DNA of 64,000 nt. Origin: an uncultured Candidatus Saccharibacteria bacterium. Its GTDB lineage: Bacteria; Patescibacteriota; SOKK01. The translations under genes were made by a program, and so were the position numbers. Where the stretch lies: assembly GCA_964518965.1 (NCBI GenBank), contig CAZFJP010000015.1, positions 13,314 through 77,313 on the forward strand, read 5' to 3'. This document shows, piece after piece, positions 1 to 64,000 of this stretch. A model generated the notes under the pieces. The model saw only the letters and a list, made by a program, of their open reading frames with translations. It did no database searches and was not told the origin of the DNA. Positions within the stretch are counted from its first letter, which is position 1. Each line of letters begins with the position of its first letter.

Positions 1-63
1 TTGTTGAATCTGGTCAAATTTATGATTACCGGCAATTGGGTTGACGATGTAGTAATACATAGG

Positions 64-187
64 ATAAAGTAAAAAATCAAAAGGCAAAAATTGAAGTATT
101 ATTTAGCTAAAGAAAGTAAAATGAAAAACTCACATTTTTGCACTTTACTTTCAATTTTGCTTCTTGATTTTTGCTTTTTGCCTTTGG
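64..187. repeat. AT-rich palindromic element, copy E1
   Basis: Arms aaagtaaaaaatcaaaaggcaaaaattgaagta and tactttcaattttgcttcttgatttttgctttttgccttt around the core tttagctaaagaaagtaaaatgaaaaactcacatttttgcac. The right arm encodes the last about 12 codons of ruvB. Confidence 0.65.
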
Positions 188-1200
188 AGATGTTCTTTCG
201 CTCTATCCGTTGCTTCTCTCCCCTTCGCTGTTCTATTTAAGAAACCTAATCTAATCAAATATGGTTCGCAAACACACTCAATTGTTTCTTCGTCCTCTGC
301 AATTGCCGCGGCTAAAGTTTTTAATCCTACTGGTCCACCATCAAATTTATCAATTAAAGCAGAAAGTAATTGGCGGTCAACTTCATCTAATCCTTTACTG
401 TCAACATTAAACATTTTTAAGGCCTTTTCGGCAATTTCCAAAGTAATCTTACCATCCCCTTTCACTTCAGCATAGTCGCGCACGCGTTTCAGAAGCCGAT
501 TAGCAATACGCGGCGTTTTTCGAGAACGCTTGGCAATCTCCTTACGTGCTAATGAGTCTAGCTTAATACTGAGAATCTTCGCAGAACGTTTCAAGATATC
601 ATCAATTTCCACATCTGAGTAGAAATCCAAGCGATAAGTTACCCCAAAGCGGTCGCGTAGGGGACCGGACAGAGCGCCGATTTTTGTTGTCGCGCCAATA
701 ATAGTCAGAGGTGGCAGTTCCATGCGGAGATTTTTTGCTCCCGGTCCTTTACCTAACATGATATCCAAAACCGAATCTTCCATTGCGGGATACAAAAGTT
801 CCTCTGCCTGAGTATTTAAGCGATGAATTTCATCAATAAATAAGACATCACCGGGACTTAAACTAGCAAGCAAAGAAGCAAGATCCCCGATTCGTTCAAT
901 CGCCGGACCACTAATTACTTTAAGATTACCCCCAATTTCATTGGCAATGATATTCGCAAGAGTCGTCTTTCCAATACCGGGCGGACCATATAATAAAATA
1001 TGTTCCAATGCTTCCTGACGTCTTTTTGCCGCCTGAATAAAAATTTCCAAACTTTGTTTAATCTGTCTTTGTCCAACATATTCAGCTAATTTTTGCGGTC
1101 GCAAAGTCAAATCAAGAACTTGATCTTCCTTTTGTGGTTTCGCATCTAATAAATTTTCTTCAACTGCGTTCTTTGAACTTCTTCGGGTAATTTTTTTCAT
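151..1200 (-). CDS. ruvB: Holliday junction branch-migration ATPase RuvB
   Basis: 349 aa. AAA+ Walker A LYGPPGIGKTTLA and RuvB-typical length/order, immediately downstream of ruvA with 4-nt overlap. The C-terminal Lys-rich tail is encoded inside repeat element E1. Confidence 0.9.
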   Translation of the reverse strand: MKKITRRSSKNAVEENLLDAKPQKEDQVLDLTLRPQKLAEYVGQRQIKQSLEIFIQAAKRRQEALEHILLYGPPGIGKTTLANIIANEIGGNLKVISGPAIERIGDLASLLASLSPGDVLFIDEIHRLNTQAEELLYPAMEDSVLDIMLGKGPGAKNLRMELPPLTIIGATTKIGALSGPLRDRFGVTYRLDFYSDVEIDDILKRSAKILSIKLDSLARKEIAKRSRKTPRIANRLLKRVRDYAEVKGDGKITLEIAEKALKMFNVDSKGLDEVDRQLLSALIDKFDGGPVGLKTLAAAIAEDEETIECVCEPYLIRLGFLNRTAKGREATDRAKEHLQRQKAKIKKQN

Positions 1201-1757
1201 TCACTTAACAGTTTAAGAACATATTTTAAGCGTTCTTGCACAGTTTTTAAACCACTCGGGATCTTGCTAATTACTTCATTTATCTGAGTTGGTTCATAGC
1301 CGAGACCTTGCAAAGCTAGCTGTACTTCTTCCGTTCCTGGTCTGGCTGCTATTTTCTCCTTCTCCAGTTTAGATTTCAACTCCACCACCAATCGTTCTGC
1401 AGTCTTTCTCCCAATACCCGGAATTGCCTTTAAAAAAGCAATATCCTCGCCAATAATCGCCAGATGTAATTGGCTGACACTTGCTTTTTCCAAAACTTTT
1501 AAGGCTACCTTAGGGCCAATTCCCGGAACAGAAATTAAGGTGTTAAATAACTTTAGTTCTGCAGGATTGGGAAAACCAAATAAGCTCAAATTGTCCTCGC
1601 GGACATGCAGGTGAATATGCAATTTTACTTCTTCGCCTGCCTTATATTGCTCTAGATAACGTTTTAAAGTGAAAACTTCAAAACCCACTCCGCCAATAAG
1701 CAGTGTTAGAGAATTTTGATTAACGTTCTGAATTGAACCTTTAAGATAAGAAATCAC
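1197..1757 (-). CDS. ruvA: Holliday junction DNA helicase subunit RuvA
   Basis: 186 aa. N-terminal MISYLKG motif, helix-hairpin-helix region (IPGIGPKVA, IPGIGRKTAERLV), translationally coupled to ruvB. Confidence 0.85.
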   Translation of the reverse strand: MISYLKGSIQNVNQNSLTLLIGGVGFEVFTLKRYLEQYKAGEEVKLHIHLHVREDNLSLFGFPNPAELKLFNTLISVPGIGPKVALKVLEKASVSQLHLAIIGEDIAFLKAIPGIGRKTAERLVVELKSKLEKEKIAARPGTEEVQLALQGLGYEPTQINEVISKIPSGLKTVQERLKYVLKLLSE

Positions 1758-2494
1758 TACTTCAGCTTAAATATTCTTTTAGCATTTCCAAAGAGAATTT
1801 TTTTCTGATCTTTTTGAGAAAAACTCTGTTTTATTTCACCTAACAAACGATGGGGATTTTTCTTCTGATAAATCATATGTTCATCAGAACCAAAGATTAC
1901 TCTTCCTGCTCCACATTCTTTTACTGCTCTTTTCACCTGATCAATGTTCCTGCCAGAAACTTCCAAATAAACATTTTTAAAACGCTTGCAGAGTACAATT
2001 GCCTCTTCTAAAGGACTCATGTGATAAAGAATAAAAGTAATTCGAGGAAAACTCTTAATGAATGTGGTAAAAATTTTAGCGTTACAGTAGTTTGAGTTGC
2101 CTGTATGAAAAACAACTGGCAAATTGTGAGTTTGAGCAAAATTTAATACCGGATTTAAAATTTCTTTTGTGGGATAATAACGATTCAATGAAGAATGAAG
2201 CTTAATCCCTACACACTCTTCTCGATCAACGTACTTTTCTGCATCTTTTCTCCACTCTGGATCATAAGGGTTAATCCAGATTAATTTTTTCAATCTGCTA
2301 CGAAAACGATTAACAAAATCAAAAGTTTCCCGATTGCCCCATTGTTGACCGATTGTTGCGCTTCCTAAAGAAGAAACAATTCCAATTTTTGTTCCTCGTA
2401 AAAAATGATTACGTTTTTTCTTCCTCCTTCCGTAAATTCCGGCATTGAATTTTCCTAAGTGAAGATGGGAATCAATATGATACACGGGTAACAA
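1757..2494 (-). CDS. amidohydrolase-2-like TIM-barrel metal-dependent hydrolase
   Basis: 245 aa. N-terminal HxH (DSHLHLG), internal HTG and C-terminal GSDEHM motifs typical of the PF04909-type amidohydrolase fold. Last gene of the ATP-grasp block, start overlaps ruvA stop. Confidence 0.5.
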   Translation of the reverse strand: MLPVYHIDSHLHLGKFNAGIYGRRKKKRNHFLRGTKIGIVSSLGSATIGQQWGNRETFDFVNRFRSRLKKLIWINPYDPEWRKDAEKYVDREECVGIKLHSSLNRYYPTKEILNPVLNFAQTHNLPVVFHTGNSNYCNAKIFTTFIKSFPRITFILYHMSPLEEAIVLCKRFKNVYLEVSGRNIDQVKRAVKECGAGRVIFGSDEHMIYQKKNPHRLLGEIKQSFSQKDQKKILFGNAKRIFKLK

Positions 2495-3457
2495 TTATTT
2501 TTTTAGAGATACTGCCTCTTTAAACATTTTAATCATCGCCAAATAAACTCTTTTTTGCAAAGCGCGATCTTCGGGATAAAAATAAATTCCCGGTTTAGTA
2601 TTAAGTTCAACAAGATAGGGCTTTCCTTTGGAATCAAAGAAAAAATCAATTCCCAGGATTCGTGGATAAAAAATCTTTAATCTCTTATCAATTCTTCTGA
2701 TTAATTTTTTCACCGAAGCGGGAACTTGATTATTTTTGATATTAATCATTACCCCACCCTGATGAATATTGCTCAAGAAAGAGCCTTTTTTAGCGAGACG
2801 GAAATAAGCATAAATAATTCTACCATTAATCACAAAAACACGAAGATCATGCACTCCTTTTACGAGATTTTTATATCCTTTACTGGTGTCGATAAATTCT
2901 TGAACAAGTACTTGTTTTCTGATTTTTAGTTGATTTGCTTGTTTGCGACTCAAAATCTTTACCCCAAATCCCCCAGACCCAATCGGAAATTTAAAGACAA
3001 CCTTATGACCGCGGATTAACTTAAGCGCTCTCTTTAATTCATGTTGATTTGATACCACTGAAGTTTTAGCAAACAAAGAAGGAAAAATAAAATAAGAGTA
3101 AAGTTTATTATCAAGAAGCAAAGTTAAATCAAGATTATTAATAACACTAAAATATTTCTCCAGAACTCGAGTTTTTAATATTTCTGATAAATCTGAAGGT
3201 CCTTTATCAAAAACAAGGTCTGGTTTAAATTTTTTAACCTTTTTCCAACTACCGTTCCGAAACACCCAGCCATTTTTAAATACTCCCCGCTGTTTATCGA
3301 ATTGAAACAAATTGGATTTGTAAAAAATAACGCCGTTTTTCTCTCCTAGCCAAGCAAGGTAATCATAACATTCTTTATAATTGGGCTTAAAAAACGGCTG
3401 CTTCAACTTCTCATCACGATAACTATTAAGAACCATTACTTTTATTTTCTGATGCAT
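2495..3457 (-). CDS. ATP-grasp family ligase (RimK/GshB-like)
   Basis: 320 aa. ATP-grasp signature spacing: KFPIGSGGFGV, LVQEFID, RVFVINGRIIYAY, ELNTKPG. Confidence 0.65.
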   Translation of the reverse strand: MHQKIKVMVLNSYRDEKLKQPFFKPNYKECYDYLAWLGEKNGVIFYKSNLFQFDKQRGVFKNGWVFRNGSWKKVKKFKPDLVFDKGPSDLSEILKTRVLEKYFSVINNLDLTLLLDNKLYSYFIFPSLFAKTSVVSNQHELKRALKLIRGHKVVFKFPIGSGGFGVKILSRKQANQLKIRKQVLVQEFIDTSKGYKNLVKGVHDLRVFVINGRIIYAYFRLAKKGSFLSNIHQGGVMINIKNNQVPASVKKLIRRIDKRLKIFYPRILGIDFFFDSKGKPYLVELNTKPGIYFYPEDRALQKRVYLAMIKMFKEAVSLKK

Positions 3458-3468
3458 ATAATTTTTAA

Positions 3469-4473
3469 CTAATCTAAATTAGGCTTACGATTGATTTCAC
3501 TTTCTTTACCACTAAAAAACAAAAAATCAATCAGGGCATCAGCGGGATTGTGAGCTTTACCAAAACTTGGCTGAGTGTGCATTAAAATATCGGGGTTAGG
3601 ATTAACTTCAGTTACTTTGCCGGGGGTTTTGGTAATATCTGGAGAAATAAAATCGATTCCCAATACCGGAGAAGCAAACTTACGGGCAATTGTAATTGCA
3701 ATTGATTTTGCTTCTCTACAAATCATTCCGGTCTTGTTAACTGTAAATCCTCCAAAATGAACATTAGAAGTAGTGCTTAATTTCACTTTTTGACCCTTTT
3801 TAGGAACGCTTTTTCGATTTAACCCTTGAATATTTAAAGCAAGATCAATCGATTTACTTGGTATCTCGCGAAATTTTTTCAACGATCCAGTAAAAACTCT
3901 ACCTTTCTTGATTAGAGTCGTAATCATACTTTTGCCATCACCAATTGTATAGGCCGGATTCCGTTGCAGGCAGAAAACCTTTTTGTATCCTACAACTAAA
4001 ACTCGATAATCATTACCATCTAAAAACTCCTGAATTAAAAAATGTTTACTGCCACCAAGATACTTTTTAACATTTTGAATTGCTTCTTTTAACAACTTTT
4101 GATTAGTAATCCCAGCAGTAACACCCAAACCCCACTTCAACCCTACCGGCTTAACAACAACATTTCGATATTTCTTCAGAAAAGATAAGCATTCCTTAAA
4201 AGTTTTTACTTCCTTAGTTGCGGGAACGGGTACCTTCCAGCGCTTAAATAAAGCATAAGAAAGATCTTTTCGGTTGGCCGCAATAAAAGATCCTGATTCC
4301 ATATTACCAAAAAGGGATTGGAAAAAAGTATATGATTTCTTACCTTTACTTAATTGGTATAAAAGCATGCGTGTCAAAAAAGATTTGAATCTAATTCCTC
4401 TTTTAAGCGCTGCATCAACAATTAATTTAGAAAGAGTATAGGGATTTTTTACATTTATCTTTGGTTTTTCCAT
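3469..4473 (-). CDS. ATP-grasp ligase, cyanophycin-synthetase-N-terminal-domain-like
   Basis: 334 aa. C-terminal half GIDFISPDI...EVNPNPDILMHTQPSFGKAHNPADALIDFLF resembles the CphA N-terminal ATP-grasp domain (GIDxI..DI...EVNxxPG..MH..P..G..R.VA.AI.D.LF). Assignment from memory of the family. Confidence 0.6.
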   Translation of the reverse strand: MEKPKINVKNPYTLSKLIVDAALKRGIRFKSFLTRMLLYQLSKGKKSYTFFQSLFGNMESGSFIAANRKDLSYALFKRWKVPVPATKEVKTFKECLSFLKKYRNVVVKPVGLKWGLGVTAGITNQKLLKEAIQNVKKYLGGSKHFLIQEFLDGNDYRVLVVGYKKVFCLQRNPAYTIGDGKSMITTLIKKGRVFTGSLKKFREIPSKSIDLALNIQGLNRKSVPKKGQKVKLSTTSNVHFGGFTVNKTGMICREAKSIAITIARKFASPVLGIDFISPDITKTPGKVTEVNPNPDILMHTQPSFGKAHNPADALIDFLFFSGKESEINRKPNLD

Positions 4474-4492
4474 TATATTGGAAGGTTAGCAA

Positions 4493-5389
4493 TTACTTCT
4501 TTTTACTCTTTTGGATAAGATAATCAACGATCATCCCGGCAATATTAACACCAGTAACCAATTGACACCGGGGAAAATAACAAGGAAAATTCACTTCCAT
4601 TACATAGGGATTATTTTTTTGGTCAAAAATAATATCCACTCCTCCAAATTCAATTTGTTTTAATGCTACCGCCTTAATCGCAATTTTCTCTACCTCTGAA
4701 GAAAATTTTTTTGGTTTGACAATTGGTTTTTCGCCAACATTAGTACGAAATTCTCCCGGGGGAGCAAGATATTCAATGCTATCAACAACCTTGTTACCAA
4801 GAACGATAAGACGAGCATGCGAGACTACTTCAGACTTTATAAATTCTCTCAAGATTAAATCGCGATCGCTACTTTTAAATTTTTTAATCGCGGAAAAAAG
4901 CGCAGGAAAAGAATCAGCTAAGGCAACACCCCTCCCATGACTACTCATTGTGTCTTTAACAATAACCGGAAACCCGCCTAGATATTTAACACTTTTTTTA
5001 AGATCTTCTCGGTCCAACGAGACATTAAAAACTGTTTTGGGAACTGGTACGCCATATTTCTGGTAAAGAAAGAATGAACTGGAAATTTCAAAACTATATA
5101 AACCGCGATAATAGTTATGATAAAAAGTTATTGCTCCCTGAGTAATAAAAAACTTTTCAACCAATCTCGCAATCGGAGAGATATTCGAGCGATAAACTAG
5201 ATCGCTTTTATTGATTTTAATTCGCTCTTCAAAAAAGCGAAAATTAAGCGCATCAATCTCACAAAAATTTATTCCTCTTTGACCGCAAGCTTTTCTAAGT
5301 AATTTGCTGGGAACAGTATTACGTTTAAAAACACCATCAGGATTAAAAGCATCAATGTGATAAAAATTAATCTCCTTCATTTTAACCAA
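4493..5389 (-). CDS. RimK-like ATP-grasp alpha-L-glutamate-ligase-type enzyme
   Basis: 298 aa. GFPVIVKD, LILREFI, HARLIVLGNKVV, GGVDIIFDQKNNPYVMEVN motifs in ATP-grasp order. Confidence 0.7.
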   Translation of the reverse strand: MVKMKEINFYHIDAFNPDGVFKRNTVPSKLLRKACGQRGINFCEIDALNFRFFEERIKINKSDLVYRSNISPIARLVEKFFITQGAITFYHNYYRGLYSFEISSSFFLYQKYGVPVPKTVFNVSLDREDLKKSVKYLGGFPVIVKDTMSSHGRGVALADSFPALFSAIKKFKSSDRDLILREFIKSEVVSHARLIVLGNKVVDSIEYLAPPGEFRTNVGEKPIVKPKKFSSEVEKIAIKAVALKQIEFGGVDIIFDQKNNPYVMEVNFPCYFPRCQLVTGVNIAGMIVDYLIQKSKKK

Positions 5390-6772
5390 TTATTTCCCTG
5401 GCTCCACTAAAAACTTTTTCAAGTCCTTCCTCCCTACAATCATCTGATAGTCTAATTCCTCCCGACTAATAATGGAAACTTTTGAAAAAATCTTTTTTTT
5501 AGAAATTTCAAACATTAGTTTAATCCTCGGACGAATGGTCACACCATGACTGGAATAAACAACAACAATATCAGCAAGATCAGAATGTTTGCCGTGGTAT
5601 TTGCGATTTAATTGCTGTTCAACTTTTCTCGCCCCAGCACGACTCTCAATTTCCGGCAGCTTAATCTTCTGAAAAAACTTAATCAAATCGCAAAATCCCA
5701 GTTTTCTTGCCAACTCTTCATCAACCGAGCTTGAAAATGCCCCCGTATCTATCTTTGCTTCCACTTCAATTCTCCGCCCGTTTTTTCCAATGAGAATAAC
5801 TTTTTCCACTGTACCAATTACCTGCTTTCCTGAAATTTCCTCAATTTCATCTTCAATCTCACCACCAAAAAGATTCTTGGCAATGCGAATACCATGAGCA
5901 ACATCACGAACTTGCAAGCGCTCTACTTTTTCCAAGCGATAGCGCAGTGGGGCTAGGTTCGCGACTTGAATTGCCAAGCCGGGACGAGCATTAAGTTCCA
6001 AAATCATCGGACCTCTTTTCTGATCAACAACAATATCCGCGCCAAGAAACCCAATCCCGGAAACTTGCTGCGCTTCAATGGCAATCTTCAAAATATCATC
6101 CCAAAAAGGAATGTGAAATCCGGCAACTGGCATTTTAGTGTCAGGAGTTTCAGTAATCACCTTACCCCACATCACTGCCTCTGTCGTCACACCGGTAGCA
6201 ATGTCAATCCCAGCACCTACAGCACCAAGATGCAAATTTGCTTTTCCTTGCGAAGTTTTAGTTGGAAGCCGAGTTTCTGCCATTACTGGAACTGAATTAT
6301 AGACAATCACACGAATATCTGGTATCCCTTGGAAAATATATGGCCAGAAATCTTTATGAGGAGTAAGTTTTTCTTCAAAGAAAGCAATATCGGGCACGCC
6401 GCTCATGGAATAATGACCGTCTAAAATATCATTTAAATGAACAACTAGTTCCCGGTGAGTCATCTTTGTTCCGTTCGCCCGAAGTAAATTGCCATTGCGA
6501 AAACGTTTCTTGAAAACAATAATCCCTTCACCTCCCAGTCCTCGGTTCGGTTTCAAAACAAAACTTTTTGGTAATTTGCCCCACTTAAAATCGTCAATAT
6601 CTTTACGATTTCTAATAATCCCGTAAATTTTTGGCACGGGAAGACCAGAAGCACGCAATGCTTCCTTGGTTGCTAATTTATCATCAGCCAAATGAATTGC
6701 TTTTCTTGGATTGCTCGGACGAATGTAAAGCAAATTGCGAGCATTCATACCGAGAAGATCCTTTAATCTCAT
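5390..6772 (-). CDS. fusion protein: RimK-related ATP-grasp ligase plus C-terminal clan-AA (retropepsin-like, DTGA) protease domain
   Basis: 460 aa. The N-terminus MNARNLLYIRPSN...DDKLATKEAL...GLPVP resembles the alpha-L-glutamate-ligase-related (rimK_rel) family. The ATP-grasp core is GADIVVDQKRGPMILELNARPG. The C-terminal domain contains EVEAKIDTGAFSS, i.e. an Asp-Thr-Gly-Ala active-site motif as in RimB/Zn_protease-type retropepsin-like domains that are normally separate genes next to rimK. Confidence 0.65.
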   Translation of the reverse strand: MRLKDLLGMNARNLLYIRPSNPRKAIHLADDKLATKEALRASGLPVPKIYGIIRNRKDIDDFKWGKLPKSFVLKPNRGLGGEGIIVFKKRFRNGNLLRANGTKMTHRELVVHLNDILDGHYSMSGVPDIAFFEEKLTPHKDFWPYIFQGIPDIRVIVYNSVPVMAETRLPTKTSQGKANLHLGAVGAGIDIATGVTTEAVMWGKVITETPDTKMPVAGFHIPFWDDILKIAIEAQQVSGIGFLGADIVVDQKRGPMILELNARPGLAIQVANLAPLRYRLEKVERLQVRDVAHGIRIAKNLFGGEIEDEIEEISGKQVIGTVEKVILIGKNGRRIEVEAKIDTGAFSSSVDEELARKLGFCDLIKFFQKIKLPEIESRAGARKVEQQLNRKYHGKHSDLADIVVVYSSHGVTIRPRIKLMFEISKKKIFSKVSIISREELDYQMIVGRKDLKKFLVEPGK

Positions 6773-6797
6773 AAGTTTATGATTATCTCAAGATCAA

Positions 6798-6933
6798 ATT
6801 AAAAAATCAAAAGGTAAAAAGCAAAATTGAATGCAAAAACATGGGATCTCTGCGTTTTAATTTTTTTAGCTGAATAAATACTTTAATTTTACTTTTTTAC
6901 ATTTAATTTTGCATTTTGATTTTTGCTTTTTGA
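6798..6933. repeat. AT-rich palindromic intergenic element, copy E2
   Basis: Left arm aaaaaatcaaaaggtaaaaagcaaaattgaatgcaaaaa and right arm ttttgcattttgatttttgctttttgaattt are imperfect reverse complements around a core containing tttagctgaataaatactttaattttac. It fills the gap between the 7TM gene stop and the ATP-grasp-protease start. Related to E1, E3 and E4. Confidence 0.7.
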
Positions 6934-6952
6934 ATTTAGACCATGCAATAGA

Positions 6953-8515
6953 CTATTTTTTGGTCTTCCTGTTAGCTCTTATCACCTCTCGGAATCTCCA
7001 CAATTCCCACAAACGCAAACCAGAATATAAACCCACTAAAACATTAATAGGAATTAAAGCAAAAATCCATTCGGGAGTATTAAGAATAAACGTGCGGAGA
7101 TATTCCCAACTCGCAGTGTAATAAGCAATGATAGAAATAATTAAAGTTTCAACGGTTAAAATAACTGCTGTGCGCGGACCTTTTTCAATCTGAGCACTAA
7201 CAAATTGTTCCACAAGAATAATCATTACAAGAATGGGAAAAACAGAAACAGAAATAACCTCCGTCACTTTGAAATAAACCCCTACTGCCCAAAGTCCTAA
7301 GATTGCTAAACTAACAACAGTGATCAAAATTGCCATGCGTGGAAGATAAAGAAGACGTAGACGGCGGAGCAAAAATCTACCAATAGTTCCAATAAGTAGA
7401 ATGAGTGCAAAAATAATGATGCCATAACGCAGACCAATTGCTAAAAAGGAAAGCGCGATTAATGAAGGAATAAAAATACCAAATGTCTTAAAACCAATCA
7501 ACTGACGCGCCAACGCGATTAAAGTCGCAACAATCGGAAGCATTAAAATCAAAGCAAGAACATTAGCAGGAACACCATTCCTCTTCATGGCATTTACCGT
7601 ATAGGAAAGAAAATTATAATAGCGGAAGGACATCACTTTCTGCGCTTCCGCGGCACCAATGACGCGATAATCCAACTGTTTCGCCTGTAAAATTGAGGTT
7701 AATGCGCGCGTATCTTCGATTGTCACTAAAGTATCAAGAGCATCTTCGCGAGTAAGAACAAAATCATCCGGTTTTAGAATATCCGCAGCAGATTTTGCTA
7801 ATTGTTCAATACTACCAAAACTTTTATTGCTAGTCGCGACAAAAGTTTTGTGCGAGAGATCTAAATCGGTCTGCTGACCAAAACGAGAAAGAACGTTAAA
7901 ACCAACACTGCCTTCGGTCCAAGTGATAACTAAATCGGCTTGCTCGACTAAACGACTTTTCTCTAACAAAGACTTAGCGAGAGATTCCTCAGTAGTAAAG
8001 TCCGGACTTACTCCCCGAGGCCGAATGATCTCCAAAAGAATCCCTTTCTTACTCGCTTGTCTTTTCAAAATATTAATTTCACTCTCATCACTCTTAGAAG
8101 TAACCAAAATAATCAGATTGGAGTAAACGTCCACCGTTAAACTATCACTAGTTTCCAGATCTTTGGTACGCAGGGTAAGAATAACTTTGTAATGACCGGG
8201 TGTACTGTAAGGATGAACAACTTCTTTACCCTTTCCTTGAGTTCCATCACCAAAATCCCAAAGATACTCTACAGTGCTACCACGAGGGATAATAGAACGA
8301 CTAGCATCAAAAATTGCCTTTTTGCCAACGCCAATACTAAAGTCCTCACCGGCTACTGCCTCCAAGCGATTGTTAGCGGAAAAAATGGGGGTAATAATCG
8401 CAAAAGTACAAATCAATCCGAGAAAAATTGAGAGTATTTTTTTCATTATCATAATCATAATTAGATAATAAAGGTAGAAGGCTGAAGGCGGAAGTATGAA
8501 GATTAAAAACTTCAA
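6953..8515 (-). CDS. membrane protein: N-terminal signal sequence, PKD domain, central domain, C-terminal 7-TM module
   Basis: 520 aa. The PKD hallmark is YLWDFGDGTQGKG..HPYSTPGHYKVIL. Seven predicted TM helices lie in the last about 210 aa. The likely true start is the MKKILSIFLGL signal peptide at 8446 or 8452. The architecture is reminiscent of the 7TM partners of ATP-grasp peptide-modification systems (from memory, not searched). Confidence 0.55.
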   Translation of the reverse strand: MKFLIFILPPSAFYLYYLIMIMIMKKILSIFLGLICTFAIITPIFSANNRLEAVAGEDFSIGVGKKAIFDASRSIIPRGSTVEYLWDFGDGTQGKGKEVVHPYSTPGHYKVILTLRTKDLETSDSLTVDVYSNLIILVTSKSDESEINILKRQASKKGILLEIIRPRGVSPDFTTEESLAKSLLEKSRLVEQADLVITWTEGSVGFNVLSRFGQQTDLDLSHKTFVATSNKSFGSIEQLAKSAADILKPDDFVLTREDALDTLVTIEDTRALTSILQAKQLDYRVIGAAEAQKVMSFRYYNFLSYTVNAMKRNGVPANVLALILMLPIVATLIALARQLIGFKTFGIFIPSLIALSFLAIGLRYGIIIFALILLIGTIGRFLLRRLRLLYLPRMAILITVVSLAILGLWAVGVYFKVTEVISVSVFPILVMIILVEQFVSAQIEKGPRTAVILTVETLIISIIAYYTASWEYLRTFILNTPEWIFALIPINVLVGLYSGLRLWELWRFREVIRANRKTKK

Positions 8516-8527
8516 ACTTCAGCCTTC
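8477..8527. repeat. GC-richer hairpin repeat (family 2, copy A)
   Basis: Perfect 11-bp stem gaaggctgaag / cttcagccttc with an internal gcggaag...cttc, followed by a T-run on the plus strand. It overlaps the last codons of ruvC. A related copy is at 21316-21370. Confidence 0.6.
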
Positions 8528-8998
8528 ATTTTTTGTATTAAACATATGGCATATCGCTATTGCTAAAGCATCCGCAGCATCATCCGGTTTGGGAATCTCT
8601 TTCAATTTCAAAAGTAATTGCACCATCCTTTGCACTTGTTCCTTGCCCGCACGACCGTAGGTAGTAATCGTTTGCTTTACTTGCAAAGGAGTATAATCAA
8701 CAACTGGAATACGGCATTCCGCGCCCAAAAGCAGAATTACTCCCCGTGCCTGGCCAATTTTTAGGGCAGTTTTACTATTTTTAGCGAAGAAAATTTCTTC
8801 CACTGCCAAACAATCTGGTTGATACTTATCAATGACCTTTTTTACCTCTTTATAAAGCTGCTGTAACCGCAACGGCATTGGTTGTGATTTTTTCGTTTTG
8901 ATACAACCAAAACGCACCACCCTTAAATTATCTCTATCACCTGATATTACACCGTACCCCAAAGCCGCTGTTCCGGGATCAATTCCTAAAATAATCAT
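8519..8998 (-). CDS. ruvC: crossover junction endodeoxyribonuclease RuvC
   Basis: 159 aa. MIILGIDPGTAALGYGV N-terminus with catalytic Asp, RNase-H-like fold order, C-terminal DAADALAIA. Confidence 0.85.
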   Translation of the reverse strand: MIILGIDPGTAALGYGVISGDRDNLRVVRFGCIKTKKSQPMPLRLQQLYKEVKKVIDKYQPDCLAVEEIFFAKNSKTALKIGQARGVILLLGAECRIPVVDYTPLQVKQTITTYGRAGKEQVQRMVQLLLKLKEIPKPDDAADALAIAICHMFNTKNEG

Positions 8999-9001
8999 TG
9001 A

Positions 9002-9077
9002 ATGTTAGATGTTAGATGTGAGATGTTAGATGTAAGATGTTTCCAATTCTAACATCTAACATCTTACTCCTAACATC
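9002..9077. repeat. heptad-iteron palindrome (family 3, copy C)
   Basis: Five tandem TAGATGT-like heptads (tagatgt tagatgt gagatgt tagatgt aagatgt), spacer ttccaattc, then inverted heptads aacatctaacatcttac..taacatc. It fills the entire 77-bp gap between the TPR-gene stop and the ruvC start. Confidence 0.65.
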
Positions 9078-10491
9078 ATTCTATTTTCCGCCAATTACTA
9101 AACTCTCCACTTAAATCTAAATCAATCGCCCGTGCATAACTTTCTCTCGCTTCCTTCATATGCCCCTGGTCTCTTAGAATTAGTGCTTTAACATAATAAG
9201 CGAAAGCAAAATCATAATCCGAGCGCAAAACTTGATTTACTTTATTAGTTGCTTCTTTCAGTCGGTTTTCTTTCCAAAGTTTTAATCCCTCCAAAGTCAA
9301 TTTCAACGACTTTTCCATGCTACTAATCAATTCATCAACTAGCTCAGTTTTACTAAGCTCCACTAAATTGCAATAGGCAAGCTGAATGTAATTGTTGAAA
9401 TATTTATCATCTTGTTCTAATCCTTTAGCAAAATAAACCGCCGCTTTATCAAAATCTTTCTTGCGTTCGGAAGCAATTCCCAAACGGAAATAGAGATCCG
9501 CACTTTGATATTTTAACTTTTCTGACTTGATAAATGACTGCTCTGACTGATCTAATTTTCCTTCGGCAAGTTGAATTCTTCCTAGAAGATAGTAAGTCAA
9601 ACCGTAAACCCGATCGCTTTTGAGAGCATTTTGAATCGCACTCTCCGCATCATTATATCGGAAACGCTGAAAGTAAGCATAGGCTTTTCCAAGCCAAGCA
9701 TCGCGATAGTCTGGCAAAAACTCTAGCGCCTTACTAAAAGCAACTTGTGCTACTTCTGGTTCTCTTAAATCATTGGCTAGTTTACCTACTAAGGCATAGT
9801 AATAAACTTGATTTTTCTGTTTTTCTAAATTAGTCAATTCACTCAAAATTCTTTCATTTTTAGTCCGCAACGAATGCTCACCTTTGTTTTTAAGCTGCTT
9901 AAGAGTAGTTTTTGCTTCACTGGGATTCTTTCGTGCCAACTGGATAAGTCCCTTGAGATAAAGAGTTTCGGAATTATCGGAAGTAAGTAGAGTAATCGCC
10001 GGCTCAATATTGCCAATACCAAGATAACTTCTAGCAAGAATTAAACTACCTTCTTCGCTTTCACTCAAAAGTAGCTGTGACTCTTGATCACGCTTGACTT
10101 CTTCATCTAAAATAGTTTGGTAATCTCCCTGCCTCAACTCATAACCAGAGATACCTAGAATTGCATCTTTATCCTTGGGAGCAATATCAATTGCTCTCCT
10201 GTAATTTTCTGACGCTTTACTGAATTGTCCTTTTAACTCATAGATCTCACCTAGTCTCAAATAAACTTTCGCCGTTTGATCTACACTCCCGCCAATTGCT
10301 AGTGCTTTCTCTAAATTCTCAATTGCTTTAGTATATTGCTTTTGCTTAAACAACTGATCACCACGGTTGTAATACTTAGCCTGAGTTTCTATAAAGAAAG
10401 AGTGACCGAAAGTTAAATAAGAAATACTTATCGCTAAAATAATTGCCCCGATAATAATTGAAATGATAAGAATTTTTTTATTGCGTGTCAT
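9076..10491 (-). CDS. TPR-repeat protein with N-terminal membrane anchor
   Basis: 471 aa. N-terminal hydrophobic helix ILIISIIIGAIILAISI, then multiple 34-aa TPR-like units (AxxxYxxALxxxP patterns). Confidence 0.7.
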   Translation of the reverse strand: MTRNKKILIISIIIGAIILAISISYLTFGHSFFIETQAKYYNRGDQLFKQKQYTKAIENLEKALAIGGSVDQTAKVYLRLGEIYELKGQFSKASENYRRAIDIAPKDKDAILGISGYELRQGDYQTILDEEVKRDQESQLLLSESEEGSLILARSYLGIGNIEPAITLLTSDNSETLYLKGLIQLARKNPSEAKTTLKQLKNKGEHSLRTKNERILSELTNLEKQKNQVYYYALVGKLANDLREPEVAQVAFSKALEFLPDYRDAWLGKAYAYFQRFRYNDAESAIQNALKSDRVYGLTYYLLGRIQLAEGKLDQSEQSFIKSEKLKYQSADLYFRLGIASERKKDFDKAAVYFAKGLEQDDKYFNNYIQLAYCNLVELSKTELVDELISSMEKSLKLTLEGLKLWKENRLKEATNKVNQVLRSDYDFAFAYYVKALILRDQGHMKEARESYARAIDLDLSGEFSNWRKIE

Positions 10492-10591
10492 ACTTAACGA
10501 TAGAATCAGTAAAAAGAATTCCTTGTTTTTTAAAAAGGTTGGAACTGCCTATATTATAGCTTAAAAATGGGATAAATTAAACAAGAGCTTT

Positions 10592-10620
10592 GACAAGAAA
10601 GGCAAAATCTGTTAAATTAG
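10592..10620 (+). promoter_or_regulatory. sigma70-like promoter for 10673 gene
   Basis: TTGACA, 17 nt, TAAATT in ctttgacaagaaaggcaaaatctgttaaattagag. Confidence 0.4.
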
Positions 10621-10672
10621 AGTCTAACCCGAAAGAACCCTAACAATTTCAAAAGAAAGGTGGTGAATAAAG

Positions 10673-11437
10673 ATGGGTATGTTTCTAGTAATTGAAGGAG
10701 TTGTTGTTGAAATCCCCCGCTTCTTCTATTCTACACCAGCAGCTTCCTTCACTTTCATCATCAAAGTCCCAGTTCAAGATCTTGCTCCTCATCGTTATCA
10801 CCCCCACTCCCAAGAAGAAGAGCGAACCTGGCGCTTAATCCTAGGACCAGAGTTTGAGATTTTTAACGAGCAGGACCCCTCTCCCCGTCGTGATCTCCGC
10901 AAGCTCATTCGCTTCTTTAATCTATACGAAGAGAGCCTTCAACCAATTACTATTCCGCGGTTAATCGGGTGCTATCTAGCAACCGCTTTTGCTGAGTACT
11001 CTTCTCGCTCTTCTGCCATGGCAGGAAAACTCGTCAATAACCTTGTCATAAAACTTCCTCTTGAACTTAGCAAAATCATGAAAGCACAGGAGATATTTAA
11101 GGAGGGTATCCGCCAAGGATGGGATATTGCTTGCGGAATCCTCCACAGCCCCTATCTCTCTCCCGAGACCAGTCCCAAAGCTACCAAGGTAATCCATGTG
11201 TCCCCGCCATTCTTCCCACCACCTCCGGAGGAAACACTTCCTGAAGAGCCAACCTTACCACCCCCTCCGCCAGAATCACCCATTCTTAAAGAATCAGCCA
11301 AACTCCCTCCCCGACCTGAACTCCCGCCAGCAGCAACTACCAAAGTAGCCAATGTACTTGACAATATCGATCGCTTCTTGAGAGAAGATAGGGATAAAAC
11401 ACCAACGCCACCACCTGAATTTCCTCCACTGAAATAA
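10673..11437 (+). CDS. hypothetical proline-rich protein
   Basis: 254 aa. The C-terminal third is Pro-rich (PPFFPPPPEETLPEEPTLPPPPPESP). RBS-like ggtggtg upstream. Locally elevated GC. No recognisable domain. Confidence 0.35.
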   Translation: MGMFLVIEGVVVEIPRFFYSTPAASFTFIIKVPVQDLAPHRYHPHSQEEERTWRLILGPEFEIFNEQDPSPRRDLRKLIRFFNLYEESLQPITIPRLIGCYLATAFAEYSSRSSAMAGKLVNNLVIKLPLELSKIMKAQEIFKEGIRQGWDIACGILHSPYLSPETSPKATKVIHVSPPFFPPPPEETLPEEPTLPPPPPESPILKESAKLPPRPELPPAATTKVANVLDNIDRFLREDRDKTPTPPPEFPPLK

Positions 11438-11444
11438 AAAAGCC

Positions 11445-11472
11445 GCCCAACTTATCAAAAAGGCGGCTTTTC
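11445..11472 (+). terminator. rho-independent terminator
   Basis: agccgcc...ggcggct stem followed by tttc. Confidence 0.5.
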
Positions 11473-11744
11473 ATTGACAAGAAACCGACAAGGAACCCTA
11501 GAAATGTTAAGCTACAACCTAACTAGACTCAAAGCACTTTCCCAACTGAAAGGAGTGAGACAAATGAGATTTTGGAAATGGCTGGAAGAAACCCAACATC
11601 CAGATTTCCATCGTCAAGGCGTGGCCAAAATACGGAGGAGAAAGCCAAAAACTACTGAACTCCTTTCCTTGTTTTCTCATCTGGGACACCCTTGTCTTCA
11701 TCGTTTCCTACTTTGGAGGCTATACCCTGCACCCTTGGCAAAAA

Positions 11745-11779
11745 TAAAACCACCTCGTCACAACGAGAGGTGGTTTTTT
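11745..11779. terminator. bidirectional rho-independent terminator (valS 3' end)
   Basis: ccacctcg tcacaacga gaggtgg stem, A-run upstream and T-run downstream. Confidence 0.55.
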
Positions 11780-11793
11780 ATTTCTAAAATATT

Positions 11794-14409
11794 TTAAACT
11801 AATCTTTTCAATTTTTCTTCTGCTTCACTCAACTTCTTTTCCTCTTTTTTAATAATTTCCGGTGGAGCTTTAGTAATAAAATCTTTATTTGCCAATTTTG
11901 CTTTCAAAAATTGAATGTAATTTTCTAATTTTATTTTTTCCTTCTTAATCTTTGCTTCATCAATAACTTTTCCCAAGAAAGCAAAGCTTATCCCACCCCT
12001 ACAAGGAATAGCTTTCTCACCAGAATCAATTTCTCCATACTCAATCCTTCCTACGCGAGCCAACTTCTGAATAATTAAGGATTCTCTTTTAAGTAAGTCT
12101 GAGTTTTTCGCGGCGTCAATTAAAAGATCAACTGATTTTTTCGGATCAATTTTATTCTCTGCCCTAATATTTCTAACTTTGACAATTAATTCCCGAACAA
12201 TCTCAAACTCCTTTTCGGCTTTCTTATCAACTAATTTGGCATTTTGCTTTGGCCACTCGGAAATAATCAACATTTTCTTAGGACTTAACTCTCTCCAAAG
12301 TACTTCTGAAACATAAGGCACGAACGGATGAGCTAATTTGAGAATATTTTCTAAAACCAACTGCAAAATTGCCTTTGTTTGTTCCTGATTCTTGCTAAAC
12401 TTGCTAATCTCTAAATACCAATCGGCAAAATCATTCCAAATAAAATTATAAATCAATTGACCTGCTTCACTTAACTGATATCTTTCAAGATACTTTGTCA
12501 CTTCCCCAATTACAAATTGTAACCTTGAAAGAATCCAACGATCAGCCAGTTCATATTTTTCCTTTTTCCTTTTTTGTTTTTTATGCTGGTCTATCCTAAC
12601 TAACACAAATCTTCCTACATTCCATACCTTATTAATAAAATTCCTGTAACCTTTAATTTTCTCTTCATACATCCGCATATCATTCCCTGGTTTCAATCCG
12701 ACAATGAGGGCCATGCGCAAGGCATCGGCGCCGTACTTATTAATCATCGCAATCGGGTCAATGCCGTTCCCGAGGGACTTGCTCATCTTTCTCCCCTTCT
12801 TATCCAAGACCATTCCGTGTAAATAGAGATGTTTGAAAGGCACTTGTTTGGTTAAATAAAGTCCCATCACAATCATCCGGACATCCCAGAAAAAGATGAT
12901 ATCGCGGCCATTTTCCATTAAACTATTGGGATAAAAATCGGCATAATCTTTGGTTTTCTCTGGCCAGCCCAAGGTGCTGAACGGCCAGAGCGCAGAAGAG
13001 AACCAAGTATCCAAGACATCCGGATCACGTTCTAATTTTCCGTTACACTTGGAACATTTTACGGTTTCATCTACAGAAACGATGGGGTGTTCCTTATGAA
13101 GATCACATTCACTACAATAATAAACCGGTAACTGATGTCCCCACCAAAGTTGTCTTGAGATACACCAATCGTGAATATTTTCTAACCACTGAAAGTAAAT
13201 TTTTTCAAATCTCTTCGGTTGAATTACTATCTTGCCTGCTTTCACAGCATTAATTGCTGGTCTTACCAGCGGTTTCATTTTGACAAACCATTGTTTGCTA
13301 ATTAATGGTTCTGCAATTTCACCACAACGCTGACAATGACCAACAGAATGGATATAATCAACAACTTTTCCTAAACGATGTTCCTTTTTTAGTGCCTCCA
13401 AAACCTTCTCACGCGCTTTTTTAACGGAAAGGCCTTTAAATTCACCAGCTTCCTTGGTCATCTTGCCATCCTCACCGATTACTTTCACCGAATCTAACTT
13501 GTGCCTTTGCCCAATCTCAAAATCATTAGAGTCATGAGCAGGAGTAACCTTCACAGCACCAGTACCAAACTCAAGGTCCACTAGATTATCGGCAATAATA
13601 GGAATTTCCCGCTTCATTAAGGGCAAAATCAGAGTTTGTCCAATCAGCTTCTCATAGCGTTTATCTTTCGGATTAACCGCAACCGCCGTATCCCCCAACA
13701 TCGTTTCTGGTCGAGTAGTCGCAACAGTAATAAACTTATGGAATTTTCCTTTAAGTGGGTATTTGATTTCCCAAAGTTTTCCAGCTTCTTCTTTATAAAC
13801 TACTTCCAAATCAGAAATTGCCGTGCCACAGCGGGTACACCAGTTTACTAAATATTCACCACGATAAATTAAACCTTTGTCATAGAGATCAACAAATACT
13901 TTGTTAACTACTTTACTTAACTCTGGACTTAAAGTAAATTTTTCCCGAGTCCAGTCGCAGGAAATTCCCAAACGTTTTAACTGCTCCACAATCTTTCCAC
14001 CGTATCTTTCTTTCCACTTCCAAACTCTCGCTACAAATTTATCTCGCCCCAGATCATGACGAGACTTTCCCTCTTTTATCAATTCTTTTTCCACCACTGC
14101 TTGAGTAGCAATACCCGCATGATCGGTGCCGGGAAGATATAAAACTTTTTCTCCTTGCATTCGATGGAACCTAATAATAACGTCTTTAATATCGTTACAA
14201 AGCGCATGACCTAGATGTAAACCACCGGTGATATTCGGTGGTGGCATCACTACTCCAAAAGGTTCGCCTTTTGAATTAATCTCGGGTTTGAAAAAACCAC
14301 TCTTATTCCAGGCATTGTAAATCTTTTCTTCATAATCTTTTGCGTTGTAGGTTTTTTCGAGTTTCATGTATTCATTATAACATAGGAACATTAGGTAGAA
14401 ATGCGCCAT
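11794..14409 (-). CDS. valS: valine--tRNA ligase
   Basis: 871 aa. Class I HIGH (PNITGGLHLGHAL) and KMSKS (KMSKSLGN) motifs, ValS-like editing and C-terminal coiled-coil domains. Confidence 0.95.
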   Translation of the reverse strand: MAHFYLMFLCYNEYMKLEKTYNAKDYEEKIYNAWNKSGFFKPEINSKGEPFGVVMPPPNITGGLHLGHALCNDIKDVIIRFHRMQGEKVLYLPGTDHAGIATQAVVEKELIKEGKSRHDLGRDKFVARVWKWKERYGGKIVEQLKRLGISCDWTREKFTLSPELSKVVNKVFVDLYDKGLIYRGEYLVNWCTRCGTAISDLEVVYKEEAGKLWEIKYPLKGKFHKFITVATTRPETMLGDTAVAVNPKDKRYEKLIGQTLILPLMKREIPIIADNLVDLEFGTGAVKVTPAHDSNDFEIGQRHKLDSVKVIGEDGKMTKEAGEFKGLSVKKAREKVLEALKKEHRLGKVVDYIHSVGHCQRCGEIAEPLISKQWFVKMKPLVRPAINAVKAGKIVIQPKRFEKIYFQWLENIHDWCISRQLWWGHQLPVYYCSECDLHKEHPIVSVDETVKCSKCNGKLERDPDVLDTWFSSALWPFSTLGWPEKTKDYADFYPNSLMENGRDIIFFWDVRMIVMGLYLTKQVPFKHLYLHGMVLDKKGRKMSKSLGNGIDPIAMINKYGADALRMALIVGLKPGNDMRMYEEKIKGYRNFINKVWNVGRFVLVRIDQHKKQKRKKEKYELADRWILSRLQFVIGEVTKYLERYQLSEAGQLIYNFIWNDFADWYLEISKFSKNQEQTKAILQLVLENILKLAHPFVPYVSEVLWRELSPKKMLIISEWPKQNAKLVDKKAEKEFEIVRELIVKVRNIRAENKIDPKKSVDLLIDAAKNSDLLKRESLIIQKLARVGRIEYGEIDSGEKAIPCRGGISFAFLGKVIDEAKIKKEKIKLENYIQFLKAKLANKDFITKAPPEIIKKEEKKLSEAEEKLKRLV

Positions 14410-14429
14410 AGAACGTCCCCGCAGGATTA

Positions 14430-15452
14430 TTACTCAATCTCCGCTACCGGATCTGCTTCCAATTTTTGCCAATCAATCATTTTCCCCTTTCTCATTTTGA
14501 AATATCCATTCATTGCCACAATTGCGCCATTATCAGTACAGAATTTGGTTGGGGGAAGATATAATTTCGTCAAAGAAGAAACTCGTTTTTCTAATTCTCT
14601 ACGTAATTCTGAGTTTGCCGCTACTCCTCCGCCTAAGATAAACGATTTGGGATGATATTTTTTAATAGCGCGGATAGATTTTTCTATCAAAACATCAACG
14701 ATTGCCTCTTGAAATGAGGCAGCGAGGTCGTTTTTCGAGAACAACCTCAGTGTTTTACTCACAGAACTGGATTGAAATTTATCTCTGATTAAATAAAGAA
14801 CCGCTGTTTTCAATCCCGCAAAACTAAAATCAAAATTGTCTTGTCCAATCATCGGTCTCGGTAAATCAAATGCTTTGGAATTTCCTTTCTCGGCTGCTTC
14901 ACTAATTGCGGGTCCACCGGGATAACCTAGTTCTAGCAATTTCGCCACTTTATCAAATGCTTCACCGGCAGCATCGTCTAATGTTGCACCTAACAATTGA
15001 TAATCACTATGACTTTTCATCAGAATTAACTCCGTATGTCCGCCACTAACCACTAACCCAATTGCAGGAAATTGCGGGGGTTTCTTGGTTTCAATCCATG
15101 CTGCATAAAGATGAGCTTCCACATGATTAATAGGAATGATTTTTTTATTTAAAGAGTATGCCAGTACTTTCGCAGTACTGACTCCTACTAACAATGAACC
15201 AATCAATCCCGGCCCGGAGGTCACTGCAATTGCATCAATGTCCCCTAATTCAATCTCTGCTTCTTTCAAAGCATGATTTAACAATGGAATCATTTTTTCT
15301 GTATGCGCTCGTGCAGCCACCTCCGGCACTATCCCCCCGAATTCCCTATGAAGATCGGTTTGTGAAGCAACAATATTACTTAAAAGATTACTGTCCTTTA
15401 GAACAGCAACAGCGGTTTCATCACAAGATGTTTCAATGCCTAAAATAATCAT
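14430..15452 (-). CDS. tsaD: tRNA N6-adenosine threonylcarbamoyltransferase TsaD (Kae1/Gcp family)
   Basis: 340 aa. MIILGIETSCDETAVAV N-terminus, HxxAH metal-binding region (HVEAHLYAA), GGVAANSELR. Confidence 0.9.
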   Translation of the reverse strand: MIILGIETSCDETAVAVLKDSNLLSNIVASQTDLHREFGGIVPEVAARAHTEKMIPLLNHALKEAEIELGDIDAIAVTSGPGLIGSLLVGVSTAKVLAYSLNKKIIPINHVEAHLYAAWIETKKPPQFPAIGLVVSGGHTELILMKSHSDYQLLGATLDDAAGEAFDKVAKLLELGYPGGPAISEAAEKGNSKAFDLPRPMIGQDNFDFSFAGLKTAVLYLIRDKFQSSSVSKTLRLFSKNDLAASFQEAIVDVLIEKSIRAIKKYHPKSFILGGGVAANSELRRELEKRVSSLTKLYLPPTKFCTDNGAIVAMNGYFKMRKGKMIDWQKLEADPVAEIE

Positions 15453-15574
15453 GTCAAATATAAAATGTTAAATGGAGAATGTATATTTGGTATTTGACAT
15501 TTTATATTTCACGTCCATATTACCTTAAAATGTCCTTTTCTGCTAAAATAAAGGTAGCTTATTGGAAAAACACT

Positions 15575-16594
15575 ATGGAACTCCAGACCATTTCCCCCCA
15601 AGAAAAACCTGCTTGGGACAATTTTATCAAGCAATCCCCATTTGCTCCTTTTCAGCAAACCTTTGCCTGGGGTAATTTTCAGAAATCGTTGGGGCGGAAG
15701 GTATTTTACCTTGCTTTAAAAGAGAAAAATCGCTACTTTTTGACCGCTTTAGTAATAAAACACCCCTTACCTCTAAAAAAATCCTACCTTTACATCCCTC
15801 GCGGACCGATTATTAATCAAAAATTATCTTCCGGTAAGCAAATCAAAGTTATTGACCAGTTTCTAGATCAATTAAGAAAAATTGCCAAACAAGAAAATGC
15901 AGTTTTTGCTCGTTTTGATCCAGCAATTCTGAAAAATAGCTCCCTTGGTGTTCACTTAACTAAAAAATATCAAAGTACTACTGGTTCCATTAAGCAACCA
16001 GAAAACACTTTGATACTAAATTTAGACAGCGACGAGGAAAAAATCTTAAGCGAGATGAAAAGTAAGACCCGCTATAATACTCGTCTCGCGGTTAAACGCG
16101 GTGTAACAATCAAAACCACTTCTAATTTAACAGACTTCTTGAGATTAAATAGAGAAACTACAAAACGAGATAAGTTTCAGGGACATGAAGATGCCTACTA
16201 CCAAAATTTATTGAAATTTTTCACCGCTAATCCCGAAGTAAAGTTAAAATTATTAATAGCTAGCTACCAAAATAAGGTAATTGCTGGAATTATCTTGGCT
16301 TTCTATCACAACACGGCTTTCTATTTACATGGTGCATCTTCTTACGAATACCGCAATGTGATGGCACCACACTTATTACAGTGGACAGGAATCAAAATCG
16401 CGAAAAAATTAGGATTAAAGTATTATGACTTTTGGGGAATTGCACCTGCAGATAAACCAAAGCATCCCTGGAGTGGAGTTACCAGATTTAAATTAGGTTT
16501 TGGCGGTAAAGAAATTAATTACATTCCGGCAAGAGAATTTGCATTTGATAAAAAGTGGTACTCCTTGATGCGCGTTATTAAAAAATTCTTTTGA
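15575..16594 (+). CDS. FemAB-family peptidoglycan-branch aminoacyltransferase (FemX-like)
   Basis: ORF track 15479..16594. Start re-chosen at ATG 15575 (MELQTISPQEK). KTRYNTRLAVKRGVTI and HGASSYEYRNVMAPHLLQW motifs typical of FemABX. Divergent from tsaD. Confidence 0.7.
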   Translation: MELQTISPQEKPAWDNFIKQSPFAPFQQTFAWGNFQKSLGRKVFYLALKEKNRYFLTALVIKHPLPLKKSYLYIPRGPIINQKLSSGKQIKVIDQFLDQLRKIAKQENAVFARFDPAILKNSSLGVHLTKKYQSTTGSIKQPENTLILNLDSDEEKILSEMKSKTRYNTRLAVKRGVTIKTTSNLTDFLRLNRETTKRDKFQGHEDAYYQNLLKFFTANPEVKLKLLIASYQNKVIAGIILAFYHNTAFYLHGASSYEYRNVMAPHLLQWTGIKIAKKLGLKYYDFWGIAPADKPKHPWSGVTRFKLGFGGKEINYIPAREFAFDKKWYSLMRVIKKFF

Positions 16595-16602
16595 AATAAA
16601 AA

Positions 16603-16622
16603 GCTCTGTCATATGACAGAGC
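16603..16622. terminator. perfect 20-bp palindrome, likely terminator hairpin
   Basis: gctctgtcatatgacagagc, with an A-run on the plus side (T-run for minus-strand transcripts). Confidence 0.45.
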
Positions 16623-16773
16623 CAATAAAGACGCTAACGGCGTCTGCTTTTGGGAAAAATTCCCAAAAAGAAAAGCGCAAGCATGTAAGCTGCTAGAAAC
16701 CACCATGGATGATTGTCCACTTTCTCTTCTTACCCTCCTGCTAGGAAATTTTTTTTCCAAGGAATTATCTTAC

Positions 16774-16923
16774 TCAATAGGACAGTAATAGAGAAAAGAT
16801 AACCACCACAACCAACAGGATCGAGATACCAAAAAGAAAATTGGCCTGGAAGTATTCCCAGTAAACTTGCACTATTTCAAAGAGGTTGGGAGAATTAGTA
16901 TGAATAGAACATAAATTAGTCAT
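16774..16923 (-). CDS. small hydrophobic protein (49 aa), not in ORF track
   Basis: MTNLCSIHTNSPNLFEIVQVYWEYFQANFLFGISILLVVVVIFSLLLSY. Strong SD ggagg 8 nt upstream of ATG on the minus strand. One TM helix. Confidence 0.4.
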   Translation of the reverse strand: MTNLCSIHTNSPNLFEIVQVYWEYFQANFLFGISILLVVVVIFSLLLSY

Positions 16924-16970
16924 TTAGCCAACCTCCACGTTGAATTGTTATTTTTAAAGTTCTCGCCGTA

Positions 16971-18311
16971 ATGTTCAAGAAAATTATTCCGAAACCGCTA
17001 CTTTTATTTTATCACAAACTAGTAGGAATACTAGCGGCATTTTTATATGGCTTTCCCGCAAGAAAACTAAAAGTCATCGGCGTAACAGGAACTAACGGTA
17101 AAACCACCACTCTAAACCTGATTGCAAAGATTTTGGAAGAAAACGGAACCAGAGTAGGAATGATTTCTACAGCAATCATTAAAATAGACCGAGAGTCAAA
17201 ATTAAACGAGAGCAAGATGACCTCATTGAGTCCTTTCGCTCTTAATAAATTCCTTCGCCAACTTCGCAAAAAGAAAATCCCTTTCGCTTTACTAGAAGTT
17301 TCCTCCCACTCCCTGGAACAAAGTCGCTTCTTTGGCGTACCTTTTGATGTTGCAGTGTTTACCAACCTTACTCCTGAGCACTTAGATTATCATGGAACAA
17401 TGGAAAATTATCGAAAAGCAAAGGAAAAGTTGTTTCATAATGTAGAAACTTCCAGAAAAAAGAAAGATACTCCCAAAGTCATCGTTCTTAACGCCGACGA
17501 TAAGCAGTTTGAATATTTCAATCACTATTCAGCGGATCTAAAATACACCTATCAGATCGCCGATGAAAACTTTCGGAATAAGTGTAGTCAAAAAATACTA
17601 CCGTTCCCAAATAAAGCCAGACAAGACCTCCTTTTAGCAAAAAAAATTAAACTGGAGCCGCATAAAACTACCTTTGAGTTGGAAACAAGAGAATTTAACG
17701 GTCAAATCGTCACTCACTTAAGTGGACTTTTCAATATTCAAAATGTCCTTGCCGCTATCGCAGTTGGTTTATCCCAACAAGTTCCTCCGACAACTATCCA
17801 AAAGGCACTTTTGAAATTTACCGGTGTACCGGGAAGACTGGAAATGATTCCTAACTACAAAGGAATTACTGTAATCGTTGACTATGCTCACACTCCTGAC
17901 GCCCTTAAAAATGTCTATCAAACTATCAAACCCTTAATTAAAAATCGTTTAATCGCTGTTTTAGGCGCTTGCGGTGACCGAGATAAAACTAAACGTCCTC
18001 TTTTAGGATTCCTCGCTGCAAAACACGCCGCTTTAGTTATCATTACTGACGAAGATCCTTATACAGAAGATGCGCGAAAGATTCGCGCGGAGGTAATTTC
18101 TGGCGTTGTTCAAGGTGGAAAAATAGAAAAGAAAGATTTCTGGGAAATCCCCAATCGCAAAGAAGCAATCCGATTTGCTATTGAGAAAGCTAATAAAGGT
18201 GATGTAGTGATGATTACCGGCAAAGGGTGCGAACAGTGGATGGTAGTTGGAAAAGAAAAAATTCCGTGGGATGATCGTAAAATAGCAAAGAAAATTTTGA
18301 ACCTCAGGTAA
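16971..18311 (+). CDS. Mur ligase family protein, MurE-like core lacking the N-terminal UDP-binding domain
   Basis: 446 aa. Hydrophobic N-terminus, then GVTGTNGKTTT (Walker A), FNIQNVLAAIAV, GVPGRLE, VIVDYAHTPDAL, LIAVLGACGDRDKTKRP, ITDEDPYTED, MITGKG: the MurE motif set. Confidence 0.7.
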   Translation: MFKKIIPKPLLLFYHKLVGILAAFLYGFPARKLKVIGVTGTNGKTTTLNLIAKILEENGTRVGMISTAIIKIDRESKLNESKMTSLSPFALNKFLRQLRKKKIPFALLEVSSHSLEQSRFFGVPFDVAVFTNLTPEHLDYHGTMENYRKAKEKLFHNVETSRKKKDTPKVIVLNADDKQFEYFNHYSADLKYTYQIADENFRNKCSQKILPFPNKARQDLLLAKKIKLEPHKTTFELETREFNGQIVTHLSGLFNIQNVLAAIAVGLSQQVPPTTIQKALLKFTGVPGRLEMIPNYKGITVIVDYAHTPDALKNVYQTIKPLIKNRLIAVLGACGDRDKTKRPLLGFLAAKHAALVIITDEDPYTEDARKIRAEVISGVVQGGKIEKKDFWEIPNRKEAIRFAIEKANKGDVVMITGKGCEQWMVVGKEKIPWDDRKIAKKILNLR

Positions 18312-18343
18312 AGGTAACCCACAAACTACTCTCCGTCAGTGGC

Positions 18344-18370
18344 ACCTGTCTAACTAACAGGTTTTTATTT
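18344..18370 (+). terminator. rho-independent terminator after Mur ligase
   Basis: acctgt ctaacta acaggt followed by ttttattt. Confidence 0.45.
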
Positions 18371-18478
18371 ACCCTTGACAGTATAATAAAAATATGTTAA
18401 AGTGGTAAAGTTGTATGGGTTCAGAACGCTCCTAAAAATAACTTTTCCAAAAGGAGTAAAAAGGAAGGAGTAAAACAA

Positions 18479-18925
18479 ATGAAGAAGCTCTTCTTGCCAA
18501 TCGTTATTATTGCTATTACCGTCCTGCCGGCGATTGCCAAAACTAAAGTAATCGCCGAAGTGGACGACGTACGGTTTAACGGTATCGTCTATGAGGACGG
18601 AACCCACCACATTGAAGGGTTAGTTTTCTTCGTTCCGTCCGAGAAGAAAGCCAACGACATCGGTGTAAAAATCGTCCGTGCCGGTGAGGCGGATCACCTG
18701 TGCCTGCAAATCGGCGAGGAAATTTATTATCTCCGCGCCGATCTAGATAAGACAAATATGAAAAAAACCGTTCGCATCACCGAGGATACGAACGGCAACT
18801 ACGAAGTAACTGCCTTTGTAAAAGTTTTCGACCGAAAGATCGAAAGAATTTTAAATAACTGGCGAGAAGAGAAAAACACCGAGAAGGTGTATCTTCTCGA
18901 CAGTGATCAGTTCGAAATTCCCTAA
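18479..18925 (+). CDS. secreted hypothetical protein
   Basis: 148 aa. Signal peptide MKKLFLPIVIIAITVLPAIA, good SD aaggaag upstream. No recognised domain. Confidence 0.4.
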   Translation: MKKLFLPIVIIAITVLPAIAKTKVIAEVDDVRFNGIVYEDGTHHIEGLVFFVPSEKKANDIGVKIVRAGEADHLCLQIGEEIYYLRADLDKTNMKKTVRITEDTNGNYEVTAFVKVFDRKIERILNNWREEKNTEKVYLLDSDQFEIP

Positions 18926-18941
18926 CCTGACCAATCTCACT

Positions 18942-18968
18942 CCCCGTCATAAAGACGGGGTTTTTTCT
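18942..18968 (+). terminator. rho-independent terminator
   Basis: ccccgtc ataaa gacgggg followed by ttttttc. Confidence 0.7.
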
Positions 18969-19009
18969 TTGATAAAAATGGAGTAAGCTTAATTTAGTAA
19001 CCACCAATT

Positions 19010-19333
19010 ATGCAACAACGTAAGAACTTTATTCCCATCAATGAGAGTTTTGTTTGTGATAATTGTCATAAACAAGTCCCCAAAGCACAAGGCACTTTTA
19101 GAAACCACTGCCCGTTCTGCTTATATTCAAAGCATGTAGACGATACTCTCCCTGGTGATCGATTAAGTAATTGCGGTGGCCTGATGAAACCAATTAGAAT
19201 CGAGAAAGACACTAAGAGAGAGTGGATGATTGTTCATCAATGTTTAAAATGTCAAAAAATCAGCCGCAACAGAATTGCGACCGATGATGATAAGAAAAAG
19301 TTGGCGAAAATCAACGAATCTTCTTCCGTTTAA
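19010..19333 (+). CDS. RNHCP-domain zinc-ribbon protein
   Basis: 107 aa. Contains the literal FRNHCPFC motif plus CDNCHK and CLKCQK Cys pairs (two CxxC-type pairs). The 3' end overlaps the uvrB 3' end convergently by 23 nt. Confidence 0.65.
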
Positions 19334-21290
19334 GCTCTTCCACCTCATCCCTCAATTCCGCTGCTTTCTCAAACTCCAAATTCTTCGCCGCTAAATCCAT
19401 TCGCTCTTCTAATTCCTGAATAATCCTCTTTAATTCATCTTTGGGGATATCGGTTCGGCTTTCAAAACGATCTAAGCGCTTTTTATAATCCGAATCCATT
19501 CGGTCACTTACTAATTCTTCCCTGATTTCTTTTTGAATTGAACGCGGTGTAATACCGTGTTTTTTATTGTAAGCAATTTGAATCCTGCGACGACGGTTGG
19601 TCTCAAAAATCGCCTCTTTCATCGCCACTGAAATTGTATCCGCATACATAATTACCCTTCCTTCCACATGACGTGCCGCGCGACCGATGGTCTGGATTAG
19701 TGCTTCGCGTGAGCGCAGGAATCCCGTACTATCCGCATCCAAAATTGCAACTAGCGATACCTCCGGTAAATCTAATCCTTCTCGCAAAAGATTAATCCCT
19801 ACCAAAACATCGTATTTACCTAAGCGCAAATCTCGTAGTATCTCAACCCTTTTTAGAGTTTCTACATCCGAATGTAAGTATTGGACCTTGATATTTAATT
19901 CCTTCAAATAATCAGTTAAATCTTCAGCTAATCTCTTTGTTAAAGTAGTAACTAAAACACGTTGACCCTTAGTCACCCGTTTTTTAATTTCAGCGATAAG
20001 ATGTGCAATCTGATTTTTAGTAGGTCTCACTACCACTTCTGGGTCAACAAGACCGGTAGGGCGAACAATTTGTTCTACTACTTGCTTACTGCGCTTCAAT
20101 TCGTAAGGTCTTGGGGTTGCCGAAACAAAAATAGTTTGACCAATGCGTTCGCGAAACTCTTTGAAAGTTAAGGGGCGATTATCCAGTGCTGCCGGAAGGC
20201 GAAAGCCATATTCAATTAAAGTTTTTTTACGCGAACGGTCCCCTTCATACATCCCACCAATTTGGGGAATAGACATGTGCGACTCGTCAATGAACAAAAG
20301 AAAATCATCAGGAAAATAATCAATCAAAGTAAAAGGTGGAACTCCTGGTTTACGCCCATCAAAATAGCGAGAATAGTTTTCAATACCAGTACAATAACCA
20401 GTTTCCCGGATCATCTCTAAATCAAACCTCGTTCTTTGATTTAAGCGTTGTGCTTCAAGTAATTTACCTTGTTTTTTAAACGATTCTACCTGCTTTTTGA
20501 GATCAAGTTCTATTTCTTTTAAAACTTGCTCCACATTTCTCTCACCAACAATGAAGTGGGTTGCTGGATAGATGTTAATTTCATTCAAATCCTGCTTTAA
20601 CTCACCAGTAAGATAGTCCACCTCCTGAATTTTTTCCACTTCTTCCCCCAAAAAACTCACTCGCATCACACTATCACCATAAGCAGGAAAAATTTCCAAG
20701 ATATCTCCCCTTAACCGGAACGTGCCACGATGGAAGTCAATATCATTTCTTTCATACTTCATCCTACTCAACTGCTGTAAAACTTTTCGCAAGGAATAAT
20801 TTTCACCTATCTTCAATTGCAAATGAGATTTTTGATAAATCTCCGGATTGCCTAAGCCATAAATACAAGAAACCGAAGCAACAATTAAAACATCCTTGCG
20901 GGTAAGTAGAGCATGAGTTGCGGCATTGCGTAACCGGTCAATTTCCTCATTAATCGTCGCATCTTTTTCAATATAAGTATCGGTACGTGGAACATATGCC
21001 TCAGGTTGATAATAATCATAGTAACTAACAAAATAGTGTACCGCATTACTAGGAAAAAATTCCTTAAACTCGGCGTAAAGCTGAGCAACCAAGGTTTTAT
21101 TATGAGCAATAACAAGAGTTGGTTTTTGAATCTCTTCCACTATTTTTGCCATCGTAAAAGTTTTTCCCGAACCTGTTACTCCTAACAAGGTTTGATTTCG
21201 GTAACCTTTCTTTACACCCACAACTAATTTTTTAATCGCTTCCGGTTGATCACCGGTAGGTTTAAATTTGGATTTAAGTTTGAATCTCAT
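19311..21290 (-). CDS. uvrB: excinuclease ABC subunit B
   Basis: 659 aa. [12 protein letters not shown] Walker A, DESH box ([10 protein letters not shown]), helicase C motifs, C-terminal UVR coiled-coil ([13 protein letters not shown]). Confidence 0.95.
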
Positions 21291-21315
21291 AGAAAAATAA
21301 AAAAAAAGCAGAATT

Positions 21316-21370
21316 CTGAAGGCTGAAGCTTGAAAACTGCAAACTTCAGTCTTCCGCCTTCAAACTTCAG
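21316..21370. repeat. GC-richer hairpin repeat (family 2, copy B)
   Basis: ctgaaggctgaag...cttcagtcttccgccttcaaacttcag. It shares the gaaggctgaag, cttccgcc (rc of ggcggaag) and cttcaaacttcag blocks with copy A at 8477-8527 in rearranged orientation. Confidence 0.55.
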
Positions 21371-21431
21371 ACTTAATTTTATTATACCACCTAAACCAAA
21401 ATCTACGTATCGCCTTTTAAACTAGTATTAC

Positions 21432-21459
21432 TTGACCACTACCATTAAAGCTTTATAAT
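21432..21459 (+). promoter_or_regulatory. sigma70-like promoter for 21489 gene
   Basis: TTGACC, 16 nt, TATAAT (cttgaccactaccattaaagctttataatg). Confidence 0.5.
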
Positions 21460-21488
21460 GAACTTGAGAAAATATTTAACTCAAAGTA

Positions 21489-22166
21489 ATGGTTTTAGAA
21501 CGTTTGTGCGGGTCAAAAACGAGAGCAAAATTGTTGAACCTCTTTTTGAAAAACGCAGGGAGAGCGTTTTACGTACGAGAGTTAACAAGAAAAATTAACG
21601 AGGAAATTAACTCCGTACGGCGGGAACTGACCAACTTGCAAGAGTTAGGGCTAATTTCTTCGTTTCAAAAGAAAAATCGTAAGTATTACACAGTAGATAA
21701 AAGTTTTGCTCTTTACAATGAATTGAAGGCACTAATCGATAAAATTGAGGCACCAGCAGAGGATAAAATTATCACCCATATTAAACAAATCGGGGGATTA
21801 AAACTAGTTGCTCTGTGTGGCCGCTTCGTAGATGATACCGAAAGTCCAATCGATCTTTTATTAGTAGGACAGGTCCCCAACAAGAGCCAACTGCACGGTC
21901 TCTTAAAACGTTTTGAGGAAGAGTTGAGAAATGAAGTCAACTACGCTTTAATGGACACAGCTGAGTTTAGTACCCGACGTTCAGTAAAAGATCGCTTTTT
22001 AATGTCAGCTTTTAATGATAATTCAGTGATCCTTTATGATACCCTGAAAGTTAAAAAAAGTCAAGAGGATAAGAAACCTAATATCCAAAGTAAAACCAAG
22101 AAAACCCCTTCCAAAACCATCCCCAAAGAATACAAACCGCAAATTAGAATTGAAGAACAGATATAA
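21489..22166 (+). CDS. winged-helix DNA-binding protein with C-terminal uncharacterised domain
   Basis: 225 aa. The N-terminus TRAKLLNLFLKN...YVRELTRKI...LTNLQELGLIS has an ArsR/MarR-like wHTH pattern. The C-terminal lysine-rich tail is unassigned. Confidence 0.45.
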   Translation: MVLERLCGSKTRAKLLNLFLKNAGRAFYVRELTRKINEEINSVRRELTNLQELGLISSFQKKNRKYYTVDKSFALYNELKALIDKIEAPAEDKIITHIKQIGGLKLVALCGRFVDDTESPIDLLLVGQVPNKSQLHGLLKRFEEELRNEVNYALMDTAEFSTRRSVKDRFLMSAFNDNSVILYDTLKVKKSQEDKKPNIQSKTKKTPSKTIPKEYKPQIRIEEQI

Positions 22167-22204
22167 ATTAGACAAGAGCAACTCACGAAACGCCCGTTCC
22201 CAAA

Positions 22205-22232
22205 TCAAAAACCCTGCAGTGCAGGGTTTTTA
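22205..22232. terminator. bidirectional rho-independent terminator
   Basis: ccctgc agt gcaggg flanked by A-run and T-run. It serves convergent genes. Confidence 0.7.
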
Positions 22233-22266
22233 GTACTTCTTAACTTAAATAAGGAAGAGGGGAGAG

Positions 22267-22542
22267 CTAATATTTAATCTCAAATCCTTCAAAATTAACT
22301 ACCCCCGCAAGGATTTCACTATCCACCTCATCCACTCTTGCTGCCTCTGATCCTTTTTGTGCCCATCTAAGTAATCTAGCCAAAACTGGTTTTTCTCCGG
22401 TTGCCATAATCTCCACCGATCCGTCAGGAATATTTTTAACATACCCAACTAATCCTAGCTTTTGCGCAGTATCTCGTACTCCCTGGCGAAAAAAGACACC
22501 TTGAACTCTACCTTTAACAACTATTTTAATAGTTTGAAGCAT
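22267..22542 (-). CDS. acyP: acylphosphatase
   Basis: 91 aa. VKGRVQGVFFR and GYVKNIPDGSVE signature motifs. Confidence 0.8.
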   Translation of the reverse strand: MLQTIKIVVKGRVQGVFFRQGVRDTAQKLGLVGYVKNIPDGSVEIMATGEKPVLARLLRWAQKGSEAARVDEVDSEILAGVVNFEGFEIKY

Positions 22543-22556
22543 GTTTTAGATTAGAA

Positions 22557-22572
22557 TTGTTCCACGTGGAAC
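22557..22572. promoter_or_regulatory. palindromic operator-like site 1 (GTTCCACGTGGAAC)
   Basis: Perfect 14-bp palindrome, 15-30 bp upstream of the acyP start codon. Confidence 0.45.
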
Positions 22573-22626
22573 CTTGCCATACAGCAAAGCAAGCATTTCA
22601 GATCTGGGAAAAGATAGTGATAGATC

Positions 22627-22640
22627 GTTCTACGTGGAAC
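22627..22640. promoter_or_regulatory. palindromic operator-like site 2 (GTTCTACGTGGAAC)
   Basis: Second copy with one mismatch, 68 bp from site 1, between the hsp20 stop and acyP start. Confidence 0.4.
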
Positions 22641-22900
22641 AATTAGCTACTTTCTGATTTGCTTGTACACTAATAATTTAAAAAATAATCAACTTGGACC
22701 TTGACAAAATAAAAATCTTGTGGTAAAACAAAAAATCCTCAAGAGGAATTTTTGTTGAGTTCACTATCTATATTGCGAAATCACCTATCACACGATAATT
22801 AGAAGAGCGGTATCCCTTCAATAATAAACAGGGGAGAGTGAAATCAACCAAGACTGAAGAATGTAGGTGAATTGAAATGAAAAGATATTCTTATTACTGC

Positions 22901-23362
22901 TTACTGCACCATTTTCACTGGCACAGTCTTGGTTTTCGCCTTTGCCTCTTTAGGAATAACTACGGTCAGAATTCCATTCTTAAATGTTGCCTCGGCATGT
23001 TCGGTATCCGCAGCCACAGGCAACACTACCGACCGTGAGAAAGTACCCCAGTAACATTCCTGATAGTAATAATTTTCTTTCGCGACAGTAGTATCTGATT
23101 TACGTTCACCTTTAATAGTAACAACATCATCAGCAATAGAAACATCAATTTCTTCCGGTTTCACCCCTGCAATTGGTGCTTTGATTACAATATTAGAGGG
23201 AGTTTGATAAACATCTACTGCTAATTGCCCTTCATAATCCGAAAACCAATCCTCTCCCTCCTCTCTGGCAGGAGGATTTTCATCATTACCCAAGAAAAGC
23301 TTATGTTTCTTTTCATCTGAAACCTCTTTGATGCTTTTGGGGGTCTTGTTAATAGCAATCAT
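22901..23362 (-). CDS. Hsp20/alpha-crystallin family small heat-shock protein
   Basis: 153 aa. Alpha-crystallin domain (PIAGVKPEEIDVSI, GTFSRSVVLP, NGILTVVIPK). Confidence 0.85.
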   Translation of the reverse strand: MIAINKTPKSIKEVSDEKKHKLFLGNDENPPAREEGEDWFSDYEGQLAVDVYQTPSNIVIKAPIAGVKPEEIDVSIADDVVTIKGERKSDTTVAKENYYYQECYWGTFSRSVVLPVAADTEHAEATFKNGILTVVIPKEAKAKTKTVPVKMVQ

Positions 23363-23401
23363 GGAATTACTCCTCCTTGTAAAAATAAAAACAATAAAAA
23401 A

Positions 23402-23456
23402 TACTAGTTGTTCCCCCTAGTAGTTTTATTCTACTATAAGCCCCTAAACATGTCAA
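23402..23456 (-). promoter_or_regulatory. hsp20 promoter with downstream inverted repeat
   Basis: On the minus strand: TTGACA (23451-23456), 17 nt, TAGAAT (23428-23433). The 6-bp inverted repeat tactag-N9-ctagta (23402-23422) lies between the -10 and the start codon as a candidate repressor site. Confidence 0.5.
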
Positions 23457-23463
23457 AAGTGTT

Positions 23464-23874
23464 TTACCTTATTTTTAGATTGAGCGCTTTGTTCATTAAC
23501 TGATCGGCTTCTCTATTTCCAGAACGATTGACATGGGTAAACTCCACCCGACCAATTTTTCGAGTCAAAAACAATACTTCTGCAAAAAGTTTTTTCAAGT
23601 TTTGATCCTTAACCCGATAGCTACCTTTTAGTTGACGAACAATTAATTCGCTATCTAAAAAGCATTTTAAGTAATCTGGCTTCATTTGTAACACTTGATT
23701 TAACCCTGCAATTAATCCTTTGTACTCGGCTTGATTGTTTGTCAAATTACCACCAAGATACCTTCCTTCGCGCTTTAAAACATTTCCTTTATCATCTTTA
23801 ATCACAAAACCAAATCCCGCGGGACCAGGATTACCGCGTGCACCACCGTCAGTGTAAAGTTTGAGAATTTTCAT
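23464..23874 (-). CDS. rnhA: ribonuclease H (RNase HI-like)
   Basis: ORF track 23464..23970. Start re-chosen at MKILKLYTDGGARGNPGPAG (23874) because the upstream 32 codons run through repeat element D. DxE...D RNase H motifs are present. Confidence 0.75.
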   Translation of the reverse strand: MKILKLYTDGGARGNPGPAGFGFVIKDDKGNVLKREGRYLGGNLTNNQAEYKGLIAGLNQVLQMKPDYLKCFLDSELIVRQLKGSYRVKDQNLKKLFAEVLFLTRKIGRVEFTHVNRSGNREADQLMNKALNLKIR

Positions 23875-23876
23875 AG

Positions 23877-23947
23877 AAGATATGAGATATGAGATGCTAG
23901 ATACTAAATTTACAGCTAACATCTGCAATCTTACATCTCGCATTATA
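23877..23947. repeat. heptad-iteron palindrome (family 3, copy D)
   Basis: Tandem heptads agatatg agatatg agatgct agatact, a spacer, then inverted taacatctgcaatcttacatctcgcat. Related to copy C. It sits in the divergent region between rnhA and the 24026 gene. Confidence 0.6.
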
Positions 23948-24025
23948 ACACAGGTTATTACCACTATCACTAAAAAAATGTGTTACAATGGTTACAAGTT
24001 ATTTTTTAATCACAAGGAGTGTTTC

Positions 24026-24625
24026 ATGTCCGAAACACCAAAACTGACATCTCCCCAAACACTCAAAGTACTTGCTCAAAAGAGCAATACCACTTTAATC
24101 GCCATCCTCGTAATTATCGGCGTTCTTTTAATCGGCGGCATTGGCAGTTGTTTAGTAATCCGTAGTTGTCCTAACCAAGTAACTACTAAAGGAATAGAAA
24201 ACGCTCTCGAAAAAACAACTAGCACTGATATCAATACTGAAGAAGAAAAAGTTTCCGTGAAAAATGAAAAGAGAAGTTTAGAGATCGACAGTAAAAAATT
24301 ACCGGAAGGGTTCGCCAACCAAATTCCTGTTTACACCAGTACTTCTGTGGAAAGCAGTTCTAAATATGAAGACAATGAAAAAGGAATCACTTATGTTGTC
24401 AAACAAACAACAAACGACAGTTATAATACCGTAAGAGCATTTTTCAAAAGCAATTTACCCTCCCACGGTTGGCCAATCATCAGTGAAGTTGAATCCACTG
24501 CTGGCGGCAACAAAACAATCACTTTTACCTTTAACACTAGCAGGGATCCTGGCGAGGGGTGGATTGTTATTACCCAAGAAGATGACAAAGTAACTATCGG
24601 TTACTCTGTTACCATCAAAAAATAA
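24026..24625 (+). CDS. membrane-anchored hypothetical protein
   Basis: ORF track 23861..24625. Start moved to ATG 24026 (MSETPKLTSP), which has SD aaggag 7 nt upstream. One TM helix (LIAILVIIGVLLIGGIG), then a Ser/Thr-rich extracellular region. Confidence 0.45.
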   Translation: MSETPKLTSPQTLKVLAQKSNTTLIAILVIIGVLLIGGIGSCLVIRSCPNQVTTKGIENALEKTTSTDINTEEEKVSVKNEKRSLEIDSKKLPEGFANQIPVYTSTSVESSSKYEDNEKGITYVVKQTTNDSYNTVRAFFKSNLPSHGWPIISEVESTAGGNKTITFTFNTSRDPGEGWIVITQEDDKVTIGYSVTIKK

Positions 24626-24776
24626 TTTTCAATTAGTTTTAAAACAGACAAGATTAAAATCCGGTCCGTTTTTCTACCTGCCAAAGAAAATTTCTTTTCT
24701 CATCTCATTGACAAAGCTAATCAGCAAGGTAAAGATTTTCTTCCAGCAGACACTTCTGTTCTATACTTAGTTAACT

Positions 24777-24785
24777 TGTGGATAA
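24777..24785. promoter_or_regulatory. perfect DnaA box (TGTGGATAA) upstream of dnaA
   Basis: cttgtggataact. A 2-mismatch box cctatcaaca is at 24829-24838. The region 24630-24960 is AT-rich non-coding. Confidence 0.5.
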
Positions 24786-24959
24786 CTAAAAACAATTTTA
24801 ATAAAACGAGCACTTGAAAATTAGATAACCTATCAACAAGGACTTACGACTTATTCACTTGCTACTAACACCCTCCCTCTGTTAGTATCAAGGTGTAATT
24901 TTCTAAAGAGGGACTACTTTCCAAGAGGAAAGTTTTTATTAACTCTACTTAAACCAAGT

Positions 24960-26336
24960 ATGGTAAAAGATCGTGAAAAATTATGGAAAGCAGTCTTGGG
25001 AGAACTGGAAGTAACTTTAAGCAAAGCTAATTTTACTACTTGGTTCCGTGATACTTTTATCGCCGATAAAACAGATGGCAAACTTACGATCGGGGTACCT
25101 AATGCCTTTACCCGCGAATGGCTAAAAAACAAGTACCACCCACAAATTCTGGAAGCACTGAAAAATATTACCAAGGAAGAAGTGAAAGAAGTTGTCTACG
25201 AAGTGGCAAATCTCAAAACAATAACACCTAAGACTGAGACTGGTACTAAGAAACCATTCACTCTCAAAAAATCAACTACCATTGTAAGAACTCACTTTTC
25301 ATCCTTAGAAGGTTTTAGCCTCAACCCACGTTATACTTTTGAGACATTTGTAGTAGGAAACAACAACCGTCTTGCTCATGCTGCCTGTCTGGCAGTCAGC
25401 AAAACCCCGGGGGAAATTTACAACCCTCTTTTCATTTATGGTGGAGTAGGACTAGGTAAGACTCATTTACTACAGGCAATTGGCAATGAGATTTGCAAAA
25501 AACATCCTCACAAAACGGTCGTTTATACTACCTCCGAAAAATTCACTAATGAGATGATTAATGCGATTCGCGATAAGAATATGAGTAAATTTAAGGATCG
25601 CTATCGCAAAACCGATATTCTCATTATTGATGATATTCAGTTCCTCGCAGGCAAGGAGAGTACTCAAGAGGAATTTTTTCACACTTTCAACACTCTTTAC
25701 GAAGCCAATAAACAAATTGTGGTCTCAAGCGACCGCCCACCTAAAGCTATTCCTACCTTAGAAGATCGCCTTCGCTCTCGCTTTGAAGGTGGTATGATTG
25801 CTGATATCCAATCACCGGATTTTGAAATGAGAATGGCAATTTTGGAAGAAAAGTGTCAGGAAAAACACTTTGATGTACCTCACGAAGTATTAGAATATAT
25901 TGCCAAGAGTATTCAACAAAATATTCGCGAACTGGAGGGTGCTTTAACAAGAGTAATGGCTTATTGCGAGCTTAACAATACCAAACCTACCATTGAATCT
26001 ACCGCAAACATTCTCGGCAATATCTTAACTAACCCCAAACACCGTCATATTACTGCAAAACAGATTTTAAATACTGTGTCTTCATTCTACAATATCAGTA
26101 CTAAGGATTTAATTGGACAATCTCGTAAGAGAGAGTTAGCTTTCCCGAGACAAATCGCAATGTATCTGATGCGTGAAGAAATTCGTATGTCCTATCCACA
26201 AATTGGTAAAGAGTTGGGAAATCGTGATCACACAACAGTGATTCATGCTTGTGTTAAAATTAATCAAGAGATTACTGAGAATGAGAATCTTAACCATGAG
26301 ATTAACTTAATTAAAGAACGATTATATATGCCCTAG
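24960..26336 (+). CDS. dnaA: chromosomal replication initiator protein DnaA
   Basis: 458 aa. AAA+ GGVGLGKTHLLQAIGNE, DDIQFL box VII region, C-terminal DNA-binding helix (RQIAMYLMRE). Confidence 0.95.
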   Translation: MVKDREKLWKAVLGELEVTLSKANFTTWFRDTFIADKTDGKLTIGVPNAFTREWLKNKYHPQILEALKNITKEEVKEVVYEVANLKTITPKTETGTKKPFTLKKSTTIVRTHFSSLEGFSLNPRYTFETFVVGNNNRLAHAACLAVSKTPGEIYNPLFIYGGVGLGKTHLLQAIGNEICKKHPHKTVVYTTSEKFTNEMINAIRDKNMSKFKDRYRKTDILIIDDIQFLAGKESTQEEFFHTFNTLYEANKQIVVSSDRPPKAIPTLEDRLRSRFEGGMIADIQSPDFEMRMAILEEKCQEKHFDVPHEVLEYIAKSIQQNIRELEGALTRVMAYCELNNTKPTIESTANILGNILTNPKHRHITAKQILNTVSSFYNISTKDLIGQSRKRELAFPRQIAMYLMREEIRMSYPQIGKELGNRDHTTVIHACVKINQEITENENLNHEINLIKERLYMP

Positions 26337-26655
26337 CGACAGAACAGCAATTGCTTTTCTGTACAGTTGTGAATAATTAGAACAATAAAGGGGAAAAGTT
26401 GGGAAAAAATAGTTAGTTACCTAAGAATAATAGTTGATAAAACTATTAATTATCAACTCTTGTAAAATTCTTTTCACCACTTTTGATTACTTCTCACTTT
26501 TCATCCCCAACTTAAATCACATACTAAATCACAAACTATCCCCCTACTTTTTCTTGTATCAACAACTAAAATACTACCTATCCCCATTTTTTATTCTTAA
26601 CTATTATCACTATTCACTAATTTAATATATCTAAATCTAACTAGGAGACATTAAT

Positions 26656-27762
26656 ATGAAACTTTCCTGTTTGCAAGAAAACCTAAAAAGAGGATTAAAT
26701 ACTGTAGGAAAAGTAGTTGGTACTCAAGCCGATTTGCCTATTCTTGCTAATATTTTACTCAAAACTGACAATGGTAGGTTAAAGTTATCAACTACTAATC
26801 TAGAAATCGGTGTAAATTTTTGGGTAGGGGCAAAAATTGAAAAAGAAGGAGAAATTACCATTCCTGCTAAAGTCCTTGTTGATTACATCAACTCTCTTTC
26901 TAATAAGAAAGTTAATTTAGTTGTTGAGAAAAATATTTTAAAACTGACTTGCGAAGGGAATAGAGCAAGTATTAATGGCATCTCTGCAGATGAGTTCCCT
27001 CTCATTCCGGAAGTCAAATCGGATATTTCCTTCAAATTAAAAACAGAGATAATTAAGGAGATAATTCCTCAGGTGGTAGTTGCTGCTGCTCTTGATGAAT
27101 CTCGTCCAGTTTTAACTGGTGTTTATCTTAAAGTTTCTGATGATCAGTTAAAATTAGCTGCCACCGATAGTTACCGTTTGGCTGAAAGAACAACTACTCT
27201 AGTTAGTAAAGTGAAAAGTGAAGCAGTTGTGGTAATCCCAGCGTCTACATTAAAAGAATTACATCGGATCGTCTTATCGGATTCTCAAATTCAGGAAGTA
27301 GACTGTTTAATTAATAAAGATCAAATAATGTTTGAGTTTAGTGAAGGTAATCTAGTTTCTCGCTTGATTGAGGGTAAATTTCCTAGCTATGAACAGATTA
27401 TTCCTACTACTAGTAAAACCAGAGCGAAAGTAAAAATCGCTGACTTTCTTAAAGCGATCAAAACCAGTGCTGTTTTTAGTCGTGATACTGCTAATAATAT
27501 TAATTTAACCGTTAAGAAAAACGGCCAAATTGAAATTAGAACCGTCGCAGTACAAGTAGGAGAAAGTAATTCGGTAGTGAAAGCAGAGGTAATGGGTGAG
27601 GGGGGAGAAATTTCCTTCAATGCGAAATATTTACTGGATGGATTAAATAATATTCCTGGCGATGAAGTACTGCTAGAAATCAATGACAAGTTGAATCCAG
27701 GACTTTTGAGACCAGTGGCAGATAAAAAGTACTTCTATATTATTATGCCACTACGTAGCTAG
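26656..27762 (+). CDS. dnaN: DNA polymerase III beta sliding clamp
   Basis: 368 aa. MKLSCLQENL start typical of DnaN, three-domain clamp length, follows dnaA. Confidence 0.9.
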   Translation: MKLSCLQENLKRGLNTVGKVVGTQADLPILANILLKTDNGRLKLSTTNLEIGVNFWVGAKIEKEGEITIPAKVLVDYINSLSNKKVNLVVEKNILKLTCEGNRASINGISADEFPLIPEVKSDISFKLKTEIIKEIIPQVVVAAALDESRPVLTGVYLKVSDDQLKLAATDSYRLAERTTTLVSKVKSEAVVVIPASTLKELHRIVLSDSQIQEVDCLINKDQIMFEFSEGNLVSRLIEGKFPSYEQIIPTTSKTRAKVKIADFLKAIKTSAVFSRDTANNINLTVKKNGQIEIRTVAVQVGESNSVVKAEVMGEGGEISFNAKYLLDGLNNIPGDEVLLEINDKLNPGLLRPVADKKYFYIIMPLRS

Positions 27763-27908
27763 ACAATGAGGTTTGAATTAGAGTAGACGTCTACTGGCAA
27801 TCGAGTTAAACAACAGTCTGTCAACTACTCCCAACTGCGTATTATGCTGTTTGTGTTATTTCTATCAGTGCAATGTTTTAACTTTCAATTGATTTTAGTA
27901 AACTTAGT

Positions 27909-29006
27909 ATGTATCTAACGACTCTCCAACTGAATAATTTTCGCAATTTCAAGGAGGGTCGTTTTAATTTTAAACAAGGTCTAAACTTCATTGTCGCTCC
28001 TAATACTTATGGCAAGACCAATATCTTGGAGGCAATTTATTTTTTGGTAATTTTTCAGTCCTTTCGTAATAACGAGTTGAGATCTTTGATTCGTGAAAAT
28101 TTAGAAATAACTGAGTGGGAAGTGAGGTTTAAAAAAGAAAGCGATGATAAAGATCAAAAACTTTGGGCAGTTTTAGATTTTAGCAATGGCAAAGTAGTTC
28201 ACAAGGCGTTTAAATTAAATGGGGTAAAAAAACAACCCTATCAGATTATGGGGGAATTCCAAGCAGTATTATTTACTCCCCAAGACCTAAATCTTGTTTG
28301 TGATCAACCTAGTTCTCGCCGTCATTTTATTGATACTTTAATTTCACGAATTAACCCTCTTTACTATCGTAATTTACTAAATTATAAACGAGTTGTTCGA
28401 GCGCGTAATCGTTTACTCTATTTAATCCAAATCGGTAAGGCGGAGATGAAAGAACTGGATTTTTGGAATAAGCAATTTTTAAGTTTAGCAGAGTTTTTAG
28501 TTCGAGAGAGAGTTTTAGTGTTAAGAAAGATTAATCAGCAATTAAAAGAAATCTACCCACGGATTACTGATACCAAAGATTTATTGAGGATTGATTACCA
28601 AACTAGCTTCACGTATCAAAATGATCTTAAAAATTCGTTAACTTTAAAACTTAATGAAGTACGGAATGAGGAAATTGATTCCGCACAGACTGTTTTTGGC
28701 CCTCATCGTGATGATTTAGTATTTAAATTGGATGATAAAAAATTGGCGCTTTATGGTTCCCGCGGGGAACAACGCTCTGCAATCCTTTCCTTGAAAATTA
28801 CGGAATTAAATTTAATTAAGAAGAAACTTGGCGAATCACCTGTTCTGCTTTTAGACGATGTCCTGTCGGAACTAGATCACAAGAGACAAACGGCACTCTT
28901 AGGAGTATTGGATAATCTGCAGGTGATTATTACCACTACCGAAACTGGTCATCTCAAACGGTTCAATCATGCCAGTCAGGTGAATTTAATTAAATTAAGA
29001 AAATGA
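27909..29006 (+). CDS. recF: DNA replication and repair protein RecF
   Basis: 365 aa. N-terminal L.L.NFRN motif (LTTLQLNNFRNF), Walker-A-like APNTYGKTN, SMC-like signature and LLLDDVLSELD Walker B. Confidence 0.85.
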   Translation: MYLTTLQLNNFRNFKEGRFNFKQGLNFIVAPNTYGKTNILEAIYFLVIFQSFRNNELRSLIRENLEITEWEVRFKKESDDKDQKLWAVLDFSNGKVVHKAFKLNGVKKQPYQIMGEFQAVLFTPQDLNLVCDQPSSRRHFIDTLISRINPLYYRNLLNYKRVVRARNRLLYLIQIGKAEMKELDFWNKQFLSLAEFLVRERVLVLRKINQQLKEIYPRITDTKDLLRIDYQTSFTYQNDLKNSLTLKLNEVRNEEIDSAQTVFGPHRDDLVFKLDDKKLALYGSRGEQRSAILSLKITELNLIKKKLGESPVLLLDDVLSELDHKRQTALLGVLDNLQVIITTTETGHLKRFNHASQVNLIKLRK

Positions 29007-29299
29007 GCTTTACTCCTATTCGTGATGTTCTTCCTAAAGTATTAAATCAAAAAGGTCTCAAACAGGCAGCCGAGGCTGCTTTGATTTGTGAAAAATGGAA
29101 TAAAGTACTAAAAGAGATCTTCAAAGATAAATTTTGTGATCAGATAAAAGTGATTAGTTTTAAAAACGGGGAATTAAAGGTGGCAGTATTAAATCCCAGT
29201 GTTGGTCAGGAACTCCAATTACATTCCTCTGATCTAATTAAGGATTTAAATAATCTTCTTTCTAGCAACATAGTAAAAAGAGTAAGAATTGTTTTTTGA
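29003..29299 (+). CDS. DUF721-like small protein commonly following recF
   Basis: 98 aa. 4-nt overlap with recF. Size, position and the K.V.F.NG.L.V motif match DUF721. Confidence 0.55.
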   Translation: MSFTPIRDVLPKVLNQKGLKQAAEAALICEKWNKVLKEIFKDKFCDQIKVISFKNGELKVAVLNPSVGQELQLHSSDLIKDLNNLLSSNIVKRVRIVF

Positions 29300-29357
29300 C
29301 TAAGTAAAAAAGATCTGTTAAGGTCTTTCCTTATGATACAATATAAGTGAGGTCATC

Positions 29358-30986
29358 TTGTTGTTAATTAAAGTTGCTTTAATGTCTCGCTTCTTTCGGA
29401 AAATTTTTCATCAGGAAATGGGTATTGGTTCAGCTACTTTTGTGATCGCCATGGGGTCTTTGTTGAGCCGACTTTTGGGTGTAGTCAGAAACCGTCTTTT
29501 TGCTGCAGAGTTCGGTGCGGGAGATGAATTGGATGCTTACTTTGCTGCTTTCCGCGTTCCTGATTTTTTATTGAACCTTTTAATCTTGGGTGCATTTTCC
29601 GCGGCGTTCATTCCGGTCTTTACTCACTTAATTAGTCGGAAGGAAAAAAAAAGAGCATTTGAGATTGTCAATTCGGTAGTTAATTTGGTGCTTGTTATTT
29701 TAATTGTGATTTCAGTGATCTTTTTCTTTCTTGCTCCGATTCTGATGACTCTAATTACACCTGGTTTTAGTGAGGATAAGATGAGATTGACAGTGCTTCT
29801 GACGAGAATTATGTTGTTTTCTCCTATTTTTCTGGGATTGAGCACTATTTTTGGAGGGGTTTTAAACTCCTTTCGCAAATTCTTCACTTATGCACTTGCA
29901 CCAGTGATGTATAACATCGGAATTATTTTCGGCGCACTGTTTTTAGTTCCTCTCTGGGGAATTTATGGTTTAGCAGTTGGTGTGGTAGTGGGTGCCTTGC
30001 TCCATCTGCTTGTGCAGCTGCCGGTAGTTTTTGGTATCGGCTATCGTTTTTGTTTCTTTATCAATCTTAAAGATTACTATCTAATTAAAATTGGGAAACT
30101 GATGATTCCCCGTGCGCTTGGACTAGCAGTTTCCCAAATTAATTTAGTGGTAATTACCATTATTGCCTCTACTCTTATGTCAGGAAGTATTGCTGTTTTT
30201 AATTTTGCTAATGATTTGCAAAGTTTGCCAGTGAGTATCTTTGGGGTTGCTTTTGCAACTGCGGTATTTCCGGTATTAGCAGCGTCAGTTTCTTTGAATA
30301 AAGCTAAGAAATTTGTCCGGAGTTTTAGTTACACCTTCCGCCAAATTGTTTTTCTGATAGTTCCTGCTAGTGTGGGACTGTTTCTTTTACGCGCTCAAAT
30401 CGTGCGTATCATTTTGGGGACTGGTAAGTTTGACTGGGAGGATACTTATTATACTGCAGTTACTTTGGGCTTATTCTGTTTGGGAATGATCGGGCAAGCA
30501 CTCTTGCCTCTTGTGACTCGTGCCTTTTTTGCTCTTCATGACACCAAAACCCCGGTTTTAATCAGCATAATTACGGTAGCGATTAATGTTGGTTTGAGTT
30601 TGCTTTTTGTGAGAGTGAGTGGAGTGGTTGGTTTAGCATTGGCTTTCTCATTGTCTAGTTTGATTAACTTATCTCTGCTTTACCTTTTTCTTCGCAGGAG
30701 AATCGGTAATCTTAATGATAAAGCGAATTTAATCACTTTTTTAAAATCGTTAGCTAATTCGGTAGTAATGGGTCTTTCGATTTATGGCACTCTTCATCTT
30801 GTTTCTTTGGTGGTTAATATGCAAAAAGTATGGGGGGTTGTTGTTCAAGGGAGCACTGCATTGATTGTTGGTACAATTGCCTATCTTGTTATCGCGTGGA
30901 TCTGGGAATGTGAAGAGATTGATGCTGTAAGAAGAGTAATGCGCAGATTTTTAGGAATTTCCGCCCTTGGCGGAAACTCTAGATAA
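29358..30986 (+). CDS. murJ: lipid II flippase MurJ (MviN)
   Basis: 542 aa, about 14 TM helices. N-terminus SATFVIAMGSLLSRLLGVVRNRLFAAEFGAGDELDAYFAAFRVPDFL is characteristic of MurJ. TTG start at 29358 with gtgagg SD. An alternative ATG is at 29382. Confidence 0.85.
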   Translation: MLLIKVALMSRFFRKIFHQEMGIGSATFVIAMGSLLSRLLGVVRNRLFAAEFGAGDELDAYFAAFRVPDFLLNLLILGAFSAAFIPVFTHLISRKEKKRAFEIVNSVVNLVLVILIVISVIFFFLAPILMTLITPGFSEDKMRLTVLLTRIMLFSPIFLGLSTIFGGVLNSFRKFFTYALAPVMYNIGIIFGALFLVPLWGIYGLAVGVVVGALLHLLVQLPVVFGIGYRFCFFINLKDYYLIKIGKLMIPRALGLAVSQINLVVITIIASTLMSGSIAVFNFANDLQSLPVSIFGVAFATAVFPVLAASVSLNKAKKFVRSFSYTFRQIVFLIVPASVGLFLLRAQIVRIILGTGKFDWEDTYYTAVTLGLFCLGMIGQALLPLVTRAFFALHDTKTPVLISIITVAINVGLSLLFVRVSGVVGLALAFSLSSLINLSLLYLFLRRRIGNLNDKANLITFLKSLANSVVMGLSIYGTLHLVSLVVNMQKVWGVVVQGSTALIVGTIAYLVIAWIWECEEIDAVRRVMRRFLGISALGGNSR

Positions 30987-31010
30987 TTTTATAATTTTTA
31001 ACTATTTGCA

Positions 31011-31685
31011 ATGAAAAAAAGTTCTCCGGTTAAAAAAGTAAATCTCAAAAATATTCCCAGTCCTAAAATAGAACAAATCCAGAAAAAGAGAAGTAAGTTT
31101 TGGTTCTGCTTTTTGGTTTTTTTAATTGTTTTTTTGGTGGTTATTTTCTTGGTGTTACCATCCTTAGTCGCAGCACTGGGAGTTATTAAAGTGCCGGTAT
31201 TAAGTAGAATTTTTTATCACTCTAAACGTCCCAATGTTGAGTTTGAAGTTCCCTCTAAGGAACTTTTAAAAATGAACTTTGATGTTTTGCGTAATGCGAA
31301 AGGTGAACCCTATGCGGTGAGAGCCTCCGAAAAAGATTTTAACTCGTATCTCATTCCTAAGGTGACTAAAGAAACCGATGTTATTCAAGATCCAATTTTC
31401 TTGTTGCGCCAGGATGAAATTGAAATCTGGGCTAAGGTTAGAAGAAGCATCATTGATGCTGACCTTAATGTTACTTTACAGGCAAAATTAGAGAAGGGGA
31501 AAATCTCGGTTACTTTGACAAAAGTAAAGTTGGGTCGTCTCAGTATTCCGGGAGGTTATTTAACTAGTTTCTCGGATGAAATTAATAAACAATTACAGCA
31601 AGAAGTAATGAAGAATGAGAATGTGATGTTGGATAAATTGACGATTAGGAAAGGCATGATGATTATTGAGGGAAAGGCTAGATAA
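31011..31685 (+). CDS. membrane-anchored hypothetical protein
   Basis: 224 aa. One TM helix (FWFCFLVFLIVFLVVIFLVL). No recognised domain. Confidence 0.4.
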   Translation: MKKSSPVKKVNLKNIPSPKIEQIQKKRSKFWFCFLVFLIVFLVVIFLVLPSLVAALGVIKVPVLSRIFYHSKRPNVEFEVPSKELLKMNFDVLRNAKGEPYAVRASEKDFNSYLIPKVTKETDVIQDPIFLLRQDEIEIWAKVRRSIIDADLNVTLQAKLEKGKISVTLTKVKLGRLSIPGGYLTSFSDEINKQLQQEVMKNENVMLDKLTIRKGMMIIEGKAR

Positions 31686-31762
31686 ACTTAATAAATTTAA
31701 AACGAGAAACGAAAAATTCGGAAACGGAAAGTGACCCAACTTATTTTCTAAAAGAGGGGACT

Positions 31763-32131
31763 ATGAAACAAAAAGTTTATGACATCGATTTAAGGTGCAT
31801 TGACTTCACAGTTAAAATTATCAAACTTGCATATAGACTGAGAAAAGTTCCGAGTATGAACTAGCAGGGTAAGTTGTTAGGTCTGTAGGTTCAGTTGGAG
31901 TTAATCTGGTAGAGATTCAAGGCGGCGAGATCAAAAAGCGAGATCAAAAGGTGAATTCATCAGCATTGTTTTAATCTCTTTGGATAAGCAAAGGAAACAA
32001 TTTATTGGCTGAATGTGATATTAGAAATTGGTATTGTTTCTTCCCAACAGGTTTCTAGATTAAAAAACGAGATCGGAGAAATTGCTAAAATTATTGCCCC
32101 AATAATTATCAACCATCGTAGAACTCCTTAA
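31763..32131 (+). pseudogene. frameshifted four-helix-bundle protein (23S-rRNA-IVS-protein-like) remnant
   Basis: Three in-frame segments separated by at least 2 frameshifts: MKQKVYDIDLRCIDFTVKIIKLAYRLRKVP.. / ..RSVGSVGVNLVEIQGGEIKKRDQKVNSSALF / ..ETIYWLNVILEIGIVSSQQVSRLKNEIGEIAKIIAPIIINHRRT. They follow the motif order of the TIGR02436-type four-helix-bundle proteins (..SxGANIAEG...FI.FL.IA.GS..E..YWL.L..). Confidence 0.55.
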
Positions 32132-32164
32132 TAGTTTTTCGTTTAGACATTTTGATCTGATAAA

Positions 32165-33955
32165 GTGCCCAGTTTTAGGAATTTTTGTATCATAGCCCAT
32201 ATAGATCACGGTAAGTCCACGTTGGCTGACCGTTTTTTGGAGTTGACTAAAACCATTGATCCCCGAGAGATGAAGGATCAAATTCTTGATCAGATGGATC
32301 TGGAAAGAGAGAAGCAAATTACAATTAAATTACAACCGGTGCAGATGGAATATACTTATAATGGTCAGCAATATCTTTTGAATTTGATTGATACGCCGGG
32401 CCATGTAGATTTTACCTATGAGGTATCGCGTAGTTTAGCTGCCTGTGAGGGAGCTATTCTGCTTGTAGATGCGACACAGGGGATTGAAGCACAAACTTTG
32501 GCCAATGCCCATCTTGCCATAGATCAAGGTTTAGTAATTATTCCGGCAGTAAACAAAATTGATCTTCCTAATGCGGAGCCAGAAAAGCGCGCCGAGGAAC
32601 TAGCAAAGTTTCTAGATATTGACCAGAGTGAAGTGCTACTAGTTTCTGCGAAAGAAGGAAAAGAAGTGAAAGAATTACTGGAAAAGGTAATTGAAAAAGT
32701 TTCTGCACCTAAAGATAATTCCAAAGAGCCATTACGGGCATTGGTTTTTGATTCTAAATTTGATTCTTATAAAGGTGTTGTTGCTTACGTAAGAGTATTT
32801 GATGGGGAATTAACCAAAGAAACTGAACTCGCCTTCAAGGCAACGAAAACCAAAATCAAACCGCTGGAATTAGGTGTCTTAAAGCCAAAATTTGTCTCAA
32901 GAGAAAAGATTGCTAACGGGGAAATTGGTTACATTGTGACAGGATTAAAAGACCTAACCCAGTGTCAGGTTGGTGACACGATTGTTTTAGCGAAAGATTT
33001 GGAGACAGTTGAGCCGCTGCCGGGTTATAAAAAAGTAAAGCCGTTCGTTTACGCTGGATTTTTCTGCAAAGACGGTGATGATTATCCGGAACTAAAGGTT
33101 GCTTTAGAGAAATTGAAACTAAACGATGCCGCGTTAGTGTTTGAGCCGGAACGATCTAAGGCACTTGGCTTTGGATTTCGTTGTGGTTTTTTGGGATTAC
33201 TTCATCTAGAAGTTATCCAAGAGCGACTCAAGCGTGAATTCGATTTGGATTTATTAATTACCACCCCGAGTGTTTCCTACCAGATAGTTTTGACTAATAA
33301 AAAACAATTGGTAGTTCACAGCGCAATTGAATTACCTGAACAAAATCAAATTAAGGAAATTTCTGAGCCCTGGGTGAACTTGGAAATCATCACTCCAAAT
33401 GAATATCTAGGGAGAGTAATGGAATTAGTGCAAAATAAAAGGGGCATTTATAAAAATACGGGATATTTAGGAACGCAAAGAGCGGTTTTGTACTATGAAA
33501 TGCCTTTGAGTGAGGTGATTATTGATTTTTATGACCAGCTAAAAAGTGTCAGTTCCGGCTATGCATCAATGAATTATGACTTCATTGATTATCGCAAGAC
33601 AGAATTAGCGAAATTAGAGGTTTTAATTGCCGGGGAAAAGGTGGAAGCGCTTTCACAATTGATATTTAAAGATAAAGCGGAGCGCATTGCTCGTTATTTG
33701 GCGAAACGTTTGAAAGAAACTATTCCGCGTCAAATGTTTGAAGTACCTATCCAGGTGGCTCGTAATGGAGAAATTATCGCTCGCGAGACCTTAGGCGCAA
33801 TGCGTAAGGATGTTACTGAGAAATTATACGGTGGTGATGTTTCGCGCAAAAAGAAATTGCTAGAGAAGCAGAAAAAGGGTAAGAAAAAAATGAAAATACT
33901 AGGAAAATTGGACTTACCACAGGAAGTTTATTGGGCGGTATTAAAAAAGAAATAA
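32165..33955 (+). CDS. lepA: elongation factor 4 (LepA)
   Basis: 596 aa. FCIIAHIDHGKSTLADR G1 motif, DTPGHVDF, NKID, LepA-specific C-terminal domain. GTG start. Confidence 0.95.
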   Translation: MPSFRNFCIIAHIDHGKSTLADRFLELTKTIDPREMKDQILDQMDLEREKQITIKLQPVQMEYTYNGQQYLLNLIDTPGHVDFTYEVSRSLAACEGAILLVDATQGIEAQTLANAHLAIDQGLVIIPAVNKIDLPNAEPEKRAEELAKFLDIDQSEVLLVSAKEGKEVKELLEKVIEKVSAPKDNSKEPLRALVFDSKFDSYKGVVAYVRVFDGELTKETELAFKATKTKIKPLELGVLKPKFVSREKIANGEIGYIVTGLKDLTQCQVGDTIVLAKDLETVEPLPGYKKVKPFVYAGFFCKDGDDYPELKVALEKLKLNDAALVFEPERSKALGFGFRCGFLGLLHLEVIQERLKREFDLDLLITTPSVSYQIVLTNKKQLVVHSAIELPEQNQIKEISEPWVNLEIITPNEYLGRVMELVQNKRGIYKNTGYLGTQRAVLYYEMPLSEVIIDFYDQLKSVSSGYASMNYDFIDYRKTELAKLEVLIAGEKVEALSQLIFKDKAERIARYLAKRLKETIPRQMFEVPIQVARNGEIIARETLGAMRKDVTEKLYGGDVSRKKKLLEKQKKGKKKMKILGKLDLPQEVYWAVLKKK

Positions 33956-33983
33956 AAAAACCGTCCATAACCGGACGGTTTTG
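33954..33983 (+). terminator. rho-independent terminator after lepA
   Basis: ccgtcc ataacc ggacgg followed by ttttgg, preceded by an A-run. Confidence 0.7.
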
Positions 33984-34438
33984 GATAGAAAGACATCGAT
34001 AGATACTACCACAGACCATAGCAAAAAGGTAGTTGAGCCAAGCACGGACGCGATCTAGGTGGATTACAATGACAGGCGCTAATCCGCAAGCGGACAGCAC
34101 AGTTATAGTTACGATGACATCAGTCATATCTTGTTTCTCCGGGATGTCTTGTGATCACGACGAAATTTATGGAGGAATATGATGATTCCTACCCCAAGTC
34201 CTCCATAGATAATGATACAGAGAATCTTGAGAAAAGCGGGATGGGTAATGATTGCGCTCATCATGCTACTCCTTTTTTCCTGAAGAGACTCTTGATCTTT
34301 TTTCACTGCCGTTCTCCCCATGGAGTGCTACGCGCGACAGCAGCGGAGATGTAAATCATGAAAACGGAAATTACTCCCCACTCAAAGACACCCATCTGCT
34401 GATGCATCGCGACCTCACTCTCTTTTAAAAGGACAAGG

Positions 34439-35389
34439 ATGAAAGATATCGTTAAACTTTTTAAACCTAAAGAAAAAATTATCATTGCCGCTTCAGGCGG
34501 TCCGGATTCAATGTGTCTTTTAGATCTTTTGCGGAAATTACAGCCAAGACTAAAACTCCAACTTATTGTAGCACATGTTAACTATGGCTTGCGAGGGAAA
34601 GCGTCTGATCATGATGAGAAACTAGTCATCGACTACTGTAAGCAGCATAACTTAGCATATAAAATTAAAAGAATCAAGGGTCTTTTTCCGCGAACCACTA
34701 GCGAAGAACACCTTCGCGACCTGCGCTATCAATTTCTCAGAAAAATTTTAAAAAAATATCATTTTAATCGAGTTGCCATCGCGCATACATTAGATGATCA
34801 GGTCGAAACAGTCCTAATGCGCATTCTGCGGGGCAGTGGTCTGCGTGGCTTACGTGGTATGTTAGTTCGACGAGAACAAATTGTTCGTCCATTAATCAAT
34901 TACTATCGCAAAGACACATTAAGTTATTGCAAAAAATATAAAGTACCTTATCGTATTGACTGTTCTAATGTTAATCTCAAGTTTTTTCGTAATCAGGTCC
35001 GCCTCAAAGTTATTCCTTTTCTTAAAAAGTATAGCTCTGATATTCTTACTAACCTGAAACGGCTAGGCGAGCTCTCCCAGCGAGATTATTCCTTTATTGA
35101 AGTAGAAGCCCGGAAGAAACTTCATAATTTAAAGTCTCGAACCATAAGAAAAGGAATGGTTCTGGACTATCAAAAATGGCTAAAATTACATGAAGCACTA
35201 AAGTATGAGGTATTAAGACAGGCAATTCTTGAAATTAAGGGTGACTTAAATCGTATTAAACTGATTCATCTCGATCAGGTAGTGACAATGCTCAAGAGGG
35301 GCATCGGTAGGAAACACAAAGTACTACCCAGCGGATTGAAGATTGAGTTATTAAATGCTAAAATCAAAATAGTCCTTAAACGAGTATAA
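34439..35389 (+). CDS. tilS: tRNA(Ile)-lysidine synthetase
   Basis: 316 aa. PP-loop SGGPDS (IIAASGGPDSMCLL), HVNYGLR. Confidence 0.85.
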   Translation: MKDIVKLFKPKEKIIIAASGGPDSMCLLDLLRKLQPRLKLQLIVAHVNYGLRGKASDHDEKLVIDYCKQHNLAYKIKRIKGLFPRTTSEEHLRDLRYQFLRKILKKYHFNRVAIAHTLDDQVETVLMRILRGSGLRGLRGMLVRREQIVRPLINYYRKDTLSYCKKYKVPYRIDCSNVNLKFFRNQVRLKVIPFLKKYSSDILTNLKRLGELSQRDYSFIEVEARKKLHNLKSRTIRKGMVLDYQKWLKLHEALKYEVLRQAILEIKGDLNRIKLIHLDQVVTMLKRGIGRKHKVLPSGLKIELLNAKIKIVLKRV

Positions 35390-35390
35390 A

Positions 35391-37187
35391 ATGCAGTCAA
35401 ATCTGCTCCGCAATGGAGCTTACATTCTAGTTGTTTTCTTGATCTTGTTCGGGTTATACGCTTTGTTTAATCCTAGCCGAGAACAAGCACAAAATGTTTC
35501 TTTAACTGAATTAGTTGATCAGGTAAACCAAGGGAAAGTGAGTAAAATTACCGTGGAAGGTAATGATCTTAAAATTGATTTGAAAAATGGCGGCAAAGAA
35601 ATTTCTCAAAAAGAAGAGAATATTTCCCTGAAAGAATATGGTATTGATCCAAGCAAAGTAACAATTGATGTTAAGAATAAAAGTGACAATAGTTTGTGGC
35701 TTACGCTGTTAATTAACTTTTTGCCATTCTTACTTTTAATTGGTTTCTTTTGGTTTATCATGCGTCAGGCGCAACGAGGCAGCAGCCAAGCGTTGTCATT
35801 TGGGCAAAGTACCGCCCGTTTAGCGCAAATTAACGGCAAAAATAAGGTTACCTTTGCAGATGTCGCTGGTGCGGAGGAGGCAAAGCAAGAGTTACTAGAA
35901 GTAGTTGATTTCTTAAAAAGTCCTCAAAAGTATCGCAGAATTGGTGCAAAAATCCCTAAAGGAGTATTACTTGTTGGTCCTCCAGGAACAGGGAAGACCT
36001 TGTTAGCGAAAGCAGTTGCGGGTGAGGCAGATGTTCCTTTCTTTAATATCTCTGGTTCTGAGTTTGTGGAAATGTTTGTTGGTGTCGGTGCCTCTCGCGT
36101 GCGTGACTTATTTAACAAAGCAAAGAAAAATGCTCCCTGTATTGTTTTCATTGATGAAATTGATGCTGTTGGTCGTCAACGTGGTGCGGGTTTAGGTGGT
36201 AGCCATGATGAACGTGAGCAAACTTTAAATCAGATTCTTGTTGAAATGGATGGGTTTGGTACCGATACTAATGTTATCGTCATGGCTGCGACTAATCGAC
36301 CGGATGTTTTGGATCCGGCTCTGCTTCGTCCCGGTCGTTTTGACCGCCGGGTAGTGATTGTGATGCCGGACATCAAGGAGCGGGAAGCAATTCTTAAAGT
36401 ACATATGAAAGATAAGCCGCTGGCGAGTACTGTAGATATTAAAAAAATTGCTCGCCAGACCGCTGGTTTTTCCGGTGCCGATTTAGCGAATTTAGTGAAT
36501 GAGGCGGCAATTTTAGCGGCACGCTTTGATAAGAAACAAATCGGGATGAAGGAGTTTGCCGAAGCAACCGAGAAAGTGATGCTTGGTCCGGAGCGAAAGA
36601 GCCATATTTTGAGTAAAGAAGAAAGAGAGGTCACTGCCTATCATGAGGCAGGACATGCTTTAGTTTCTAATTTATTGCCTAAGTGCGACCCGGTTCATAA
36701 AATTTCCATTATTTCCCGCGGTATGGCAGCCGGTTATACTTGGAATCTTCCCGAGAAAGATCTTTATCTCAATTCTCAATCTAAATTTGAAGATGACTTG
36801 GCGGCGTTACTTGCCGGTCGCGCCGCGGAAGAAATTATTTTTGGGGAAGTGACCACTGGTGCGGAAAATGATTTAAGAAAAGCGACAAAGATTGCTCGTG
36901 ATATGGTGAAGGATTATGGAATGAGTGGTCTTGGTCCCTTAACTTTTGGTGAAAGGGAAGAGTTGGTATTTTTGGGTCGTGAGTTAGGGGAACATAAAAC
37001 TTATAGCGAGCAGATTGCTGCAAAAATTGATGAAGAAATCCAAAGAATTATTGAGAAAGCTTACAAGAGAGCAACTAGTTTGCTTCGTAAAAACCGTGCT
37101 AAGTTAACAAAATTAGCGGAAATTTTGATAGAGAAGGAAACTGTGGAGGGGGATGAATTTCATCGGATCGTGGGGAGGAAAAAATAG
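35391..37187 (+). CDS. ftsH: ATP-dependent zinc metalloprotease FtsH
   Basis: 598 aa. N-terminal TM pair, AAA Walker [17 protein letters not shown] region, HEAGHAL zinc motif. Confidence 0.95.
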
Positions 37188-37232
37188 CTTAAGGACGATC
37201 CACGAATTGCCCCATTCAGATAAAATAATGAA

Positions 37233-37259
37233 CCCCGCTGTAAAAGCGGATTTTTTTTG
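37233..37259 (+). terminator. rho-independent terminator after ftsH
   Basis: ccgct gtaaa agcgg followed by tttttttt. A second long imperfect hairpin 37270-37345 probably terminates the convergent minus-strand gene. Confidence 0.65.
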
Positions 37260-37352
37260 AAATAAAAAAGCGCCCGAGTATTGGGTACGTTTGCTCTGTT
37301 ATTTTTTATTGGAGAACAGAGGACGCGTTCCCAAATACCCAGGCGCGAAATA

Positions 37353-37850
37353 CTAGCGAAAGAGCGCCTTGACTCTTCCGGCGCTGGAAGACGCGACGCC
37401 GGAGTTAGAAAGGTTGTTAAACGACTCATAGAACGTTCCGCAGTGGAACTCGTCGATCTTCACGGAAGACGACGTCGTAAGACCACTGAACTTTAACGTT
37501 ATGTTGCCGTTTGTGGGCGGTGAGCCGTTGAGGTTGAAATTAATCTTTGTCCAGACGTTTGCGGGAATATTATTCTCGCGATAGGTGAAGCTTCCGATTT
37601 GAACCTCAAAGCTCGCCCCGCTTGTCGGGATGAAGATGTAAACCGATCCCGTTTGGGTAACGCCGTTTACCTGGATGCACTGGATGATGGCGTAGCTCGG
37701 GTCGTAGCTTACGACGGCGCAACCGTTCTGGTAACCGCTTCCGCCGGTGATCGATTTCCCTGCGAGGAGATTCCACGGGTGGTCGAAGTTAGCCGCGGTG
37801 GCGAATACTACCGCTGCGGCTAAGCAAAGGATAAAAGCTACCTTCTTCAT
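37353..37850 (-). CDS. secreted hypothetical protein encoded on a GC-rich island
   Basis: 165 aa. Signal peptide MKKVAFILCLAAAVVFATA. Local GC is clearly above the window background (many GC3 codons). No domain recognised. Confidence 0.45.
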   Translation of the reverse strand: MKKVAFILCLAAAVVFATAANFDHPWNLLAGKSITGGSGYQNGCAVVSYDPSYAIIQCIQVNGVTQTGSVYIFIPTSGASFEVQIGSFTYRENNIPANVWTKINFNLNGSPPTNGNITLKFSGLTTSSSVKIDEFHCGTFYESFNNLSNSGVASSSAGRVKALFR

Positions 37851-37992
37851 CGCTATCCCTCCTTTGAAGGGAATGATTTTATGTTATGTATAGGTGCGTG
37901 CATCCCGTTCGTAATAAACGGGACAAGTTAAATTAGCATATATTTAAAACGTTGTCAATTTTGGGCTTTTTCCCCATTTTCTCCCCTTGCTC

Positions 37993-38021
37993 TTGACAAG
38001 AGTTTTCTGATATGCTAAATT
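37993..38021 (+). promoter_or_regulatory. sigma70-like promoter for giant surface-protein gene
   Basis: TTGACA (37993-37998), 17 nt, TAAATT (38016-38021). SD aggag at about 38131. Confidence 0.5.
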
Positions 38022-38147
38022 AGGCAGTCGCTTCAGAATCAGTAACTCTAACTTCCCAAATCATAAGGAGGGGAAAGCATATTTTGCAGCCCCCTTTTTA
38101 ATTATCCAATTTTGTTTTATTTATAATAATAATTAGGAGTAAAAACT

Positions 38148-41100
38148 ATGCAAGTCCCTCGCATTTTTAAACTGAAACGACTGGGGTTAATCGTTACCCT
38201 AAGTGTTTTAGTGCTCTTTGTATTGCAGGCCTCTTTGTTTCCCCAAATTTTGGCTCTTGCTACTCCCGGTGTCAATCCGGAGGTTATCACTACCGACCCC
38301 GGTAATGGTTCAACCGATGTTGAGCCCGATACTAATATCGCAGTTGTTTTCAATGAACCAATGGATCCTAATTCCTTCAATGATCGTAATGTGATCTTGA
38401 ATGGGAGTGTTAGTGGTGGACCTTTGGGTCGATCTTTGAGTATCAATGGTACTCTTCTCACAATTGATCCTGATAACAACTTTGCTCTAGGTGAAACAGT
38501 TACTGTTTTAATTGTTGGTGGCACAGGTCCCAATGCCGTTCGGGATATTGAGGGGGAACCGATGCTTAATAATTACCAGTTCTCTTTTAGGATTTTGAAT
38601 GATCAAACTCCGCCCAATCCTCCGACTAATTTACAGGCAACTGGTCATGATGGTTATGTTGACTTAACCTGGAATCTTTCTAGTTCCCCAGATGTTGTTG
38701 GTCAAACGATTTATCGCTCCCTTTCAAGCGGAGGTCCCTATACTGCTTTGGAGGGAGTAGGCCGGGATGTTACTACTTATCGTGATTCTGCGGTAACCAA
38801 TGGCACTACCTATTATTATGTGATTACTGCTCGCGATAAAGCAGGTAATGAAAGTGCTTATTCCAATGAAGCAACCGCAACTCCAAGTGTCTCTGATACT
38901 AATCCTCCTTATTGTCGTAACTTAAATCCAGTCCCGGGTGCGCAGAATGTCCCGACAGATACCAATATTTACTTGGAAATTTGGGATGATCAAAGTGGTG
39001 TTGCGCGTCGTTCGATTAATCTGACCGTTGAGGGGCAAGATATTATTGTGAATGGTGCGATTCAACCTGGCTTTAACGTTACTTTGAATTCGATTGGCCC
39101 ATTGCCGAATGGTTTTGCGATTGACTATGATCCATCGGTGAACTTTAATGAGTATCAGAACATTAATGTTGACATAACTGCCTTTGATCGCTCACCACTG
39201 CGGAACCAAATGAGTTATAGTTACGCTTTCCGCATTGCGGATTCAACTCCTCCTTATACTGACAATTACAATCCTGCTCCCGGTCAGGCCGGTGTTCCTG
39301 TCAACAGCAATGTGGTTTTTGAGATTCACGACACCGGAAGTGGTGTGAACCGCAATTCTATTCGCGTTGATGTTGAAGGTACTGTTTATCGTGCAGGGAT
39401 TCCTGGTTTTAGCACGGTAAATTTACCCGATGGCTATCGAGTCACGATTAATCCCGCTTCTAACTTCCCTTATAGTACCCAGATTGATGTTGCTATTGAT
39501 GCACGGGACGATGCTGGTAATGTGATGCCGACTTTTAATTATTTCTTTACAACTGCCTCTGCTGATGATACTGAACCACCTTATGTTACTAACTTAAATC
39601 CGGCTCCGACTCAAACTGGCGTTCCTGTTAATACTAACATTTACTTTGAAATTTTGGACAGCGGCACTGGTGTTGATTTAAACACGGTTGATTTGATTGT
39701 AGAAGGCACTACTATTATTAGTAATGGTGTTGTGCAACCTGGTTACAATGTTACCATCAATGCGATTGCGCAAGGATTTAGTTTTGACTACGATCCTTCC
39801 GCTAACTTTAACGAGTATCAGACTGTTAATGTGACGGTAAGGGCTTCTGACCTTGCTTCTACTCCAAACTTCATGCAGTATGACTACTGGTTTAGAACCG
39901 GAGATTTAACTCCTCCGTATGTGAACGGTCGCGTACCTGCCGATGGAGATATTAATGTTCCCGTTGATACCAATGTCGTGTTCCATGTTTTAGATGATGG
40001 TTCCGGAGTGAATATCTTAACGGTTGTGGCTATCGTTGATGGCACTGTTTATCGCTTTGGTATCCCCGGATTTAGCTTTGCTGGCACACCAGCTGACTAC
40101 ACGATTACTATTGATCCTGCTTCTAATTTCCCTTACAATACCGTTATTCCGGTTGCCATTGACGCGATGGATGTTGAGGGTAACGTAATGGCAACGGATA
40201 ACTATAGCTTTACCACTGAACCGACAGCGGATACTGAACCACCTTACGTTCAGAATCTTAATCCGGCTCCGGGTCAGACCAATGTTCCGGTGAATACTAA
40301 TATTTATCTGGAAGTCGTTGACGATGACAGTGGTGTTGATGTGAATACTATTGACTTCACTGTTGAAGGTAGTTTGATTGTTGACGACGGTGTGGTTCAA
40401 CCGGGCTATACAGTTGCTCTTAATCCAATCGCTAACGGCTATTCATTAGATTATGATCCATCTGTGAACTTTAATGATTACCAGCAAGTGGATGTAACTA
40501 TTAGTGCTTCTGACCTTGCTCCGGTTCCCAACAGTTTCTCTTATAATTATTTCTTCCGCACCAACGATACTAATCCTCCTTATACTAATGGCTACAATCC
40601 TACCCCGGGTGATATTAATGTTCCGGTCAATACTGATGTGGTCTTCCATGTTTTGGATGATGGTTCAGGTGTTAACTTAATGACCGTTGCGGCAAACGTC
40701 AATGGTGTTCTTTATGCCAATGGCATCCCCGGATTCAGTTTTGTGGGTACTCCCGCGGATTACACTATTATCATTAATCCTGCGACTAATTTTCCTTATA
40801 ACACTGTTATCCCGGTCACTCTTTACGCTACCGACTTAGATGGTAATGTAATGACCCCTTTCAGTTATAGCTTTACTACGGAAACCGGCGCTGATTTGCT
40901 TCCTCCTTATGTTCAAAATGAAAATCCGCAGCCGGGTGAAGTAAATGTCCCGCGCAATACGAACATTTACTTTGAAGTTGTTGATGATCAAAGCGGTGTT
41001 AATCTCGGTAGTGTTGATGTTACTGTAGAAGGAAACTTAATTGTTGATGATGGCGTTGCTCAACTTGGCTATGCAGTGACAATTACTCCGATTGCGAATG

Positions 41101-42359
41101 GTTATAGTTTTGACTATGATCCGAGTACGGACTTTGCTTATGGTCAGGTAGTAGATGTTTCCATTGATGCGGCTGACAATGCCACTCCACCGAATGTCAT
41201 GGCAACTTACAACTATAGCTTCACGATCATTAATGTTAACGACACTACTGCTCCAGTTGTTCAAAATGAGAATCCGGCTCCCGGTGCTATCAACGTTCCG
41301 GTGAACACTAATGTTTATTTGGAAATTGTTGATGCTGGCACTGGCGTTGATCTCAATACGGTTAATATTACTGTTGAGGGAGCGACTATTGTTGTAAATG
41401 GTGTTGTCCAGCCGGGCTATACTGTTGCAGTAAATCCAATTGCTAATGGTTACAACTTTGACTATGATCCGACAGTGGATTTCCCGGCCAATGCGACGAT
41501 TAACGTTTCTGTTGATGCGGCGGACCTGATGACTCCGCCTAATGTGATGCCAACCTATAATTATAGCTTTGATACTTTAGATACCATTCCTCCGCAACTT
41601 GCTTTGGTTAATCCGAGCGATCCGGATAATGGCGCCACTAATGTCCCGGTTACTTCCAATATTACTTTCCGCTTTAACGAAGCAATGAACCAAGGTACTT
41701 TAGGTGCTGACACTGTTGTTACAACCGGTAGTGTTTCTGGTACAATTGGCGGTACCTTCACCACTACTGCAACTAGTGTTACTTTCAACCCGACAAACAA
41801 TTTTGTTGCGGGTGAAGTGATTACTGCTACGGTTAACACGAATGCGCAGGATTTAGCGGGCAATGGTTTAGACGGTGATCGCGATGGTGTTGCTGAAGGT
41901 TCTCCGGTAGATGATTACACAATCAGCTTTACCGTTGCTGCGGCAGGGGATACTACTCCGCCCAATGCTCCCGTGGTAATTAGTCCCGCTGATGGTGAAG
42001 TGATTACCGATAATACCCCGATGATTTTTGGTACCGCTGAAGCTGGCAGTGATGTTTCCATCTACGTTGATGATGTAGAAGTCGTTACTACTCGTGCGGA
42101 TAGTAATGGTAACTTTATCTATACGATGACCCAAGAACTTGACCGTGGTGAGCACACTGTTTATGCTTATGCGACTGATGCTGCTGGTAATCGCAGTGCT
42201 CGTTCTAATGTAAACACCTTTATTGTTGATACTGGTTCTATTTTAGGTGCAATAACTGGTGCTACTGGTGGTAACTGGTTGTGGATTTCTTTGATTCTTG
42301 CCTTCCTTGCAGCATTGGGCTTTGTTACTATTAGAGCATTTGCCAAAGTAAGGCAGTAA
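38148..42359 (+). CDS. giant cell-surface protein with about 10 tandem bacterial Ig-like domains, FN3-like region and C-terminal TM anchor
   Basis: 1403 aa. Signal peptide, then a recurring about 105-aa unit (PPY..N.NP.PG...VP.NTNIY.E..D..SGV....I...VEG...) also repeated at the nucleotide level, SbsA/Big_5-like. The C-terminus LWISLILAFLAALGFVTIRAFAKVRQ is a membrane anchor. Confidence 0.75.
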   Translation: MQVPRIFKLKRLGLIVTLSVLVLFVLQASLFPQILALATPGVNPEVITTDPGNGSTDVEPDTNIAVVFNEPMDPNSFNDRNVILNGSVSGGPLGRSLSINGTLLTIDPDNNFALGETVTVLIVGGTGPNAVRDIEGEPMLNNYQFSFRILNDQTPPNPPTNLQATGHDGYVDLTWNLSSSPDVVGQTIYRSLSSGGPYTALEGVGRDVTTYRDSAVTNGTTYYYVITARDKAGNESAYSNEATATPSVSDTNPPYCRNLNPVPGAQNVPTDTNIYLEIWDDQSGVARRSINLTVEGQDIIVNGAIQPGFNVTLNSIGPLPNGFAIDYDPSVNFNEYQNINVDITAFDRSPLRNQMSYSYAFRIADSTPPYTDNYNPAPGQAGVPVNSNVVFEIHDTGSGVNRNSIRVDVEGTVYRAGIPGFSTVNLPDGYRVTINPASNFPYSTQIDVAIDARDDAGNVMPTFNYFFTTASADDTEPPYVTNLNPAPTQTGVPVNTNIYFEILDSGTGVDLNTVDLIVEGTTIISNGVVQPGYNVTINAIAQGFSFDYDPSANFNEYQTVNVTVRASDLASTPNFMQYDYWFRTGDLTPPYVNGRVPADGDINVPVDTNVVFHVLDDGSGVNILTVVAIVDGTVYRFGIPGFSFAGTPADYTITIDPASNFPYNTVIPVAIDAMDVEGNVMATDNYSFTTEPTADTEPPYVQNLNPAPGQTNVPVNTNIYLEVVDDDSGVDVNTIDFTVEGSLIVDDGVVQPGYTVALNPIANGYSLDYDPSVNFNDYQQVDVTISASDLAPVPNSFSYNYFFRTNDTNPPYTNGYNPTPGDINVPVNTDVVFHVLDDGSGVNLMTVAANVNGVLYANGIPGFSFVGTPADYTIIINPATNFPYNTVIPVTLYATDLDGNVMTPFSYSFTTETGADLLPPYVQNENPQPGEVNVPRNTNIYFEVVDDQSGVNLGSVDVTVEGNLIVDDGVAQLGYAVTITPIANGYSFDYDPSTDFAYGQVVDVSIDAADNATPPNVMATYNYSFTIINVNDTTAPVVQNENPAPGAINVPVNTNVYLEIVDAGTGVDLNTVNITVEGATIVVNGVVQPGYTVAVNPIANGYNFDYDPTVDFPANATINVSVDAADLMTPPNVMPTYNYSFDTLDTIPPQLALVNPSDPDNGATNVPVTSNITFRFNEAMNQGTLGADTVVTTGSVSGTIGGTFTTTATSVTFNPTNNFVAGEVITATVNTNAQDLAGNGLDGDRDGVAEGSPVDDYTISFTVAAAGDTTPPNAPVVISPADGEVITDNTPMIFGTAEAGSDVSIYVDDVEVVTTRADSNGNFIYTMTQELDRGEHTVYAYATDAAGNRSARSNVNTFIVDTGSILGAITGATGGNWLWISLILAFLAALGFVTIRAFAKVRQ

Positions 42360-42382
42360 ATCTAGCTTATCTGGATATCATA

Positions 42383-42412
42383 AAAGCAGGTCCTTCTCGG
42401 GCCTGCTTTTTG
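42383..42412. terminator. bidirectional terminator between convergent genes
   Basis: gcaggtcc ttctc gggcctgc followed by ttttt. Confidence 0.6.
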
Positions 42413-42437
42413 TTGTCTACATTTTACAAACATTATT

Positions 42438-42920
42438 TTAATCCATCTTCTCCGGACTGATCATAATTCTTCTTTCCGCACCTTCTCCGATACTTTCTGA
42501 CTTCACGCCATCCTTGCCTTTAATAAAAAGATGAACAATTCTTCGTTCGTACGGTGGCATCGGGCGAAGGATAACTGGCTTTTGGGTACGTGCAACTTGA
42601 CTTACTGCTTCTTCTACGATCTTTTTTAATGCTTCTTCTTGTTTTTCACGATAGTTGCTGACATTAACGACGATGGGAATCAATCTGGTGATTTTTTTCT
42701 TCAAAATTAGGCGGATGATATGCTGGAAAGCAAGAAGTGATTCGCCGTGCCAACCGATGATTAATCCGGAATCTTCTTCTGTTTCAGGAATAATTTTTAA
42801 AAGATAAGGAGCATCTTTTTGTGCTTGGCATTCGGTTTTTACTTTAATGCCAAGTTTATCAAATAAGCTCTCGGTTTCTTTTTTGATGATGGAAATTTCT
42901 TGCTCTTGAGTAGTAGCCAT
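42438..42920 (-). CDS. Jag/KhpB-like RNA-binding protein (KH plus R3H domains)
   Basis: 160 aa. C-terminal R3H-like region ERRIVHLFIKGKDGVKSESIGEGAERRIMI. Conserved position downstream of yidC. Confidence 0.75.
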   Translation of the reverse strand: MATTQEQEISIIKKETESLFDKLGIKVKTECQAQKDAPYLLKIIPETEEDSGLIIGWHGESLLAFQHIIRLILKKKITRLIPIVVNVSNYREKQEEALKKIVEEAVSQVARTQKPVILRPMPPYERRIVHLFIKGKDGVKSESIGEGAERRIMISPEKMD

Positions 42921-43001
42921 TAGTTATTCTCTTTAATCCACCTTCGTTCCGCTTCGCGGGACTTCGGCGGATGTCGCCTTTAGTAAATAATTTAATATAA
43001 G

Positions 43002-43748
43002 TTACTTTTGAGTTCTCGGCTCCAGTTTAGAAATATTAGTTTTTCTCATAATCAGCCACTGTTGGAGAATTGCCATTAGGGTGGTAACAATCCAGTAGAG
43101 AGGAAGACCAGCAGGCAAGGTCATCGCGAAAAACACGGTAATTAAAGGCATAAAGTAGACCATTTGTCCGCCCATAACTTTTTCCATGGGGTTTTGTTTC
43201 TGGTCTTCCGTCTTGGGTTTATTTTTCATTAACATCTTGGTCTGGATGAACTGAAAAACACCGGCGAGAATCGGTAGGACAAAACGGTCAGGTTTAGAAA
43301 GGTTTAGAATTCCTAGAAAGGAAGGGTTAATTGTGCCAGGATTATGAATGAAGGGATAAAGTGTATCCAAATGATTAGAACCCATTGCGTCACGGAGGAC
43401 TTGGTACAAGGCAATTAAAAATGGCAACTGAATTAACATCGGCAGACAACTTCCCAAAGGATTGATTTTATTTTCCTGGTAAAACTTCATTATTTCTTGA
43501 GCTTGTTTTTCTTTGTTATCTTTATGCTTGTTCTGAATTGCTTTCAATTGCGGTTGCAAGTCCTGCATTGCTTTTTGGGATTTAATTGATTTTTGGGAAA
43601 GTGGCCACATAATCATGCGCAGAACAATTGTCAAAATAATGACTGCAATTCCAATGTCATGACCAGGGATAATATTATATAAAAATACCAGAAAATTAAA
43701 AATCGGGCGGTAGAAACCTTCGTTCCAGATGATAGATAAGATTGACAT
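43002..43748 (-). CDS. yidC: membrane protein insertase YidC (short, Gram-positive/CPR type)
   Basis: 248 aa. Five-TM YidC/Oxa1 core with conserved motifs (PLYWIV, GCLPMLIQLP). Confidence 0.85.
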   Translation of the reverse strand: MSILSIIWNEGFYRPIFNFLVFLYNIIPGHDIGIAVIILTIVLRMIMWPLSQKSIKSQKAMQDLQPQLKAIQNKHKDNKEKQAQEIMKFYQENKINPLGSCLPMLIQLPFLIALYQVLRDAMGSNHLDTLYPFIHNPGTINPSFLGILNLSKPDRFVLPILAGVFQFIQTKMLMKNKPKTEDQKQNPMEKVMGGQMVYFMPLITVFFAMTLPAGLPLYWIVTTLMAILQQWLIMRKTNISKLEPRTQK

Positions 43749-43771
43749 GAGGATAGGTTAGAGTAATAAGT

Positions 43772-43922
43772 ATAAAGGCAAAAATCAAAAATCAAAATGC
43801 AAAATTAAATGTAAAATGCAAAATTAAAGCGTTATTCGGTTAAAGAAAGTAAAACCTAAGAACCTATATTTTTACATTTTACCTTTAATTTTGCTTTTTG
43901 CCTTTTGCATTTTGCTTTTATC
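43772..43922. repeat. AT-rich palindromic intergenic element, copy E3
   Basis: The arms aaaggcaaaaatcaaaaatcaaaatgcaaaattaaatgtaaaatg and acattttacctttaattttgctttttgccttttgcattttgctttt are near reverse complements. The core cggttaaagaaagtaaaacctaagaacc is shared with E1. It exactly fills the yidD-yidC gap. Confidence 0.75.
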
Positions 43923-44154
43923 GTAGAGGATCATAACCACCATTGTTAAACGGATTACACCTTAGAATTCTCCAAATGCCCTTAGCTATGCCCTTTAAGG
44001 TACCATATTTCTCAATTGCCCGATAGGTATATTCGGAGCAACTAGGATAAAATCGGCAATAGCCATATTGATGACGATGACTGAAGAAACCATGGTCGGG
44101 GGAGATGGTTTTTTGGTAGAGGCGGATGAGTTTTAGAGGAATAATTCTAAACAT
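43918..44154 (-). CDS. yidD: membrane protein insertion efficiency factor YidD
   Basis: 78 aa. [11 protein letters not shown].....G...G...[13 protein letters not shown] motif set of the YidD/haemolytic-domain family. Confidence 0.85.
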
Positions 44155-44300
44155 GGACTAAAGTTAAAGGGTAAAGGTGAAAGAGCAAAAGTGAGGGCAA
44201 AAGGAAAAAGTTTAGATTGTTTATTTCATAAACTAAATAATCCTTTATTTTTGCTTTTTACTTTACTTTTACCTTTTTTCTTTACCCTTTGTCTTTAACC
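44155..44300. repeat. AT-rich palindromic intergenic element, copy E4
   Basis: The arms agttaaagggtaaaggtgaaagagcaaaagtgagggcaaaaggaaaaag and ttttgctttttactttacttttaccttttttctttaccctttgtctttaacc are imperfect reverse complements. It exactly fills the rnpA-yidD gap. Confidence 0.7.
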
Positions 44301-44645
44301 TCACATTATTCCAGCCCTCCCTGCTACATCTAAAAGATTCTGTTTGATACTGAAGTAGTTTTCATTCACAATTGATGGTTTGGTCATCACAACGACATCG
44401 AAACCGGGTTTAATATGATCTGCTTTTAATTCCAAGCGGATAATTTCTCTTAAACGACGTTTGATTAAATTACGAATGGTTGGTTTAGGAGAAGTTTTAT
44501 TGCTGACGATTATCCCAAAGCGGGAAACTTTGAGATTATTGGGCATTACTTTGAGAACAAGATGTTTACCGCGGGTAAAGTTTCCTTTTTGGTGAACTTT
44601 CTTGAAATCAGTTTCTTTGTGGAGGCGATTTGCTTTGGGAAGCAT
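44301..44645 (-). CDS. rnpA: ribonuclease P protein component
   Basis: 114 aa. Basic protein with the RnpA RNR-like motif region (KANRLHK..DF..V...G......L.....). Located downstream of rpmH as in most bacteria. Confidence 0.85.
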   Translation of the reverse strand: MLPKANRLHKETDFKKVHQKGNFTRGKHLVLKVMPNNLKVSRFGIIVSNKTSPKPTIRNLIKRRLREIIRLELKADHIKPGFDVVVMTKPSIVNENYFSIKQNLLDVAGRAGIM

Positions 44646-44653
44646 GGAAATGT

Positions 44654-44788
44654 TTAAACAACCAGTCGCTTGCGTCCTTTTTGGCGACGCCTTTTTAAAA
44701 CCCGGCGGCCATCTTTGGTACGGTTGCGCTTGCGGAAACCATGAATTTTCTTTCTTCGTCTCTTCTTGGGTTGATATGTACGTTTCAT
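44654..44788 (-). CDS. rpmH: 50S ribosomal protein L34 (not in ORF track, 44 aa)
   Basis: Hand translation of the minus strand gives [44 protein letters not shown], a near-consensus L34. Its stop lies 8 nt before the rnpA start. Confidence 0.85.
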
Positions 44789-44818
44789 AGGGATTTAGCT
44801 AGTTAAAAAGGTAAATAG

Positions 44819-45316
44819 TTATTTAACACTACCGCGAATAGCGTCCCGAAGATTATAATTTCCAGTGGTAAAAGAAAAAGAATATGTTTTTGCTTGGGAA
44901 TTAAAGATTAGATTTTCATTTTTGAGAGTTACCTTGAAATCATACTTTTGGTTGGATTTAAATCCATTAGAATTTTGTAACTCTAAAGTATTATTTGTCG
45001 GTTGGGTTGCTTTCAGGTCCAAAGCAGGATTAATACTAAAAGAAAAATCAGCTAGTTGCACTGTTTCGTTAAAGGTAATAACAATATTGGTATTAATCGG
45101 GACTCCTTTCTCATTATTTGCGGGAGTGGTGGAATAGATACTTAAAGTTGTCGCAGTAGGAGCAGTTGTTTGATTTGCTTGATTGGTTATTTGCTGATTA
45201 CGAAGACGGGAAAAAAGGGAAACGAGAAAAAGTAATCCCAAAAGTACAACCAAAATCAAAACACCAATGATAACTTTGCGATTTTTGGAAAACAGTAAAC
45301 TTATTAGATTAACCAT
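44819..45316 (-). CDS. membrane-anchored protein with one Ig-like (Big_5-like) domain
   Basis: 165 aa. N-terminal TM, then PANNEKGVPINTNIVITFNE, similar to the repeat unit of the 38148 giant protein. Confidence 0.4.
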   Translation of the reverse strand: MVNLISLLFSKNRKVIIGVLILVVLLGLLFLVSLFSRLRNQQITNQANQTTAPTATTLSIYSTTPANNEKGVPINTNIVITFNETVQLADFSFSINPALDLKATQPTNNTLELQNSNGFKSNQKYDFKVTLKNENLIFNSQAKTYSFSFTTGNYNLRDAIRGSVK

Positions 45317-45321
45317 TCTTG

Positions 45322-46731
45322 CTATTTAGTATAATAATATCCCCATTTTTCACCTGCCCCTGTCCAACTTGAAAGGGAACAGGTACGGGTAACATTTTCT
45401 TGTTTACTTTTCCCACGGCCATTCGGATCGGAAGGATCCATTACGGTCATTTGATTACCGCTAACTCCGATGACAAGGACTGAGTGAGGTTGCCCCTGAA
45501 GATTACTGTGGGCGCTAATATCTCCAGCGGGATTAGCATAAATCCCGACCGCATGTCCGGCAGACACTGCTTGGATTAATTCTGATTCCGAATTAACAGA
45601 TACTAATTTAACTCCATAAAAACTCGCAGCAGCCTGTTGTCCTCCCATTCCAAAACCCCAACTTCCTTTGGCGTTACAAAGTTTTTGGGCTAGTTGCTCT
45701 GGGTCAGTATCAATACCAATTGATCTTAAAGCCATTGCGCCAGTTGTCACGGTACAACCAGTTTGACCAATTGTTCCATAGCTTCCACAATAAACCTGGG
45801 AACCCCACGGAGGATCTGTTTGATTAAGATAAGTATTTCCAGCGACACCTCTGCCAATTCCACCCCCTCCACCACCCGTAATCAATAAAACTGGAACAAT
45901 AATCACTAACAAAAATAAAATAATTCCTCCGCAGCCAGTTGTTCCCAATGCACCAGTAATAAGGCAACCTAGACATCCCCATTTTAACCGTTTCTTTCCT
46001 TTTTTTGCCGCTTCTCTAGCTTCAATCTCTTCTTCAGAAAGTCCTTCTTCGCGAGCTCTTTCTACTTTTTCTTCAATTTTTTTCTTTTTCTCTTCTATTT
46101 TTTGCGCTTCTTTTAATCCAGGGATCTGTCCCTTGACTTTTTTACCAACTTCTTCTACTTTCTTACCTACTTCTTCGGCTTTCTTTGCGGCTTCCTTTGC
46201 TGTTTGGGCAGCTTCTTTCCCTGCTTTCCCTGCCGCTTCTGCAGCTGCGCCAACTTTCTCTTGTACTTCGCCAGGAATTTGCCCTACTGCTCCACCAACT
46301 TTCTCACCAATTTCCGCTCCTTTTTCAGCGCCGGTAGCTGCGCCTTCGGCAGCGCCAGCAACCGCGCCAGGAATTGCACCAACGCCTCCAGCGGCCGCTC
46401 CCTTAATTGCGCCTGTTACTGCTCCTCCTACAGCGCCAGCAGCTCCGCCAACTGCTGCTCCTGCTGCGGCTCCTCCCGCTTTGCCAACAGCTTCTCCTGT
46501 TTCCTTAGTAACAGGAGCAGTTTCCTTGAGTGCTTTTCCACCTGCTTCTACTCCTTTGGCACCTAGTTCAGCACCTTTTGCTCCTACTTCAGCTGCTTTG
46601 GCAGCACCTTGTCCTACTCGCCCGGCAGTTTGAGCAGCTTGACCCGTTCCCTTTACTTTTTCACCAATATCCTCCCTTTCAGTAGCAGGTTGTGATTCTC
46701 CTTCAGGTTTTCTCTCGTCTTCCCCCGCCAT
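45322..46731 (-). CDS. membrane protein: Ala/Gly/Lys/Glu-rich cytoplasmic region, TM helix, extracellular papain-like (C39_2-like) peptidase domain
   Basis: 469 aa. The low-complexity N-terminus (about 260 aa) gives a local GC rise. The TM helix is GGIILFLLVIIVPVLLITGG. The C-terminal domain is YLNQTDPPWGSQVYCG...QTGCTVTTGAMAL...QPHSVLVIG...MDPSDP, a Q..C..H..D/N arrangement as in Peptidase_C39-like domains. Confidence 0.5.
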   Translation of the reverse strand: MAGEDERKPEGESQPATEREDIGEKVKGTGQAAQTAGRVGQGAAKAAEVGAKGAELGAKGVEAGGKALKETAPVTKETGEAVGKAGGAAAGAAVGGAAGAVGGAVTGAIKGAAAGGVGAIPGAVAGAAEGAATGAEKGAEIGEKVGGAVGQIPGEVQEKVGAAAEAAGKAGKEAAQTAKEAAKKAEEVGKKVEEVGKKVKGQIPGLKEAQKIEEKKKKIEEKVERAREEGLSEEEIEAREAAKKGKKRLKWGCLGCLITGALGTTGCGGIILFLLVIIVPVLLITGGGGGGIGRGVAGNTYLNQTDPPWGSQVYCGSYGTIGQTGCTVTTGAMALRSIGIDTDPEQLAQKLCNAKGSWGFGMGGQQAAASFYGVKLVSVNSESELIQAVSAGHAVGIYANPAGDISAHSNLQGQPHSVLVIGVSGNQMTVMDPSDPNGRGKSKQENVTRTCSLSSWTGAGEKWGYYYTK

Positions 46732-46819
46732 TTTATTATAGTAAATAATACCAAACTATTCCCATGTAGTGGGACCCCCCGCAAGTGATCACGCAAAGCG
46801 GACCTGCCTTCGGTGGGAT

Positions 46820-55636: not shown

Positions 55637-58099
55637 ATGAAAGCAGGGCCAGAAGGGACTAAGATGATAAAGAAGGGATACATTTTAAAAGTAGGATTAT
55701 TTTTGGTCCTGCTTTTTTGTTGTCTTTTTCTTTTTACCGCCAGTGTTGAGGCGAAAAATTTAAATGTTCCTTTGTTTAATCAATTGGATAGCCGCTGGGC
55801 GAGTGTCAAACTTGGCTTCAGTAATTTGACTATTGGTGGATATGGTTGCGCGCTTACTTCCAAGGCAATGGTTTTTAATTACTATCTGCCGAATTTTACT
55901 GATCCTAAGCGGTTAAATAGCTATTTGAAAAATCACAACGGCTATGTTTCCAGCGGTTTGATCAAGTGGAATAATTGCGGTACACCAAGTGGAGTAAGTT
56001 ACGGCGGAAGTGTTCCAATCAGTCGTTCAGTGATTAGCCAGAAGCTCAATCAAGGTTCTCCTTTAGTCGGACAGGTTTATAAAGTACGGATGCCGATGCA
56101 TTTTGTTGTTTTGACTGGCGAGAGTGACGATAATTTTCTCATTAATGATCCCTGGCAAGGGATAAAGACAAGTTTAGAAAAAAGAAATTATCATTTGGTA
56201 CGCGCACATCTTTATCAGAAGAAGGGAAAAACCTATGTTTATAATCCGCCAGTGAAAAAATCTTCCTCTTTACGAATTACCAAAGGTCTTTGGCTGAAAA
56301 GTTACACTAAAGCGTATGTGGGTGAACCATTTGATGCGCAATTCACGGTCAAAAATTTTAGTGGCAAGAAAGTTTGTCTTAAAAATCTTACTATTTTTGT
56401 CCGCGGACCCAAGGGGCAAAATTTTGATTTCAGAGGTAGTGGCAAAATTGCTCTTAGGCCCAAGCAAAGTTATTTTTTGTTTCGTAAAACAAGTCATCTT
56501 GGTCGCCGTGGGATAGTTGGTACTTATACTTTCAGTTGTAGTTACCAAGATCTGGACGGTTGCTGGCGTTTGCTCACTGCCCAGAGAGGTACTACTAATA
56601 AGCGAAAATTGAGAGTGGTTGATCGTATGCGACCTCAATTGCCTCCCTCGACACAGAAACTTTTCCAAATTGAAGAAGATTTTGATAATGAGAACCAAAT
56701 TGATGATAAAGATAAAGTGCGAATTGAAGATAGTAAAGTAATGTTAGATTCTTGGCAAAAAGTTTTTTCAATTCAGACAAAGAAGGATTTTGAAATGGGA
56801 AGTTTTGATGGAGTCTATTTTGATGAACAAAAACAAGGCTTAAGAATTAAAAATCCGCAGATTAAAATTTTACAAATCTATCCTCCCAATCACAATAAGG
56901 ATTTACTTGCTCAAATTATTCGTCAATATGCTCCTGATCCCAAAATTTTTTCAGTCAGTTCGGTTTCGATTCGCAACTTTAACCAAAAGAAATTTGATAA
57001 TGGAAGAGTTCTAGATCTTAACCACTTTAATCTTCTCTATTTTGGTGTGGCTGACGTTTACGGCAGTAATCCCCCGCGCTGGACAAACGATCTTAATGCA
57101 ACTGGTGAAAGTTTAGTACGCCAGTTTCATACTCAAGGCAAAGGAATCGTTTTTACACATGATACTTTAGGGGCAGGCAGTCCTTGCTGGCTGAAGCATA
57201 ATTACTTTAATCGATTAAGGGATATTACTGGCATTACTACGGATGTAACTTTGGGTAAATGGAAAGAGTTTCGCACGGTTAATCGTAATTCTGCTATTAA
57301 TCCGAATCATCCGATGTTAAATTATCCCTTTGCGATTCCTGCCCAATTTCCGGTAATTCATACGCATCGTCTTTATCAAAAAGTAATTGCGGGGGAGGTT
57401 TTTGCCTATGGTCAAACACCCACTGATTTGTATTGGCAGGCATTTAAAAACTCTACTTTTTTCTCCTACGGCAATGTAGAACAAATGCCTTTAGAATGGG
57501 AGGGAGAAGCATTGATTAATACTCTCTTCAACACTTATCAGGGAGGGAGTTATTTCTCGCCGATTTTTGATAGTCAGTCTAGTCAGGGAAAAATTTTCAC
57601 AAATTTTGTGACGGAGGATCAAAATCCATTAACTGATCTAGAAATTAATCTTCGTTTTGGGAATCATTCCTTGGTAGATAATGGTTGGAGTGATTGGATG
57701 AAAGTGACTCATGGCCAAAAGATTATAAAACAGGGCCGTTTTTTTCAATATCAAGTTAAAATGAGAAGCGCTAATCTTGCTCTTTCTCCAATTGTTAAGG
57801 AGGTAAAAATAACTTGTGATCCCCTTTTTTATCCTCAAGGTTCAGTTGTTTCTATCCCCTTTCATCCTAAGGGGATAACGAGCTGGTCTCATTTTGATTA
57901 CAATTGCAAGGGTGAGAGTGTTCGTTTTGATCTTTTAGAAGGGAATACTAATAATGTTTTAATTGCGGATTTAAAAAGAAATCAGGATCTTTCTAAGATT
58001 AGTTTTGGTGTTCCGTTGAAAGTTAGAATTTCTTTCATAACTGATGATTTCTTGCAAAGTCCGGAAGTAGATTGGTGGAAGATTTTTTATTACCAGTAA
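55637..58099 (+). CDS. large secreted protein with N-terminal Peptidase_C39-like papain-fold domain
   Basis: 820 aa. Signal/TM, then NVPLFNQLDSRWASVKLGFSNLTIGGYGCALTS...MHFVVLTG...NDPWQG (Q/C/H/D order of C39-like peptidases). Large beta-rich C-terminal region of unknown function. Confidence 0.5.
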   Translation: MKAGPEGTKMIKKGYILKVGLFLVLLFCCLFLFTASVEAKNLNVPLFNQLDSRWASVKLGFSNLTIGGYGCALTSKAMVFNYYLPNFTDPKRLNSYLKNHNGYVSSGLIKWNNCGTPSGVSYGGSVPISRSVISQKLNQGSPLVGQVYKVRMPMHFVVLTGESDDNFLINDPWQGIKTSLEKRNYHLVRAHLYQKKGKTYVYNPPVKKSSSLRITKGLWLKSYTKAYVGEPFDAQFTVKNFSGKKVCLKNLTIFVRGPKGQNFDFRGSGKIALRPKQSYFLFRKTSHLGRRGIVGTYTFSCSYQDLDGCWRLLTAQRGTTNKRKLRVVDRMRPQLPPSTQKLFQIEEDFDNENQIDDKDKVRIEDSKVMLDSWQKVFSIQTKKDFEMGSFDGVYFDEQKQGLRIKNPQIKILQIYPPNHNKDLLAQIIRQYAPDPKIFSVSSVSIRNFNQKKFDNGRVLDLNHFNLLYFGVADVYGSNPPRWTNDLNATGESLVRQFHTQGKGIVFTHDTLGAGSPCWLKHNYFNRLRDITGITTDVTLGKWKEFRTVNRNSAINPNHPMLNYPFAIPAQFPVIHTHRLYQKVIAGEVFAYGQTPTDLYWQAFKNSTFFSYGNVEQMPLEWEGEALINTLFNTYQGGSYFSPIFDSQSSQGKIFTNFVTEDQNPLTDLEINLRFGNHSLVDNGWSDWMKVTHGQKIIKQGRFFQYQVKMRSANLALSPIVKEVKITCDPLFYPQGSVVSIPFHPKGITSWSHFDYNCKGESVRFDLLEGNTNNVLIADLKRNQDLSKISFGVPLKVRISFITDDFLQSPEVDWWKIFYYQ

Positions 58100-58129
58100 T
58101 GATCTTGCACTTAAGTTTATTGACGGGAA

Positions 58130-58158
58130 GCTGTTTTTATGCTATAATTAAATAACAC
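58130..58158 (+). promoter_or_regulatory. sigma70-like promoter for 58203 gene
   Basis: TTGACG, 17 nt, TATAAT. Confidence 0.5.
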
Positions 58159-58202
58159 TTTAGAAATCAAGGGGAAAATAAAGAGTAATTCTAAAACAAA
58201 AA

Positions 58203-59609
58203 ATGCAAGAGGAAATTGGTGGAGAAAAACCCAACACCTATCGCATTCATCCTGACCGATTGGATTTTAGCAGTGCAGAAAAATTTTCTTCTAAACCAGA
58301 GCAGATAATCAGCAAGACTTCTTCTTCCGAGGAAGCAAATGAGCCAGAAGAGGAGAATCTTGAATGTGAGCGTTTTGAGATGGGAGTTGGAAAAAGAGTG
58401 GAAGAAGCAAGGGATTCTTTAGAAAGGGAAGAAGTTGAATCCGAAGAAACCAAAGGAGCTTATCAGGAGTTCTTGGAGGTTAAGGAGCAAGCGGAAAATC
58501 AGTATCGCTTAATGGGGTATTGGGGCTCCTTGAGAAGAGTTTTGAGGAACGATCGAGAAGGACTTGAGAAAGCAATTAATGAAGCGGAAAAAACTAGCCC
58601 TGCTTATTATCAGAAGGTTAAAAATGATCTTGTTGGTTATCTAGAAAGAATCCAGGAAGAATATTCTGTAGCGCGCACGCGCGAAAGAGAAGCACGGGAA
58701 AAACTTTGGGCGAAAGACGGGTTGGTTGATCAAGCAGTTGAAAAATATTCTCATTACCTTGAATCAAAAGGTGAAAAACCTGATCTCTCGCAAATTAGAC
58801 AAGATCTTTATGAGCAGTTCTTTGAAGTGGCCTTGGAAGAAGGAATGTCAGGAGTGAGAGTAAAAATTATGCCAGAAGAGAAAGAAACTTCTGATGATAG
58901 TAACAAGCAAGAGCCACTGATGCTAGAGGAGAAGGTTGAGCAAGAGCAGAAGAAGAGAGAATTAATTTCTTGGCTTAGCAAACAGCGCTGGCTTAAACGT
59001 TTGGTTTTGGGCATTGGAGTAGCAATAGGCGCGCTTGGTGTCGGGAAATTACTTCAGTCTCGCAGCACTGAAATTCAGGAAGAAGCGAAAACTGTTATGC
59101 TTTCAACTCAAGATTTAGTAAGAGATTTAGAAAACTTTATTCGTGAAAATTTGCTGGGACAAAAGCAAGCAGTTTCAGAGAAAATTATACAAGAAGGGAC
59201 TCAACATACGGCTGAGGGAAGAGTGGAAAAGAAAGCGGAAAAAGTTTCTACAGAAAAATCGGCAGAGAAGGAAAAAGAGCGAGTTTTAGATCGTCGTCCT
59301 GTTTTCTTACGTGATAAAGAAATGATTAAGAAAGAGGATAAGTTTGTTGATGAGTTTTTGAAAAAGGATTTCAAGAACCGCGATCGCTTTAAATATCTAA
59401 CTGCCCGGGAACTTAAAGAAATTAGAGATGGAGGACCATTGCCATCCCATCGTTTGTATAAGTACTTTGAGGATGATTACCAAAAGGAGTACGAGGCACT
59501 ACGTCGTTTTGCCAAAGAGCTTAGTCCCCAACTGGAGGAATCAGAACGTTTGGGGAAATTAGATCGAGATAAAGTGTACTATTTAATTGATCTTCATCTT
59601 CATTCCTAA
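58203..59609 (+). CDS. charged coiled-coil-rich hypothetical protein with one central TM helix
   Basis: 468 aa. Glu/Lys-rich, TM LVLGIGVAIGALGVGKLL at about residue 270. Confidence 0.35.
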   Translation: MQEEIGGEKPNTYRIHPDRLDFSSAEKFSSKPEQIISKTSSSEEANEPEEENLECERFEMGVGKRVEEARDSLEREEVESEETKGAYQEFLEVKEQAENQYRLMGYWGSLRRVLRNDREGLEKAINEAEKTSPAYYQKVKNDLVGYLERIQEEYSVARTREREAREKLWAKDGLVDQAVEKYSHYLESKGEKPDLSQIRQDLYEQFFEVALEEGMSGVRVKIMPEEKETSDDSNKQEPLMLEEKVEQEQKKRELISWLSKQRWLKRLVLGIGVAIGALGVGKLLQSRSTEIQEEAKTVMLSTQDLVRDLENFIRENLLGQKQAVSEKIIQEGTQHTAEGRVEKKAEKVSTEKSAEKEKERVLDRRPVFLRDKEMIKKEDKFVDEFLKKDFKNRDRFKYLTARELKEIRDGGPLPSHRLYKYFEDDYQKEYEALRRFAKELSPQLEESERLGKLDRDKVYYLIDLHLHS

Positions 59610-59626
59610 ATTGAATTAAGAATTTT

Positions 59627-59947
59627 ATGTTGGAAGTTCAAAATAAAAACCAAACCAACTTATTCAAAGAATTAGGATTGACTAATTTATCAGATTCAAA
59701 AAAGAAACTGCTTTTGGGAAAATTTTTTCAGGCGGTGCACTTGAAGGTGGCTGAAAGAGTACTGGACTTTTTAACTGCCAAAGAACAAAAGCAGTTAGAG
59801 AATCTTTATCGAAGCAAAGCAGGTGAAGTTGAAGTTAAGAATTTTTTAAAAGCAAAGGTCCCTAATTTAGAGTTAATTACAAAAGCGGAAACTCATGCTT
59901 TAGTCGCGGCTTTGAAGCGGCAGGTAACTCGGTTTTACTTAAATTAG
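59627..59947 (+). CDS. hypothetical protein
   Basis: 106 aa, coupled to the upstream gene. No motif. Confidence 0.3.
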   Translation: MLEVQNKNQTNLFKELGLTNLSDSKKKLLLGKFFQAVHLKVAERVLDFLTAKEQKQLENLYRSKAGEVEVKNFLKAKVPNLELITKAETHALVAALKRQVTRFYLN

Positions 59948-59963
59948 TTTCACTTGGCGCTCA

Positions 59964-59990
59964 AACAGGGTTTCAAAGCCCTGTTTTTGT
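59964..59990 (+). terminator. rho-independent terminator
   Basis: aacaggg tttcaaag ccctgtt followed by tttgtttt. Confidence 0.6.
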
Positions 59991-60083
59991 TTTCTTGCTC
60001 TCTTGCGCTTTTTGCGCTAAAATGAGCTTAGTTAATCATTTAAAGCACCCCGTACCATTCGGCACGGGACACGGAGGGGAAAT

Positions 60084-61412
60084 ATGAAGGTTTACTTCAA
60101 AGTTTTTAGTGTCGCTTTGGTTTTACTTGTCTTTGTTGCAGCCCTGACAGGTTGTGGCTGCAAACAAACAAGTAAAAGTAAGATTGATACCAAAGAAAAA
60201 ATTAACCTTACTTACTGGCGACTTTTTGATGATCGGGAATCAGTTCAACCGATTATTGATGAGTATCAGAAATTACATAAGAACATCACTATTACTTATA
60301 AGAAGTTTGCTTATGACGGCTACGAACAGCAGGCAATTGATGAGTTGGCGGCAGGAAAAGGTCCGGACATTTGGATGATTAAGAATGATTGGGTACCACG
60401 GCATAAAGATAAATTAACGCCGATGCCGGAAGATATGATGAATGCTGAAACTTATCGTACTACTTTTATGGATGTTGCTAAGGACGATTTTGTTATTGAT
60501 AACCGTATTTATGGCATTCCTCTTTCGGTTGATTCGTTAGCACTTTTTTACAACAAAGATCTTTTTAATAAAGCGGGAATTAGTCAGCCACCGGCGACTT
60601 GGGATGATATGATTAAAGTTGTACCAAAGTTGACGAAACTTTCTGGTAATACTGTTAATCAGTCAGCAATTGCTCTTGGTACTGCGGATAATATTAGCTC
60701 GGCAGTTGATATTGTTTCTTGGTTAATGATGCAGAATGGCGCCGCGATGATTGATGAAGCAAAGGAACAAGCAATTTTCAATGCTCGCAGTAAAACTGAA
60801 AACAACCAAACCTATTATCCTGGCGTGAGCGCGGTGGAATTTTATTCTAGCTTTGCGACTCCTTCCAAACAAACTTATTCTTGGAATACGGGCATGCCAA
60901 ATAATATTGATGCTTTCCTGGATGGCAAAGTGGCAATGGTTTTAGCTCCTTCCCACCAAGTAAAATTACTACAGGTAAAAGCGCAATCCAAGACACCAAA
61001 GCTAAACTTTGATGTTGCTCCTGCGCCTCAAATTAAAGATGGCATTACGGTAAATGCTGCAAGCTACTGGGGGGAAGTGGTTTCTAAGAATTGTCAGCAC
61101 CCGGAGGTCGCTTGGGACTTTCTCAATTTCTTGACTGGTAAGGGAAATATGAAAAAGTATCACCAGTCAACCCAGAGACCGCCCAGTCGCAAAGATTTAG
61201 TGGAGGAGTTTTCAGGGGAACAATATTATGGCATTTTCACCGTGCAAGCATCTTCTGCAAGAAGTTTTTATAAGATTGATAATCGGGAGGTAGACAAAAT
61301 TTTCTTGGCAATGATTCGCAGTGTTAATAATGGTGAGAAGCCTAAAGATGCAGTGGATAGAGCAGCACAGGAAGTGACCAAGTTAATGAGCGGGCAGAAG
61401 GCGGGGGGGTAA
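60084..61412 (+). CDS. ABC transporter extracellular solute-binding lipoprotein (family 1, sugar-type)
   Basis: 442 aa. Lipobox LTGCGC, SBP-1 length and motif pattern (GPDIWMIKNDW, DSLALFYNKDLF). Confidence 0.75.
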   Translation: MKVYFKVFSVALVLLVFVAALTGCGCKQTSKSKIDTKEKINLTYWRLFDDRESVQPIIDEYQKLHKNITITYKKFAYDGYEQQAIDELAAGKGPDIWMIKNDWVPRHKDKLTPMPEDMMNAETYRTTFMDVAKDDFVIDNRIYGIPLSVDSLALFYNKDLFNKAGISQPPATWDDMIKVVPKLTKLSGNTVNQSAIALGTADNISSAVDIVSWLMMQNGAAMIDEAKEQAIFNARSKTENNQTYYPGVSAVEFYSSFATPSKQTYSWNTGMPNNIDAFLDGKVAMVLAPSHQVKLLQVKAQSKTPKLNFDVAPAPQIKDGITVNAASYWGEVVSKNCQHPEVAWDFLNFLTGKGNMKKYHQSTQRPPSRKDLVEEFSGEQYYGIFTVQASSARSFYKIDNREVDKIFLAMIRSVNNGEKPKDAVDRAAQEVTKLMSGQKAGG

Positions 61413-61708
61413 TGAATGATCATAGGGAATTACATACAACGATGATCTTCTGTAAGAAGGGGCGCGTCTATGGCACGTCCCTACTTTTAAATATAAATCT
61501 CCACCATGCCATGTCACGTACAGCATGGCACTCTTGTCTTTAATAAGAGGTAAAAACGCTTTACAAGGCCTTATTTTTGTGTTATAATTAAGTAACCGGG
61601 TACTACGATAGGGCACCCCGGCGTCACTGCGAACCATAATTGCTCGTAGTGTTGCGTAATATTTATAATATCCCGCCAATTTATTTTTAATATCGGACGA
61701 AGGGAGTT

Positions 61709-62206
61709 TTGAACTTCTCCTTTGAGTATATGCGTAGAGTGAAAAAGAGAAACAAACATAAAACATCTGTCAGAGACAAGTCCACCTTTTGGGCCTTAGA
61801 CTCATCAATCTCTGGCCGAGGTGGGAAAAATGGTCTTGGCTTTTATTTAGCATTAACCTGTTTGGTTTTGGGAATCCTGCTTTCATTAACAGTAGGATTT
61901 TTTGTTGTCTTTAATTATGTTGCTTCTAGCAGTGCAGCGGATTATGTTCCTGGTTCCGGCAATGTCCGCGGGGTTACTTTAACGCAATATATTATTAGTA
62001 TTTATAACTATGCTGCTAGTATTATCGGTTTACTAGCAGTAATTGTGATTATTATCGCTGGTTATCGTTATATGGGAGCAATGGGGAATCCGCAATATAT
62101 TGCGGAAGCGAAGGCGATGGCAATGGGGGCAATTGCGGGATTAGTTTTGGTGATTCTTTCTTATTTAATTTTATCCACGCTTAACCCCGCGACGGTTAAA
62201 TGGTAA
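61709..62206 (+). CDS. VirB2/TrbC-like small pilin paralog 1
   Basis: 165 aa (start uncertain; alternative ATG at 61730). The C-terminus IIGLLAVIVIIIAGYRYMGAMGNPQ...AKAMAMGAIAGLVLVILSYLIL is shared with paralogs 2-6. Confidence 0.5.
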   Translation: MNFSFEYMRRVKKRNKHKTSVRDKSTFWALDSSISGRGGKNGLGFYLALTCLVLGILLSLTVGFFVVFNYVASSSAADYVPGSGNVRGVTLTQYIISIYNYAASIIGLLAVIVIIIAGYRYMGAMGNPQYIAEAKAMAMGAIAGLVLVILSYLILSTLNPATVKW

Positions 62207-62213
62207 AATAACG

Positions 62214-62561
62214 ATGAAGAAACAGAAGTTATTTACGACAATTTTGGCGAGTGTGGTTCTCTTGGTTTTATCAGCACCGACAGTTTTTGCAGCTATTGGT
62301 TTTAATACTAATCCAGCGACGGTAAATATTTATGATTTTCGTAAACTTCTGGTAAATATTATTAACTGGCTACTTGGTTTTGCTGCGGTTGCAGCAACTG
62401 CAATTATCATTGTTGGCGGATACAATTGGCTTGCTTCTGGTGGTAATTCCGAAAGAATTGAGAATGGCAAGAAGATTATTACTGGTGGAATTATTGGTTT
62501 AGTGATGATTATTTTAGCAGCGGTGTTGGTGAATACGATTATTGCAGTTTTAGGGAAATAA
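62214..62561 (+). CDS. VirB2/TrbC-like small pilin paralog 2
   Basis: 115 aa. Signal peptide ...PTVFA, then two hydrophobic helices around IIIVGGYNWLASGGNSERIENGKKIITGGIIGLVMIILAAVLVN. Confidence 0.6.
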   Translation: MKKQKLFTTILASVVLLVLSAPTVFAAIGFNTNPATVNIYDFRKLLVNIINWLLGFAAVAATAIIIVGGYNWLASGGNSERIENGKKIITGGIIGLVMIILAAVLVNTIIAVLGK

Positions 62562-62575
62562 ACGAAAAACGAAAA

Positions 62576-62980
62576 ATGAAAAACGCAAAACAAATCTTAA
62601 AATTATTCTCGATACTGATTTTGGGAATTGTTTTTTCTTTTTCTTTGTTACCAGTTCTCCCAATAGGTCAGCAAGGATTAATTTTGGCCGCTGATAATTC
62701 TAGCACTAAACTTGGTTTTGGTTCTGGTAGTTTACCGAATCAGTCTAAGGTGAGCGACGTTCGCGGGTTGATTTCTATTATTATCAATGCAATGCTAAGC
62801 ACAGTAACCGCAGTCGCAGTAATTTTTATCATCATTGGTGGTTATCAATACATTGGTTCGGGTGCCAGTGAGGATATGAAAGCGAAAGCGAAAAAGACCT
62901 TAACTTGGGCAATTTCTGGCTTAATTGTCATTATTCTCGCGGCCGTGTTGGTGAATACTTTAATTGGGGTATTTAAATAA
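62576..62980 (+). CDS. VirB2/TrbC-like small pilin paralog 3
   Basis: 134 aa. Signal peptide, IFIIIGGYQYIGSGASEDMKAKAKKTLTWAISGLIVIILAAVLVN. Confidence 0.6.
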   Translation: MKNAKQILKLFSILILGIVFSFSLLPVLPIGQQGLILAADNSSTKLGFGSGSLPNQSKVSDVRGLISIIINAMLSTVTAVAVIFIIIGGYQYIGSGASEDMKAKAKKTLTWAISGLIVIILAAVLVNTLIGVFK

Positions 62981-62996
62981 AGGATATCGTAAGTAA

Positions 62997-63362
62997 ATGA
63001 GAAAAATCGCGAAAATTTTAATTTGCCTAGTTACTTTTACTACGATTTTTATCGCTGGTAATAGTTTGGCGGTTGATCCAGTTACCCAAGGCGATGTCGG
63101 AAGTAATATTCCTACTGCCTCTAATCCTTCTGCTCCCTTCTCTGACCAATTAGCAATGGTTTTGAATATTCTCTTAGCATTGGCATCTACTGTTGCAGTA
63201 TTATTTATTATTATCGGCGGTTATACTTACATTACTTCTGCCGGTAATCAAGATCGCCAAAAGAAAGCGAAGGAAGTGTTGATTGGAGCAATTGTTGGGC
63301 TGGTGATTATTATTCTTTCCTTCGGTGTCGTTAACTTTATTAATGAGTTTTTAGCAAGATAA
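62997..63362 (+). CDS. VirB2/TrbC-like small pilin paralog 4
   Basis: 121 aa. Signal peptide ...GNSLA, LFIIIGGYTYITSAGNQDRQKKAKEVLIGAIVGLVIIILSF. Confidence 0.6.
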   Translation: MRKIAKILICLVTFTTIFIAGNSLAVDPVTQGDVGSNIPTASNPSAPFSDQLAMVLNILLALASTVAVLFIIIGGYTYITSAGNQDRQKKAKEVLIGAIVGLVIIILSFGVVNFINEFLAR

Positions 63363-63721
63363 TGAGAAATTTTTTCTTAAAAGTTATTTTGGTTCTAGAA
63401 TTAATGTTGGGAATTTCCTCGCCTGCTTTTGCAGCATTAAAAACTCCCAGAGCAGTGGAAAGTGCTTTAAGTGTCTTGCCGAGTATGTTTGATCCGGAAG
63501 TAACAATTGCTGATATTGCCAACTGGCTTTTAGGACTTGCAGCTACTGTTGCAGTGCTTTTGATTATTATTTCTGGCATCCGCTATATCGTTTCCTCGGG
63601 AGAACAGGAGCAGATTCAAAATGCGAAAATCACTCTACGTTATGCGATCATTGGTTTGGTAGTTACGATTTTGGCAATTGTGGTGGTTAATATTGTGCGT
63701 AATATCCTCGGTGCTGATTAA
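63362..63721 (+). CDS. VirB2/TrbC-like small pilin paralog 5
   Basis: 119 aa. Start overlaps the previous stop. Signal peptide ...SSPAFA, LLIIISGIRYIVSSGEQEQIQNAKITLRYAIIGLVVTILAIVVVN. Confidence 0.6.
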   Translation: MRNFFLKVILVLELMLGISSPAFAALKTPRAVESALSVLPSMFDPEVTIADIANWLLGLAATVAVLLIIISGIRYIVSSGEQEQIQNAKITLRYAIIGLVVTILAIVVVNIVRNILGAD

Positions 63722-63736
63722 TCTTTAATCTTCTTC

Positions 63737-64000
63737 ATGAAAAAGAATTGGTTTTCTCAATTAGTACTTATTGGAGGTTTGTTCCTTTTGTGGGTAACGC
63801 CAGTTTTGGCAATTAAAGAACCTTCTTCCAGAATTGAAGATCTTCCTCGCCAAAGTACTCTTATTCCTACTATCGTTACAATAATTCTTTGGGCGATGGT
63901 TTATGCATTTGCTCTTGCAGTTTTGTTTATTGTTGTTGCTGGAATTATGTATATCACTGCAGCGGGTAATAGTGATCTAATGGAAAAAGCGAAGAAAGTT
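63737..64000 (+). CDS. VirB2/TrbC-like small pilin paralog 6 (3' truncated by window end)
   Basis: MKKNWFSQLVLIGGLFLLWVTPVLA signal peptide, LFIVVAGIMYITAAGNSDLMEKAKKV.. continues beyond the window. Confidence 0.55.
   Translation, partial: MKKNWFSQLVLIGGLFLLWVTPVLAIKEPSSRIEDLPRQSTLIPTIVTIILWAMVYAFALAVLFIVVAGIMYITAAGNSDLMEKAKKV

What the first reader, a model, noticed from the sequence alone, without database searches (positions are those of the whole stretch)
1757..8515. Six-gene ATP-grasp / 7TM / protease / amidohydrolase block wedged between ruvC and ruvAB
ruvC (8519-8998) and ruvA-ruvB (151-1757) are separated by a same-strand, tightly packed block. Its genes are:
- a PKD plus 7-TM membrane protein
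- an ATP-grasp ligase with an in-frame C-terminal DTGA retropepsin-like domain
- a RimK-like ATP-grasp
- a cyanophycin-synthetase-N-like ATP-grasp
- a fourth ATP-grasp
- an amidohydrolase-2-like hydrolase

Four consecutive amino-acid-ligase-type enzymes plus a protease, a trimming hydrolase and a dedicated multi-pass membrane protein is the signature of a peptide or protein-tail modification system. Alternatively it could be a non-ribosomal amino-acid polymer system. It recalls the ATP-grasp/7TM/peptide systems predicted computationally by Iyer and Aravind. It differs in gene number, the PKD domain and the ligase-protease fusion. No obvious small precursor-peptide gene is visible, so the substrate is unknown.

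The gene starts and stops overlap or abut (1757, 2494/2495, 3457/3469, 4473/4493, 5389/5390), suggesting one transcript embedded in the DNA-repair ruv operon.
Basis: partly seen in the sequence, partly recalled or inferred. Interest (0 to 1): 0.85.

Follow-up and report, generated by a model that had tools for sequence, protein, structure and literature searches.

The report
CPR-type Rlo peptide-ligase/protease membrane cluster
The six genes between ruvC and ruvA are a real, conserved cluster in ultra-small Patescibacteria: a version of the recently described Pseudomonas "Rlo" system (membrane 7TM protein, glutamate-ligase-like enzyme, polyglutamate-cutting protease). It carries an extra, fast-changing set of amino-acid ligases plus a hydrolase, and most likely builds and trims a small acidic peptide polymer at the membrane.

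Summary
Six same-strand genes lie between ruvC and ruvAB:
- a PKD-7TM membrane protein
- an ATP-grasp ligase fused to a DTGA retropepsin
- three further ATP-grasp ligases
- an Amidohydro_2 hydrolase

The core is homologous to Pseudomonas RloB, RloC and RloA:
- RloC: 42% identity, E 4e-82.
- RloB 7TM region: 30%, E 6e-26.
- For the C-terminal domain of the ligase, the best solved-structure matches in the PDB are the RloA crystal structures.

They are not. The fusion is found across many Patescibacteria groups: more than 7,800 homologues, and 55 fused genes among the fetched loci. ruvC sits directly upstream in 24 of 52 loci.

What is special here is the accessory cassette. DNA homology with the closest relative stops exactly at the fusion gene's stop codon and resumes at ruvA. 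Core proteins are 80-90% identical, but accessory ligases are only 45-54% identical or absent. Relatives carry 2-4 accessory ligases in this slot.

The hydrolase's only close relatives sit beside cyanophycin-synthetase-like ligases, once inside the same kind of cluster.

No precursor peptide gene exists. The most likely function is non-ribosomal synthesis and trimming of an acidic peptide polymer. This is a new variant of a known kind, of moderate-to-high interest.

The parts
8519..8998 (-). ruvC. This is the conserved upstream neighbour of the cluster, not shown to be functionally part of it.
   Evidence: NCBIfam RuvC 230.9 bits against a cut-off of 163. ruvC lies directly upstream on the same strand in 24 of 52 Patescibacteria loci that carry the fusion gene, and divergently adjacent in 2 more.
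6953..8446 (-). g1: membrane protein (497 aa from the ATG at 8446). The domain order is signal peptide or anchor, PKD domain, alpha/beta flavodoxin-like ectodomain, RloB-type 7TM domain, then a basic cytoplasmic tail. An alternative TTG start lies at 8515.
6773..6952 (-). AT-rich 180-nt intergenic gap with an imperfect long inverted repeat. It contains no precursor-peptide gene.
   Evidence: There is no minus-strand ORF of 20 aa or more. Inverted repeat arms of 44 nt are 82% complementary. The RNA fold z-score is -1.86, which is not significant. The same junction is only 9 nt in L084 and 23 nt in L085.
5864..6772 (-). g2 N-terminal domain (aa 1-303): RloC-type ATP-grasp ligase.
   Evidence: PF14397 226.9 bits. 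TIGR02291 289 bits, below its cut-off of 314. 42% identity over 312 aa (E 4e-82) to the RloC of a bona fide rloABC operon. The best structural match is RimK 5zct, E 2.8e-10. K74, D246, E259 and N261 are invariant in 16 homologues.
5813..5863 (-). g2 linker (aa 304-320): glutamate-rich GEIEDEIEEISGKQVIG (G304-G320).
   Evidence: Translation checked. Predicted disordered, pLDDT below 50. The FGGE.E.E..E..SG pattern is present in 31 of 55 fused proteins, all in the clade linked to ruvC.
5390..5812 (-). g2 C-terminal domain (aa 321-460): retropepsin-like aspartic peptidase (RloA/RimB family). DTGA lies at 5738-5749.
   Evidence: DTGA verified. The profile of 16 homologues hits the RloA crystal structures 9G58 (E 2.1e-5) and 9G59 (E 6.2e-4) as the best PDB matches. 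BLASTP to P. frederiksbergensis RloA gives E 2e-5. (K/R)xD(T/S)GA is present in 55 of 55 fused proteins. K340, D342, R414 and R437 align with the RloA residues reported to bind polyglutamate.
4493..5389 (-). g3: accessory RimK-family ATP-grasp ligase (298 aa; the gene caller uses the ATG at 5380). It has no orthologue in the three closest relatives.
   Evidence: rimK_fam E 9e-32, with all equivalog scores below cut-off. The best match in the relatives is only 25% identical.
3469..4473 (-). g4: accessory ATP-grasp ligase resembling the G domain of cyanophycin synthetase. It lacks the N and M domains.
   Evidence: TIGR02068 E 1.2e-49 over profile positions 162-479 of 862. PDB 7wac E 8.8e-28. 54% identical to L084_a337, whereas the core genes are 82% identical.
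2495..3457 (-). g5: accessory ATP-grasp ligase (RimK, ATPgrasp_ST and YheCD-like).
   Evidence: Pfam and NCBIfam E 1e-17 to 2e-19. 45% identical to L084_d319.
1757..2494 (-). g6: small Amidohydro_2/TatD-like metal-dependent hydrolase, a recurrent partner of cyanophycin-synthetase-type ligases.
   Evidence: PF04909 68.1 bits against a cut-off of 26.4. Read by eye from the translation, it has HxH at the N-terminus plus later His and Asp residues. An exhaustive search finds only three relatives at E <= 1e-30 (42, 38 and 33% identity). All three lie between a cyanophycin-synthetase-like or CphA-G-like ligase and a MurF-like ligase. One of them sits in a RuvC / PKD-7TM / fusion cluster.
151..1757 (-). 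ruvA (1197-1757) and ruvB (151-1200): the conserved downstream flank of the variable cassette in this clade.
   Evidence: NCBIfam equivalogs score above cut-off. DNA homology with L084 resumes at 1739.

Best explanation
**What it is.** The block is the Patescibacteria (CPR) form of the RloB-RloC-RloA type system, extended by a variable cassette of extra amino-acid ligases and a hydrolase.

**Shown by homology**
- g1 carries the RloB-type 7TM domain. A PKD domain plus a flavodoxin-like ectodomain replaces the inactive transglutaminase of RloB.
- g2 is an RloC-type ATP-grasp ligase. It is joined through a disordered Glu-rich linker to an RloA/RimB-type retropepsin with an intact KxDTGA site.
- g3, g4 and g5 are ATP-grasp ligases. 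Their nearest characterised relatives all extend a carboxylate end: RimK, LysX, the cyanophycin synthetase G domain, and GshB.
- g6 belongs to a small amidohydrolase family that travels with cyanophycin-synthetase-like ligases.

**Inferred mechanism**
1. In the cytoplasm, g2 polymerises glutamate, or a similar acidic residue, onto a C-terminus as RimK does.
2. Its fused protease cuts long acidic chains. This sets chain length and multiplies extendable ends, as RimB does when it stimulates poly-alpha-glutamate synthesis by RimK.
3. g3-g5 add further residues, and g6 trims or recycles.
4. The 7TM protein holds the ligase at the membrane through its cytoplasmic tail. It either exports or displays the product, or tunes synthesis in response to an outside cue.

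No ribosomal precursor peptide is involved.

**Confidence by step**
- Membership of this system type: about 0.85-0.9.
- An acidic peptide polymer as the product: about 0.55.
- Export or display through the 7TM protein: about 0.3.
For: **Homology to a bona fide rloABC operon** (L079, all three genes above NCBIfam cut-offs)
- RloC: E 4e-82, 42% identity.
- RloB 7TM region: E 6e-26.
- RloA: E 2e-5.
- The best PDB matches of the C-terminal domain profile are the RloA crystal structures 9G58 and 9G59.

**The 7TM gene and the ligase gene belong together**
- The 7TM gene sits immediately upstream of the ligase in 55 of 59 fusion loci and 18 of 24 non-fusion loci.
- One Chromatiaceae genome fuses the transglutaminase, 7TM and ATP-grasp parts into a single 820-aa ORF.

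**Protease and ligase competence**
- The fused protease keeps (K/R)xD(T/S)GA in 55 of 55 proteins.
- The residues aligning with RloA K46, D48, R114 and R137 are invariant. The R-to-R spacing is 23 in both proteins. The paper reports that R114A and R137A abolish function.
- All four ligases keep the Lys/Gly-rich loop and the D...ExN metal motifs (by eye; for g2).

**Published function of relatives**
- RimB stimulates RimK ATPase activity fourfold. It is needed for detectable poly-alpha-Glu, and it cleaves polyE (PMC11957791).
- RloA cleaves runs of 8 or more Glu. Deleting rloB or rloC suppresses the defects of the triple rloA mutant (PMC12239564).

**The accessory genes belong to the system**
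- At least one extra ATP-grasp gene lies directly downstream in 26 of 50 fusion loci, against 0 of 24 proteobacterial loci.
- In Gracilibacteria-type loci the same ligase-protease protein is further fused to a MATCAP/QEGLA carboxypeptidase-like domain.
- The three nearest relatives of g6 sit next to cyanophycin-synthetase-like ligases, once in the same cluster type.

**No precursor, no rival family**
- There is no small ORF in any gap.
- No graspetide-ligase family appeared among the NCBIfam hits listed at E <= 0.01. No defence family matched in PADLOC at E <= 0.001.
Against: - No product, substrate or activity has been measured for any Patescibacteria member. Even in Pseudomonas the biochemical roles of RloB and RloC are unknown.
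- TIGR02291 scores 289 bits, below its cut-off of 314, and the RloA-type models score far below theirs.
- Unlike RloA, the protease here has no signal peptide. It is therefore cytoplasmic, so the Pseudomonas model (periplasmic trimming) cannot be transferred directly.
- Amino-acid specificity cannot be read from sequence. g4-type enzymes add Asp or Gly in their characterised relatives.
- The accessory cassette could be an independent module that merely shares the operon.
- Co-transcription is inferred from spacing only.
Confidence: 0.6

Rival explanations
1. Protein-tail modification. The ligases add a reversible acidic tail to the C-terminus of a specific protein, as RimK/RimB do for ribosomal protein S6. 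The target might even be g1 or cleaved g2 itself. The protease and hydrolase would then erase the tail.
For: - The RimK/RimB precedent, and the finding that RloA cleaves polyglutamylated RpsF in vitro.
- Ligase-eraser fusions, including the MATCAP-like carboxypeptidase in L058. MATCAP is the eraser of a tubulin C-terminal tail modification (MATCAP function is from my own knowledge).
- The conserved Glu-rich linker immediately follows the point where stand-alone RloC ends.
Against: - No target is identifiable, and no S6 gene lies in the window.
- Full-length cyanophycin-synthetase-like polymerases occupy the same cassette slot in L091. In addition, RimK makes free poly-Glu when RimB is present. 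Both observations point to free polymers.
- Pyroglutamyl peptidase genes lie in or beside the cassette in L084 and L085. This enzyme acts on peptide N-termini, which matters for free Glu/Gln-initiated peptides rather than for C-terminal tails (inference).
Confidence: 0.2
2. Cell-wall peptide chemistry. The accessory ligases modify peptidoglycan precursors or another envelope glycopolymer, for example by adding side-chain or cross-bridge amino acids. The 7TM protein would act on lipid-linked intermediates.
For: - The Rlo mutant phenotypes involve cell shape, sensitivity to cell-wall antibiotics (ampicillin) and hypo-osmotic lysis.
- MurF-like ligases lie in the cassette of L091, L093 and L095.
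- A class A PBP lies directly downstream in Moranbacteria L002, and FemAB and Mur-ligase genes lie a few kb upstream in L001 and L085.
- Pfam describes PF14397 as 'sugar-transfer associated'.
Against: - No ligase in the window reaches any Ddl or Mur model cut-off.
- The window itself has no Mur-type ligase in the cassette.
- A polyE-type retropepsin has no obvious role on muropeptides.
- The PBP and FemAB neighbours are not conserved across loci.
Confidence: 0.12
3. RiPP or graspetide cluster. The ATP-grasp enzymes would macrocyclise a ribosomal precursor, which the protease then matures and the 7TM protein exports.
For: - Graspetide clusters have been reported in Patescibacteria (PMC8939145).
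- A protease plus a membrane protein is a typical RiPP accessory set.
Against: - No ORF of 20 aa or more lies in any intergenic gap. The only sizeable gap is absent in the closest relative.
- No graspetide or microviridin ligase model appears among the NCBIfam hits listed at E <= 0.01.
- The best structural and sequence relatives are RimK, RloC and the cyanophycin synthetase G domain.
Confidence: 0.04
4. Chance neighbours. The genes are unrelated and sit together only because streamlined genomes pack genes tightly. The accessory ligases and hydrolase would have separate metabolic roles, for example synthesis of a compatible solute such as N-acetylglutaminylglutamine amide.
For: - g4 also matches N-acetylglutaminylglutamine synthetase (E 1.3e-36) and the C-terminal half of GshAB.
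- Cassette content differs between close relatives.
- ruvC itself is a conserved neighbour with no evident functional link.
Against: - The 7TM-ligase pairing holds across phyla and includes a Rosetta-stone fusion.
- Extra ATP-grasp genes follow the fusion gene in 26 of 50 loci from several Patescibacteria groups.
- The nearest relative of g6 sits in the same cluster type in another lineage.
Confidence: 0.04

Closest known systems
RloA-RloB-RloC system of Pseudomonas aeruginosa (Lormand et al. 2025, mBio; PMC12239564). Its gene neighbourhood was predicted by Iyer, Abhiman, Burroughs and Aravind 2009 (cited from memory and from reference lists; the paper was not readable here).
   Same: - It has the same three protein families: an RloB-type 7TM domain, an RloC-type ATP-grasp (42% identity), and an RloA-type DTGA retropepsin with the same polyGlu-contacting Lys and Arg positions.
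- The 7TM gene lies directly upstream of the ligase gene.
   Different: - The protease is fused to the C-terminus of the cytoplasmic ligase, rather than being a separate secreted protein.
- The ectodomain is a PKD domain plus a flavodoxin-like domain here (and is absent in Moranbacteria), rather than an inactive transglutaminase.
- One to several extra ligase genes follow the fusion in about half of the Patescibacteria loci. Some also carry a hydrolase: an amidohydrolase here and in L091, a pyroglutamyl peptidase in L084.
- The cluster is linked to ruvC.
- The host is Patescibacteria. The paper reports that 96% of RloB hits are proteobacterial.
RimK-RimB and the RimBK hybrid (Little et al. 2025, JBC; PMC11957791)
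   Same: - It is a cytoplasmic pairing of an alpha-L-glutamate-ligase-type ATP-grasp with a retropepsin that both cleaves polyGlu and stimulates its synthesis.
- A natural ligase-protease fusion exists. RimBK from Desulfotalea is proteolytically active.
   Different: - In RimBK the protease is N-terminal, whereas here it is C-terminal, so the two fusions look independent.
- The ligase here belongs to the RloC family (PF14397/TIGR02291), not to RimK. E. coli RimK model NF007764 scores 20 bits against a cut-off of 331.
- The Rim system has no 7TM partner and no extra ligases.
Cyanophycin synthetase CphA1 (structures 7wac, 7lg5)
   Same: - g4 aligns with the G (ATP-grasp) domain that extends the polymer backbone at its C-terminus.
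- Full-length cyanophycin-synthetase-like genes occupy the equivalent cassette position in L091, and lie next to g6 relatives in L095.
- From my own knowledge (Sharon et al. 2022), CphA1 also contains a hydrolytic site that makes primers. This is analogous to the role inferred here for the fused protease.
   Different: - g4 lacks the N domain and the Mur-ligase-like M domain, and scores 169 bits against a cut-off of 850.
- The window has no Mur-type ligase, so a cyanophycin-like branched Asp-Arg polymer is not expected here.
Tubulin tyrosine ligase (TTL/TTLL) with MATCAP and related erasers (my own knowledge)
   Same: - The logic is the same: an ATP-grasp ligase adds residues to a C-terminus, paired with dedicated peptidases that remove them.
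- A MATCAP-family domain is fused to the same ligase-protease protein in Gracilibacteria-type loci.
   Different: - That system is eukaryotic and acts on tubulin.
- The window itself has no MATCAP domain.

Membership tests
RloABC-type system | ATP-grasp ligase of the RloC family (Pfam PF14397; NCBIfam TIGR02291) | tested here: met
   PF14397 scores 226.9 bits against a cut-off of 31.4. Identity to the RloC of a bona fide rloABC operon is 42%, E 4e-82. Note that the narrower TIGR02291 'hypothetical equivalog' score is 289 bits, below its cut-off of 314. This indicates a sister group rather than strict orthology.
RloABC-type system | Membrane partner with the 7TM_transglut domain encoded directly upstream of the ligase | tested here: met
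   PF14402 scores 125.2 bits against a cut-off of 25. The RloB profile C-terminal half matches at E 1.2e-25, and BLASTP gives E 6e-26. The adjacency holds in 55 of 59 fusion loci.
RloABC-type system | Inactive transglutaminase ectodomain on the 7TM protein (PF14400) | tested here: not met
RloABC-type system | Retropepsin-like peptidase with a DTG(A) active site and basic residues that contact polyGlu | tested here: met
   DTGA lies at aa 342-345. The family profile's best PDB hits are the RloA structures 9G58 and 9G59. K340, R414 and R437 are invariant in the 16-sequence alignment and align with RloA K46, R114 and R137. Curated RloA and RimB model cut-offs are not reached: 26 bits against 210.
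RloABC-type system | Protease is a separate, secreted protein with a signal peptide | tested here: not met
   The protease domain is the C-terminal third of g2, after a cytoplasmic ATP-grasp domain. No hydrophobic segment is present.
RloABC-type system | Role in hypo-osmotic tolerance, cell shape and antibiotic tolerance | not testable with these tools
   This needs genetics in a Patescibacteria co-culture or a heterologous host.
RimK / RimBK | RimK equivalog (ribosomal protein S6--L-glutamate ligase) | tested here: not met
   NF007764 scores 20 bits for g2, 83.7 for g3, 24.8 for g4 and 35.4 for g5, against a cut-off of 331.
RimK / RimBK | Hybrid with the protease domain N-terminal to the ligase | tested here: not met
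   The domain order here is ligase then protease. RimBK order is protease then ligase.
Cyanophycin synthetase | Three-domain N-G-M enzyme reaching the TIGR02068 cut-off | tested here: not met
   g4 covers only profile positions 162-479 and scores 169 bits against a cut-off of 850. Full-length homologues occur in the related cassettes of L091 and L095 at about 760 bits, also below the cut-off.
Graspetide / RiPP cluster | Adjacent precursor-peptide gene, and a graspetide-type ligase | tested here: not met
   No small ORF lies in any gap. No graspetide ligase model appears among the NCBIfam hits listed at E <= 0.01.
Amidohydro_2 (PF04909) for g6 | Pfam gathering score, and metal-binding His/Asp pattern | tested here: met
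   68.1 bits against a cut-off of 26.4. HxH near the N-terminus and later His and Asp residues are visible in the translation. No NCBIfam family matches.
Housekeeping ATP-grasp enzymes (Ddl, GshB, PurK/PurT, AccC, LysX) | Score at or above the curated equivalog cut-off | tested here: not met
   All such hits for g2-g5 are far below their cut-offs.
Known anti-phage defence systems (PADLOC) | Any PADLOC model hit | tested here: not met
   There were zero hits for g1-g6.

The most novel reading that the evidence does not exclude
The cassette between the fusion gene and ruvA could be a recombination-swapped 'specificity module'. Different sets of stand-alone ATP-grasp, cyanophycin-synthetase-like and Mur-type ligases would assemble strain-specific hetero-oligopeptides or branched polymers without a ribosome or an NRPS.

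In this reading:
- The fused retropepsin acts as a primer generator and length ruler.
- The 7TM protein exports or displays the product on the surface of these ultra-small episymbionts.
- The product serves as an envelope, host-attachment or phage-evasion determinant.

A sub-variant: the protease autoprocesses the conserved Glu-rich linker, as retroviral proteases free themselves from polyproteins. This would leave an acidic C-terminus on the ligase that primes its own polymerisation.
Probability: 0.2. Interest if true: 0.8.

Novelty: new variant of a known kind. Interest (0 to 1): 0.6.

Why it matters
**For the Rlo field.** The biochemical function of RloB and RloC is still unknown, although they affect antibiotic tolerance, biofilm formation and cell shape in Pseudomonas. 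The Patescibacteria form gives independent clues:
- The protease can work while fused to the ligase in the cytoplasm.
- The transglutaminase ectodomain is dispensable or replaceable.
- The system repeatedly recruits polymer-building ligases and chain-trimming peptidases.

These clues point towards synthesis and turnover of an acidic peptide polymer rather than protein processing.

**For Patescibacteria biology.** These organisms have genomes of about 1 Mb and little biosynthetic capacity. Keeping 7 kb of ligase genes next to ruvC across many lineages suggests an important envelope or host-interaction function. A cassette of ligases that varies between close relatives would be a new route to chemical diversity.

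**For the published distribution.** The result also corrects the view that this system is essentially proteobacterial.

Tried and rejected
- **Precursor peptide.** I scanned all gaps for ORFs of 12-90 aa. The only candidate is a 19-aa low-complexity TTG ORF in a gap that is missing in the closest relative. Rejected.
- **Structured RNA or attenuator in the g1-g2 gap.** The fold z-score is -1.86, not significant. There are no Rfam hits in the window.
- **Promoters and terminators.** Counts were no higher than in shuffled sequence.
- **g6 as an orphan gene.** The word-indexed search suggested this, and the first remote hit lay in an unrelated, archaeal-looking context. The exhaustive HMMER search overturned the idea.
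- **Two-domain relatives of g6 as ligase fusions.** They are tandem amidohydrolases.
- **Retropepsin fold by Foldseek of the whole g2 model.** The list was swamped by ATP-grasp hits. A profile-to-PDB sequence search resolved the question instead.
- **Defence-system models.** There were no hits.
- **Other system parts elsewhere in the window.** I searched for a second copy, an S6 gene and a MATCAP gene and found none.
- **Iyer et al. 2009.** The paper could not be read.
- **Literature on the Patescibacteria variant.** Searches of the held library found nothing.
- **Hypervariability of the cassette as a general rule.** This holds for the window's clade and for several Moran-/Paceibacteria pairs. 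It does not hold for Shapirobacteria-type pairs, where accessory and core genes diverge alike. Some pairs are limited by contig ends.

Full report
**1. What is in the sequence**

| Gene | Coordinates | Main matches |
|---|---|---|
| g1 | 6953-8515 | PKD_4 E 3.9e-16; 7TM_transglut E 4.1e-36 |
| g2 | 5390-6772 | ATPgrasp_ST E 3.7e-67; TIGR02291 'alpha-L-glutamate ligase-like' E 3.4e-86; weak C-terminal PF05618/RloA3 match |
| g3 | 4493-5389 | RimK family E 9e-32 |
| g4 | 3469-4473 | Cyanophycin synthetase E 1.2e-49, G-domain part only |
| g5 | 2495-3457 | ATPgrasp_ST, RimK and YheCD, about E 1e-17 |
| g6 | 1757-2494 | Amidohydro_2 E 1.4e-18 |

- The DTGA motif lies at 5738-5749.
- No ligase reaches the curated cut-off of any housekeeping enzyme.
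- g1 probably starts at the ATG at 8446, with a signal-peptide-like N-terminus.
- The g1-g2 junction is a 180-nt AT-rich gap. All other junctions are 0-19 nt.
- The cassette g3-g6 has 32-35% G+C, against roughly 38-42% for g1, g2 and the ruv genes.

**2. The core is an Rlo-type system**

NCBIfam pointed to RloB and RloA, named in a 2025 study of Pseudomonas aeruginosa (PMC12239564). That study reports the following:
- RloA proteases are secreted retropepsins that cleave runs of 8 or more glutamates.
- RloB is an inactive-transglutaminase-7TM inner-membrane protein.
- RloC is a cytoplasmic ATP-grasp protein.
- Deleting rloB or rloC suppresses the osmotic, antibiotic, biofilm and shape defects of the triple protease mutant.

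I fetched a Pseudomonas frederiksbergensis locus whose three genes all exceed the curated RloA, RloB and TIGR02291 cut-offs, and compared it with the window:
- g2 residues 1-303 are 42% identical to its RloC (E 4e-82).
- g2 residues 316-459 align with its RloA (E 2e-5).
- g1 residues 278-492 are 30% identical to its RloB 7TM half (E 6e-26).

A profile of 16 g2 homologues finds the RloA crystal structures 9G58 and 9G59 as its best matches in the whole PDB.

K340, D342, R414 and R437 are invariant in the alignment. They align with the RloA residues K46, D48, R114 and R137, with the same 23-residue Arg-Arg spacing. The paper reports these as polyGlu-coordinating, and R114A and R137A abolish function.

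The ATP-grasp half is structurally closest to RimK, the poly-alpha-glutamate synthetase (Foldseek E 2.8e-10).

**3. How this version differs from Rlo**

- **The protease is fused to the ligase.** The AlphaFold2 model of g2 (pLDDT 80) shows an ATP-grasp domain, a disordered linker at 304-320, and a beta-rich C-terminal domain. There is no signal peptide or membrane segment, so the protease is cytoplasmic. This resembles RimB rather than RloA. RimB binds RimK, stimulates its ATPase activity fourfold, is needed for detectable poly-alpha-Glu, and degrades polyE. A RimB-RimK hybrid exists but has the protease at the N-terminus (PMC11957791).
- **The linker is Glu-rich.** The sequence (F)GGEIEDEIEEISGK starts exactly where stand-alone RloC ends. 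It is conserved in 31 of 55 fused proteins.

**4. Distribution**

- Full-length matches of 37-56% identity come from loci labelled Moran-, Pacei-, Kerfeld-, Dojka-, Woese-, Levy-, Shapiro-, Gracili-, Peregrini-, Portnoy- and Saccharibacteria.
- Proteobacterial and other hits match the ligase domain only.

I marked homologues of every window gene in 83 fetched loci:

| Feature | Count |
|---|---|
| 7TM gene directly upstream of the ligase, fusion loci | 55 of 59 |
| 7TM gene directly upstream of the ligase, non-fusion loci | 18 of 24 |
| ruvC directly upstream, same strand | 24 of 52 fusion loci with enough flank |
| ruvC divergently adjacent | 2 more |
| ruvC adjacent, non-fusion loci | 0 of 24 |
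| One to three extra ATP-grasp genes directly downstream, fusion loci | 26 of 50 |
| Extra ATP-grasp genes downstream, non-fusion loci | 0 of 24 |

- In Moranbacteria the order is ruvB-ruvC-7TM-fusion. The arrangement 'between ruvC and ruvAB' is specific to the window's own clade.
- The PKD-7TM architecture occurs in about 70 protein clusters, all from Patescibacteria.
- One Chromatiaceae genome encodes transglutaminase, 7TM and ATP-grasp in one 820-aa ORF. This supports direct contact between the 7TM protein's cytoplasmic end and the ligase.
- The Rlo paper states that 96% of RloB hits are proteobacterial. I found no paper in the held library that describes the Patescibacteria form.

**5. The accessory cassette is the variable part**

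Three close relatives carry the same flanks but different contents:

| Locus | g2 identity to window | Content between the fusion gene and ruvA |
|---|---|---|
| Window | - | Three ATP-grasp genes plus an amidohydrolase |
| L001 | 74% | Two ATP-grasp genes |
| L084 | 82% | Four ATP-grasp genes plus a pyroglutamyl peptidase |
| L085 | 73% | Four ATP-grasp genes (pyroglutamyl peptidase lies after ruvB) |

Window against L084:
- Core proteins: g1 82%, g2 82%, ruvC 80%, ruvA 90%, ruvB 89% identical.
- g4's best match is 54% identical and g5's is 45%.
- g3 and g6 have no counterpart.
- At the DNA level, collinear homology of 73-80% stops at the g2 stop codon (5390) and resumes inside ruvA (1739). 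Only short patches of 66-69% identity lie between.

Similar turnover is seen in several Moran-/Paceibacteria pairs. It is not seen in Shapirobacteria-type pairs, where accessory and core genes diverge alike.

In Gracilibacteria- and Peregrinibacteria-type loci there is no separate cassette. Instead, the ligase-protease protein carries a third domain of the MATCAP/QEGLA family (E 1.8e-59 and 3e-59).

**6. The hydrolase belongs with the ligases**

- A word-indexed search suggested g6 was nearly an orphan.
- An exhaustive HMMER search of 1.84 billion representatives found 1,953 relatives. Only three have E <= 1e-30, at 42, 38 and 33% identity.
- All three lie between a cyanophycin-synthetase-like gene and a MurF-like ligase. 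That gene is full length (about 870-900 aa, about 760 bits on TIGR02068) in L091 and L095, and a stand-alone G-domain protein in L093.
- The closest relative sits in YebC-RuvC-PKD7TM-fusion-CphA-like-amidohydrolase-MurF-like, which is the same cluster type.
- g6 is therefore a recurrent partner of polymer-type ligases. What it hydrolyses is unknown.

**7. What it most likely does**

*Shown:* family memberships, domain order, conserved catalytic and substrate-contact residues, synteny, cassette turnover, and absence of a precursor ORF.

*Inferred:*
- A cytoplasmic RloC-type ligase builds an acidic peptide chain.
- Its fused retropepsin cuts long chains. This limits length and creates new extendable ends, which is the effect reported for RimB on RimK. 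It is analogous to the primer-making site of cyanophycin synthetase, which I recall from Sharon et al. 2022.
- The accessory ligases add other residues, since their characterised relatives all extend a carboxylate terminus.
- The hydrolase trims or recycles. In other lineages a pyroglutamyl peptidase or a MATCAP-like carboxypeptidase may take this role.
- The 7TM protein tethers the ligase to the membrane and either exports or displays the product or regulates synthesis.

*Rivals:*
- Protein C-terminal tail modification.
- Cell-wall peptide chemistry, supported by the Rlo phenotypes and by the Mur-type ligases and PBP neighbours in some loci.
- A RiPP cluster, for which there is no precursor.
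- Chance gene packing.

The reason for the ruvC linkage is unexplained. It may be inherited synteny in streamlined genomes.

**8. Verdict**

- The system is not categorically new. Its core is a known kind: predicted in 2009, partly characterised in 2025, and covered by Pfam and NCBIfam models.
- The Patescibacteria form has not, to my knowledge, been described. It combines a C-terminal protease fusion, a replaced or missing ectodomain, ruvC linkage, and a swappable cassette of stand-alone polymer-type ligases with a dedicated hydrolase.
- I rate it a new variant of a known kind, with interest 0.6.

Noticed in passing
L058:9983-12346 (Gracilibacteria-labelled); versions of about 800 aa also occur in L032, L036, L040, L051 and L063: A triple fusion of RloC-type ATP-grasp, retropepsin and a MATCAP/QEGLA (PF08014, TIGR02421) carboxypeptidase-like domain. 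One polypeptide thus carries a ligase and two different chain-trimming peptidases.
   Followed up: partly
L067:2716-5178 (Chromatiaceae-labelled): A single 820-aa ORF encodes inactive transglutaminase, 7TM and ATPgrasp_ST, which is a natural RloB-RloC fusion. The 7TM match covers only profile positions 2-185 of 248, so the last helices may be missing or diverged. An assembly artefact was not excluded.
   Followed up: partly
L091:5327-10027, L093:449-3433, L095:3-4631: A conserved three-gene module in Patescibacteria-like contigs: a cyanophycin-synthetase-like (or G-domain-only) ligase, a small Amidohydro_2 hydrolase, and a MurF-like ligase. In L091 and L095 a glycogen synthase gene follows. 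Cyanophycin-synthetase-like genes in these reduced genomes deserve their own look.
   Followed up: partly
window 9002-9077: An inverted repeat built from tandem GATGTTA-like heptamers, with 30-nt arms that are 87% complementary and 10 nt apart. It fills the gap between the TPR gene and ruvC. It could be a terminator, a processing hairpin or a protein-binding site.
   Followed up: no
window 6796-6937: An AT-rich imperfect inverted repeat (44-nt arms, 82% complementary) in the 180-nt g1-g2 gap. The gap is absent in the closest relative, and the fold energy is not significantly better than shuffles (z = -1.86).
   Followed up: yes
L084:9203-9715 and L085:17293-17814: A pyroglutamyl peptidase (Peptidase_C15) gene sits at the end of the ligase cassette in L084 and just after ruvB in L085. 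It is not seen in the window or in L001. It may hint at Glu/Gln-initiated free peptides, or it may be an unrelated neighbour.
   Followed up: partly
window 9076-10491: A 471-aa multi-TPR protein lies directly upstream of ruvC. It is conserved in that position in the three closest relatives (L001, L084, L085) but not in Moranbacteria, where YebC or ruvB precedes ruvC.
   Followed up: partly
window 1757-5389 versus 5390-8998: The accessory cassette is 32-35% G+C, against roughly 38-42% for the g1, g2 and ruv genes. This fits faster turnover or exchange of the cassette.
   Followed up: partly
L007, L010, L011, L027, L028, L035, L038, L039 and others (titles): Several loci carrying the Patescibacteria-type fusion and ruvC linkage are labelled 'uncultured Bdellovibrionales', 'Gammaproteobacteria' or 'Pseudomonadales' in third-party assemblies. 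These labels look inconsistent with the gene content and may be mis-assigned taxonomy.
   Followed up: no

What the first reader, a model, noticed from the sequence alone, without database searches (positions are those of the whole stretch)
5390..6772. In-frame fusion of a RimK-related ATP-grasp ligase with a retropepsin-like DTGA protease
In proteobacterial rimABK-type loci the RimK glutamate ligase and the RimB retropepsin-like protease are separate polypeptides. Here one 460-aa ORF carries both. The ATP-grasp core motif GADIVVDQKRGPMILELNARPG is followed by IEVEAKIDTGAFSS. This implies coupled ligation and proteolysis on the same substrate.
Basis: partly seen in the sequence, partly recalled or inferred. 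Interest (0 to 1): 0.6.

Follow-up and report, generated by a model that had tools for sequence, protein, structure and literature searches.

The report
Ligase–retropepsin fusion enzyme, common in Patescibacteria
One gene really does encode a RimK-like peptide ligase joined to a retrovirus-type aspartic protease, but this is the standard, widespread form of the recently described "Rlo" stress-tolerance system in tiny Patescibacteria, not a one-off oddity.

Summary
The 460-aa ORF is real, uninterrupted, and on the minus strand (5390..6772). Residues 1-~300 are an RloC-type ATP-grasp ligase (PF14397, E=4e-67; nearest solved folds are RimK). Residues ~321-460 are a RimB/RloA-type retropepsin. This rests on a profile match to RloA crystal structures (E=4e-8), Foldseek top hits to Lpg0085, RloA and HIV-1 protease, and invariant DTGA.

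The fusion is not an artefact. The same architecture occurs in 51 of 80 genome loci from many Patescibacteria lineages (37-54% identity). A 7TM "RloB-like" gene lies directly upstream in 75 of 80.

The right comparison is the rloABC operon (mBio 2025), not rimABK. In Proteobacteria RloA is a separate, secreted protein. Here it is fused to the cytosolic ligase and lacks both the signal peptide and the disulfide cysteines. A reverse-order RimB-RimK hybrid is already published (JBC 2025).

Sister lineages replace the active retropepsin with a MATCAP metallocarboxypeptidase. This suggests a conserved ligase-plus-peptidase module.

Most likely function: build and trim acidic (poly-Glu-like) peptides together with the membrane partner.

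Verdict: a new variant of a known kind, of moderate interest.

The parts
5390..6772 (-). Whole fusion gene, 460 aa: RloC-type ATP-grasp, acidic linker, retropepsin-like domain
   Evidence: ORF. Pfam and NCBIfam. AF2 model has mean pLDDT 86.2 with two folded domains and a disordered linker at aa 306-316.
5873..6772 (-). ATP-grasp ligase domain (aa 1-300), PF14397 ATPgrasp_ST / TIGR02291 'alpha-L-glutamate ligase-like' (RloC type)
   Evidence: PF14397 E=3.7e-67 over aa 12-284. TIGR02291 scores 289 bits against a cutoff of 314. Foldseek top hits are RimK 5zct, 5zk6, 4iwx and 7qys, then ArgX/LysX and CphA1. K74, D118, D152, R154, N179, D246, E259, N261 and R263 are invariant in 65 homologs.
5813..5872 (-). 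Inter-domain linker (aa 301-320), LFGGEIEDEIEEISGKQVIG: Glu-rich and predicted disordered
   Evidence: pLDDT is below 50 for aa 306-316. F302, G303, G304, E307, E311, S314 and G315 are invariant in the Moran/Paceibacteria-type clade. The motif is not conserved in Woese/Levy/Microgenomates-type loci. Stand-alone RloC ends just after the LFG(G) motif.
5393..5812 (-). Retropepsin-like aspartic protease domain (aa 321-460), PF05618 (RimB/RloA family), with a ~45-aa helical insert (aa ~352-392) after the DTGA strand
   Evidence: The profile of 20 homologs hits RloA 9g58 at E=4e-8, RloA2 9g59 at 1e-6 and Lpg0085 2pma at 2e-5. All 20 members match PF05618. For the domain model (pLDDT 84), Foldseek ranks 2pma, 9g58 and 9g59 first, then HIV-1 protease, DDI1 and APRc.
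5738..5749 (-). Catalytic motif D342-T343-G344-A345
   Evidence: Read directly from the sequence. Invariant in 120 of 120 and 65 of 65 homologs. K340, R414-P415, R437 and G447 are also (near-)invariant and align with the basic substrate-channel residues and the hhG(R/K) motif of RloA.
6953..8515 (-). Upstream partner gene, 520 aa: signal/anchor + PKD domain + unassigned middle region + 7TM_transglut bundle (RloB-like C-terminal half)
   Evidence: PF14402 E=4e-36 over aa 317-511 and PKD E=4e-16. NCBIfam RloB matches only the 7TM half, at 90 bits against a cutoff of 900. A 7TM gene lies less than 400 nt upstream of the ATP-grasp gene in 75 of 80 loci.
4493..5389 (-). Downstream RimK-family ATP-grasp (298 aa), abutting the fusion gene (gap 0)
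   Evidence: PF08443 E=5e-29; TIGR00768 scores 110 bits. Spacing.
3469..4473 (-). Downstream ATP-grasp resembling the cyanophycin-synthetase ATP-grasp module (334 aa)
   Evidence: TIGR02068 E=1e-49 over model positions 162-479.
2495..3457 (-). Fourth ATP-grasp (320 aa), ATPgrasp_ST/RimK/YheCD-like
   Evidence: PF14397 E=1e-17 and PF08443 E=3e-17.
1757..2494 (-). Amidohydrolase_2 family protein (245 aa), last gene of the packed cluster before ruvA
   Evidence: PF04909 E=1.4e-18. Gaps between cluster genes range from -4 to 19 nt.
6782..6810 (-). Promoter-like site (TTGATT-17-GATAAT with TG) in the 180-nt gap upstream of the fusion gene. Weak evidence only.
   Evidence: The number of such sites in the region does not exceed the shuffled expectation.

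Best explanation
This is the Patescibacteria (CPR) version of the rlo system. A 7TM membrane protein (RloB-like) is encoded next to one cytosolic polypeptide that combines the RloC-type ATP-grasp ligase with a RimB/RloA-type retropepsin. SHOWN here: both domains are present, both keep their catalytic residues, the fusion and the 7TM neighbour are conserved across many lineages, and the protein has no signal peptide or TM segment. INFERRED: the ATP-grasp makes alpha-linked acidic peptides, most likely poly-Glu, either free or as a tail on a substrate, as RimK does. The retropepsin domains pair up when the ligase oligomerises, forming the two-Asp active site. They then cut the ligase's own product, setting its length or turnover. 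This would be a self-contained write/trim module working with, or feeding, the 7TM partner. The fusion keeps the protease next to the ligase in the cytoplasm, as with RimB/RimK. In Pseudomonas the protease is instead exported to a periplasm.
For: Domain identity. Catalytic residues are invariant in both halves: the ATP-grasp set K74/D246/E259/N261/R263, and the protease set D342-T-G-A with G447. The basic residues K340, R414 and R437 align with RloA positions that the Rlo authors say bind poly-Glu. The protease domain has pI ~9.8. There is no signal peptide or TM segment (maximum 19-aa hydropathy 1.18), and the two cysteines that form the disulfide of periplasmic RloA are absent. Among 80 genome loci, 51 have the fusion with D[TS]G[AS], 14 non-CPR loci (labelled Proteobacteria, one Nitrospirales) have a stand-alone ATP-grasp and, where detected (7 of the 14), a separate retropepsin ORF about 2 kb upstream, and 75 have the 7TM gene directly upstream. 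The peptidase partner is swapped but retained. Thirteen Graci/Peri/Altimarinota-type loci carry a degenerate retropepsin plus a MATCAP metallocarboxypeptidase on the same ATP-grasp. Other proteins carry retropepsin at the N-terminus of RimK or other ATP-grasps, or on the 7TM protein itself. Published biology: RloA and RimB cleave poly-Glu; deleting rloB or rloC suppresses the defects of protease-less mutants, so the protease counteracts the RloBC product; and RimBK hybrids are proteolytically active (PMC12239564, PMC11957791).
Against: No biochemical data exist for any member of this fused family. The amino-acid specificity of PF14397/RloC ligases is unknown. TIGR02291 scores just below its trusted cutoff (289 against 314). 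PF05618 is only borderline on the single sequence (23.2 bits in the full protein, 27.4 on the isolated domain, against GA 27). Dimerisation could not be modelled. Related proteins place the protease outside the membrane: Pseudomonas RloA, and P0165 with a signal/anchor. The compartment of action is therefore not uniform across the family. The window encodes no poly-Glu tract or obvious acidic-tailed substrate.
Confidence: 0.6

Rival explanations
1. The C-terminal domain works mainly as a regulatory or substrate-holding module rather than as a counteracting protease. It would bind the acidic product or activate the ligase, as RimB stimulates RimK ATPase and poly-Glu synthesis.
For: RimB is reported to be bifunctional and to stimulate RimK (PMC11957791). 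In 13 sister loci the retropepsin-like segment persists after losing DTGA. That shows the domain can be kept for a non-catalytic role.
Against: In the window's clade DTGA, G447 and the basic channel residues are invariant across 65-120 sequences. This argues for retained catalysis. Where DTGA is lost, another peptidase (MATCAP) is added. That points to peptidase activity as the selected function.
Confidence: 0.15
2. The ligase does not make poly-Glu. It builds some other peptide or cell-envelope modification together with the three extra ATP-grasp enzymes and the amidohydrolase downstream, and the protease processes a different protein substrate.
For: Pfam names PF14397 'sugar-transfer associated'. 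Four ATP-grasp genes plus an amidohydrolase are packed in one cluster. The physiological Rlo substrate is unknown even in Pseudomonas.
Against: The nearest solved folds are RimK, ArgX and LysX, which are alpha-amino-acid/Glu ligases. The protease keeps the basic residues used for poly-Glu binding in RloA. The downstream ATP-grasp set varies between close relatives, whereas the 7TM + fusion core is constant.
Confidence: 0.15
3. It is a self-processing polyprotein. Like a retroviral protease, the domain cuts the conserved Glu-rich linker (GGEIEEExEEISG) to release itself, or the linker sits in the basic channel as a pseudosubstrate or autoinhibitor.
For: The linker is acidic and disordered in the model, yet has invariant positions within the clade. 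The related proteases cleave Glu-rich sequences.
Against: RimB needs at least 5-6 contiguous Glu, and this linker has at most 2-3 in a row. The acidic motif is absent from the Woese/Levy/Microgenomates-type fusions, so it cannot be a general feature of the family.
Confidence: 0.07
4. The fusion is an artefact: a frameshift, a mis-assembly, or two genes merged.
For: None beyond the general possibility in metagenome assemblies.
Against: The reading frame is uninterrupted. The same architecture appears in 51 of 80 independent genomes and in every one of the 120 best database hits.
Confidence: 0.01

Closest known systems
rloABC operon of Pseudomonas (RloA retropepsin, RloB inactive-transglutaminase 7TM protein, RloC ATP-grasp; Lormand et al., mBio 2025, PMC12239564)
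   Same: The ATP-grasp subfamily is the same (PF14397/TIGR02291). The retropepsin family is the same (PF05618; best PDB matches are the RloA structures 9g58 and 9g59). The same 7TM_transglut membrane partner is encoded immediately upstream of the ligase.
   Different: The protease is fused to the C-terminus of the ligase instead of being a separate secreted protein. It has no signal peptide and no disulfide cysteines, and it carries a ~45-aa helical insert. The membrane partner has PKD plus an unassigned region in place of the inactive transglutaminase domain. The hosts are Patescibacteria, whereas that paper reports RloB as 96% proteobacterial.
RimBK hybrid enzyme (Desulfotalea psychrophila DP2392; Little et al., JBC 2025, PMC11957791)
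   Same: A natural single-polypeptide fusion of a RimB-family retropepsin with a RimK-superfamily ATP-grasp. The protease half is active on poly-Glu tails.
   Different: The domain order is opposite (protease N-terminal). The ATP-grasp is RimK proper (PF08443) rather than PF14397. No 7TM partner is described. The reported hosts are Flavobacteriales, Rhodobacterales and Desulfotalea.
RimK/RimB (rimABK) ribosomal protein S6 poly-glutamylation system
   Same: A cytosolic ATP-grasp Glu ligase paired with a cytosolic retropepsin that trims its product. The nearest solved fold for the N-terminal domain is RimK.
   Different: They are separate proteins. RimK proper fails the family test here (TIGR00768 56 bits against 143). 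There is no RimA and no evidence for RpsF as the target.
Eukaryotic tubulin TTL (ATP-grasp) / MATCAP (metallocarboxypeptidase) tyrosination cycle
   Same: Sister-lineage orthologs of this ligase are fused to a MATCAP-family domain (PF08014). An ATP-grasp 'writer' is thus joined to a C-terminal-residue 'eraser'.
   Different: The window protein itself has no MATCAP domain. The analogy is architectural only.

Membership tests
PF05618 / RimB-RloA retropepsin-like aspartic peptidases | Catalytic D-T/S-G-A/S motif | tested here: met
   D342-T-G-A is invariant in 120 of 120 homologs.
PF05618 / RimB-RloA retropepsin-like aspartic peptidases | Family HMM match at or above the curated cutoff | tested here: inconclusive
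   23.2 bits in the full protein (below GA 27) and 27.4 bits for the isolated domain. All 20 clade members match, best E=7e-10. NCBIfam RloA3 scores only 26 bits against a cutoff of 210.
PF05618 / RimB-RloA retropepsin-like aspartic peptidases | Retropepsin fold | tested here: met
   Foldseek against PDB ranks 2pma, 9g58 and 9g59 first, then HIV-1 protease, DDI1 and APRc, all at probability 1.00. TM-score normalised to the target is 0.57-0.69. The profile-to-PDB match to 9g58 has E=4e-8.
PF05618 / RimB-RloA retropepsin-like aspartic peptidases | C-terminal hh-G-R/K motif and basic substrate-channel residues (K before DTG, R-P strand, D/E-R) | tested here: met
   G447 is invariant and position 448 is R or K. 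K340 (63 of 65), R414-P415 and R437 are invariant and align with RloA.
PF05618 / RimB-RloA retropepsin-like aspartic peptidases | Homodimer forming the Asp dyad; cleavage of poly-Glu | not testable with these tools
   No multimer modelling or biochemistry was available.
RloC / TIGR02291 alpha-L-glutamate ligase-like ATP-grasp (PF14397) | Family HMM match | tested here: met
   PF14397 scores 226.9 bits against GA 31.4. TIGR02291 scores 289 bits, just under its equivalog cutoff of 314. Membership therefore holds at family level, not at strict equivalog level.
RloC / TIGR02291 alpha-L-glutamate ligase-like ATP-grasp (PF14397) | Encoded directly downstream of a 7TM_transglut (RloB-type) gene | tested here: met
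   Window gene 6953..8515 has PF14402 at E=4e-36. The same adjacency holds in 75 of 80 loci.
rloABC operon in the strict sense | RloA is a separate secreted protein with a signal peptide and disulfide | tested here: not met
   The domain is fused, with no signal peptide and neither conserved cysteine.
rloABC operon in the strict sense | RloB carries an N-terminal inactive transglutaminase domain | tested here: not met
   Only the 7TM half matches (NCBIfam RloB 90 bits against 900). The N-terminal half is PKD plus an unassigned region.
RimK proper (TIGR00768 / PRK10446) | Family HMM above cutoff | tested here: not met
   TIGR00768 scores 56 bits against 143, and PRK10446 scores 20 bits against 331.
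RimBK hybrid | N-terminal RimB domain followed by C-terminal RimK domain | tested here: not met
   The order here is ATP-grasp then retropepsin, and the ATP-grasp belongs to a different subfamily. A true RimBK-type protein (P0231) looks different.

The most novel reading that the evidence does not exclude
The 7TM + ATP-grasp pair is an ancient 'writer' core whose 'eraser' peptidase is interchangeable and can move. It can be a retropepsin fused to the ligase (this window), a retropepsin secreted (Pseudomonas), tandem retropepsins fused to the 7TM protein, or a MATCAP carboxypeptidase fused to the ligase. That would make the CPR fusion a natural single-chain write/erase enzyme for acidic peptide tails. 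It would also imply that the still-unknown physiological Rlo substrate is the direct product of RloC, and it would offer a prokaryotic counterpart of the tubulin TTL/MATCAP cycle.
Probability: 0.3. Interest if true: 0.65.

Novelty: new variant of a known kind. Interest (0 to 1): 0.4.

Why it matters
The Rlo system matters for osmotic stress tolerance, antibiotic tolerance and biofilms in Pseudomonas, yet its substrate and mechanism are unknown. The authors state this themselves.

A conserved natural fusion of RloC with an RloA-type protease is classic 'Rosetta-stone' evidence that the protease acts on the ligase's product. The repeated swapping of the peptidase type supports the same reading.

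The fusion also gives a single soluble polypeptide in which ligation and trimming could be reconstituted in vitro. It extends the system to Patescibacteria, where the 2025 paper did not look.

The cytosolic placement here contrasts with the secreted protease in Pseudomonas. Any general model of the system has to explain that difference.

Tried and rejected
- Single-sequence searches of the C-terminal domain against PDB were too weak to interpret (best relevant E=0.14). A 20-sequence profile resolved this.
- I considered self-cleavage at the Glu-rich linker and downgraded it. The linker lacks the 5-6 contiguous Glu that RimB needs, and the motif is clade-specific.
- I looked in the window for a second retropepsin copy, encoded poly-Glu tracts, or acidic C-terminal tails that could be substrates. 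There were none.
- Rfam found nothing in 1..12000. Promoter and terminator scans did not exceed chance.
- I tried to read Iyer et al. 2009 (PMC3268129), which I recall as the source of the Pfam ATP-grasp/7TM families, to check for an earlier description of this architecture. It is not held.
- Literature searches for PF14397, TIGR02291, or retropepsin together with Patescibacteria found no description of this fusion.

Full report
**Observation**

Window 5390..6772 holds one uninterrupted ORF of 460 aa on the minus strand, starting at ATG. GADIVVDQKRGPMILELNARPG is aa 244-265 and IEVEAKIDTGAFSS is aa 335-348. DTGA is encoded at 5738..5749 (-). One public gene call starts at Met9 (452 aa), and the 460-aa form is also on record.

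**Domain identity**

The N-terminal ~300 residues match Pfam PF14397 (ATPgrasp_ST) at E=3.7e-67. They match NCBIfam TIGR02291, 'alpha-L-glutamate ligase-like protein', at 289 bits, just under its cutoff of 314. RimK proper is only a distant match: TIGR00768 scores 56 bits against 143.

A confident AF2 model (mean pLDDT 86.2) shows two folded domains joined by a disordered linker at aa 306-316. By Foldseek, the ATP-grasp half is closest to RimK structures (5zct, 5zk6, 4iwx, 7qys), then ArgX/LysX and cyanophycin synthetase.

On the single sequence, the C-terminal part gives only borderline hits. PF05618 scores 23.2 bits against GA 27, and NCBIfam RloA3 gives E=5e-6. A profile of 20 homologous C-terminal domains is much clearer. 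It hits the RloA crystal structure 9g58 at E=4e-8, RloA2 9g59 at 1e-6 and Legionella Lpg0085 (2pma) at 2e-5. All 20 sequences match PF05618, and 16 also match Asp_protease_2.

A separate model of the domain (pLDDT 84) retrieves 2pma, 9g58 and 9g59 first. HIV-1 protease, DDI1 and Rickettsia APRc follow. The would-refute condition 'not a retropepsin-like fold' is therefore not met.

**Catalytic competence**

Across 65 full-length homologs the following ATP-grasp residues are invariant: K74, D118, D152, R154, N179, D246, E259, N261 and R263. In the protease half D342-T-G-A, R414-P415, R437 and G447 are invariant. K340 is conserved in 63 of 65, and position 448 is R or K.

K340, R414 and R437 align with basic residues of RloA. 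The Rlo authors identify those residues as poly-Glu contacts. The domain has pI ~9.8.

It differs from RloA in having a ~45-residue helical insert after the DTGA strand.

**Not an artefact, and not rare**

A database search returned 7,899 homologs. The best 120 are all ~452-483 aa, all have DTGA, and most are from Patescibacteria such as Moranbacteria and Kerfeldbacteria.

A scan of species-representative genomes gave 80 loci, which I classified with tblastn and hmmsearch:
- 51 encode ATP-grasp + retropepsin with D[TS]G[AS]. Labelled lineages include Moran-, Pacei-, Falkow-, Woese-, Levy-, Shapiro- and Portnoybacteria and Microgenomates.
- 14 encode a stand-alone ATP-grasp with a 15-46 aa tail. 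Named examples are Luteimonas, Pseudomonas frederiksbergensis and a Nitrospirales MAG. In seven of them my profile detected a separate retropepsin ORF about 2 kb upstream, giving the order rloA-rloB-rloC.
- 13 have a long tail, described below.
- The last two are L028, described under 'Informative variation', and L037, whose tail is cut by the contig end.

A 7TM_transglut gene ends less than 400 nt upstream of the ligase gene in 75 of 80 loci. With the C-terminal profile, the exhaustive representative library holds 385 clusters at E≤1e-10.

**The right frame of reference**

The locus is rlo-like, not rimABK. The upstream gene (6953..8515, 520 aa) is signal/anchor + PKD + an unassigned region + 7TM_transglut. 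It matches the RloB model only over the 7TM half.

Lormand et al. (mBio 2025, PMC12239564) report the following for Pseudomonas:
- RloA proteases are secreted retropepsins that cleave poly-Glu.
- rloB or rloC deletions suppress the defects of the protease-less triple mutant.
- RloB hits are 96% proteobacterial.
- The physiological substrate is unknown.

The paper mentions neither fusions nor Patescibacteria.

Proteobacterial RloA sequences in my loci have N-terminal signal peptides and the two disulfide cysteines. The window domain has neither. The whole fusion protein also lacks any hydrophobic segment; the maximum 19-aa hydropathy is 1.18. In this organism the protease is therefore predicted to be cytosolic, like RimB.

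**Prior art on fusions**

Little et al. (JBC 2025, PMC11957791) describe 'RimBK'. It has RimB at the N-terminus of RimK, is found in 12% of rim-containing accessions (mainly Flavobacteriales and Rhodobacterales), and is proteolytically active.

The window protein has the opposite domain order and a different ATP-grasp subfamily, so it is a distinct fusion. I found no paper describing it. I could not read Iyer et al. 2009, which may discuss these architectures.

**Informative variation**

1. In 13 Gracilibacteria/Peribacteria/Peregrinibacteria/Altimarinota-type loci the orthologous ligase (43-54% identity) is ~800 aa. It carries a shortened retropepsin-like remnant in which DTGA has decayed (for example MDSGKE, VDSTQE, IAPEKE). 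After that comes a MATCAP/QEGLA metallocarboxypeptidase domain (PF08014 E=8e-52; TIGR02421).
2. Other architectures also exist: ATPgrasp_ST + retropepsin + MATCAP (P0133), a version with a second ATP-grasp added (P0216), and retropepsin at the N-terminus of RimK or other ATP-grasps (P0231, P0244, P0246). P0165 has a signal/anchor, two tandem retropepsins (DTGA, DSGS) and then the 7TM bundle.
3. Three loci (L014, L023, L028) add a second stand-alone retropepsin gene directly after the fusion gene. In L028 the fused copy reads DTGL.

A peptidase is thus persistently coupled to this ligase/7TM core, but its type, copy number and compartment vary.

**Mechanism**

The best-supported reading is that the ligase makes an acidic alpha-peptide, most likely poly-Glu, free or as a tail. 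The fused retropepsin, dimerised through ligase oligomerisation, trims it. The 7TM protein is the conserved membrane partner.

What is shown is domain identity, residue conservation, neighbourhood conservation and the predicted cytosolic location. The substrate, the dimerisation, and the functional relation between ligase, protease and 7TM protein are inferred from RimK/RimB and Rlo genetics.

The rivals are listed separately: a regulatory rather than catalytic role for the domain, a non-Glu product made with the neighbouring ATP-grasps, self-processing at the acidic linker, and artefact.

The linker (LFGGEIEDEIEEISG) is notable because it is Glu-rich and conserved within its clade. It has at most 2-3 consecutive Glu, whereas RimB requires 5-6, and it is absent from other fused clades.

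**Context in the window**

From ruvC (8519..8998) to ruvA/ruvB (151..1757), the genes on the minus strand are packed with gaps of -4 to 19 nt. The exception is a 180-nt gap before the fusion gene.

Three more ATP-grasp genes follow the fusion gene: RimK-like, CphA-like and ATPgrasp_ST-like. An Amidohydrolase_2 gene comes after them.

This accessory set varies among relatives, while 7TM + fusion is constant. A relative at 74% identity has only two extra ATP-grasps and no amidohydrolase. A Moranbacteria relative has a 590-aa GSH-S_ATP/RimK ATP-grasp protein and a CphA-like one.

**Verdict**

The feature is the common Patescibacteria form of a recently characterised system, and a different retropepsin-ligase fusion is already published.

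I rate it a new variant of a known kind, with interest 0.4. Its value is comparative evidence on how Rlo works, and a tractable single-chain enzyme for testing that.

Noticed in passing
L039:5968-8388, L052:5953-8394, L065:5968-8343, L045:5944-8316 (also L029, L035, L044, L048, L049, L053, L057, L058, L070): Orthologs of the window ligase in Gracilibacteria/Peribacteria/Altimarinota-type genomes are ~800 aa. They combine ATPgrasp_ST, a degenerate retropepsin remnant that has lost DTGA, and a MATCAP/QEGLA (PF08014, HExxxH...QEGLA) metallocarboxypeptidase. This is an ATP-grasp 'writer' fused to a MATCAP 'eraser', reminiscent of tubulin TTL/MATCAP.
   Followed up: partly
L014:7119-7664, L023:4320-4802, L028:2831-3331: A second, stand-alone retropepsin gene (with DTGA and the CPR-type helical insert) lies directly after the fusion gene. 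In L028 the fused copy has DTGL instead of DTGA. This hints at heterodimers or at subfunctionalisation.
   Followed up: partly
protein P0165 (487 aa, from the representative library): It has a signal/anchor, then two tandem retropepsin domains (DTGA, then DSGS), then the 7TM_transglut bundle. The tandem pair is a pepsin-like pseudo-dimer that replaces RloB's inactive transglutaminase and is predicted to lie outside the membrane. The window's domain is predicted to be cytosolic, which is the opposite topology.
   Followed up: partly
window 5813-5872 (-), aa 301-320: The inter-domain linker LFGGEIEDEIEEISG is Glu-rich and predicted disordered, yet has invariant residues within the Moran/Paceibacteria-type clade. 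It could be a pseudosubstrate or a self-cleavage site. It is absent from the Woese/Levy/Microgenomates-type fusions.
   Followed up: partly
window 1757-5389 (-): Three further ATP-grasp ligases (RimK-like, cyanophycin-synthetase-like, ATPgrasp_ST/YheCD-like) and an Amidohydrolase_2 are packed behind the fusion gene. Relatives carry 0-4 such extra ATP-grasps in varying combinations; L015 has four CphA-like hits in a row. Their product is unknown.
   Followed up: partly
window 151-8998; L001, L004, L007, L011-L013, L084: The whole cluster is inserted between ruvC and ruvA/ruvB. This synteny (ruvC, 7TM, fusion, ..., ruvA/B nearby) is conserved in many Moranbacteria-type genomes.
   Followed up: no
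L004, L008, L011, L012, L027, L030 ('Bdellovibrionales'); L028, L034, L038, L040, L042, L043 etc. ('Gammaproteobacteria'/'Pseudomonadales'): Many TPA 'binchicken' MAG records carry proteobacterial or Bdellovibrionales labels. By sequence identity, fusion architecture and ruvC synteny, their loci group with Patescibacteria. The taxonomic labels look unreliable, so I did not count them as evidence for the fusion outside CPR.
   Followed up: no
window 6953-8515 (-), aa ~130-300: The region of the 7TM partner between the PKD domain and the 7TM bundle has no family match. In Moranbacteria relatives the partner is only the 222-aa 7TM bundle, so the extracellular part is highly variable.
   Followed up: no
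window 10673-11437 (+): This 254-aa ORF has a very proline-rich C-terminal half (PPFFPPPPEETLPEEPTLPPPPPESP...). I did not examine it.
   Followed up: no

Follow-up and report, generated by a model that had tools for sequence, protein, structure and literature searches.

Palindromic repeats with heptamer arms at gene junctions in a Patescibacteria lineage

Introduction

Cyanobacteria have 7-bp tandem repeats (STRR) that can fold into hairpins within operons; they are found, for instance, between hupS and hupL and upstream of hoxW (PMC2670836). Transcript stability or translational coupling has been proposed as their role (PMC2670836). Another heptamer, TAACTGA, occurs as direct repeats just upstream of start codons in marine Beggiatoaceae, some cyanobacteria and Bacteroidetes (MacGregor, 2015; PMC4679880). 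Operons of ribosomal proteins are among the sites of its arrays, few of the gaps have a Shine-Dalgarno sequence, and a translational role has been proposed (PMC4679880). Correia-like MITEs have been discussed as well (PMC4853749). The nearest precedent for the elements described here is the cyanobacterial STRR heptamer hairpin.

Several other palindromic repeats offer points of comparison. ERIC (IRU), REP (BIME), Correia (NEMIS) and RUP elements are intergenic imperfect palindromes of about 100-150 bp that are transcribed as long hairpins and are patchily distributed among related genomes. Rickettsia palindromic elements insert in-frame inside genes and are translated within the host protein. 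The foldback (FB) elements of Drosophila and plants have long inverted arms made of short tandem subrepeats, with a variable centre and variable arm length. TIGR arrays, which are common in CPR bacteria, consist of roughly 36-nt units containing two alternating repeats of 8-12 nt and 9-nt spacers, and a Nop-domain Tas gene lies nearby. The genomes of Patescibacteria are very small and tightly packed, and are thought to contain few repeats and little mobile DNA. In the literature that we searched we found no description of elements like those reported here in Patescibacteria, which is weak evidence of absence.

The stretch of DNA analysed (the window) is a 64-kb segment of a Patescibacteria (CPR) genome with a GC content of about 38%. 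Its YidC is at most 51% identical to that of any species-representative genome, and the top matches are Parcubacteria, Uhrbacteria or Magasanikbacteria-type MAGs.

Results

Palindromic elements at four gene junctions

The window contains a multi-copy family of elements, 130-150 bp long and without an open reading frame of their own. Their inverted arms are 25-58 nt long and 73-83% complementary, and their termini are not conserved among copies. An earlier sequence-only reading had placed four such elements in gaps between genes; all four were found there, with limits revised to the following (for c1-c4, strand gives the orientation of the core):

c1, 58-190, plus strand: junction of ruvB and a DAGK-type lipid kinase gene; arms at 58-98 and 146-186
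c2, 6795-6942, minus strand: junction of a 7TM_transglut gene (stop at 6953) and an ATP-grasp gene (ATG at 6772); the weakest hairpin
c3, 43772-43921, plus strand: junction of yidD and yidC; arms of 58 nt, 83% complementary
c4, 44155-44300, minus strand: between the rnpA stop (44301-44303) and the yidD ATG (44152-44154); diverged, with GGTAAAG-type units
Host operon of c3 and c4, 42438-44818, minus strand: rpmH-rnpA-(c4)-yidD-(c3)-yidC-jag

As had been read, the copies lie inside operons. They are co-oriented with the transcription units. The identities assigned to rnpA, yidD, yidC, ruvB, the 7TM_transglut gene and the ATP-grasp gene were upheld by Pfam. The start of the 7TM gene is at 8446 and not at 8515, where it had been placed. 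The c4 stem begins immediately after the rnpA stop codon and finishes immediately before the yidD ATG. The first stem bases of c3 contain the yidD TAA stop (43918-43920), and the yidC ATG (43748) lies 23 nt past the stem. The yidD gene is accordingly bracketed by two copies, c4 before its ATG and c3 from its stop, in agreement with the earlier description. That description had also assigned the C-terminal codons of ruvB to c1. The ruvB-proximal arm of c1 does encode the last approximately 12 codons and the stop (151-153) of RuvB, but c1 also fills the entire gap to the kinase gene, whose ATG (58-60) directly abuts the end of the stem. The RuvB tail encoded by the c1 arm, ...EHLQRQKAKIKKQN, is conserved in its counterpart in a related locus, L086 (...EHLQMQKSKIKMQK).

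A shared core and further copies

The four copies have in common A-rich/T-rich inverted arms and an asymmetric, non-repetitive core of 45-55 nt, which in a shared orientation reads …AAAGnnTTATTyrGyTaAaGAAA… in all of them. The core runs one way in c1 and c3 and is inverted in c2 and c4. The resemblance among copies exceeds what A/T composition gives. Whole-element Smith-Waterman alignments in the best orientation scored 8-31 sd above dinucleotide shuffles, and c2 aligned with c3 in reverse complement with a score of 141. Comparison of the cores only (48-55 nt, arms excluded) gave z values of 5-23 in most pairs. A 29-nt degenerate core pattern, AAAAWTRAAGN{2,3}TTATTYRGYTWAWRAAA, matched exactly c1-c4 in the window and had no match in 100 shuffles. 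The exact string that two cores had been reported to share exists (TAAAGAAAGTAAAA), but its length is 14 nt and not 15. The elements c1-c4 are copies of one dispersed repeat family.

The previous count of four copies was an underestimate: c1-c4 are real, and to them are added seven hairpins with other heptamers, described below, and two copies on contigs of the window's own strain, just outside the window:

c5, L093:21004-21125: junction of a VanZ-like gene and thrS
c6, L102:3483-3612: between two pilin paralogs; closest relative c4

The source genome has six family copies in about 69 kb. The consensus arm heptamer of the family is about GCAAAAT, with GGTAAAG in the c4/c6 subfamily. When JGI metagenome contigs were scanned with the core pattern, nine loci came up, eight of them chance matches without arms. 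The one true relative, L086, has an element at the same ruvB 3' junction, and its contig terminates inside that element. The L086 copy is a mosaic, with a ruvB-proximal arm like that of c1 (32/36) and a core like that of c5 (65/73, vs. 48/68 with c1); the copies are mosaics of one another. A search by nhmmer with the family profile gave no further match in 1.5 Mb of other loci and none outside the lineage. Phage or plasmid origin was rejected because c3 had no blastn match in phage records and the core pattern had none in viral contigs. The elements thus form, as had been proposed, a multi-copy, lineage-restricted family of imperfect palindromes of about 130-150 bp present in both orientations.

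Heptamer arms define a wider class of hairpins

Autocorrelation peaked sharply at lag 7 in every element (z of 4.2-7.8) and secondarily at lag 14. Scanning for lag 7 together with folding detected 11 hairpins in the 64-kb window, all of them intergenic and dispersed. These are c1-c4 and seven others, listed without strand:

h5, 8998-9082: GATGTTA units; exactly fills the gap between a TPR gene and ruvC; dG -35.1, z -8.2
h6, 8477-8527: CTGAAGG units; between ruvC and the 7TM gene; homologous to h8 and L102:4003-4095
h7, 15444-15521: AAATGTT-type units; spans the starts of two divergent genes, tsaD and one that is FemAB-like
h8, 21315-21371: CTGAAGG units; divergent gap, upstream of uvrB
h9, 23879-23944: GAGATAT/AACATCT units; just upstream of the start of a probable RNase H gene
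h10, 49125-49205: AATGTAG-type units; ends 2 nt before the start of an exonuclease-helicase gene (49208)
h11, 53352-53412: GATAGCA/GATAATA units; between a 129-aa ORF and a GT4 glycosyltransferase gene, on the plus strand

In this Patescibacteria lineage the c family belongs to a set of several families of heptamer-arm hairpins, and it is not the sole dispersed one: h6, h8 and L102:4003-4095 have the same irregular unit order and form another. Many hairpins of the class have no conserved loop. A start codon adjoins all 11 hairpins, which lie at co-directional junctions or in divergent gaps and never in convergent gaps. About one third of the gaps of at least 60 nt in the 64 kb are occupied by heptamer-arm hairpins.

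We counted 16 lag-7 hairpins in 135 kb of this clade; loci of other Patescibacteria had 4 in 546 kb, and non-CPR loci had 1 in 793 kb. Their density in the clade was about 16-fold higher than in other Patescibacteria. Essentially no hairpins were found in the clade at lags 5, 6, 8, and 9. Some hairpins of the same kind are present in other Patescibacteria, for example in L007 and L035.

Folding and searches for known RNA features

The arms had been predicted to form stems in RNA. On the sense (minus) strand, c3 (-47.8 kcal/mol, z -8.1), c4 (-37.7 kcal/mol, z -5.1), and c1 (-31.1 kcal/mol, z -4.2) folded far better than shuffles. The weakest hairpin, c2 (-20.8 kcal/mol, z -1.1), has a long loop and folded no better than shuffles. 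The folding energy of the hairpins was about the same on the sense and antisense strands, without strand bias, which would be unexpected of an RNA moulded by tolerance of G-U pairs and speaks against strand-specific selection on an RNA. Equal folding of the two strands fits a tolerated DNA-level palindrome and is also compatible with a selected function. The RNAalifold consensus contained only 17 pairs (-4 kcal/mol), because indels of units shift the register. In a cross-complementarity matrix of the arms, c4 was the one copy with copy-specific co-evolution of its arms.

Scans for consensus promoters and terminators showed no enrichment in the elements. We rejected intrinsic (Rho-independent) terminators as an identity because the scan found none in the elements, in which a short GC-rich stem with a T-run is absent; ordinary GC-rich stems followed by T-runs occur at convergent gaps and operon ends. 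Rfam gave no match in the whole window at gathering thresholds. With E-value thresholds, the region 43700-44350 matched only generic precursor hairpins of plant miRNAs, whose scores of 15-27 bits fell short of gathering thresholds of 64-211. A search for tRNA and tmRNA genes found none.

The same junctions in related genomes

The sister genome, GCA_040961665.1, has conserved gene order and is closely related to the window (88.6% amino acid identity for RuvB and 89% for YidC). When the two were compared, as had been suggested, the elements were absent from the corresponding junctions, which is MITE-, REP-, or ERIC-like behaviour. At four of the five junctions compared the sister has short gaps: 2 nt at rnpA|yidD and at TPR|ruvC, 7 nt at ruvB|kinase, and 9 nt at 7TM|ATP-grasp. 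At yidD|yidC it has an extra gene of 214 aa where the window has c3. The elements are thus dispensable, given the short gaps in a genome of conserved gene order. They had been suspected to mark rearranged junctions, which they do not: gene order is kept in the relatives everywhere except at yidD|yidC. Contigs of the window's strain from five public samples (JGI 3300022548, 3300010284 and 3300025794, SRR10519663 and ERZ27245602) were 100% identical to parts of the window and showed no variation in element length.

By RuvB distance, L086 is an outgroup to the window and the sister (84-85% vs. 88.6%). Since this outgroup has the same element and the same coding junction, the copy at the ruvB junction is old, and the sister's short ruvB|kinase gap probably reflects loss or collapse rather than a primitive empty site. 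The short gaps of the sister contain mini-palindromes, AATAATTATT and AGAATTTATAATTTATAATTCATTTCT, that could be remnants of elements. The latter and the full (GAATTAT)n hairpin of L099 can be aligned through both flanks and differ by a 38-nt block of units (L098/L099, ruvC|7TM). The alignment offers direct evidence for expansion or contraction in place. The elements change by gain and loss of 7-nt units.

More distant relatives, whose neighbouring proteins are 47-77% identical, have hairpins at the same junctions built from unrelated heptamers. Such hairpins were found at yidD|yidC in L082, L083, and L104, at ruvB|kinase in L100 and L101, at ruvC|7TM in L099 and L100, and at 7TM|ATP-grasp in L100. 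The junction of the 129-aa ORF and the GT4 gene in L105, orthologous to the h11 site, has a TTAAATG-type hairpin. Counted by lineage, hairpins recur in four at yidD|yidC, four at ruvB|kinase, four at ruvC|7TM and two at 129-aa ORF|GT4, numbers that are inflated by the retrieval of the related loci through synteny with element-bearing regions. At the shared junctions one heptamer tends to prevail within each genome: a TAAATGT type at four junctions in GCA_042568785.1 and a CAAAAAT type in the window genome.

Search for traces of mobility

Neither a target-site duplication nor a conserved target or flank motif was found for c1-c6, c1-c4 having been compared with the sister junctions and the flanks read; target-site duplications had been put forward as something to look for. 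The sole candidate in the window is at h5, flanked by direct AATGAT, a possible 6-bp duplication that would restore an ATGA stop/start overlap. The 64-kb window contains no transposase, RAYT, integrase or reverse transcriptase; its only RVT_3 match is the RNase H gene. The proposal of a MITE/REP-like family holds insofar as the elements are short, multi-copy, non-coding inverted repeats with a presence/absence polymorphism at orthologous sites, where the sister has gaps of 2-9 nt (c1 having probably been lost there). It does not hold for target duplications or for the features of REP elements. REP/REPIN elements (RAYT-associated) were rejected because the elements are 130-150 nt long, against 20-40 nt for REP palindromes, and have no GTAG motif and the window has no Y1_Tnp-type protein. 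TIGR arrays (Tas-associated) were rejected on the period of 7 nt, the single palindrome per element and a search that found no Nop-domain protein. For attC-like recombination sites, the GTT/AAC motifs are present in c4 only and their order is wrong.

Discussion

Comparison with described repeats

STRR, first defined in filamentous or heterocystous cyanobacteria, are dispersed at roughly 100 copies in a genome. The window's hairpins resemble cyanobacterial STRR in the 7-nt unit, the intergenic position within transcription units, the inverted arrays that form a hairpin and the genome-specific heptamers. They differ in their host, which belongs to the Patescibacteria/CPR and not to the filamentous or heterocystous cyanobacteria, and in their AT-rich units. 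They also extend almost exactly from stop to start codon, where the default gap of the genome is 2-9 nt, and the c family, unlike STRR, has a unique, conserved core of 45-55 nt, copies of which occupy at least six junctions and lie in both orientations. In size, palindromy, occurrence in either orientation, operon location and patchy presence the c family is like ERIC, Correia and other MITE-type repeats. It is unlike ERIC, REP, Correia, and RUP elements in its heptamer arms and unrelated sequence, and it has no TA or other target duplication and no GTAG motif or RAYT gene was seen.

The arm architecture of the c family is that of FB elements, many copies of which likewise have no coding capacity. 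FB elements are eukaryotic, kilobase-scale and have target-site duplications, so the resemblance is architectural only. Translation of the c1 arm as the tail of RuvB recalls Rickettsia palindromic elements, but c1 provides a C-terminal extension only and the other c copies are all intergenic. Like TAACTGA arrays, the window's heptamer arrays sit immediately upstream of start codons. TAACTGA arrays are direct and unstructured and consist of one heptamer, with a single inverted case reported (PMC4679880), whereas those of the window are inverted pairs of many heptamers with stems of 20-58 bp.

Origin and maintenance of the hairpins

The reading that we prefer, at a probability of about 0.5, is that the elements are foldback-type dispersed repeats that evolve by slippage of units and recombination between copies and are tolerated at gene junctions through their stem. 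Dispersed repeats are favored over local expansions because a unique core occurs at six unrelated junctions in both orientations, the copies are mosaics, the dominant families are genome-specific and the sister genome dispenses with the elements. The heptamer periodicity and the comparison of L098 with L099 argue for slipped-strand and recombinational dynamics. The recurrence of hairpins with unrelated heptamers at the same junctions speaks against this reading, as it could equally mean selection for the hairpin. So do the negative searches for target-site duplications and flank motifs at c1-c6 and for a transposase-like gene in the window, the age of the ruvB-junction copy, the mini-palindromes in the sister's gaps and the constant element lengths in the five samples.

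Such selection is the basis of a different account, in which the hairpins are cis-acting RNAs whose stem is needed for RNase III processing, exonuclease protection or setting a translation ratio and whose heptamer sequence is free to turn over. Its main argument is that hairpins recur at the same junctions, with structure and not sequence kept, in lineages whose flanking proteins are 47-85% identical. The position of all hairpins against start codons, with none in convergent gaps, agrees with it, as do the 7-bp-repeat hairpins of cyanobacterial hupS-hupL, proposed to be transcript stabilisers or translation couplers (PMC2670836). The same account has to contend with a sister genome that has no hairpin at four of the five junctions compared, an antisense strand that folds equally well, a conserved core that occurs in both orientations relative to transcription, and a c2 that folds no better than shuffles, while the recurrence on which it draws is inflated by the synteny-based retrieval of the loci. 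We consider it somewhat unlikely.

Two further accounts concern how the DNA arose. In one, each hairpin grew purely in place, by slippage of heptamers beside a start codon and a subsequent fold-back (template-switch) duplication, without movement between loci. Growth from within predicts the exact filling of gaps, and the size change in place between L098 and L099, the many hairpins without a conserved loop and the fact that prokaryotes have heptamers more often than any other long repeat unit (cited in PMC4679880) are in line with it. A non-repetitive core of 45-55 nt common to six copies at unrelated junctions, and an irregular unit order common to three CTGAAGG hairpins, make independent origin not credible; at least the cores were copied between loci. 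Purely local growth is contradicted for the c family and is improbable overall. In the other account, the elements are classical MITEs, deletion derivatives of insertion sequences mobilised in trans through terminal inverted repeats, which would suit a length of 130-150 bp, inverted ends, several copies in both orientations, absence from the sister's junctions and assemblies that break inside copies (L086 and L095). We regard this as very improbable: there is no target-site duplication, conserved terminus or transposase in the 64 kb, the entire arm and not the tip alone is inverted and internally repetitive, related hairpins share no common ends, and no match was found in viral contigs or phage records.

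How foldback-type repeats could persist in operons

If the elements are foldback-type dispersed repeats, copies may have spread between junctions by a copying mechanism, either transposition, with the enzyme's gene located elsewhere, or recombination and gene conversion. The long, repetitive, palindromic arms could themselves provide the homology for core transfer, core inversion and heptamer homogenisation, without a dedicated enzyme. Hairpins would lengthen and shorten by slipped-strand mispairing and would survive only in gaps proximal to start codons, because insertion elsewhere in so compact a genome would destroy a gene and be lethal. As the ancestral gaps were 2-9 nt, DNA inserted or growing there would make up the entire gap, which accounts for the exact fit.

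In transcripts, the elements would be co-transcribed with their neighbours and the long AU-rich stem would fold, rejoining the two codons that abut its ends, the stop of the gene before and the start of the gene after. When stop-to-start segments were measured, 12 of 17 co-directional junctions had the base of the stem a few nucleotides at most from the stop as well as the start codon; the stem of c1 and that of c4 reach the ATG at 0 nt, and that of h5 at 1 nt. Outside the stem, the downstream genes lack space for a Shine-Dalgarno sequence. Termination-reinitiation coupling, which the ancestral gaps of 2-9 nt imply, may thereby be largely preserved: a ribosome at the stop codon would melt the lower stem and free a start codon that is a few nucleotides away in the folded RNA. 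A palindrome would be the sole kind of 80-180 nt insertion to leave coupling largely intact. Coupling of translation across the stem is here purely our inference, and any influence on how mRNA is processed or how stable it is would be secondary. That the clade carries undescribed prokaryotic foldback elements in a fuller sense, with a dedicated mover, reinitiation from stop-foot to start-foot as an analogue of ribosome shunting and heptamer homogenisation across the genome, we think unlikely.

Significance

The comparison with the sister genome is unusually clean in evolutionary terms; the mechanism of mobilisation and the function are putative. The sister, with the same junctions free of the elements, offers a natural experiment on how a streamlined genome comes to be invaded by DNA that is selfish or structural. 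The window compared with the sister also bears on how operons tolerate insertions of 80-180 nt between translationally coupled genes. The elements also break short-read assemblies, two contigs (L086 and L095) ending inside copies, and matter for the quality of MAGs. They combine STRR-like heptamer hairpins with a dispersed palindromic family in a phylum for which we found a report of neither, and they bear on why 7-nt units are favored in bacterial repeats, a question that dates from the cyanobacterial STRRs.

Candidate RNAs and a large open reading frame

Several features of the window and of the comparison loci were noted alongside the repeats, and they are listed here by position.

Features in the window and in the comparison loci
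23400-29300: genes for RNase H, dnaA (24960-26336), dnaN, recF and a DciA-family gene
38148-42359: open reading frame of 1403 amino acids
51930-52815: strongly folding, ORF-free region of about 850 nt, downstream of an exonuclease-helicase gene
54676-54880: GC-rich island with six to seven hairpins in succession, 3' of the terminator of a GT4 gene
61709-63721 and L102:2709-4492 (same strain): tandem array of at least nine T4SS-pilin (PF18895) paralogs
L081:4212-4856 (sister genome): 214-aa gene without a Pfam match, in the yidD-yidC interval

The ORF-free region is a candidate for a conserved, large non-coding RNA. It contains a promoter-like TTGACA-N17-TAAGAT (51931-51959) and a terminator-like hairpin with T-run (52787-52812). 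Over 235 nt of this region (52221-52437), the syntenic gap in a more distant relative (L105) shows 72% identity, although the adjoining protein is just 47% identical. Rfam gave no matches to 51930-52815, even at E<=0.1. The GC-rich island is a candidate small structured RNA. Its GC content reaches 0.63, against 0.38 for the genome, and folding of 54551-54901 gave a dG of -150.8 kcal/mol (z -8.3). The island region shares a conserved 88-nt stretch with L105:10549-10636, and it had no Rfam match.

The 1403-aa open reading frame is located where the GC content of the window is highest (0.41-0.44). Its predicted product looks like a large surface protein because the ortholog in L082, another more distant relative, bears Big_5, Big_6 and Big_13 domains.

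Repeats at gene junctions and their distribution

The only candidate target-site duplication observed was AATGAT, present as a direct repeat on both flanks of h5, a hairpin with heptamer arms (8998-9082). Removal of h5 and one AATGAT copy would produce an ATGA stop/start overlap between a TPR gene and ruvC. At yidD|yidC, the 214-aa gene of the sister genome occupies the exact place of the palindromic repeat c3 in the window, reflecting either loss in the window's lineage or gain in the sister. A copy of the same palindromic family (c6) and CTGAAGG-family hairpins lie between some of the T4SS-pilin paralogs.

The stretch at 23400-29300 is the neighbourhood of the replication origin; cumulative GC skew reaches its minimum at about 24-28 kb, and gene orientation flips within this neighbourhood. 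The edge of this neighbourhood carries another heptamer-arm hairpin, h9.

The short-read contigs L086 and L095 stop at their 3' ends within copies of the palindromic family (L095 at window position 6896), consistent with these repeats breaking assemblies of these genomes.

Heptamer-arm hairpins were also detected at L007:1180-1260, L035:2470-2540 and L035:6650-6720, built from the units AATTCGA, GTTTTAG/CACCTAA and GGATTAA. The hosts are other Patescibacteria, an Uhrbacteria MAG and bin H51-bin166, and the heptamer-arm architecture therefore extends beyond the clade of the window.

What the first reader, a model, noticed from the sequence alone, without database searches (positions are those of the whole stretch)
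61709..64000. Tandem array of at least six paralogous VirB2/TrbC-like small pilin genes
Six consecutive, tightly coupled ORFs (gaps -1 to +16 nt) each encode a signal peptide followed by two hydrophobic helices. They share the loop motif (A/G)G(Y/I)xY(I/M)xS(G/A)(G/A/N)...AK...AI.GL..IIL...VN. The N-terminal mature regions are divergent.

This is the VirB2/TrbC-type architecture of conjugative or type-IV-secretion pilins seen in Gram-positive and CPR genomes. A six-fold or larger array suggests subunit heterogeneity or antigenic/host-range variation of an extracellular filament. The array runs off the window end, so the partner T4SS genes (VirB4/VirB6/VirD4-like) may lie just downstream.
Basis: partly seen in the sequence, partly recalled or inferred. 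Interest (0 to 1): 0.7.

Follow-up and report, generated by a model that had tools for sequence, protein, structure and literature searches.

The report
Nine-gene VirB2-like pilin operon (Patescibacteria)
The six small genes are real and are the first six of a nine-gene operon of VirB2-like type IV secretion pilins, an arrangement already described in the ultrasmall Patescibacteria (CPR), so this is a good new example of a known feature, not a new one.

Summary
Six same-strand ORFs lie at 61730-64000, with gaps of -1 to +16 nt. The five complete ones pass the Pfam T4SS_pilin (PF18895) cut-off, and one also passes TrbC/VirB2.

An identical metagenome contig (L001) extends the window. It shows nine paralogues in all, with a near-consensus promoter upstream and a strong terminator after gene 9. 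Both signals are conserved in relatives.

There are no T4SS genes in the 64-kb window, which is the dnaA origin region. Three relatives carry VirB6-like, PrgI/VirB3-like, TrsD-like and VirB4 genes directly after the same nine-gene array.

All nine paralogues have 1:1 positional orthologues in four genomes: 42-87% identity to the orthologue against 25-46% between paralogues. dN/dS is 0.06-0.26. This points to old, non-redundant subunits, not recent amplification or variant cassettes.

Such arrays are already published for Patescibacteria: 441 arrays of 2-11 genes (PMC12102498), and an essential array in Southlakia epibionticum (PMC10633639).

Whether these proteins form a pilus is still unproven.

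The parts
61507..61530 (+). Terminator-like hairpin after the upstream solute-binding-protein gene (60084-61412). It separates that gene from the pilin operon.
   Evidence: L001 479-502; window coordinate = L001 + 61028. The SBP_bac_8/SBP_bac_1 assignment is.
61560..61588 (+). Sigma-70-type promoter TTTACA-17 nt-TATAAT with a TG extended -10. It lies about 140 nt upstream of gene 1.
   Evidence: It matches 11 of 12 consensus positions and is the best site in the locus. The -35, the TG and the -10 are conserved in four relatives while the flanking DNA has diverged. The 5' UTR shows no significant fold (z=0.09). Promoter activity itself is inferred.
61730..62206 (+). Pilin paralogue 1 (158 aa; the maximal ORF starts at TTG 61709). 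It has a long basic N-terminal tail, a roughly 35-aa hydrophobic leader, and then the two-helix pilin core.
   Evidence: PF18895 38.9 bits. Hydrophobic segments at 33-67, 87-119 and 124-156. Orthologues are 65-87% identical. Core dN/dS is 0.06-0.09.
62214..62561 (+). Pilin paralogue 2 (115 aa).
   Evidence: PF18895 41.6 bits and PF04956 TrbC/VIRB2 31.4 bits, both above cut-off. Orthologues are 60-70% identical.
62576..62980 (+). Pilin paralogue 3 (134 aa). It has the most divergent N-terminal region.
   Evidence: PF18895 45.0 bits. Orthologues are 42-64% identical. N-terminal dN/dS reaches 0.52.
62997..63362 (+). Pilin paralogue 4 (121 aa).
   Evidence: PF18895 37.9 bits. NCBIfam Mbov_0395 pilin-like 39.7 bits, just under its cut-off of 40.
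63362..63721 (+). Pilin paralogue 5 (119 aa). Its start overlaps the stop of gene 4 by 1 nt.
   Evidence: PF18895 51.0 bits. The AlphaFold2 model has a leader helix at 2-18 and a helical hairpin at 49-77/82-117 with pLDDT above 90.
63737..64000 (+). Pilin paralogue 6, cut by the window end (the full gene is 126 aa and would end at 64117). It is the most divergent member.
   Evidence: The full-length protein from L001 scores 22.6 bits on PF18895, below the 26.6 cut-off. It matches the family profile built without it at E=2e-19. Beyond the window lie genes 7-9 at 64121-64510, 64642-65028 and 65176-65520, followed by three hairpins (z=-7.1). The last hairpin is an intrinsic terminator at 65601-65628.

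Best explanation
The six ORFs are the first two-thirds of a nine-gene operon of VirB2/TrbC-like (Pfam T4SS_pilin) propilins. The operon belongs to the chromosomal, monoderm-type (MPF-FATA-related) type IV secretion system of a Patescibacterium (CPR) and lies about 36 kb from dnaA.

Shown:
- Family membership.
- Nine contiguous paralogues.
- A conserved promoter upstream and a conserved terminator after gene 9.
- Three hydrophobic segments per protein, and a confident two-helix hairpin model.
- 1:1 orthology of every paralogue across four genomes, under purifying selection.
- T4SS genes directly downstream in three syntenic relatives.

Inferred:
- The genes are co-transcribed.
- Each product is inserted by Sec/YidC and its leader is cut at an AxA site.
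- The mature two-helix hairpins are extracted from the membrane by the VirB4/VirB6/VirB3-like machine.
- They then polymerise into a T4SS-associated pilus or cell-wall-spanning tube. By analogy with F and T pili, the conserved GG-Y-S-GN...AK loop would face the lumen and the divergent N-termini would be exposed.
- Because each of the nine is kept as a distinct, conserved orthologue, they most likely play fixed, non-redundant roles (major, minor, tip or base subunits, or a heteropolymer). Interchangeable variants are less likely.
- The structure would serve contact with, or exchange with, the host bacterium.
For: - Family: PF18895 is above cut-off for genes 1-5 and 7-9, and PF04956 is above cut-off for gene 2. 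There are exactly nine profile hits and all are in the array.
- Taxon: every homologue that carries a source name with an organism is from Patescibacteria, Parcubacteria or Falkowbacteria.
- Extension: contig L001 is 100% identical to the window over 2,972 bp and carries genes 6-9.
- Operon signals: a conserved promoter and a conserved terminator with compensatory changes.
- Orthology: 42-87% identity to the positional orthologue against 25-46% to paralogues. Nine genes are present in every complete array.
- Selection: dN/dS is 0.06-0.26 for whole genes.
- T4SS linkage in relatives: VirB6/TrbL-like, PrgI, TrsD-like and VirB4. The VirB4 scores 362.7 against a cut-off of 325 on NCBIfam conju_CD1110.
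- This genome: VirB4 orthologue P0147 (87% identical to the L010 VirB4) is listed with a longest contig of 87,808 bp. Every window protein looked up carries the same value.
- Fold: a helical hairpin with pLDDT above 90.
- Literature: 441 VirB2 arrays of 2-11 genes in Patescibacteria, and T4SS genes often near dnaA (PMC12102498). The pilin array is essential in S. epibionticum (PMC10633639; PMC12857230).
Against: - The 64-kb window contains no VirB4, VirB6, VirB3 or VirD4 gene.
- In this organism the 549 nt after the terminator differ from the relatives' PEMT-like gene, and two independent contigs stop there. Adjacency of the T4SS genes in this genome is therefore inferred and was not seen. The VirB4 look-up returned nothing.
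- Structural searches cannot tell this hairpin from any other helical hairpin. The PDB sequence match to VirB2 is not significant on its own (E=0.17).
- No T4SS pilus has been observed in any Patescibacterium (PMC12857230, PMC11665869).
- dS is saturated (above 1), so the dN/dS values are rough.
- Leader cleavage was judged by eye and with a hydropathy script only.
Confidence: 0.65

Rival explanations
1. The nine proteins are T4SS components but do not form an extended pilus. They stay in or just outside the cytoplasmic membrane as a short stalk or channel lining that spans the thin cell wall. This would be analogous to the pilus-independent, channel-related role proposed for VirB2 in Gram-negative systems.
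For: Monoderm (MPF-FATA) T4SSs generally lack pili. No T4SS pilus has been seen in Patescibacteria, and reviews call the pilus only a possibility. Both core helices are long and very hydrophobic. The nearest NCBIfam model is a Mycoplasma ICE 'pilin-like' membrane protein.
Against: The proteins are homologous to bona fide pilus subunits. Nine conserved paralogues with divergent, presumably exposed N-termini are hard to explain for a buried channel part.
Confidence: 0.2
2. The array is a repertoire of alternative pilins for antigenic or host-range variation, expressed one or a few at a time. This is what has been proposed for the multiple VirB2 paralogues of Anaplasma and Bartonella.
For: The N-terminal mature regions are only 17% identical between paralogues, against 36% for the core. 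They also evolve faster between species, with N-terminal dN up to 0.7. The published survey suggests this idea (PMC12102498).
Against: There is one conserved promoter and one terminator, with gaps of -1 to 16 nt among genes 1-7. Every paralogue has a 1:1 orthologue in four genomes at dS above 1, the copy number is constant at nine, and no paralogue pair exceeds 46% identity, so there is no sign of gene conversion or turnover. dN/dS is below 1 everywhere. The repeat scan shows no invertible or recombination repeats.
Confidence: 0.1
3. The proteins are unrelated small membrane proteins, such as holins, bacteriocin immunity proteins or other two-TM peptides. On this view the resemblance to T4SS pilins comes from hydrophobic composition alone.
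For: The proteins are short and hydrophobic, and low-complexity TM helices can give spurious HMM hits. Several weak hits to unrelated membrane families appear.
Against: Eight of nine pass a curated Pfam cut-off, with E-values from 1e-9 to 1e-13. The conserved polar loop motif, with invariant G, K and G, is not a compositional effect. The array sits in conserved synteny with VirB4, VirB6-like, PrgI and TrsD genes in relatives. No holin or immunity family was hit.
Confidence: 0.03

Closest known systems
VirB2-like pilin arrays of Patescibacterial T4SS loci (Quinonero-Coronel et al. 2025, PMC12102498; the six-gene essential array of Southlakia epibionticum ML1, Wang et al. 2023, PMC10633639)
   Same: - Tandem PF18895/PF04956 genes.
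- Low identity between paralogues: 25-46% here, against a published mean of 25% and maximum of 54%.
- A chromosomal location near dnaA.
- In relatives, a position next to VirB6-like, PrgI/VirB3, TrsD and VirB4 genes with no relaxase in view.
   Different: - There are nine genes, at the upper end of the published 2-11 range.
- The array is a separate transcription unit, with its own conserved promoter and terminator, upstream of the T4SS genes.
- In relatives a PEMT/ICMT-like methyltransferase gene lies between the array and the T4SS genes.
- Strict 1:1 orthology and purifying selection of every paralogue are shown here. They are not discussed in PMC12102498.
- T4SS adjacency in this genome itself was not seen.
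Classical conjugative/T4SS pilins: VirB2 (Agrobacterium T-pilus, PDB 8cue/8exh), TrbC (RP4), TraA (F)
   Same: - A small propilin with a leader.
- Two hydrophobic helices joined by a short polar or basic loop.
- A Pfam TrbC/VIRB2 match (gene 2 passes the cut-off).
- The best PDB sequence hit is VirB2.
- Gene 1 has a long leader, as VirB2, TrbC and TraA do (the leader lengths of those three are from my own knowledge).
   Different: - The host is monoderm.
- There are nine paralogues where the classical systems usually have a single gene.
- Most paralogues have short, Sec-type leaders.
- The mature N-terminal extensions are longer and more variable.
- No VirB5, VirB7, VirB9 or VirB10 genes were found.
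- There is no evidence for cyclisation, acetylation or lipid co-assembly.
Mycoplasma ICE conjugation module Mbov_0395 (pilin-like), Mbov_0396 (TM protein), Mbov_0397 (VirB4)
   Same: The order of weak NCBIfam matches in the relatives' cluster is the same: pilin-like (NF045849), MMCAP2_0566-like or VirB6-like, then VirB4. The cell envelope is monoderm.
   Different: All pilin scores are below the NF045849 cut-off (best 39.7 against 40). Mycoplasma ICEs have one pilin-like gene and are mobile elements. Here the array is chromosomal, multi-copy and conserved in synteny.
Multi-copy VirB2 paralogues of Anaplasma phagocytophilum and Bartonella
   Same: Several divergent virB2 copies lie in tandem, with variation concentrated in the exposed parts.
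   Different: Those are diderm intracellular pathogens, and differential expression or antigenic variation is proposed for them. Here the evidence points to one operon and to ancient, individually conserved paralogues.

Membership tests
Pfam T4SS_pilin (PF18895) / TrbC-VirB2 (PF04956) pilins | Score at or above the curated HMM cut-off | tested here: met
   Genes 1-5 score 37.9-51.0 bits and genes 7-9 score 37.5-47.9 bits, against a cut-off of 26.6. Gene 2 also passes PF04956 (31.4 against 27.9). Gene 6 is below cut-off (22.6) but matches a family profile built without it at E=2e-19.
Pfam T4SS_pilin (PF18895) / TrbC-VirB2 (PF04956) pilins | An N-terminal leader followed by two hydrophobic helices joined by a short polar loop | tested here: met
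   All nine proteins have three hydrophobic segments. AlphaFold2 gives a hairpin at 49-77/82-117 with pLDDT above 90. The loop motif has invariant G, K and G. Leader cleavage at AxA was read by eye only.
Pfam T4SS_pilin (PF18895) / TrbC-VirB2 (PF04956) pilins | Fold similarity to solved VirB2/TraA pilins | tested here: inconclusive
Pfam T4SS_pilin (PF18895) / TrbC-VirB2 (PF04956) pilins | Genetic linkage to VirB4, VirB6 and VirB3 genes | tested here: inconclusive
   None of these genes is in the 64-kb window. They are present directly downstream in syntenic relatives L003, L007 and L010. VirB4 orthologue P0147 shares the contig length of 87,808 bp with the window proteins, but its locus could not be fetched.
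Pfam T4SS_pilin (PF18895) / TrbC-VirB2 (PF04956) pilins | Polymerisation into an extracellular pilus (with phospholipid), and processing of the propilin | not testable with these tools
   This needs cryo-EM or cryo-ET, mass spectrometry and genetics. It has not been shown for any Patescibacterium.
Patescibacterial VirB2 pilin arrays (PMC12102498) | Two or more PF18895/PF04956 genes in tandem with low mutual identity | tested here: met
   Nine contiguous genes with 25-46% pairwise identity. The published range is 2-11 genes, mean 25% and maximum 54%.
Patescibacterial VirB2 pilin arrays (PMC12102498) | The host is a Patescibacterium, and the locus is chromosomal and often near dnaA | tested here: met
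   Named homologues of the pilins, and the VirB4 of a relative, come from 'Patescibacteria group', Parcubacteria, Falkowbacteria and Doudnabacteria MAGs. dnaA-dnaN-recF lie at 24960-29006, where GC skew switches sign. The class within the phylum was not resolved, and no rRNA or tRNA genes are in the window.
Mbov_0395 family pilin-like conjugal transfer protein (NCBIfam NF045849) | Score at or above the curated cut-off of 40 bits | tested here: not met
   The best score is 39.7 bits (gene 4), and the others score 16-31 bits. The proteins are related to this equivalog but are not members of it.
   No such family appears among the Pfam or NCBIfam hits at E<=1. T4SS genes follow the array in relatives.

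The most novel reading that the evidence does not exclude
The nine paralogues are obligatory, non-interchangeable subunits of one heteropolymeric, T4SS-driven pilus or conduit in a monoderm bacterium. Gene 1, with its long basic leader, would act as a membrane-proximal base or nucleator, and the others would occupy fixed positions or zones. This would be a level of subunit specialisation unknown for any conjugative-type pilus. Through this structure the epibiont would exchange material with its host. The PEMT/ICMT-like methyltransferase conserved next to the operon in relatives might modify the pilins or their bound lipid.
Probability: 0.3. Interest if true: 0.65.

Novelty: new member of a known kind. 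Interest (0 to 1): 0.27.

Why it matters
The T4SS and its pilin array are essential for epibiotic growth in the one Patescibacterium studied genetically, and what they do is an open question. This locus does not open a new question. It does give a clean, well-delimited nine-gene example in which every paralogue is individually conserved across species. That argues for fixed structural roles over antigenic variation, and it offers a defined set of orthologue groups for structural work (heteromer modelling, cryo-ET) and for knock-down experiments.

Tried and rejected
- Direct recovery of the DNA downstream of the array in this organism failed. Look-ups of genes 5 and 9 gave only short contigs that end 549 nt after gene 9. 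An exact-pattern scan of JGI metagenomes with the tail sequence found nothing. The GTDB scan found only one distant locus at 32% identity.
- BLAST of the 549-nt tail against the window and all loci matched only the shared terminator.
- Rfam and tRNA scans of the window found nothing. The 5' UTR of the operon has no significant fold, so a riboswitch or leader RNA was dropped.
- Exact look-ups of window proteins returned no source names, so the taxonomic class could not be fixed. The supplements of PMC12102498 do not list the relatives' assemblies.
- The antisense ORF at 61383-61766 (127 aa) overlaps the promoter and the start of gene 1. It was not scanned for domains, and I judge it spurious on position alone.
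- My crude SPase-site script printed uninformative internal sites. Only its hydropathy output was used.
Full report
**Observation**

The region 61709-64000 holds six consecutive + strand ORFs: 61709/61730-62206, 62214-62561, 62576-62980, 62997-63362, 63362-63721 and 63737->64000.

The five complete proteins all exceed the Pfam gathering score for PF18895 T4SS_pilin (37.9-51.0 bits against 26.6). Gene 2 also exceeds the cut-off of PF04956 TrbC/VIRB2 (31.4 against 27.9). The truncated sixth reaches 21.9 bits. NCBIfam gives only sub-threshold hits, to the Mycoplasma ICE 'Mbov_0395 pilin-like conjugal transfer protein' (best 39.7 against 40).

**The array is nine genes long**

Contig L001 (ENA k141_96613, 5,041 bp) is 100% identical to the window over their 2,972-bp overlap, so window coordinate = L001 + 61028. 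It continues the array to nine genes. In extended window coordinates the remaining genes are:
- gene 6, 63737-64117
- gene 7, 64121-64510
- gene 8, 64642-65028
- gene 9, 65176-65520

Genes 7-9 pass PF18895. Gene 6 does not (22.6 bits). A profile built from 85 homologues that did not include gene 6 finds exactly nine hits among all six-frame ORFs of at least 50 aa in the 66-kb extended sequence. The E-values are 2e-19 to 2e-29, and all nine hits are the contiguous array genes.

**Anatomy of the proteins**

Each protein has an N-terminal hydrophobic segment and two long C-terminal hydrophobic segments.

By eye, genes 2-9 have classic short Sec leaders that end in AxA-type sites: VFA|A, ILA|A, SLA|V, AFA|A, VLA|I, AYA|G, ALA|D and ALA|I. 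Gene 1 differs. It has a roughly 30-residue Lys/Arg-rich tail and a roughly 35-residue hydrophobic stretch before SSA|A. This is closer to the long leaders of classical propilins (those leader lengths are from my own knowledge). Its conserved start is the ATG at 61730, not the TTG at 61709.

AlphaFold2, run with an 85-sequence alignment, models gene 5 as a leader helix (2-18) plus a helical hairpin at 49-77/82-117 with pLDDT above 90.

Across 36 sequences (nine paralogues in four genomes) the core reads iIigG.rYi.s.Gn......AKkt..yAI.GL, with G72, K89 and G98 invariant. Paralogue identity is 36% in the core and 17% in the N-terminal part.

**Transcription unit**

A near-consensus promoter, TTTACA-17-TATAAT with a TG extended -10, lies at 61560-61588. 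It is the best match in the locus and is conserved in four diverged relatives, whereas the surrounding intergenic DNA is not.

The upstream solute-binding-protein gene (60084-61412) is followed by its own hairpin at 61507-61530.

After gene 9 there are three strong hairpins (-57 kcal/mol, z=-7.1). The last of them, followed by a T-run, is conserved with compensatory changes in all relatives.

The nine genes therefore look like a single operon. This is an inference from sequence signals, because there are no expression data.

**Genomic context**

The window is the chromosomal origin region of a small-genome bacterium. It carries dnaA-dnaN-recF (24960-29006) at the GC-skew switch, yidC and jag, ruvABC, valS, tsaD, murJ, lepA, tilS, ftsH and uvrB.

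The 64 kb contain no VirB4, VirD4, VirB6 or VirB3 gene. The VirB4 orthologue P0147 has no tblastn match in the window plus extension.

**Relatives**

Gene 9 has homologues at 77-85% and 65% identity. Four loci carry the same arrangement of solute-binding-protein gene followed by nine pilin genes: L003/L004/L005, L006 and L007. L010 holds only genes 8 and 9, because its contig starts within the array.

In L003, L007 and L010 the terminator is followed directly by these genes:
- a PEMT/ICMT-like membrane methyltransferase
- two genes with no family match
- a roughly 690-aa TrbL/VirB6-like protein
- PrgI (VirB3-like)
- a TrsD/TraC-like protein
- a VirB4 ATPase, which passes NCBIfam conju_CD1110 at 362.7 against 325

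This is the published Patescibacterial T4SS gene set (PMC12102498).

**This organism**

In L001 and L002 (two different samples) and in L006, the sequence after the terminator is different from the relatives, and the contigs end about 550 nt later.

VirB4 orthologue P0147 is 87% identical to the L010 VirB4. It is listed with a longest contig of 87,808 bp, the same value given for every window protein examined. The T4SS ATPase is therefore very probably on the same contig, in the roughly 21.7 kb outside the window plus extension.

The first 10 kb to the left of the window (L013) carry only housekeeping genes. Together with the synteny, this favours a downstream position. I could not fetch that DNA.

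**Evolution of the paralogues**

Each of the nine proteins is far closer to its positional orthologue in L006, L007 and L003 (42-87% identity) than to any paralogue (25-46%). The best hit is always the same position in the array. Copy number is nine in every complete array.

Nei-Gojobori dN/dS against L006 and L007 is 0.06-0.26 per gene. N-terminal regions evolve faster (up to 0.4-0.5) but stay below 1. dS is saturated, so these values are approximate. The repeat scan shows no recombination or inversion repeats.

The array is therefore old and stable, and each member is individually maintained. This fits distinct structural roles better than a set of exchangeable antigenic variants.

**Comparison with the literature**

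Quinonero-Coronel et al. 2025 (PMC12102498) report:
- VirB2-like pilins (PF04956/PF18895) in 1,948 Patescibacteria assemblies
- 441 arrays of 2-11 pilin genes, with a mean identity of 25% and a maximum of 54%
- frequent placement of T4SS genes near dnaA

Wang et al. 2023 (PMC10633639) found the pilin series inside the T4SS cluster of Southlakia epibionticum to be essential. A 2025 review (PMC12857230) stresses that a pilus in a monoderm T4SS is still only a possibility. PMC11665869 calls the role of the T4SS 'completely unknown'.

The window's array fits this known kind in every tested respect. What this analysis adds is modest:
- the operon boundaries
- the strict 1:1 orthology and purifying selection of all nine members
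- the odd first member with its long leader
- the conserved neighbouring PEMT/ICMT-like gene in relatives

**Limits**

- Fold searches were uninformative.
- The only PDB sequence link to VirB2 is weak (E=0.17).
- Leader cleavage, export, polymerisation and function are all inferred.
- The class within Patescibacteria was not resolved.

**Verdict**

The finding is a new member of a known kind, and its interest is low to moderate.

Noticed in passing
window 24960-29006 (dnaA, dnaN, recF); 42438-43748 (- strand: jag/KhpB, yidC): The window spans the chromosomal replication origin region. GC skew changes sign near 26 kb, next to dnaA. The pilin operon starts about 36 kb from dnaA, in line with the published origin-proximal placement of Patescibacterial T4SS genes.
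   Followed up: partly
window 1757-8515, - strand: A block lies between ruvC (8519-8998) and ruvA/ruvB (151-1757). It holds four ATP-grasp (RimK-like / ATPgrasp_ST) paralogues, an amidohydrolase, and a PKD + 7TM_transglut membrane protein. This looks like a peptide-ligase cassette inserted into the ruv cluster. It is conserved in contigs L013 and L014.
   Followed up: no
window 38148-42359 (+), 45322-46731 (-), 55637-58099 (+): Three large predicted surface proteins lie here: a 1,403-aa protein with repeated Big_5 Ig-like domains, and two proteins with Peptidase_C39_2 domains (469 and 820 aa). The 820-aa protein lies upstream of the pilin operon in relative L006 as well.
   Followed up: no
L001 3483-3613 and 4001-4147 (extended window coordinates 64511-64641 and 65029-65175): In this organism the spacers between genes 7-8 and 8-9 are 131 and 147 nt long and fold into long hairpins (z=-3.6 and -2.3). 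In relatives the same spacers are only 2-54 nt. These may be small palindromic insertions or transcript-processing or stabilising elements.
   Followed up: partly
L001 4493-5041 (extended window coordinates 65521-66069); L006 10346-10902: After the operon terminator, this organism and relative L006 each carry a different, unmatched sequence that includes a roughly 80-aa ORF with no family match. The other relatives carry the PEMT-like gene at this position. Contigs from two independent samples (L001, L002) end at exactly the same base, which suggests a repeat or a strain-variable junction.
   Followed up: partly
L010 923-1582; L007 8339-8998; L003 10467-11150: In relatives, the first gene after the pilin operon is always a PEMT/ICMT-family membrane methyltransferase (219-229 aa). 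It lies between the pilins and the T4SS genes. It might modify a lipid or a pilin, but this is speculation. It is not mentioned in PMC12102498.
   Followed up: no
L010 3583-8916: The relatives' cluster gives weak NCBIfam matches in the same order as the Mycoplasma ICE genes Mbov_0395/0396/0397: pilin-like, MMCAP2_0566-like membrane protein, VirB4. This hints at a shared monoderm module that already included a pilin-like gene.
   Followed up: no
window 61383-61766, - strand: A 127-aa antisense ORF overlaps the pilin promoter and the start of gene 1. A gene caller annotated an 84-aa version of it in L001. It is most likely spurious.
   Followed up: no
window 58203-59947: Two genes lie here: a 468-aa Glu/Lys-rich protein with one hydrophobic segment and no family match, and a 106-aa protein whose L007 counterpart is annotated DUF5663. 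In L007 this pair sits directly upstream of the solute-binding-protein gene that precedes the pilin operon; L006 has a single unannotated 420-aa gene at that position.
   Followed up: no
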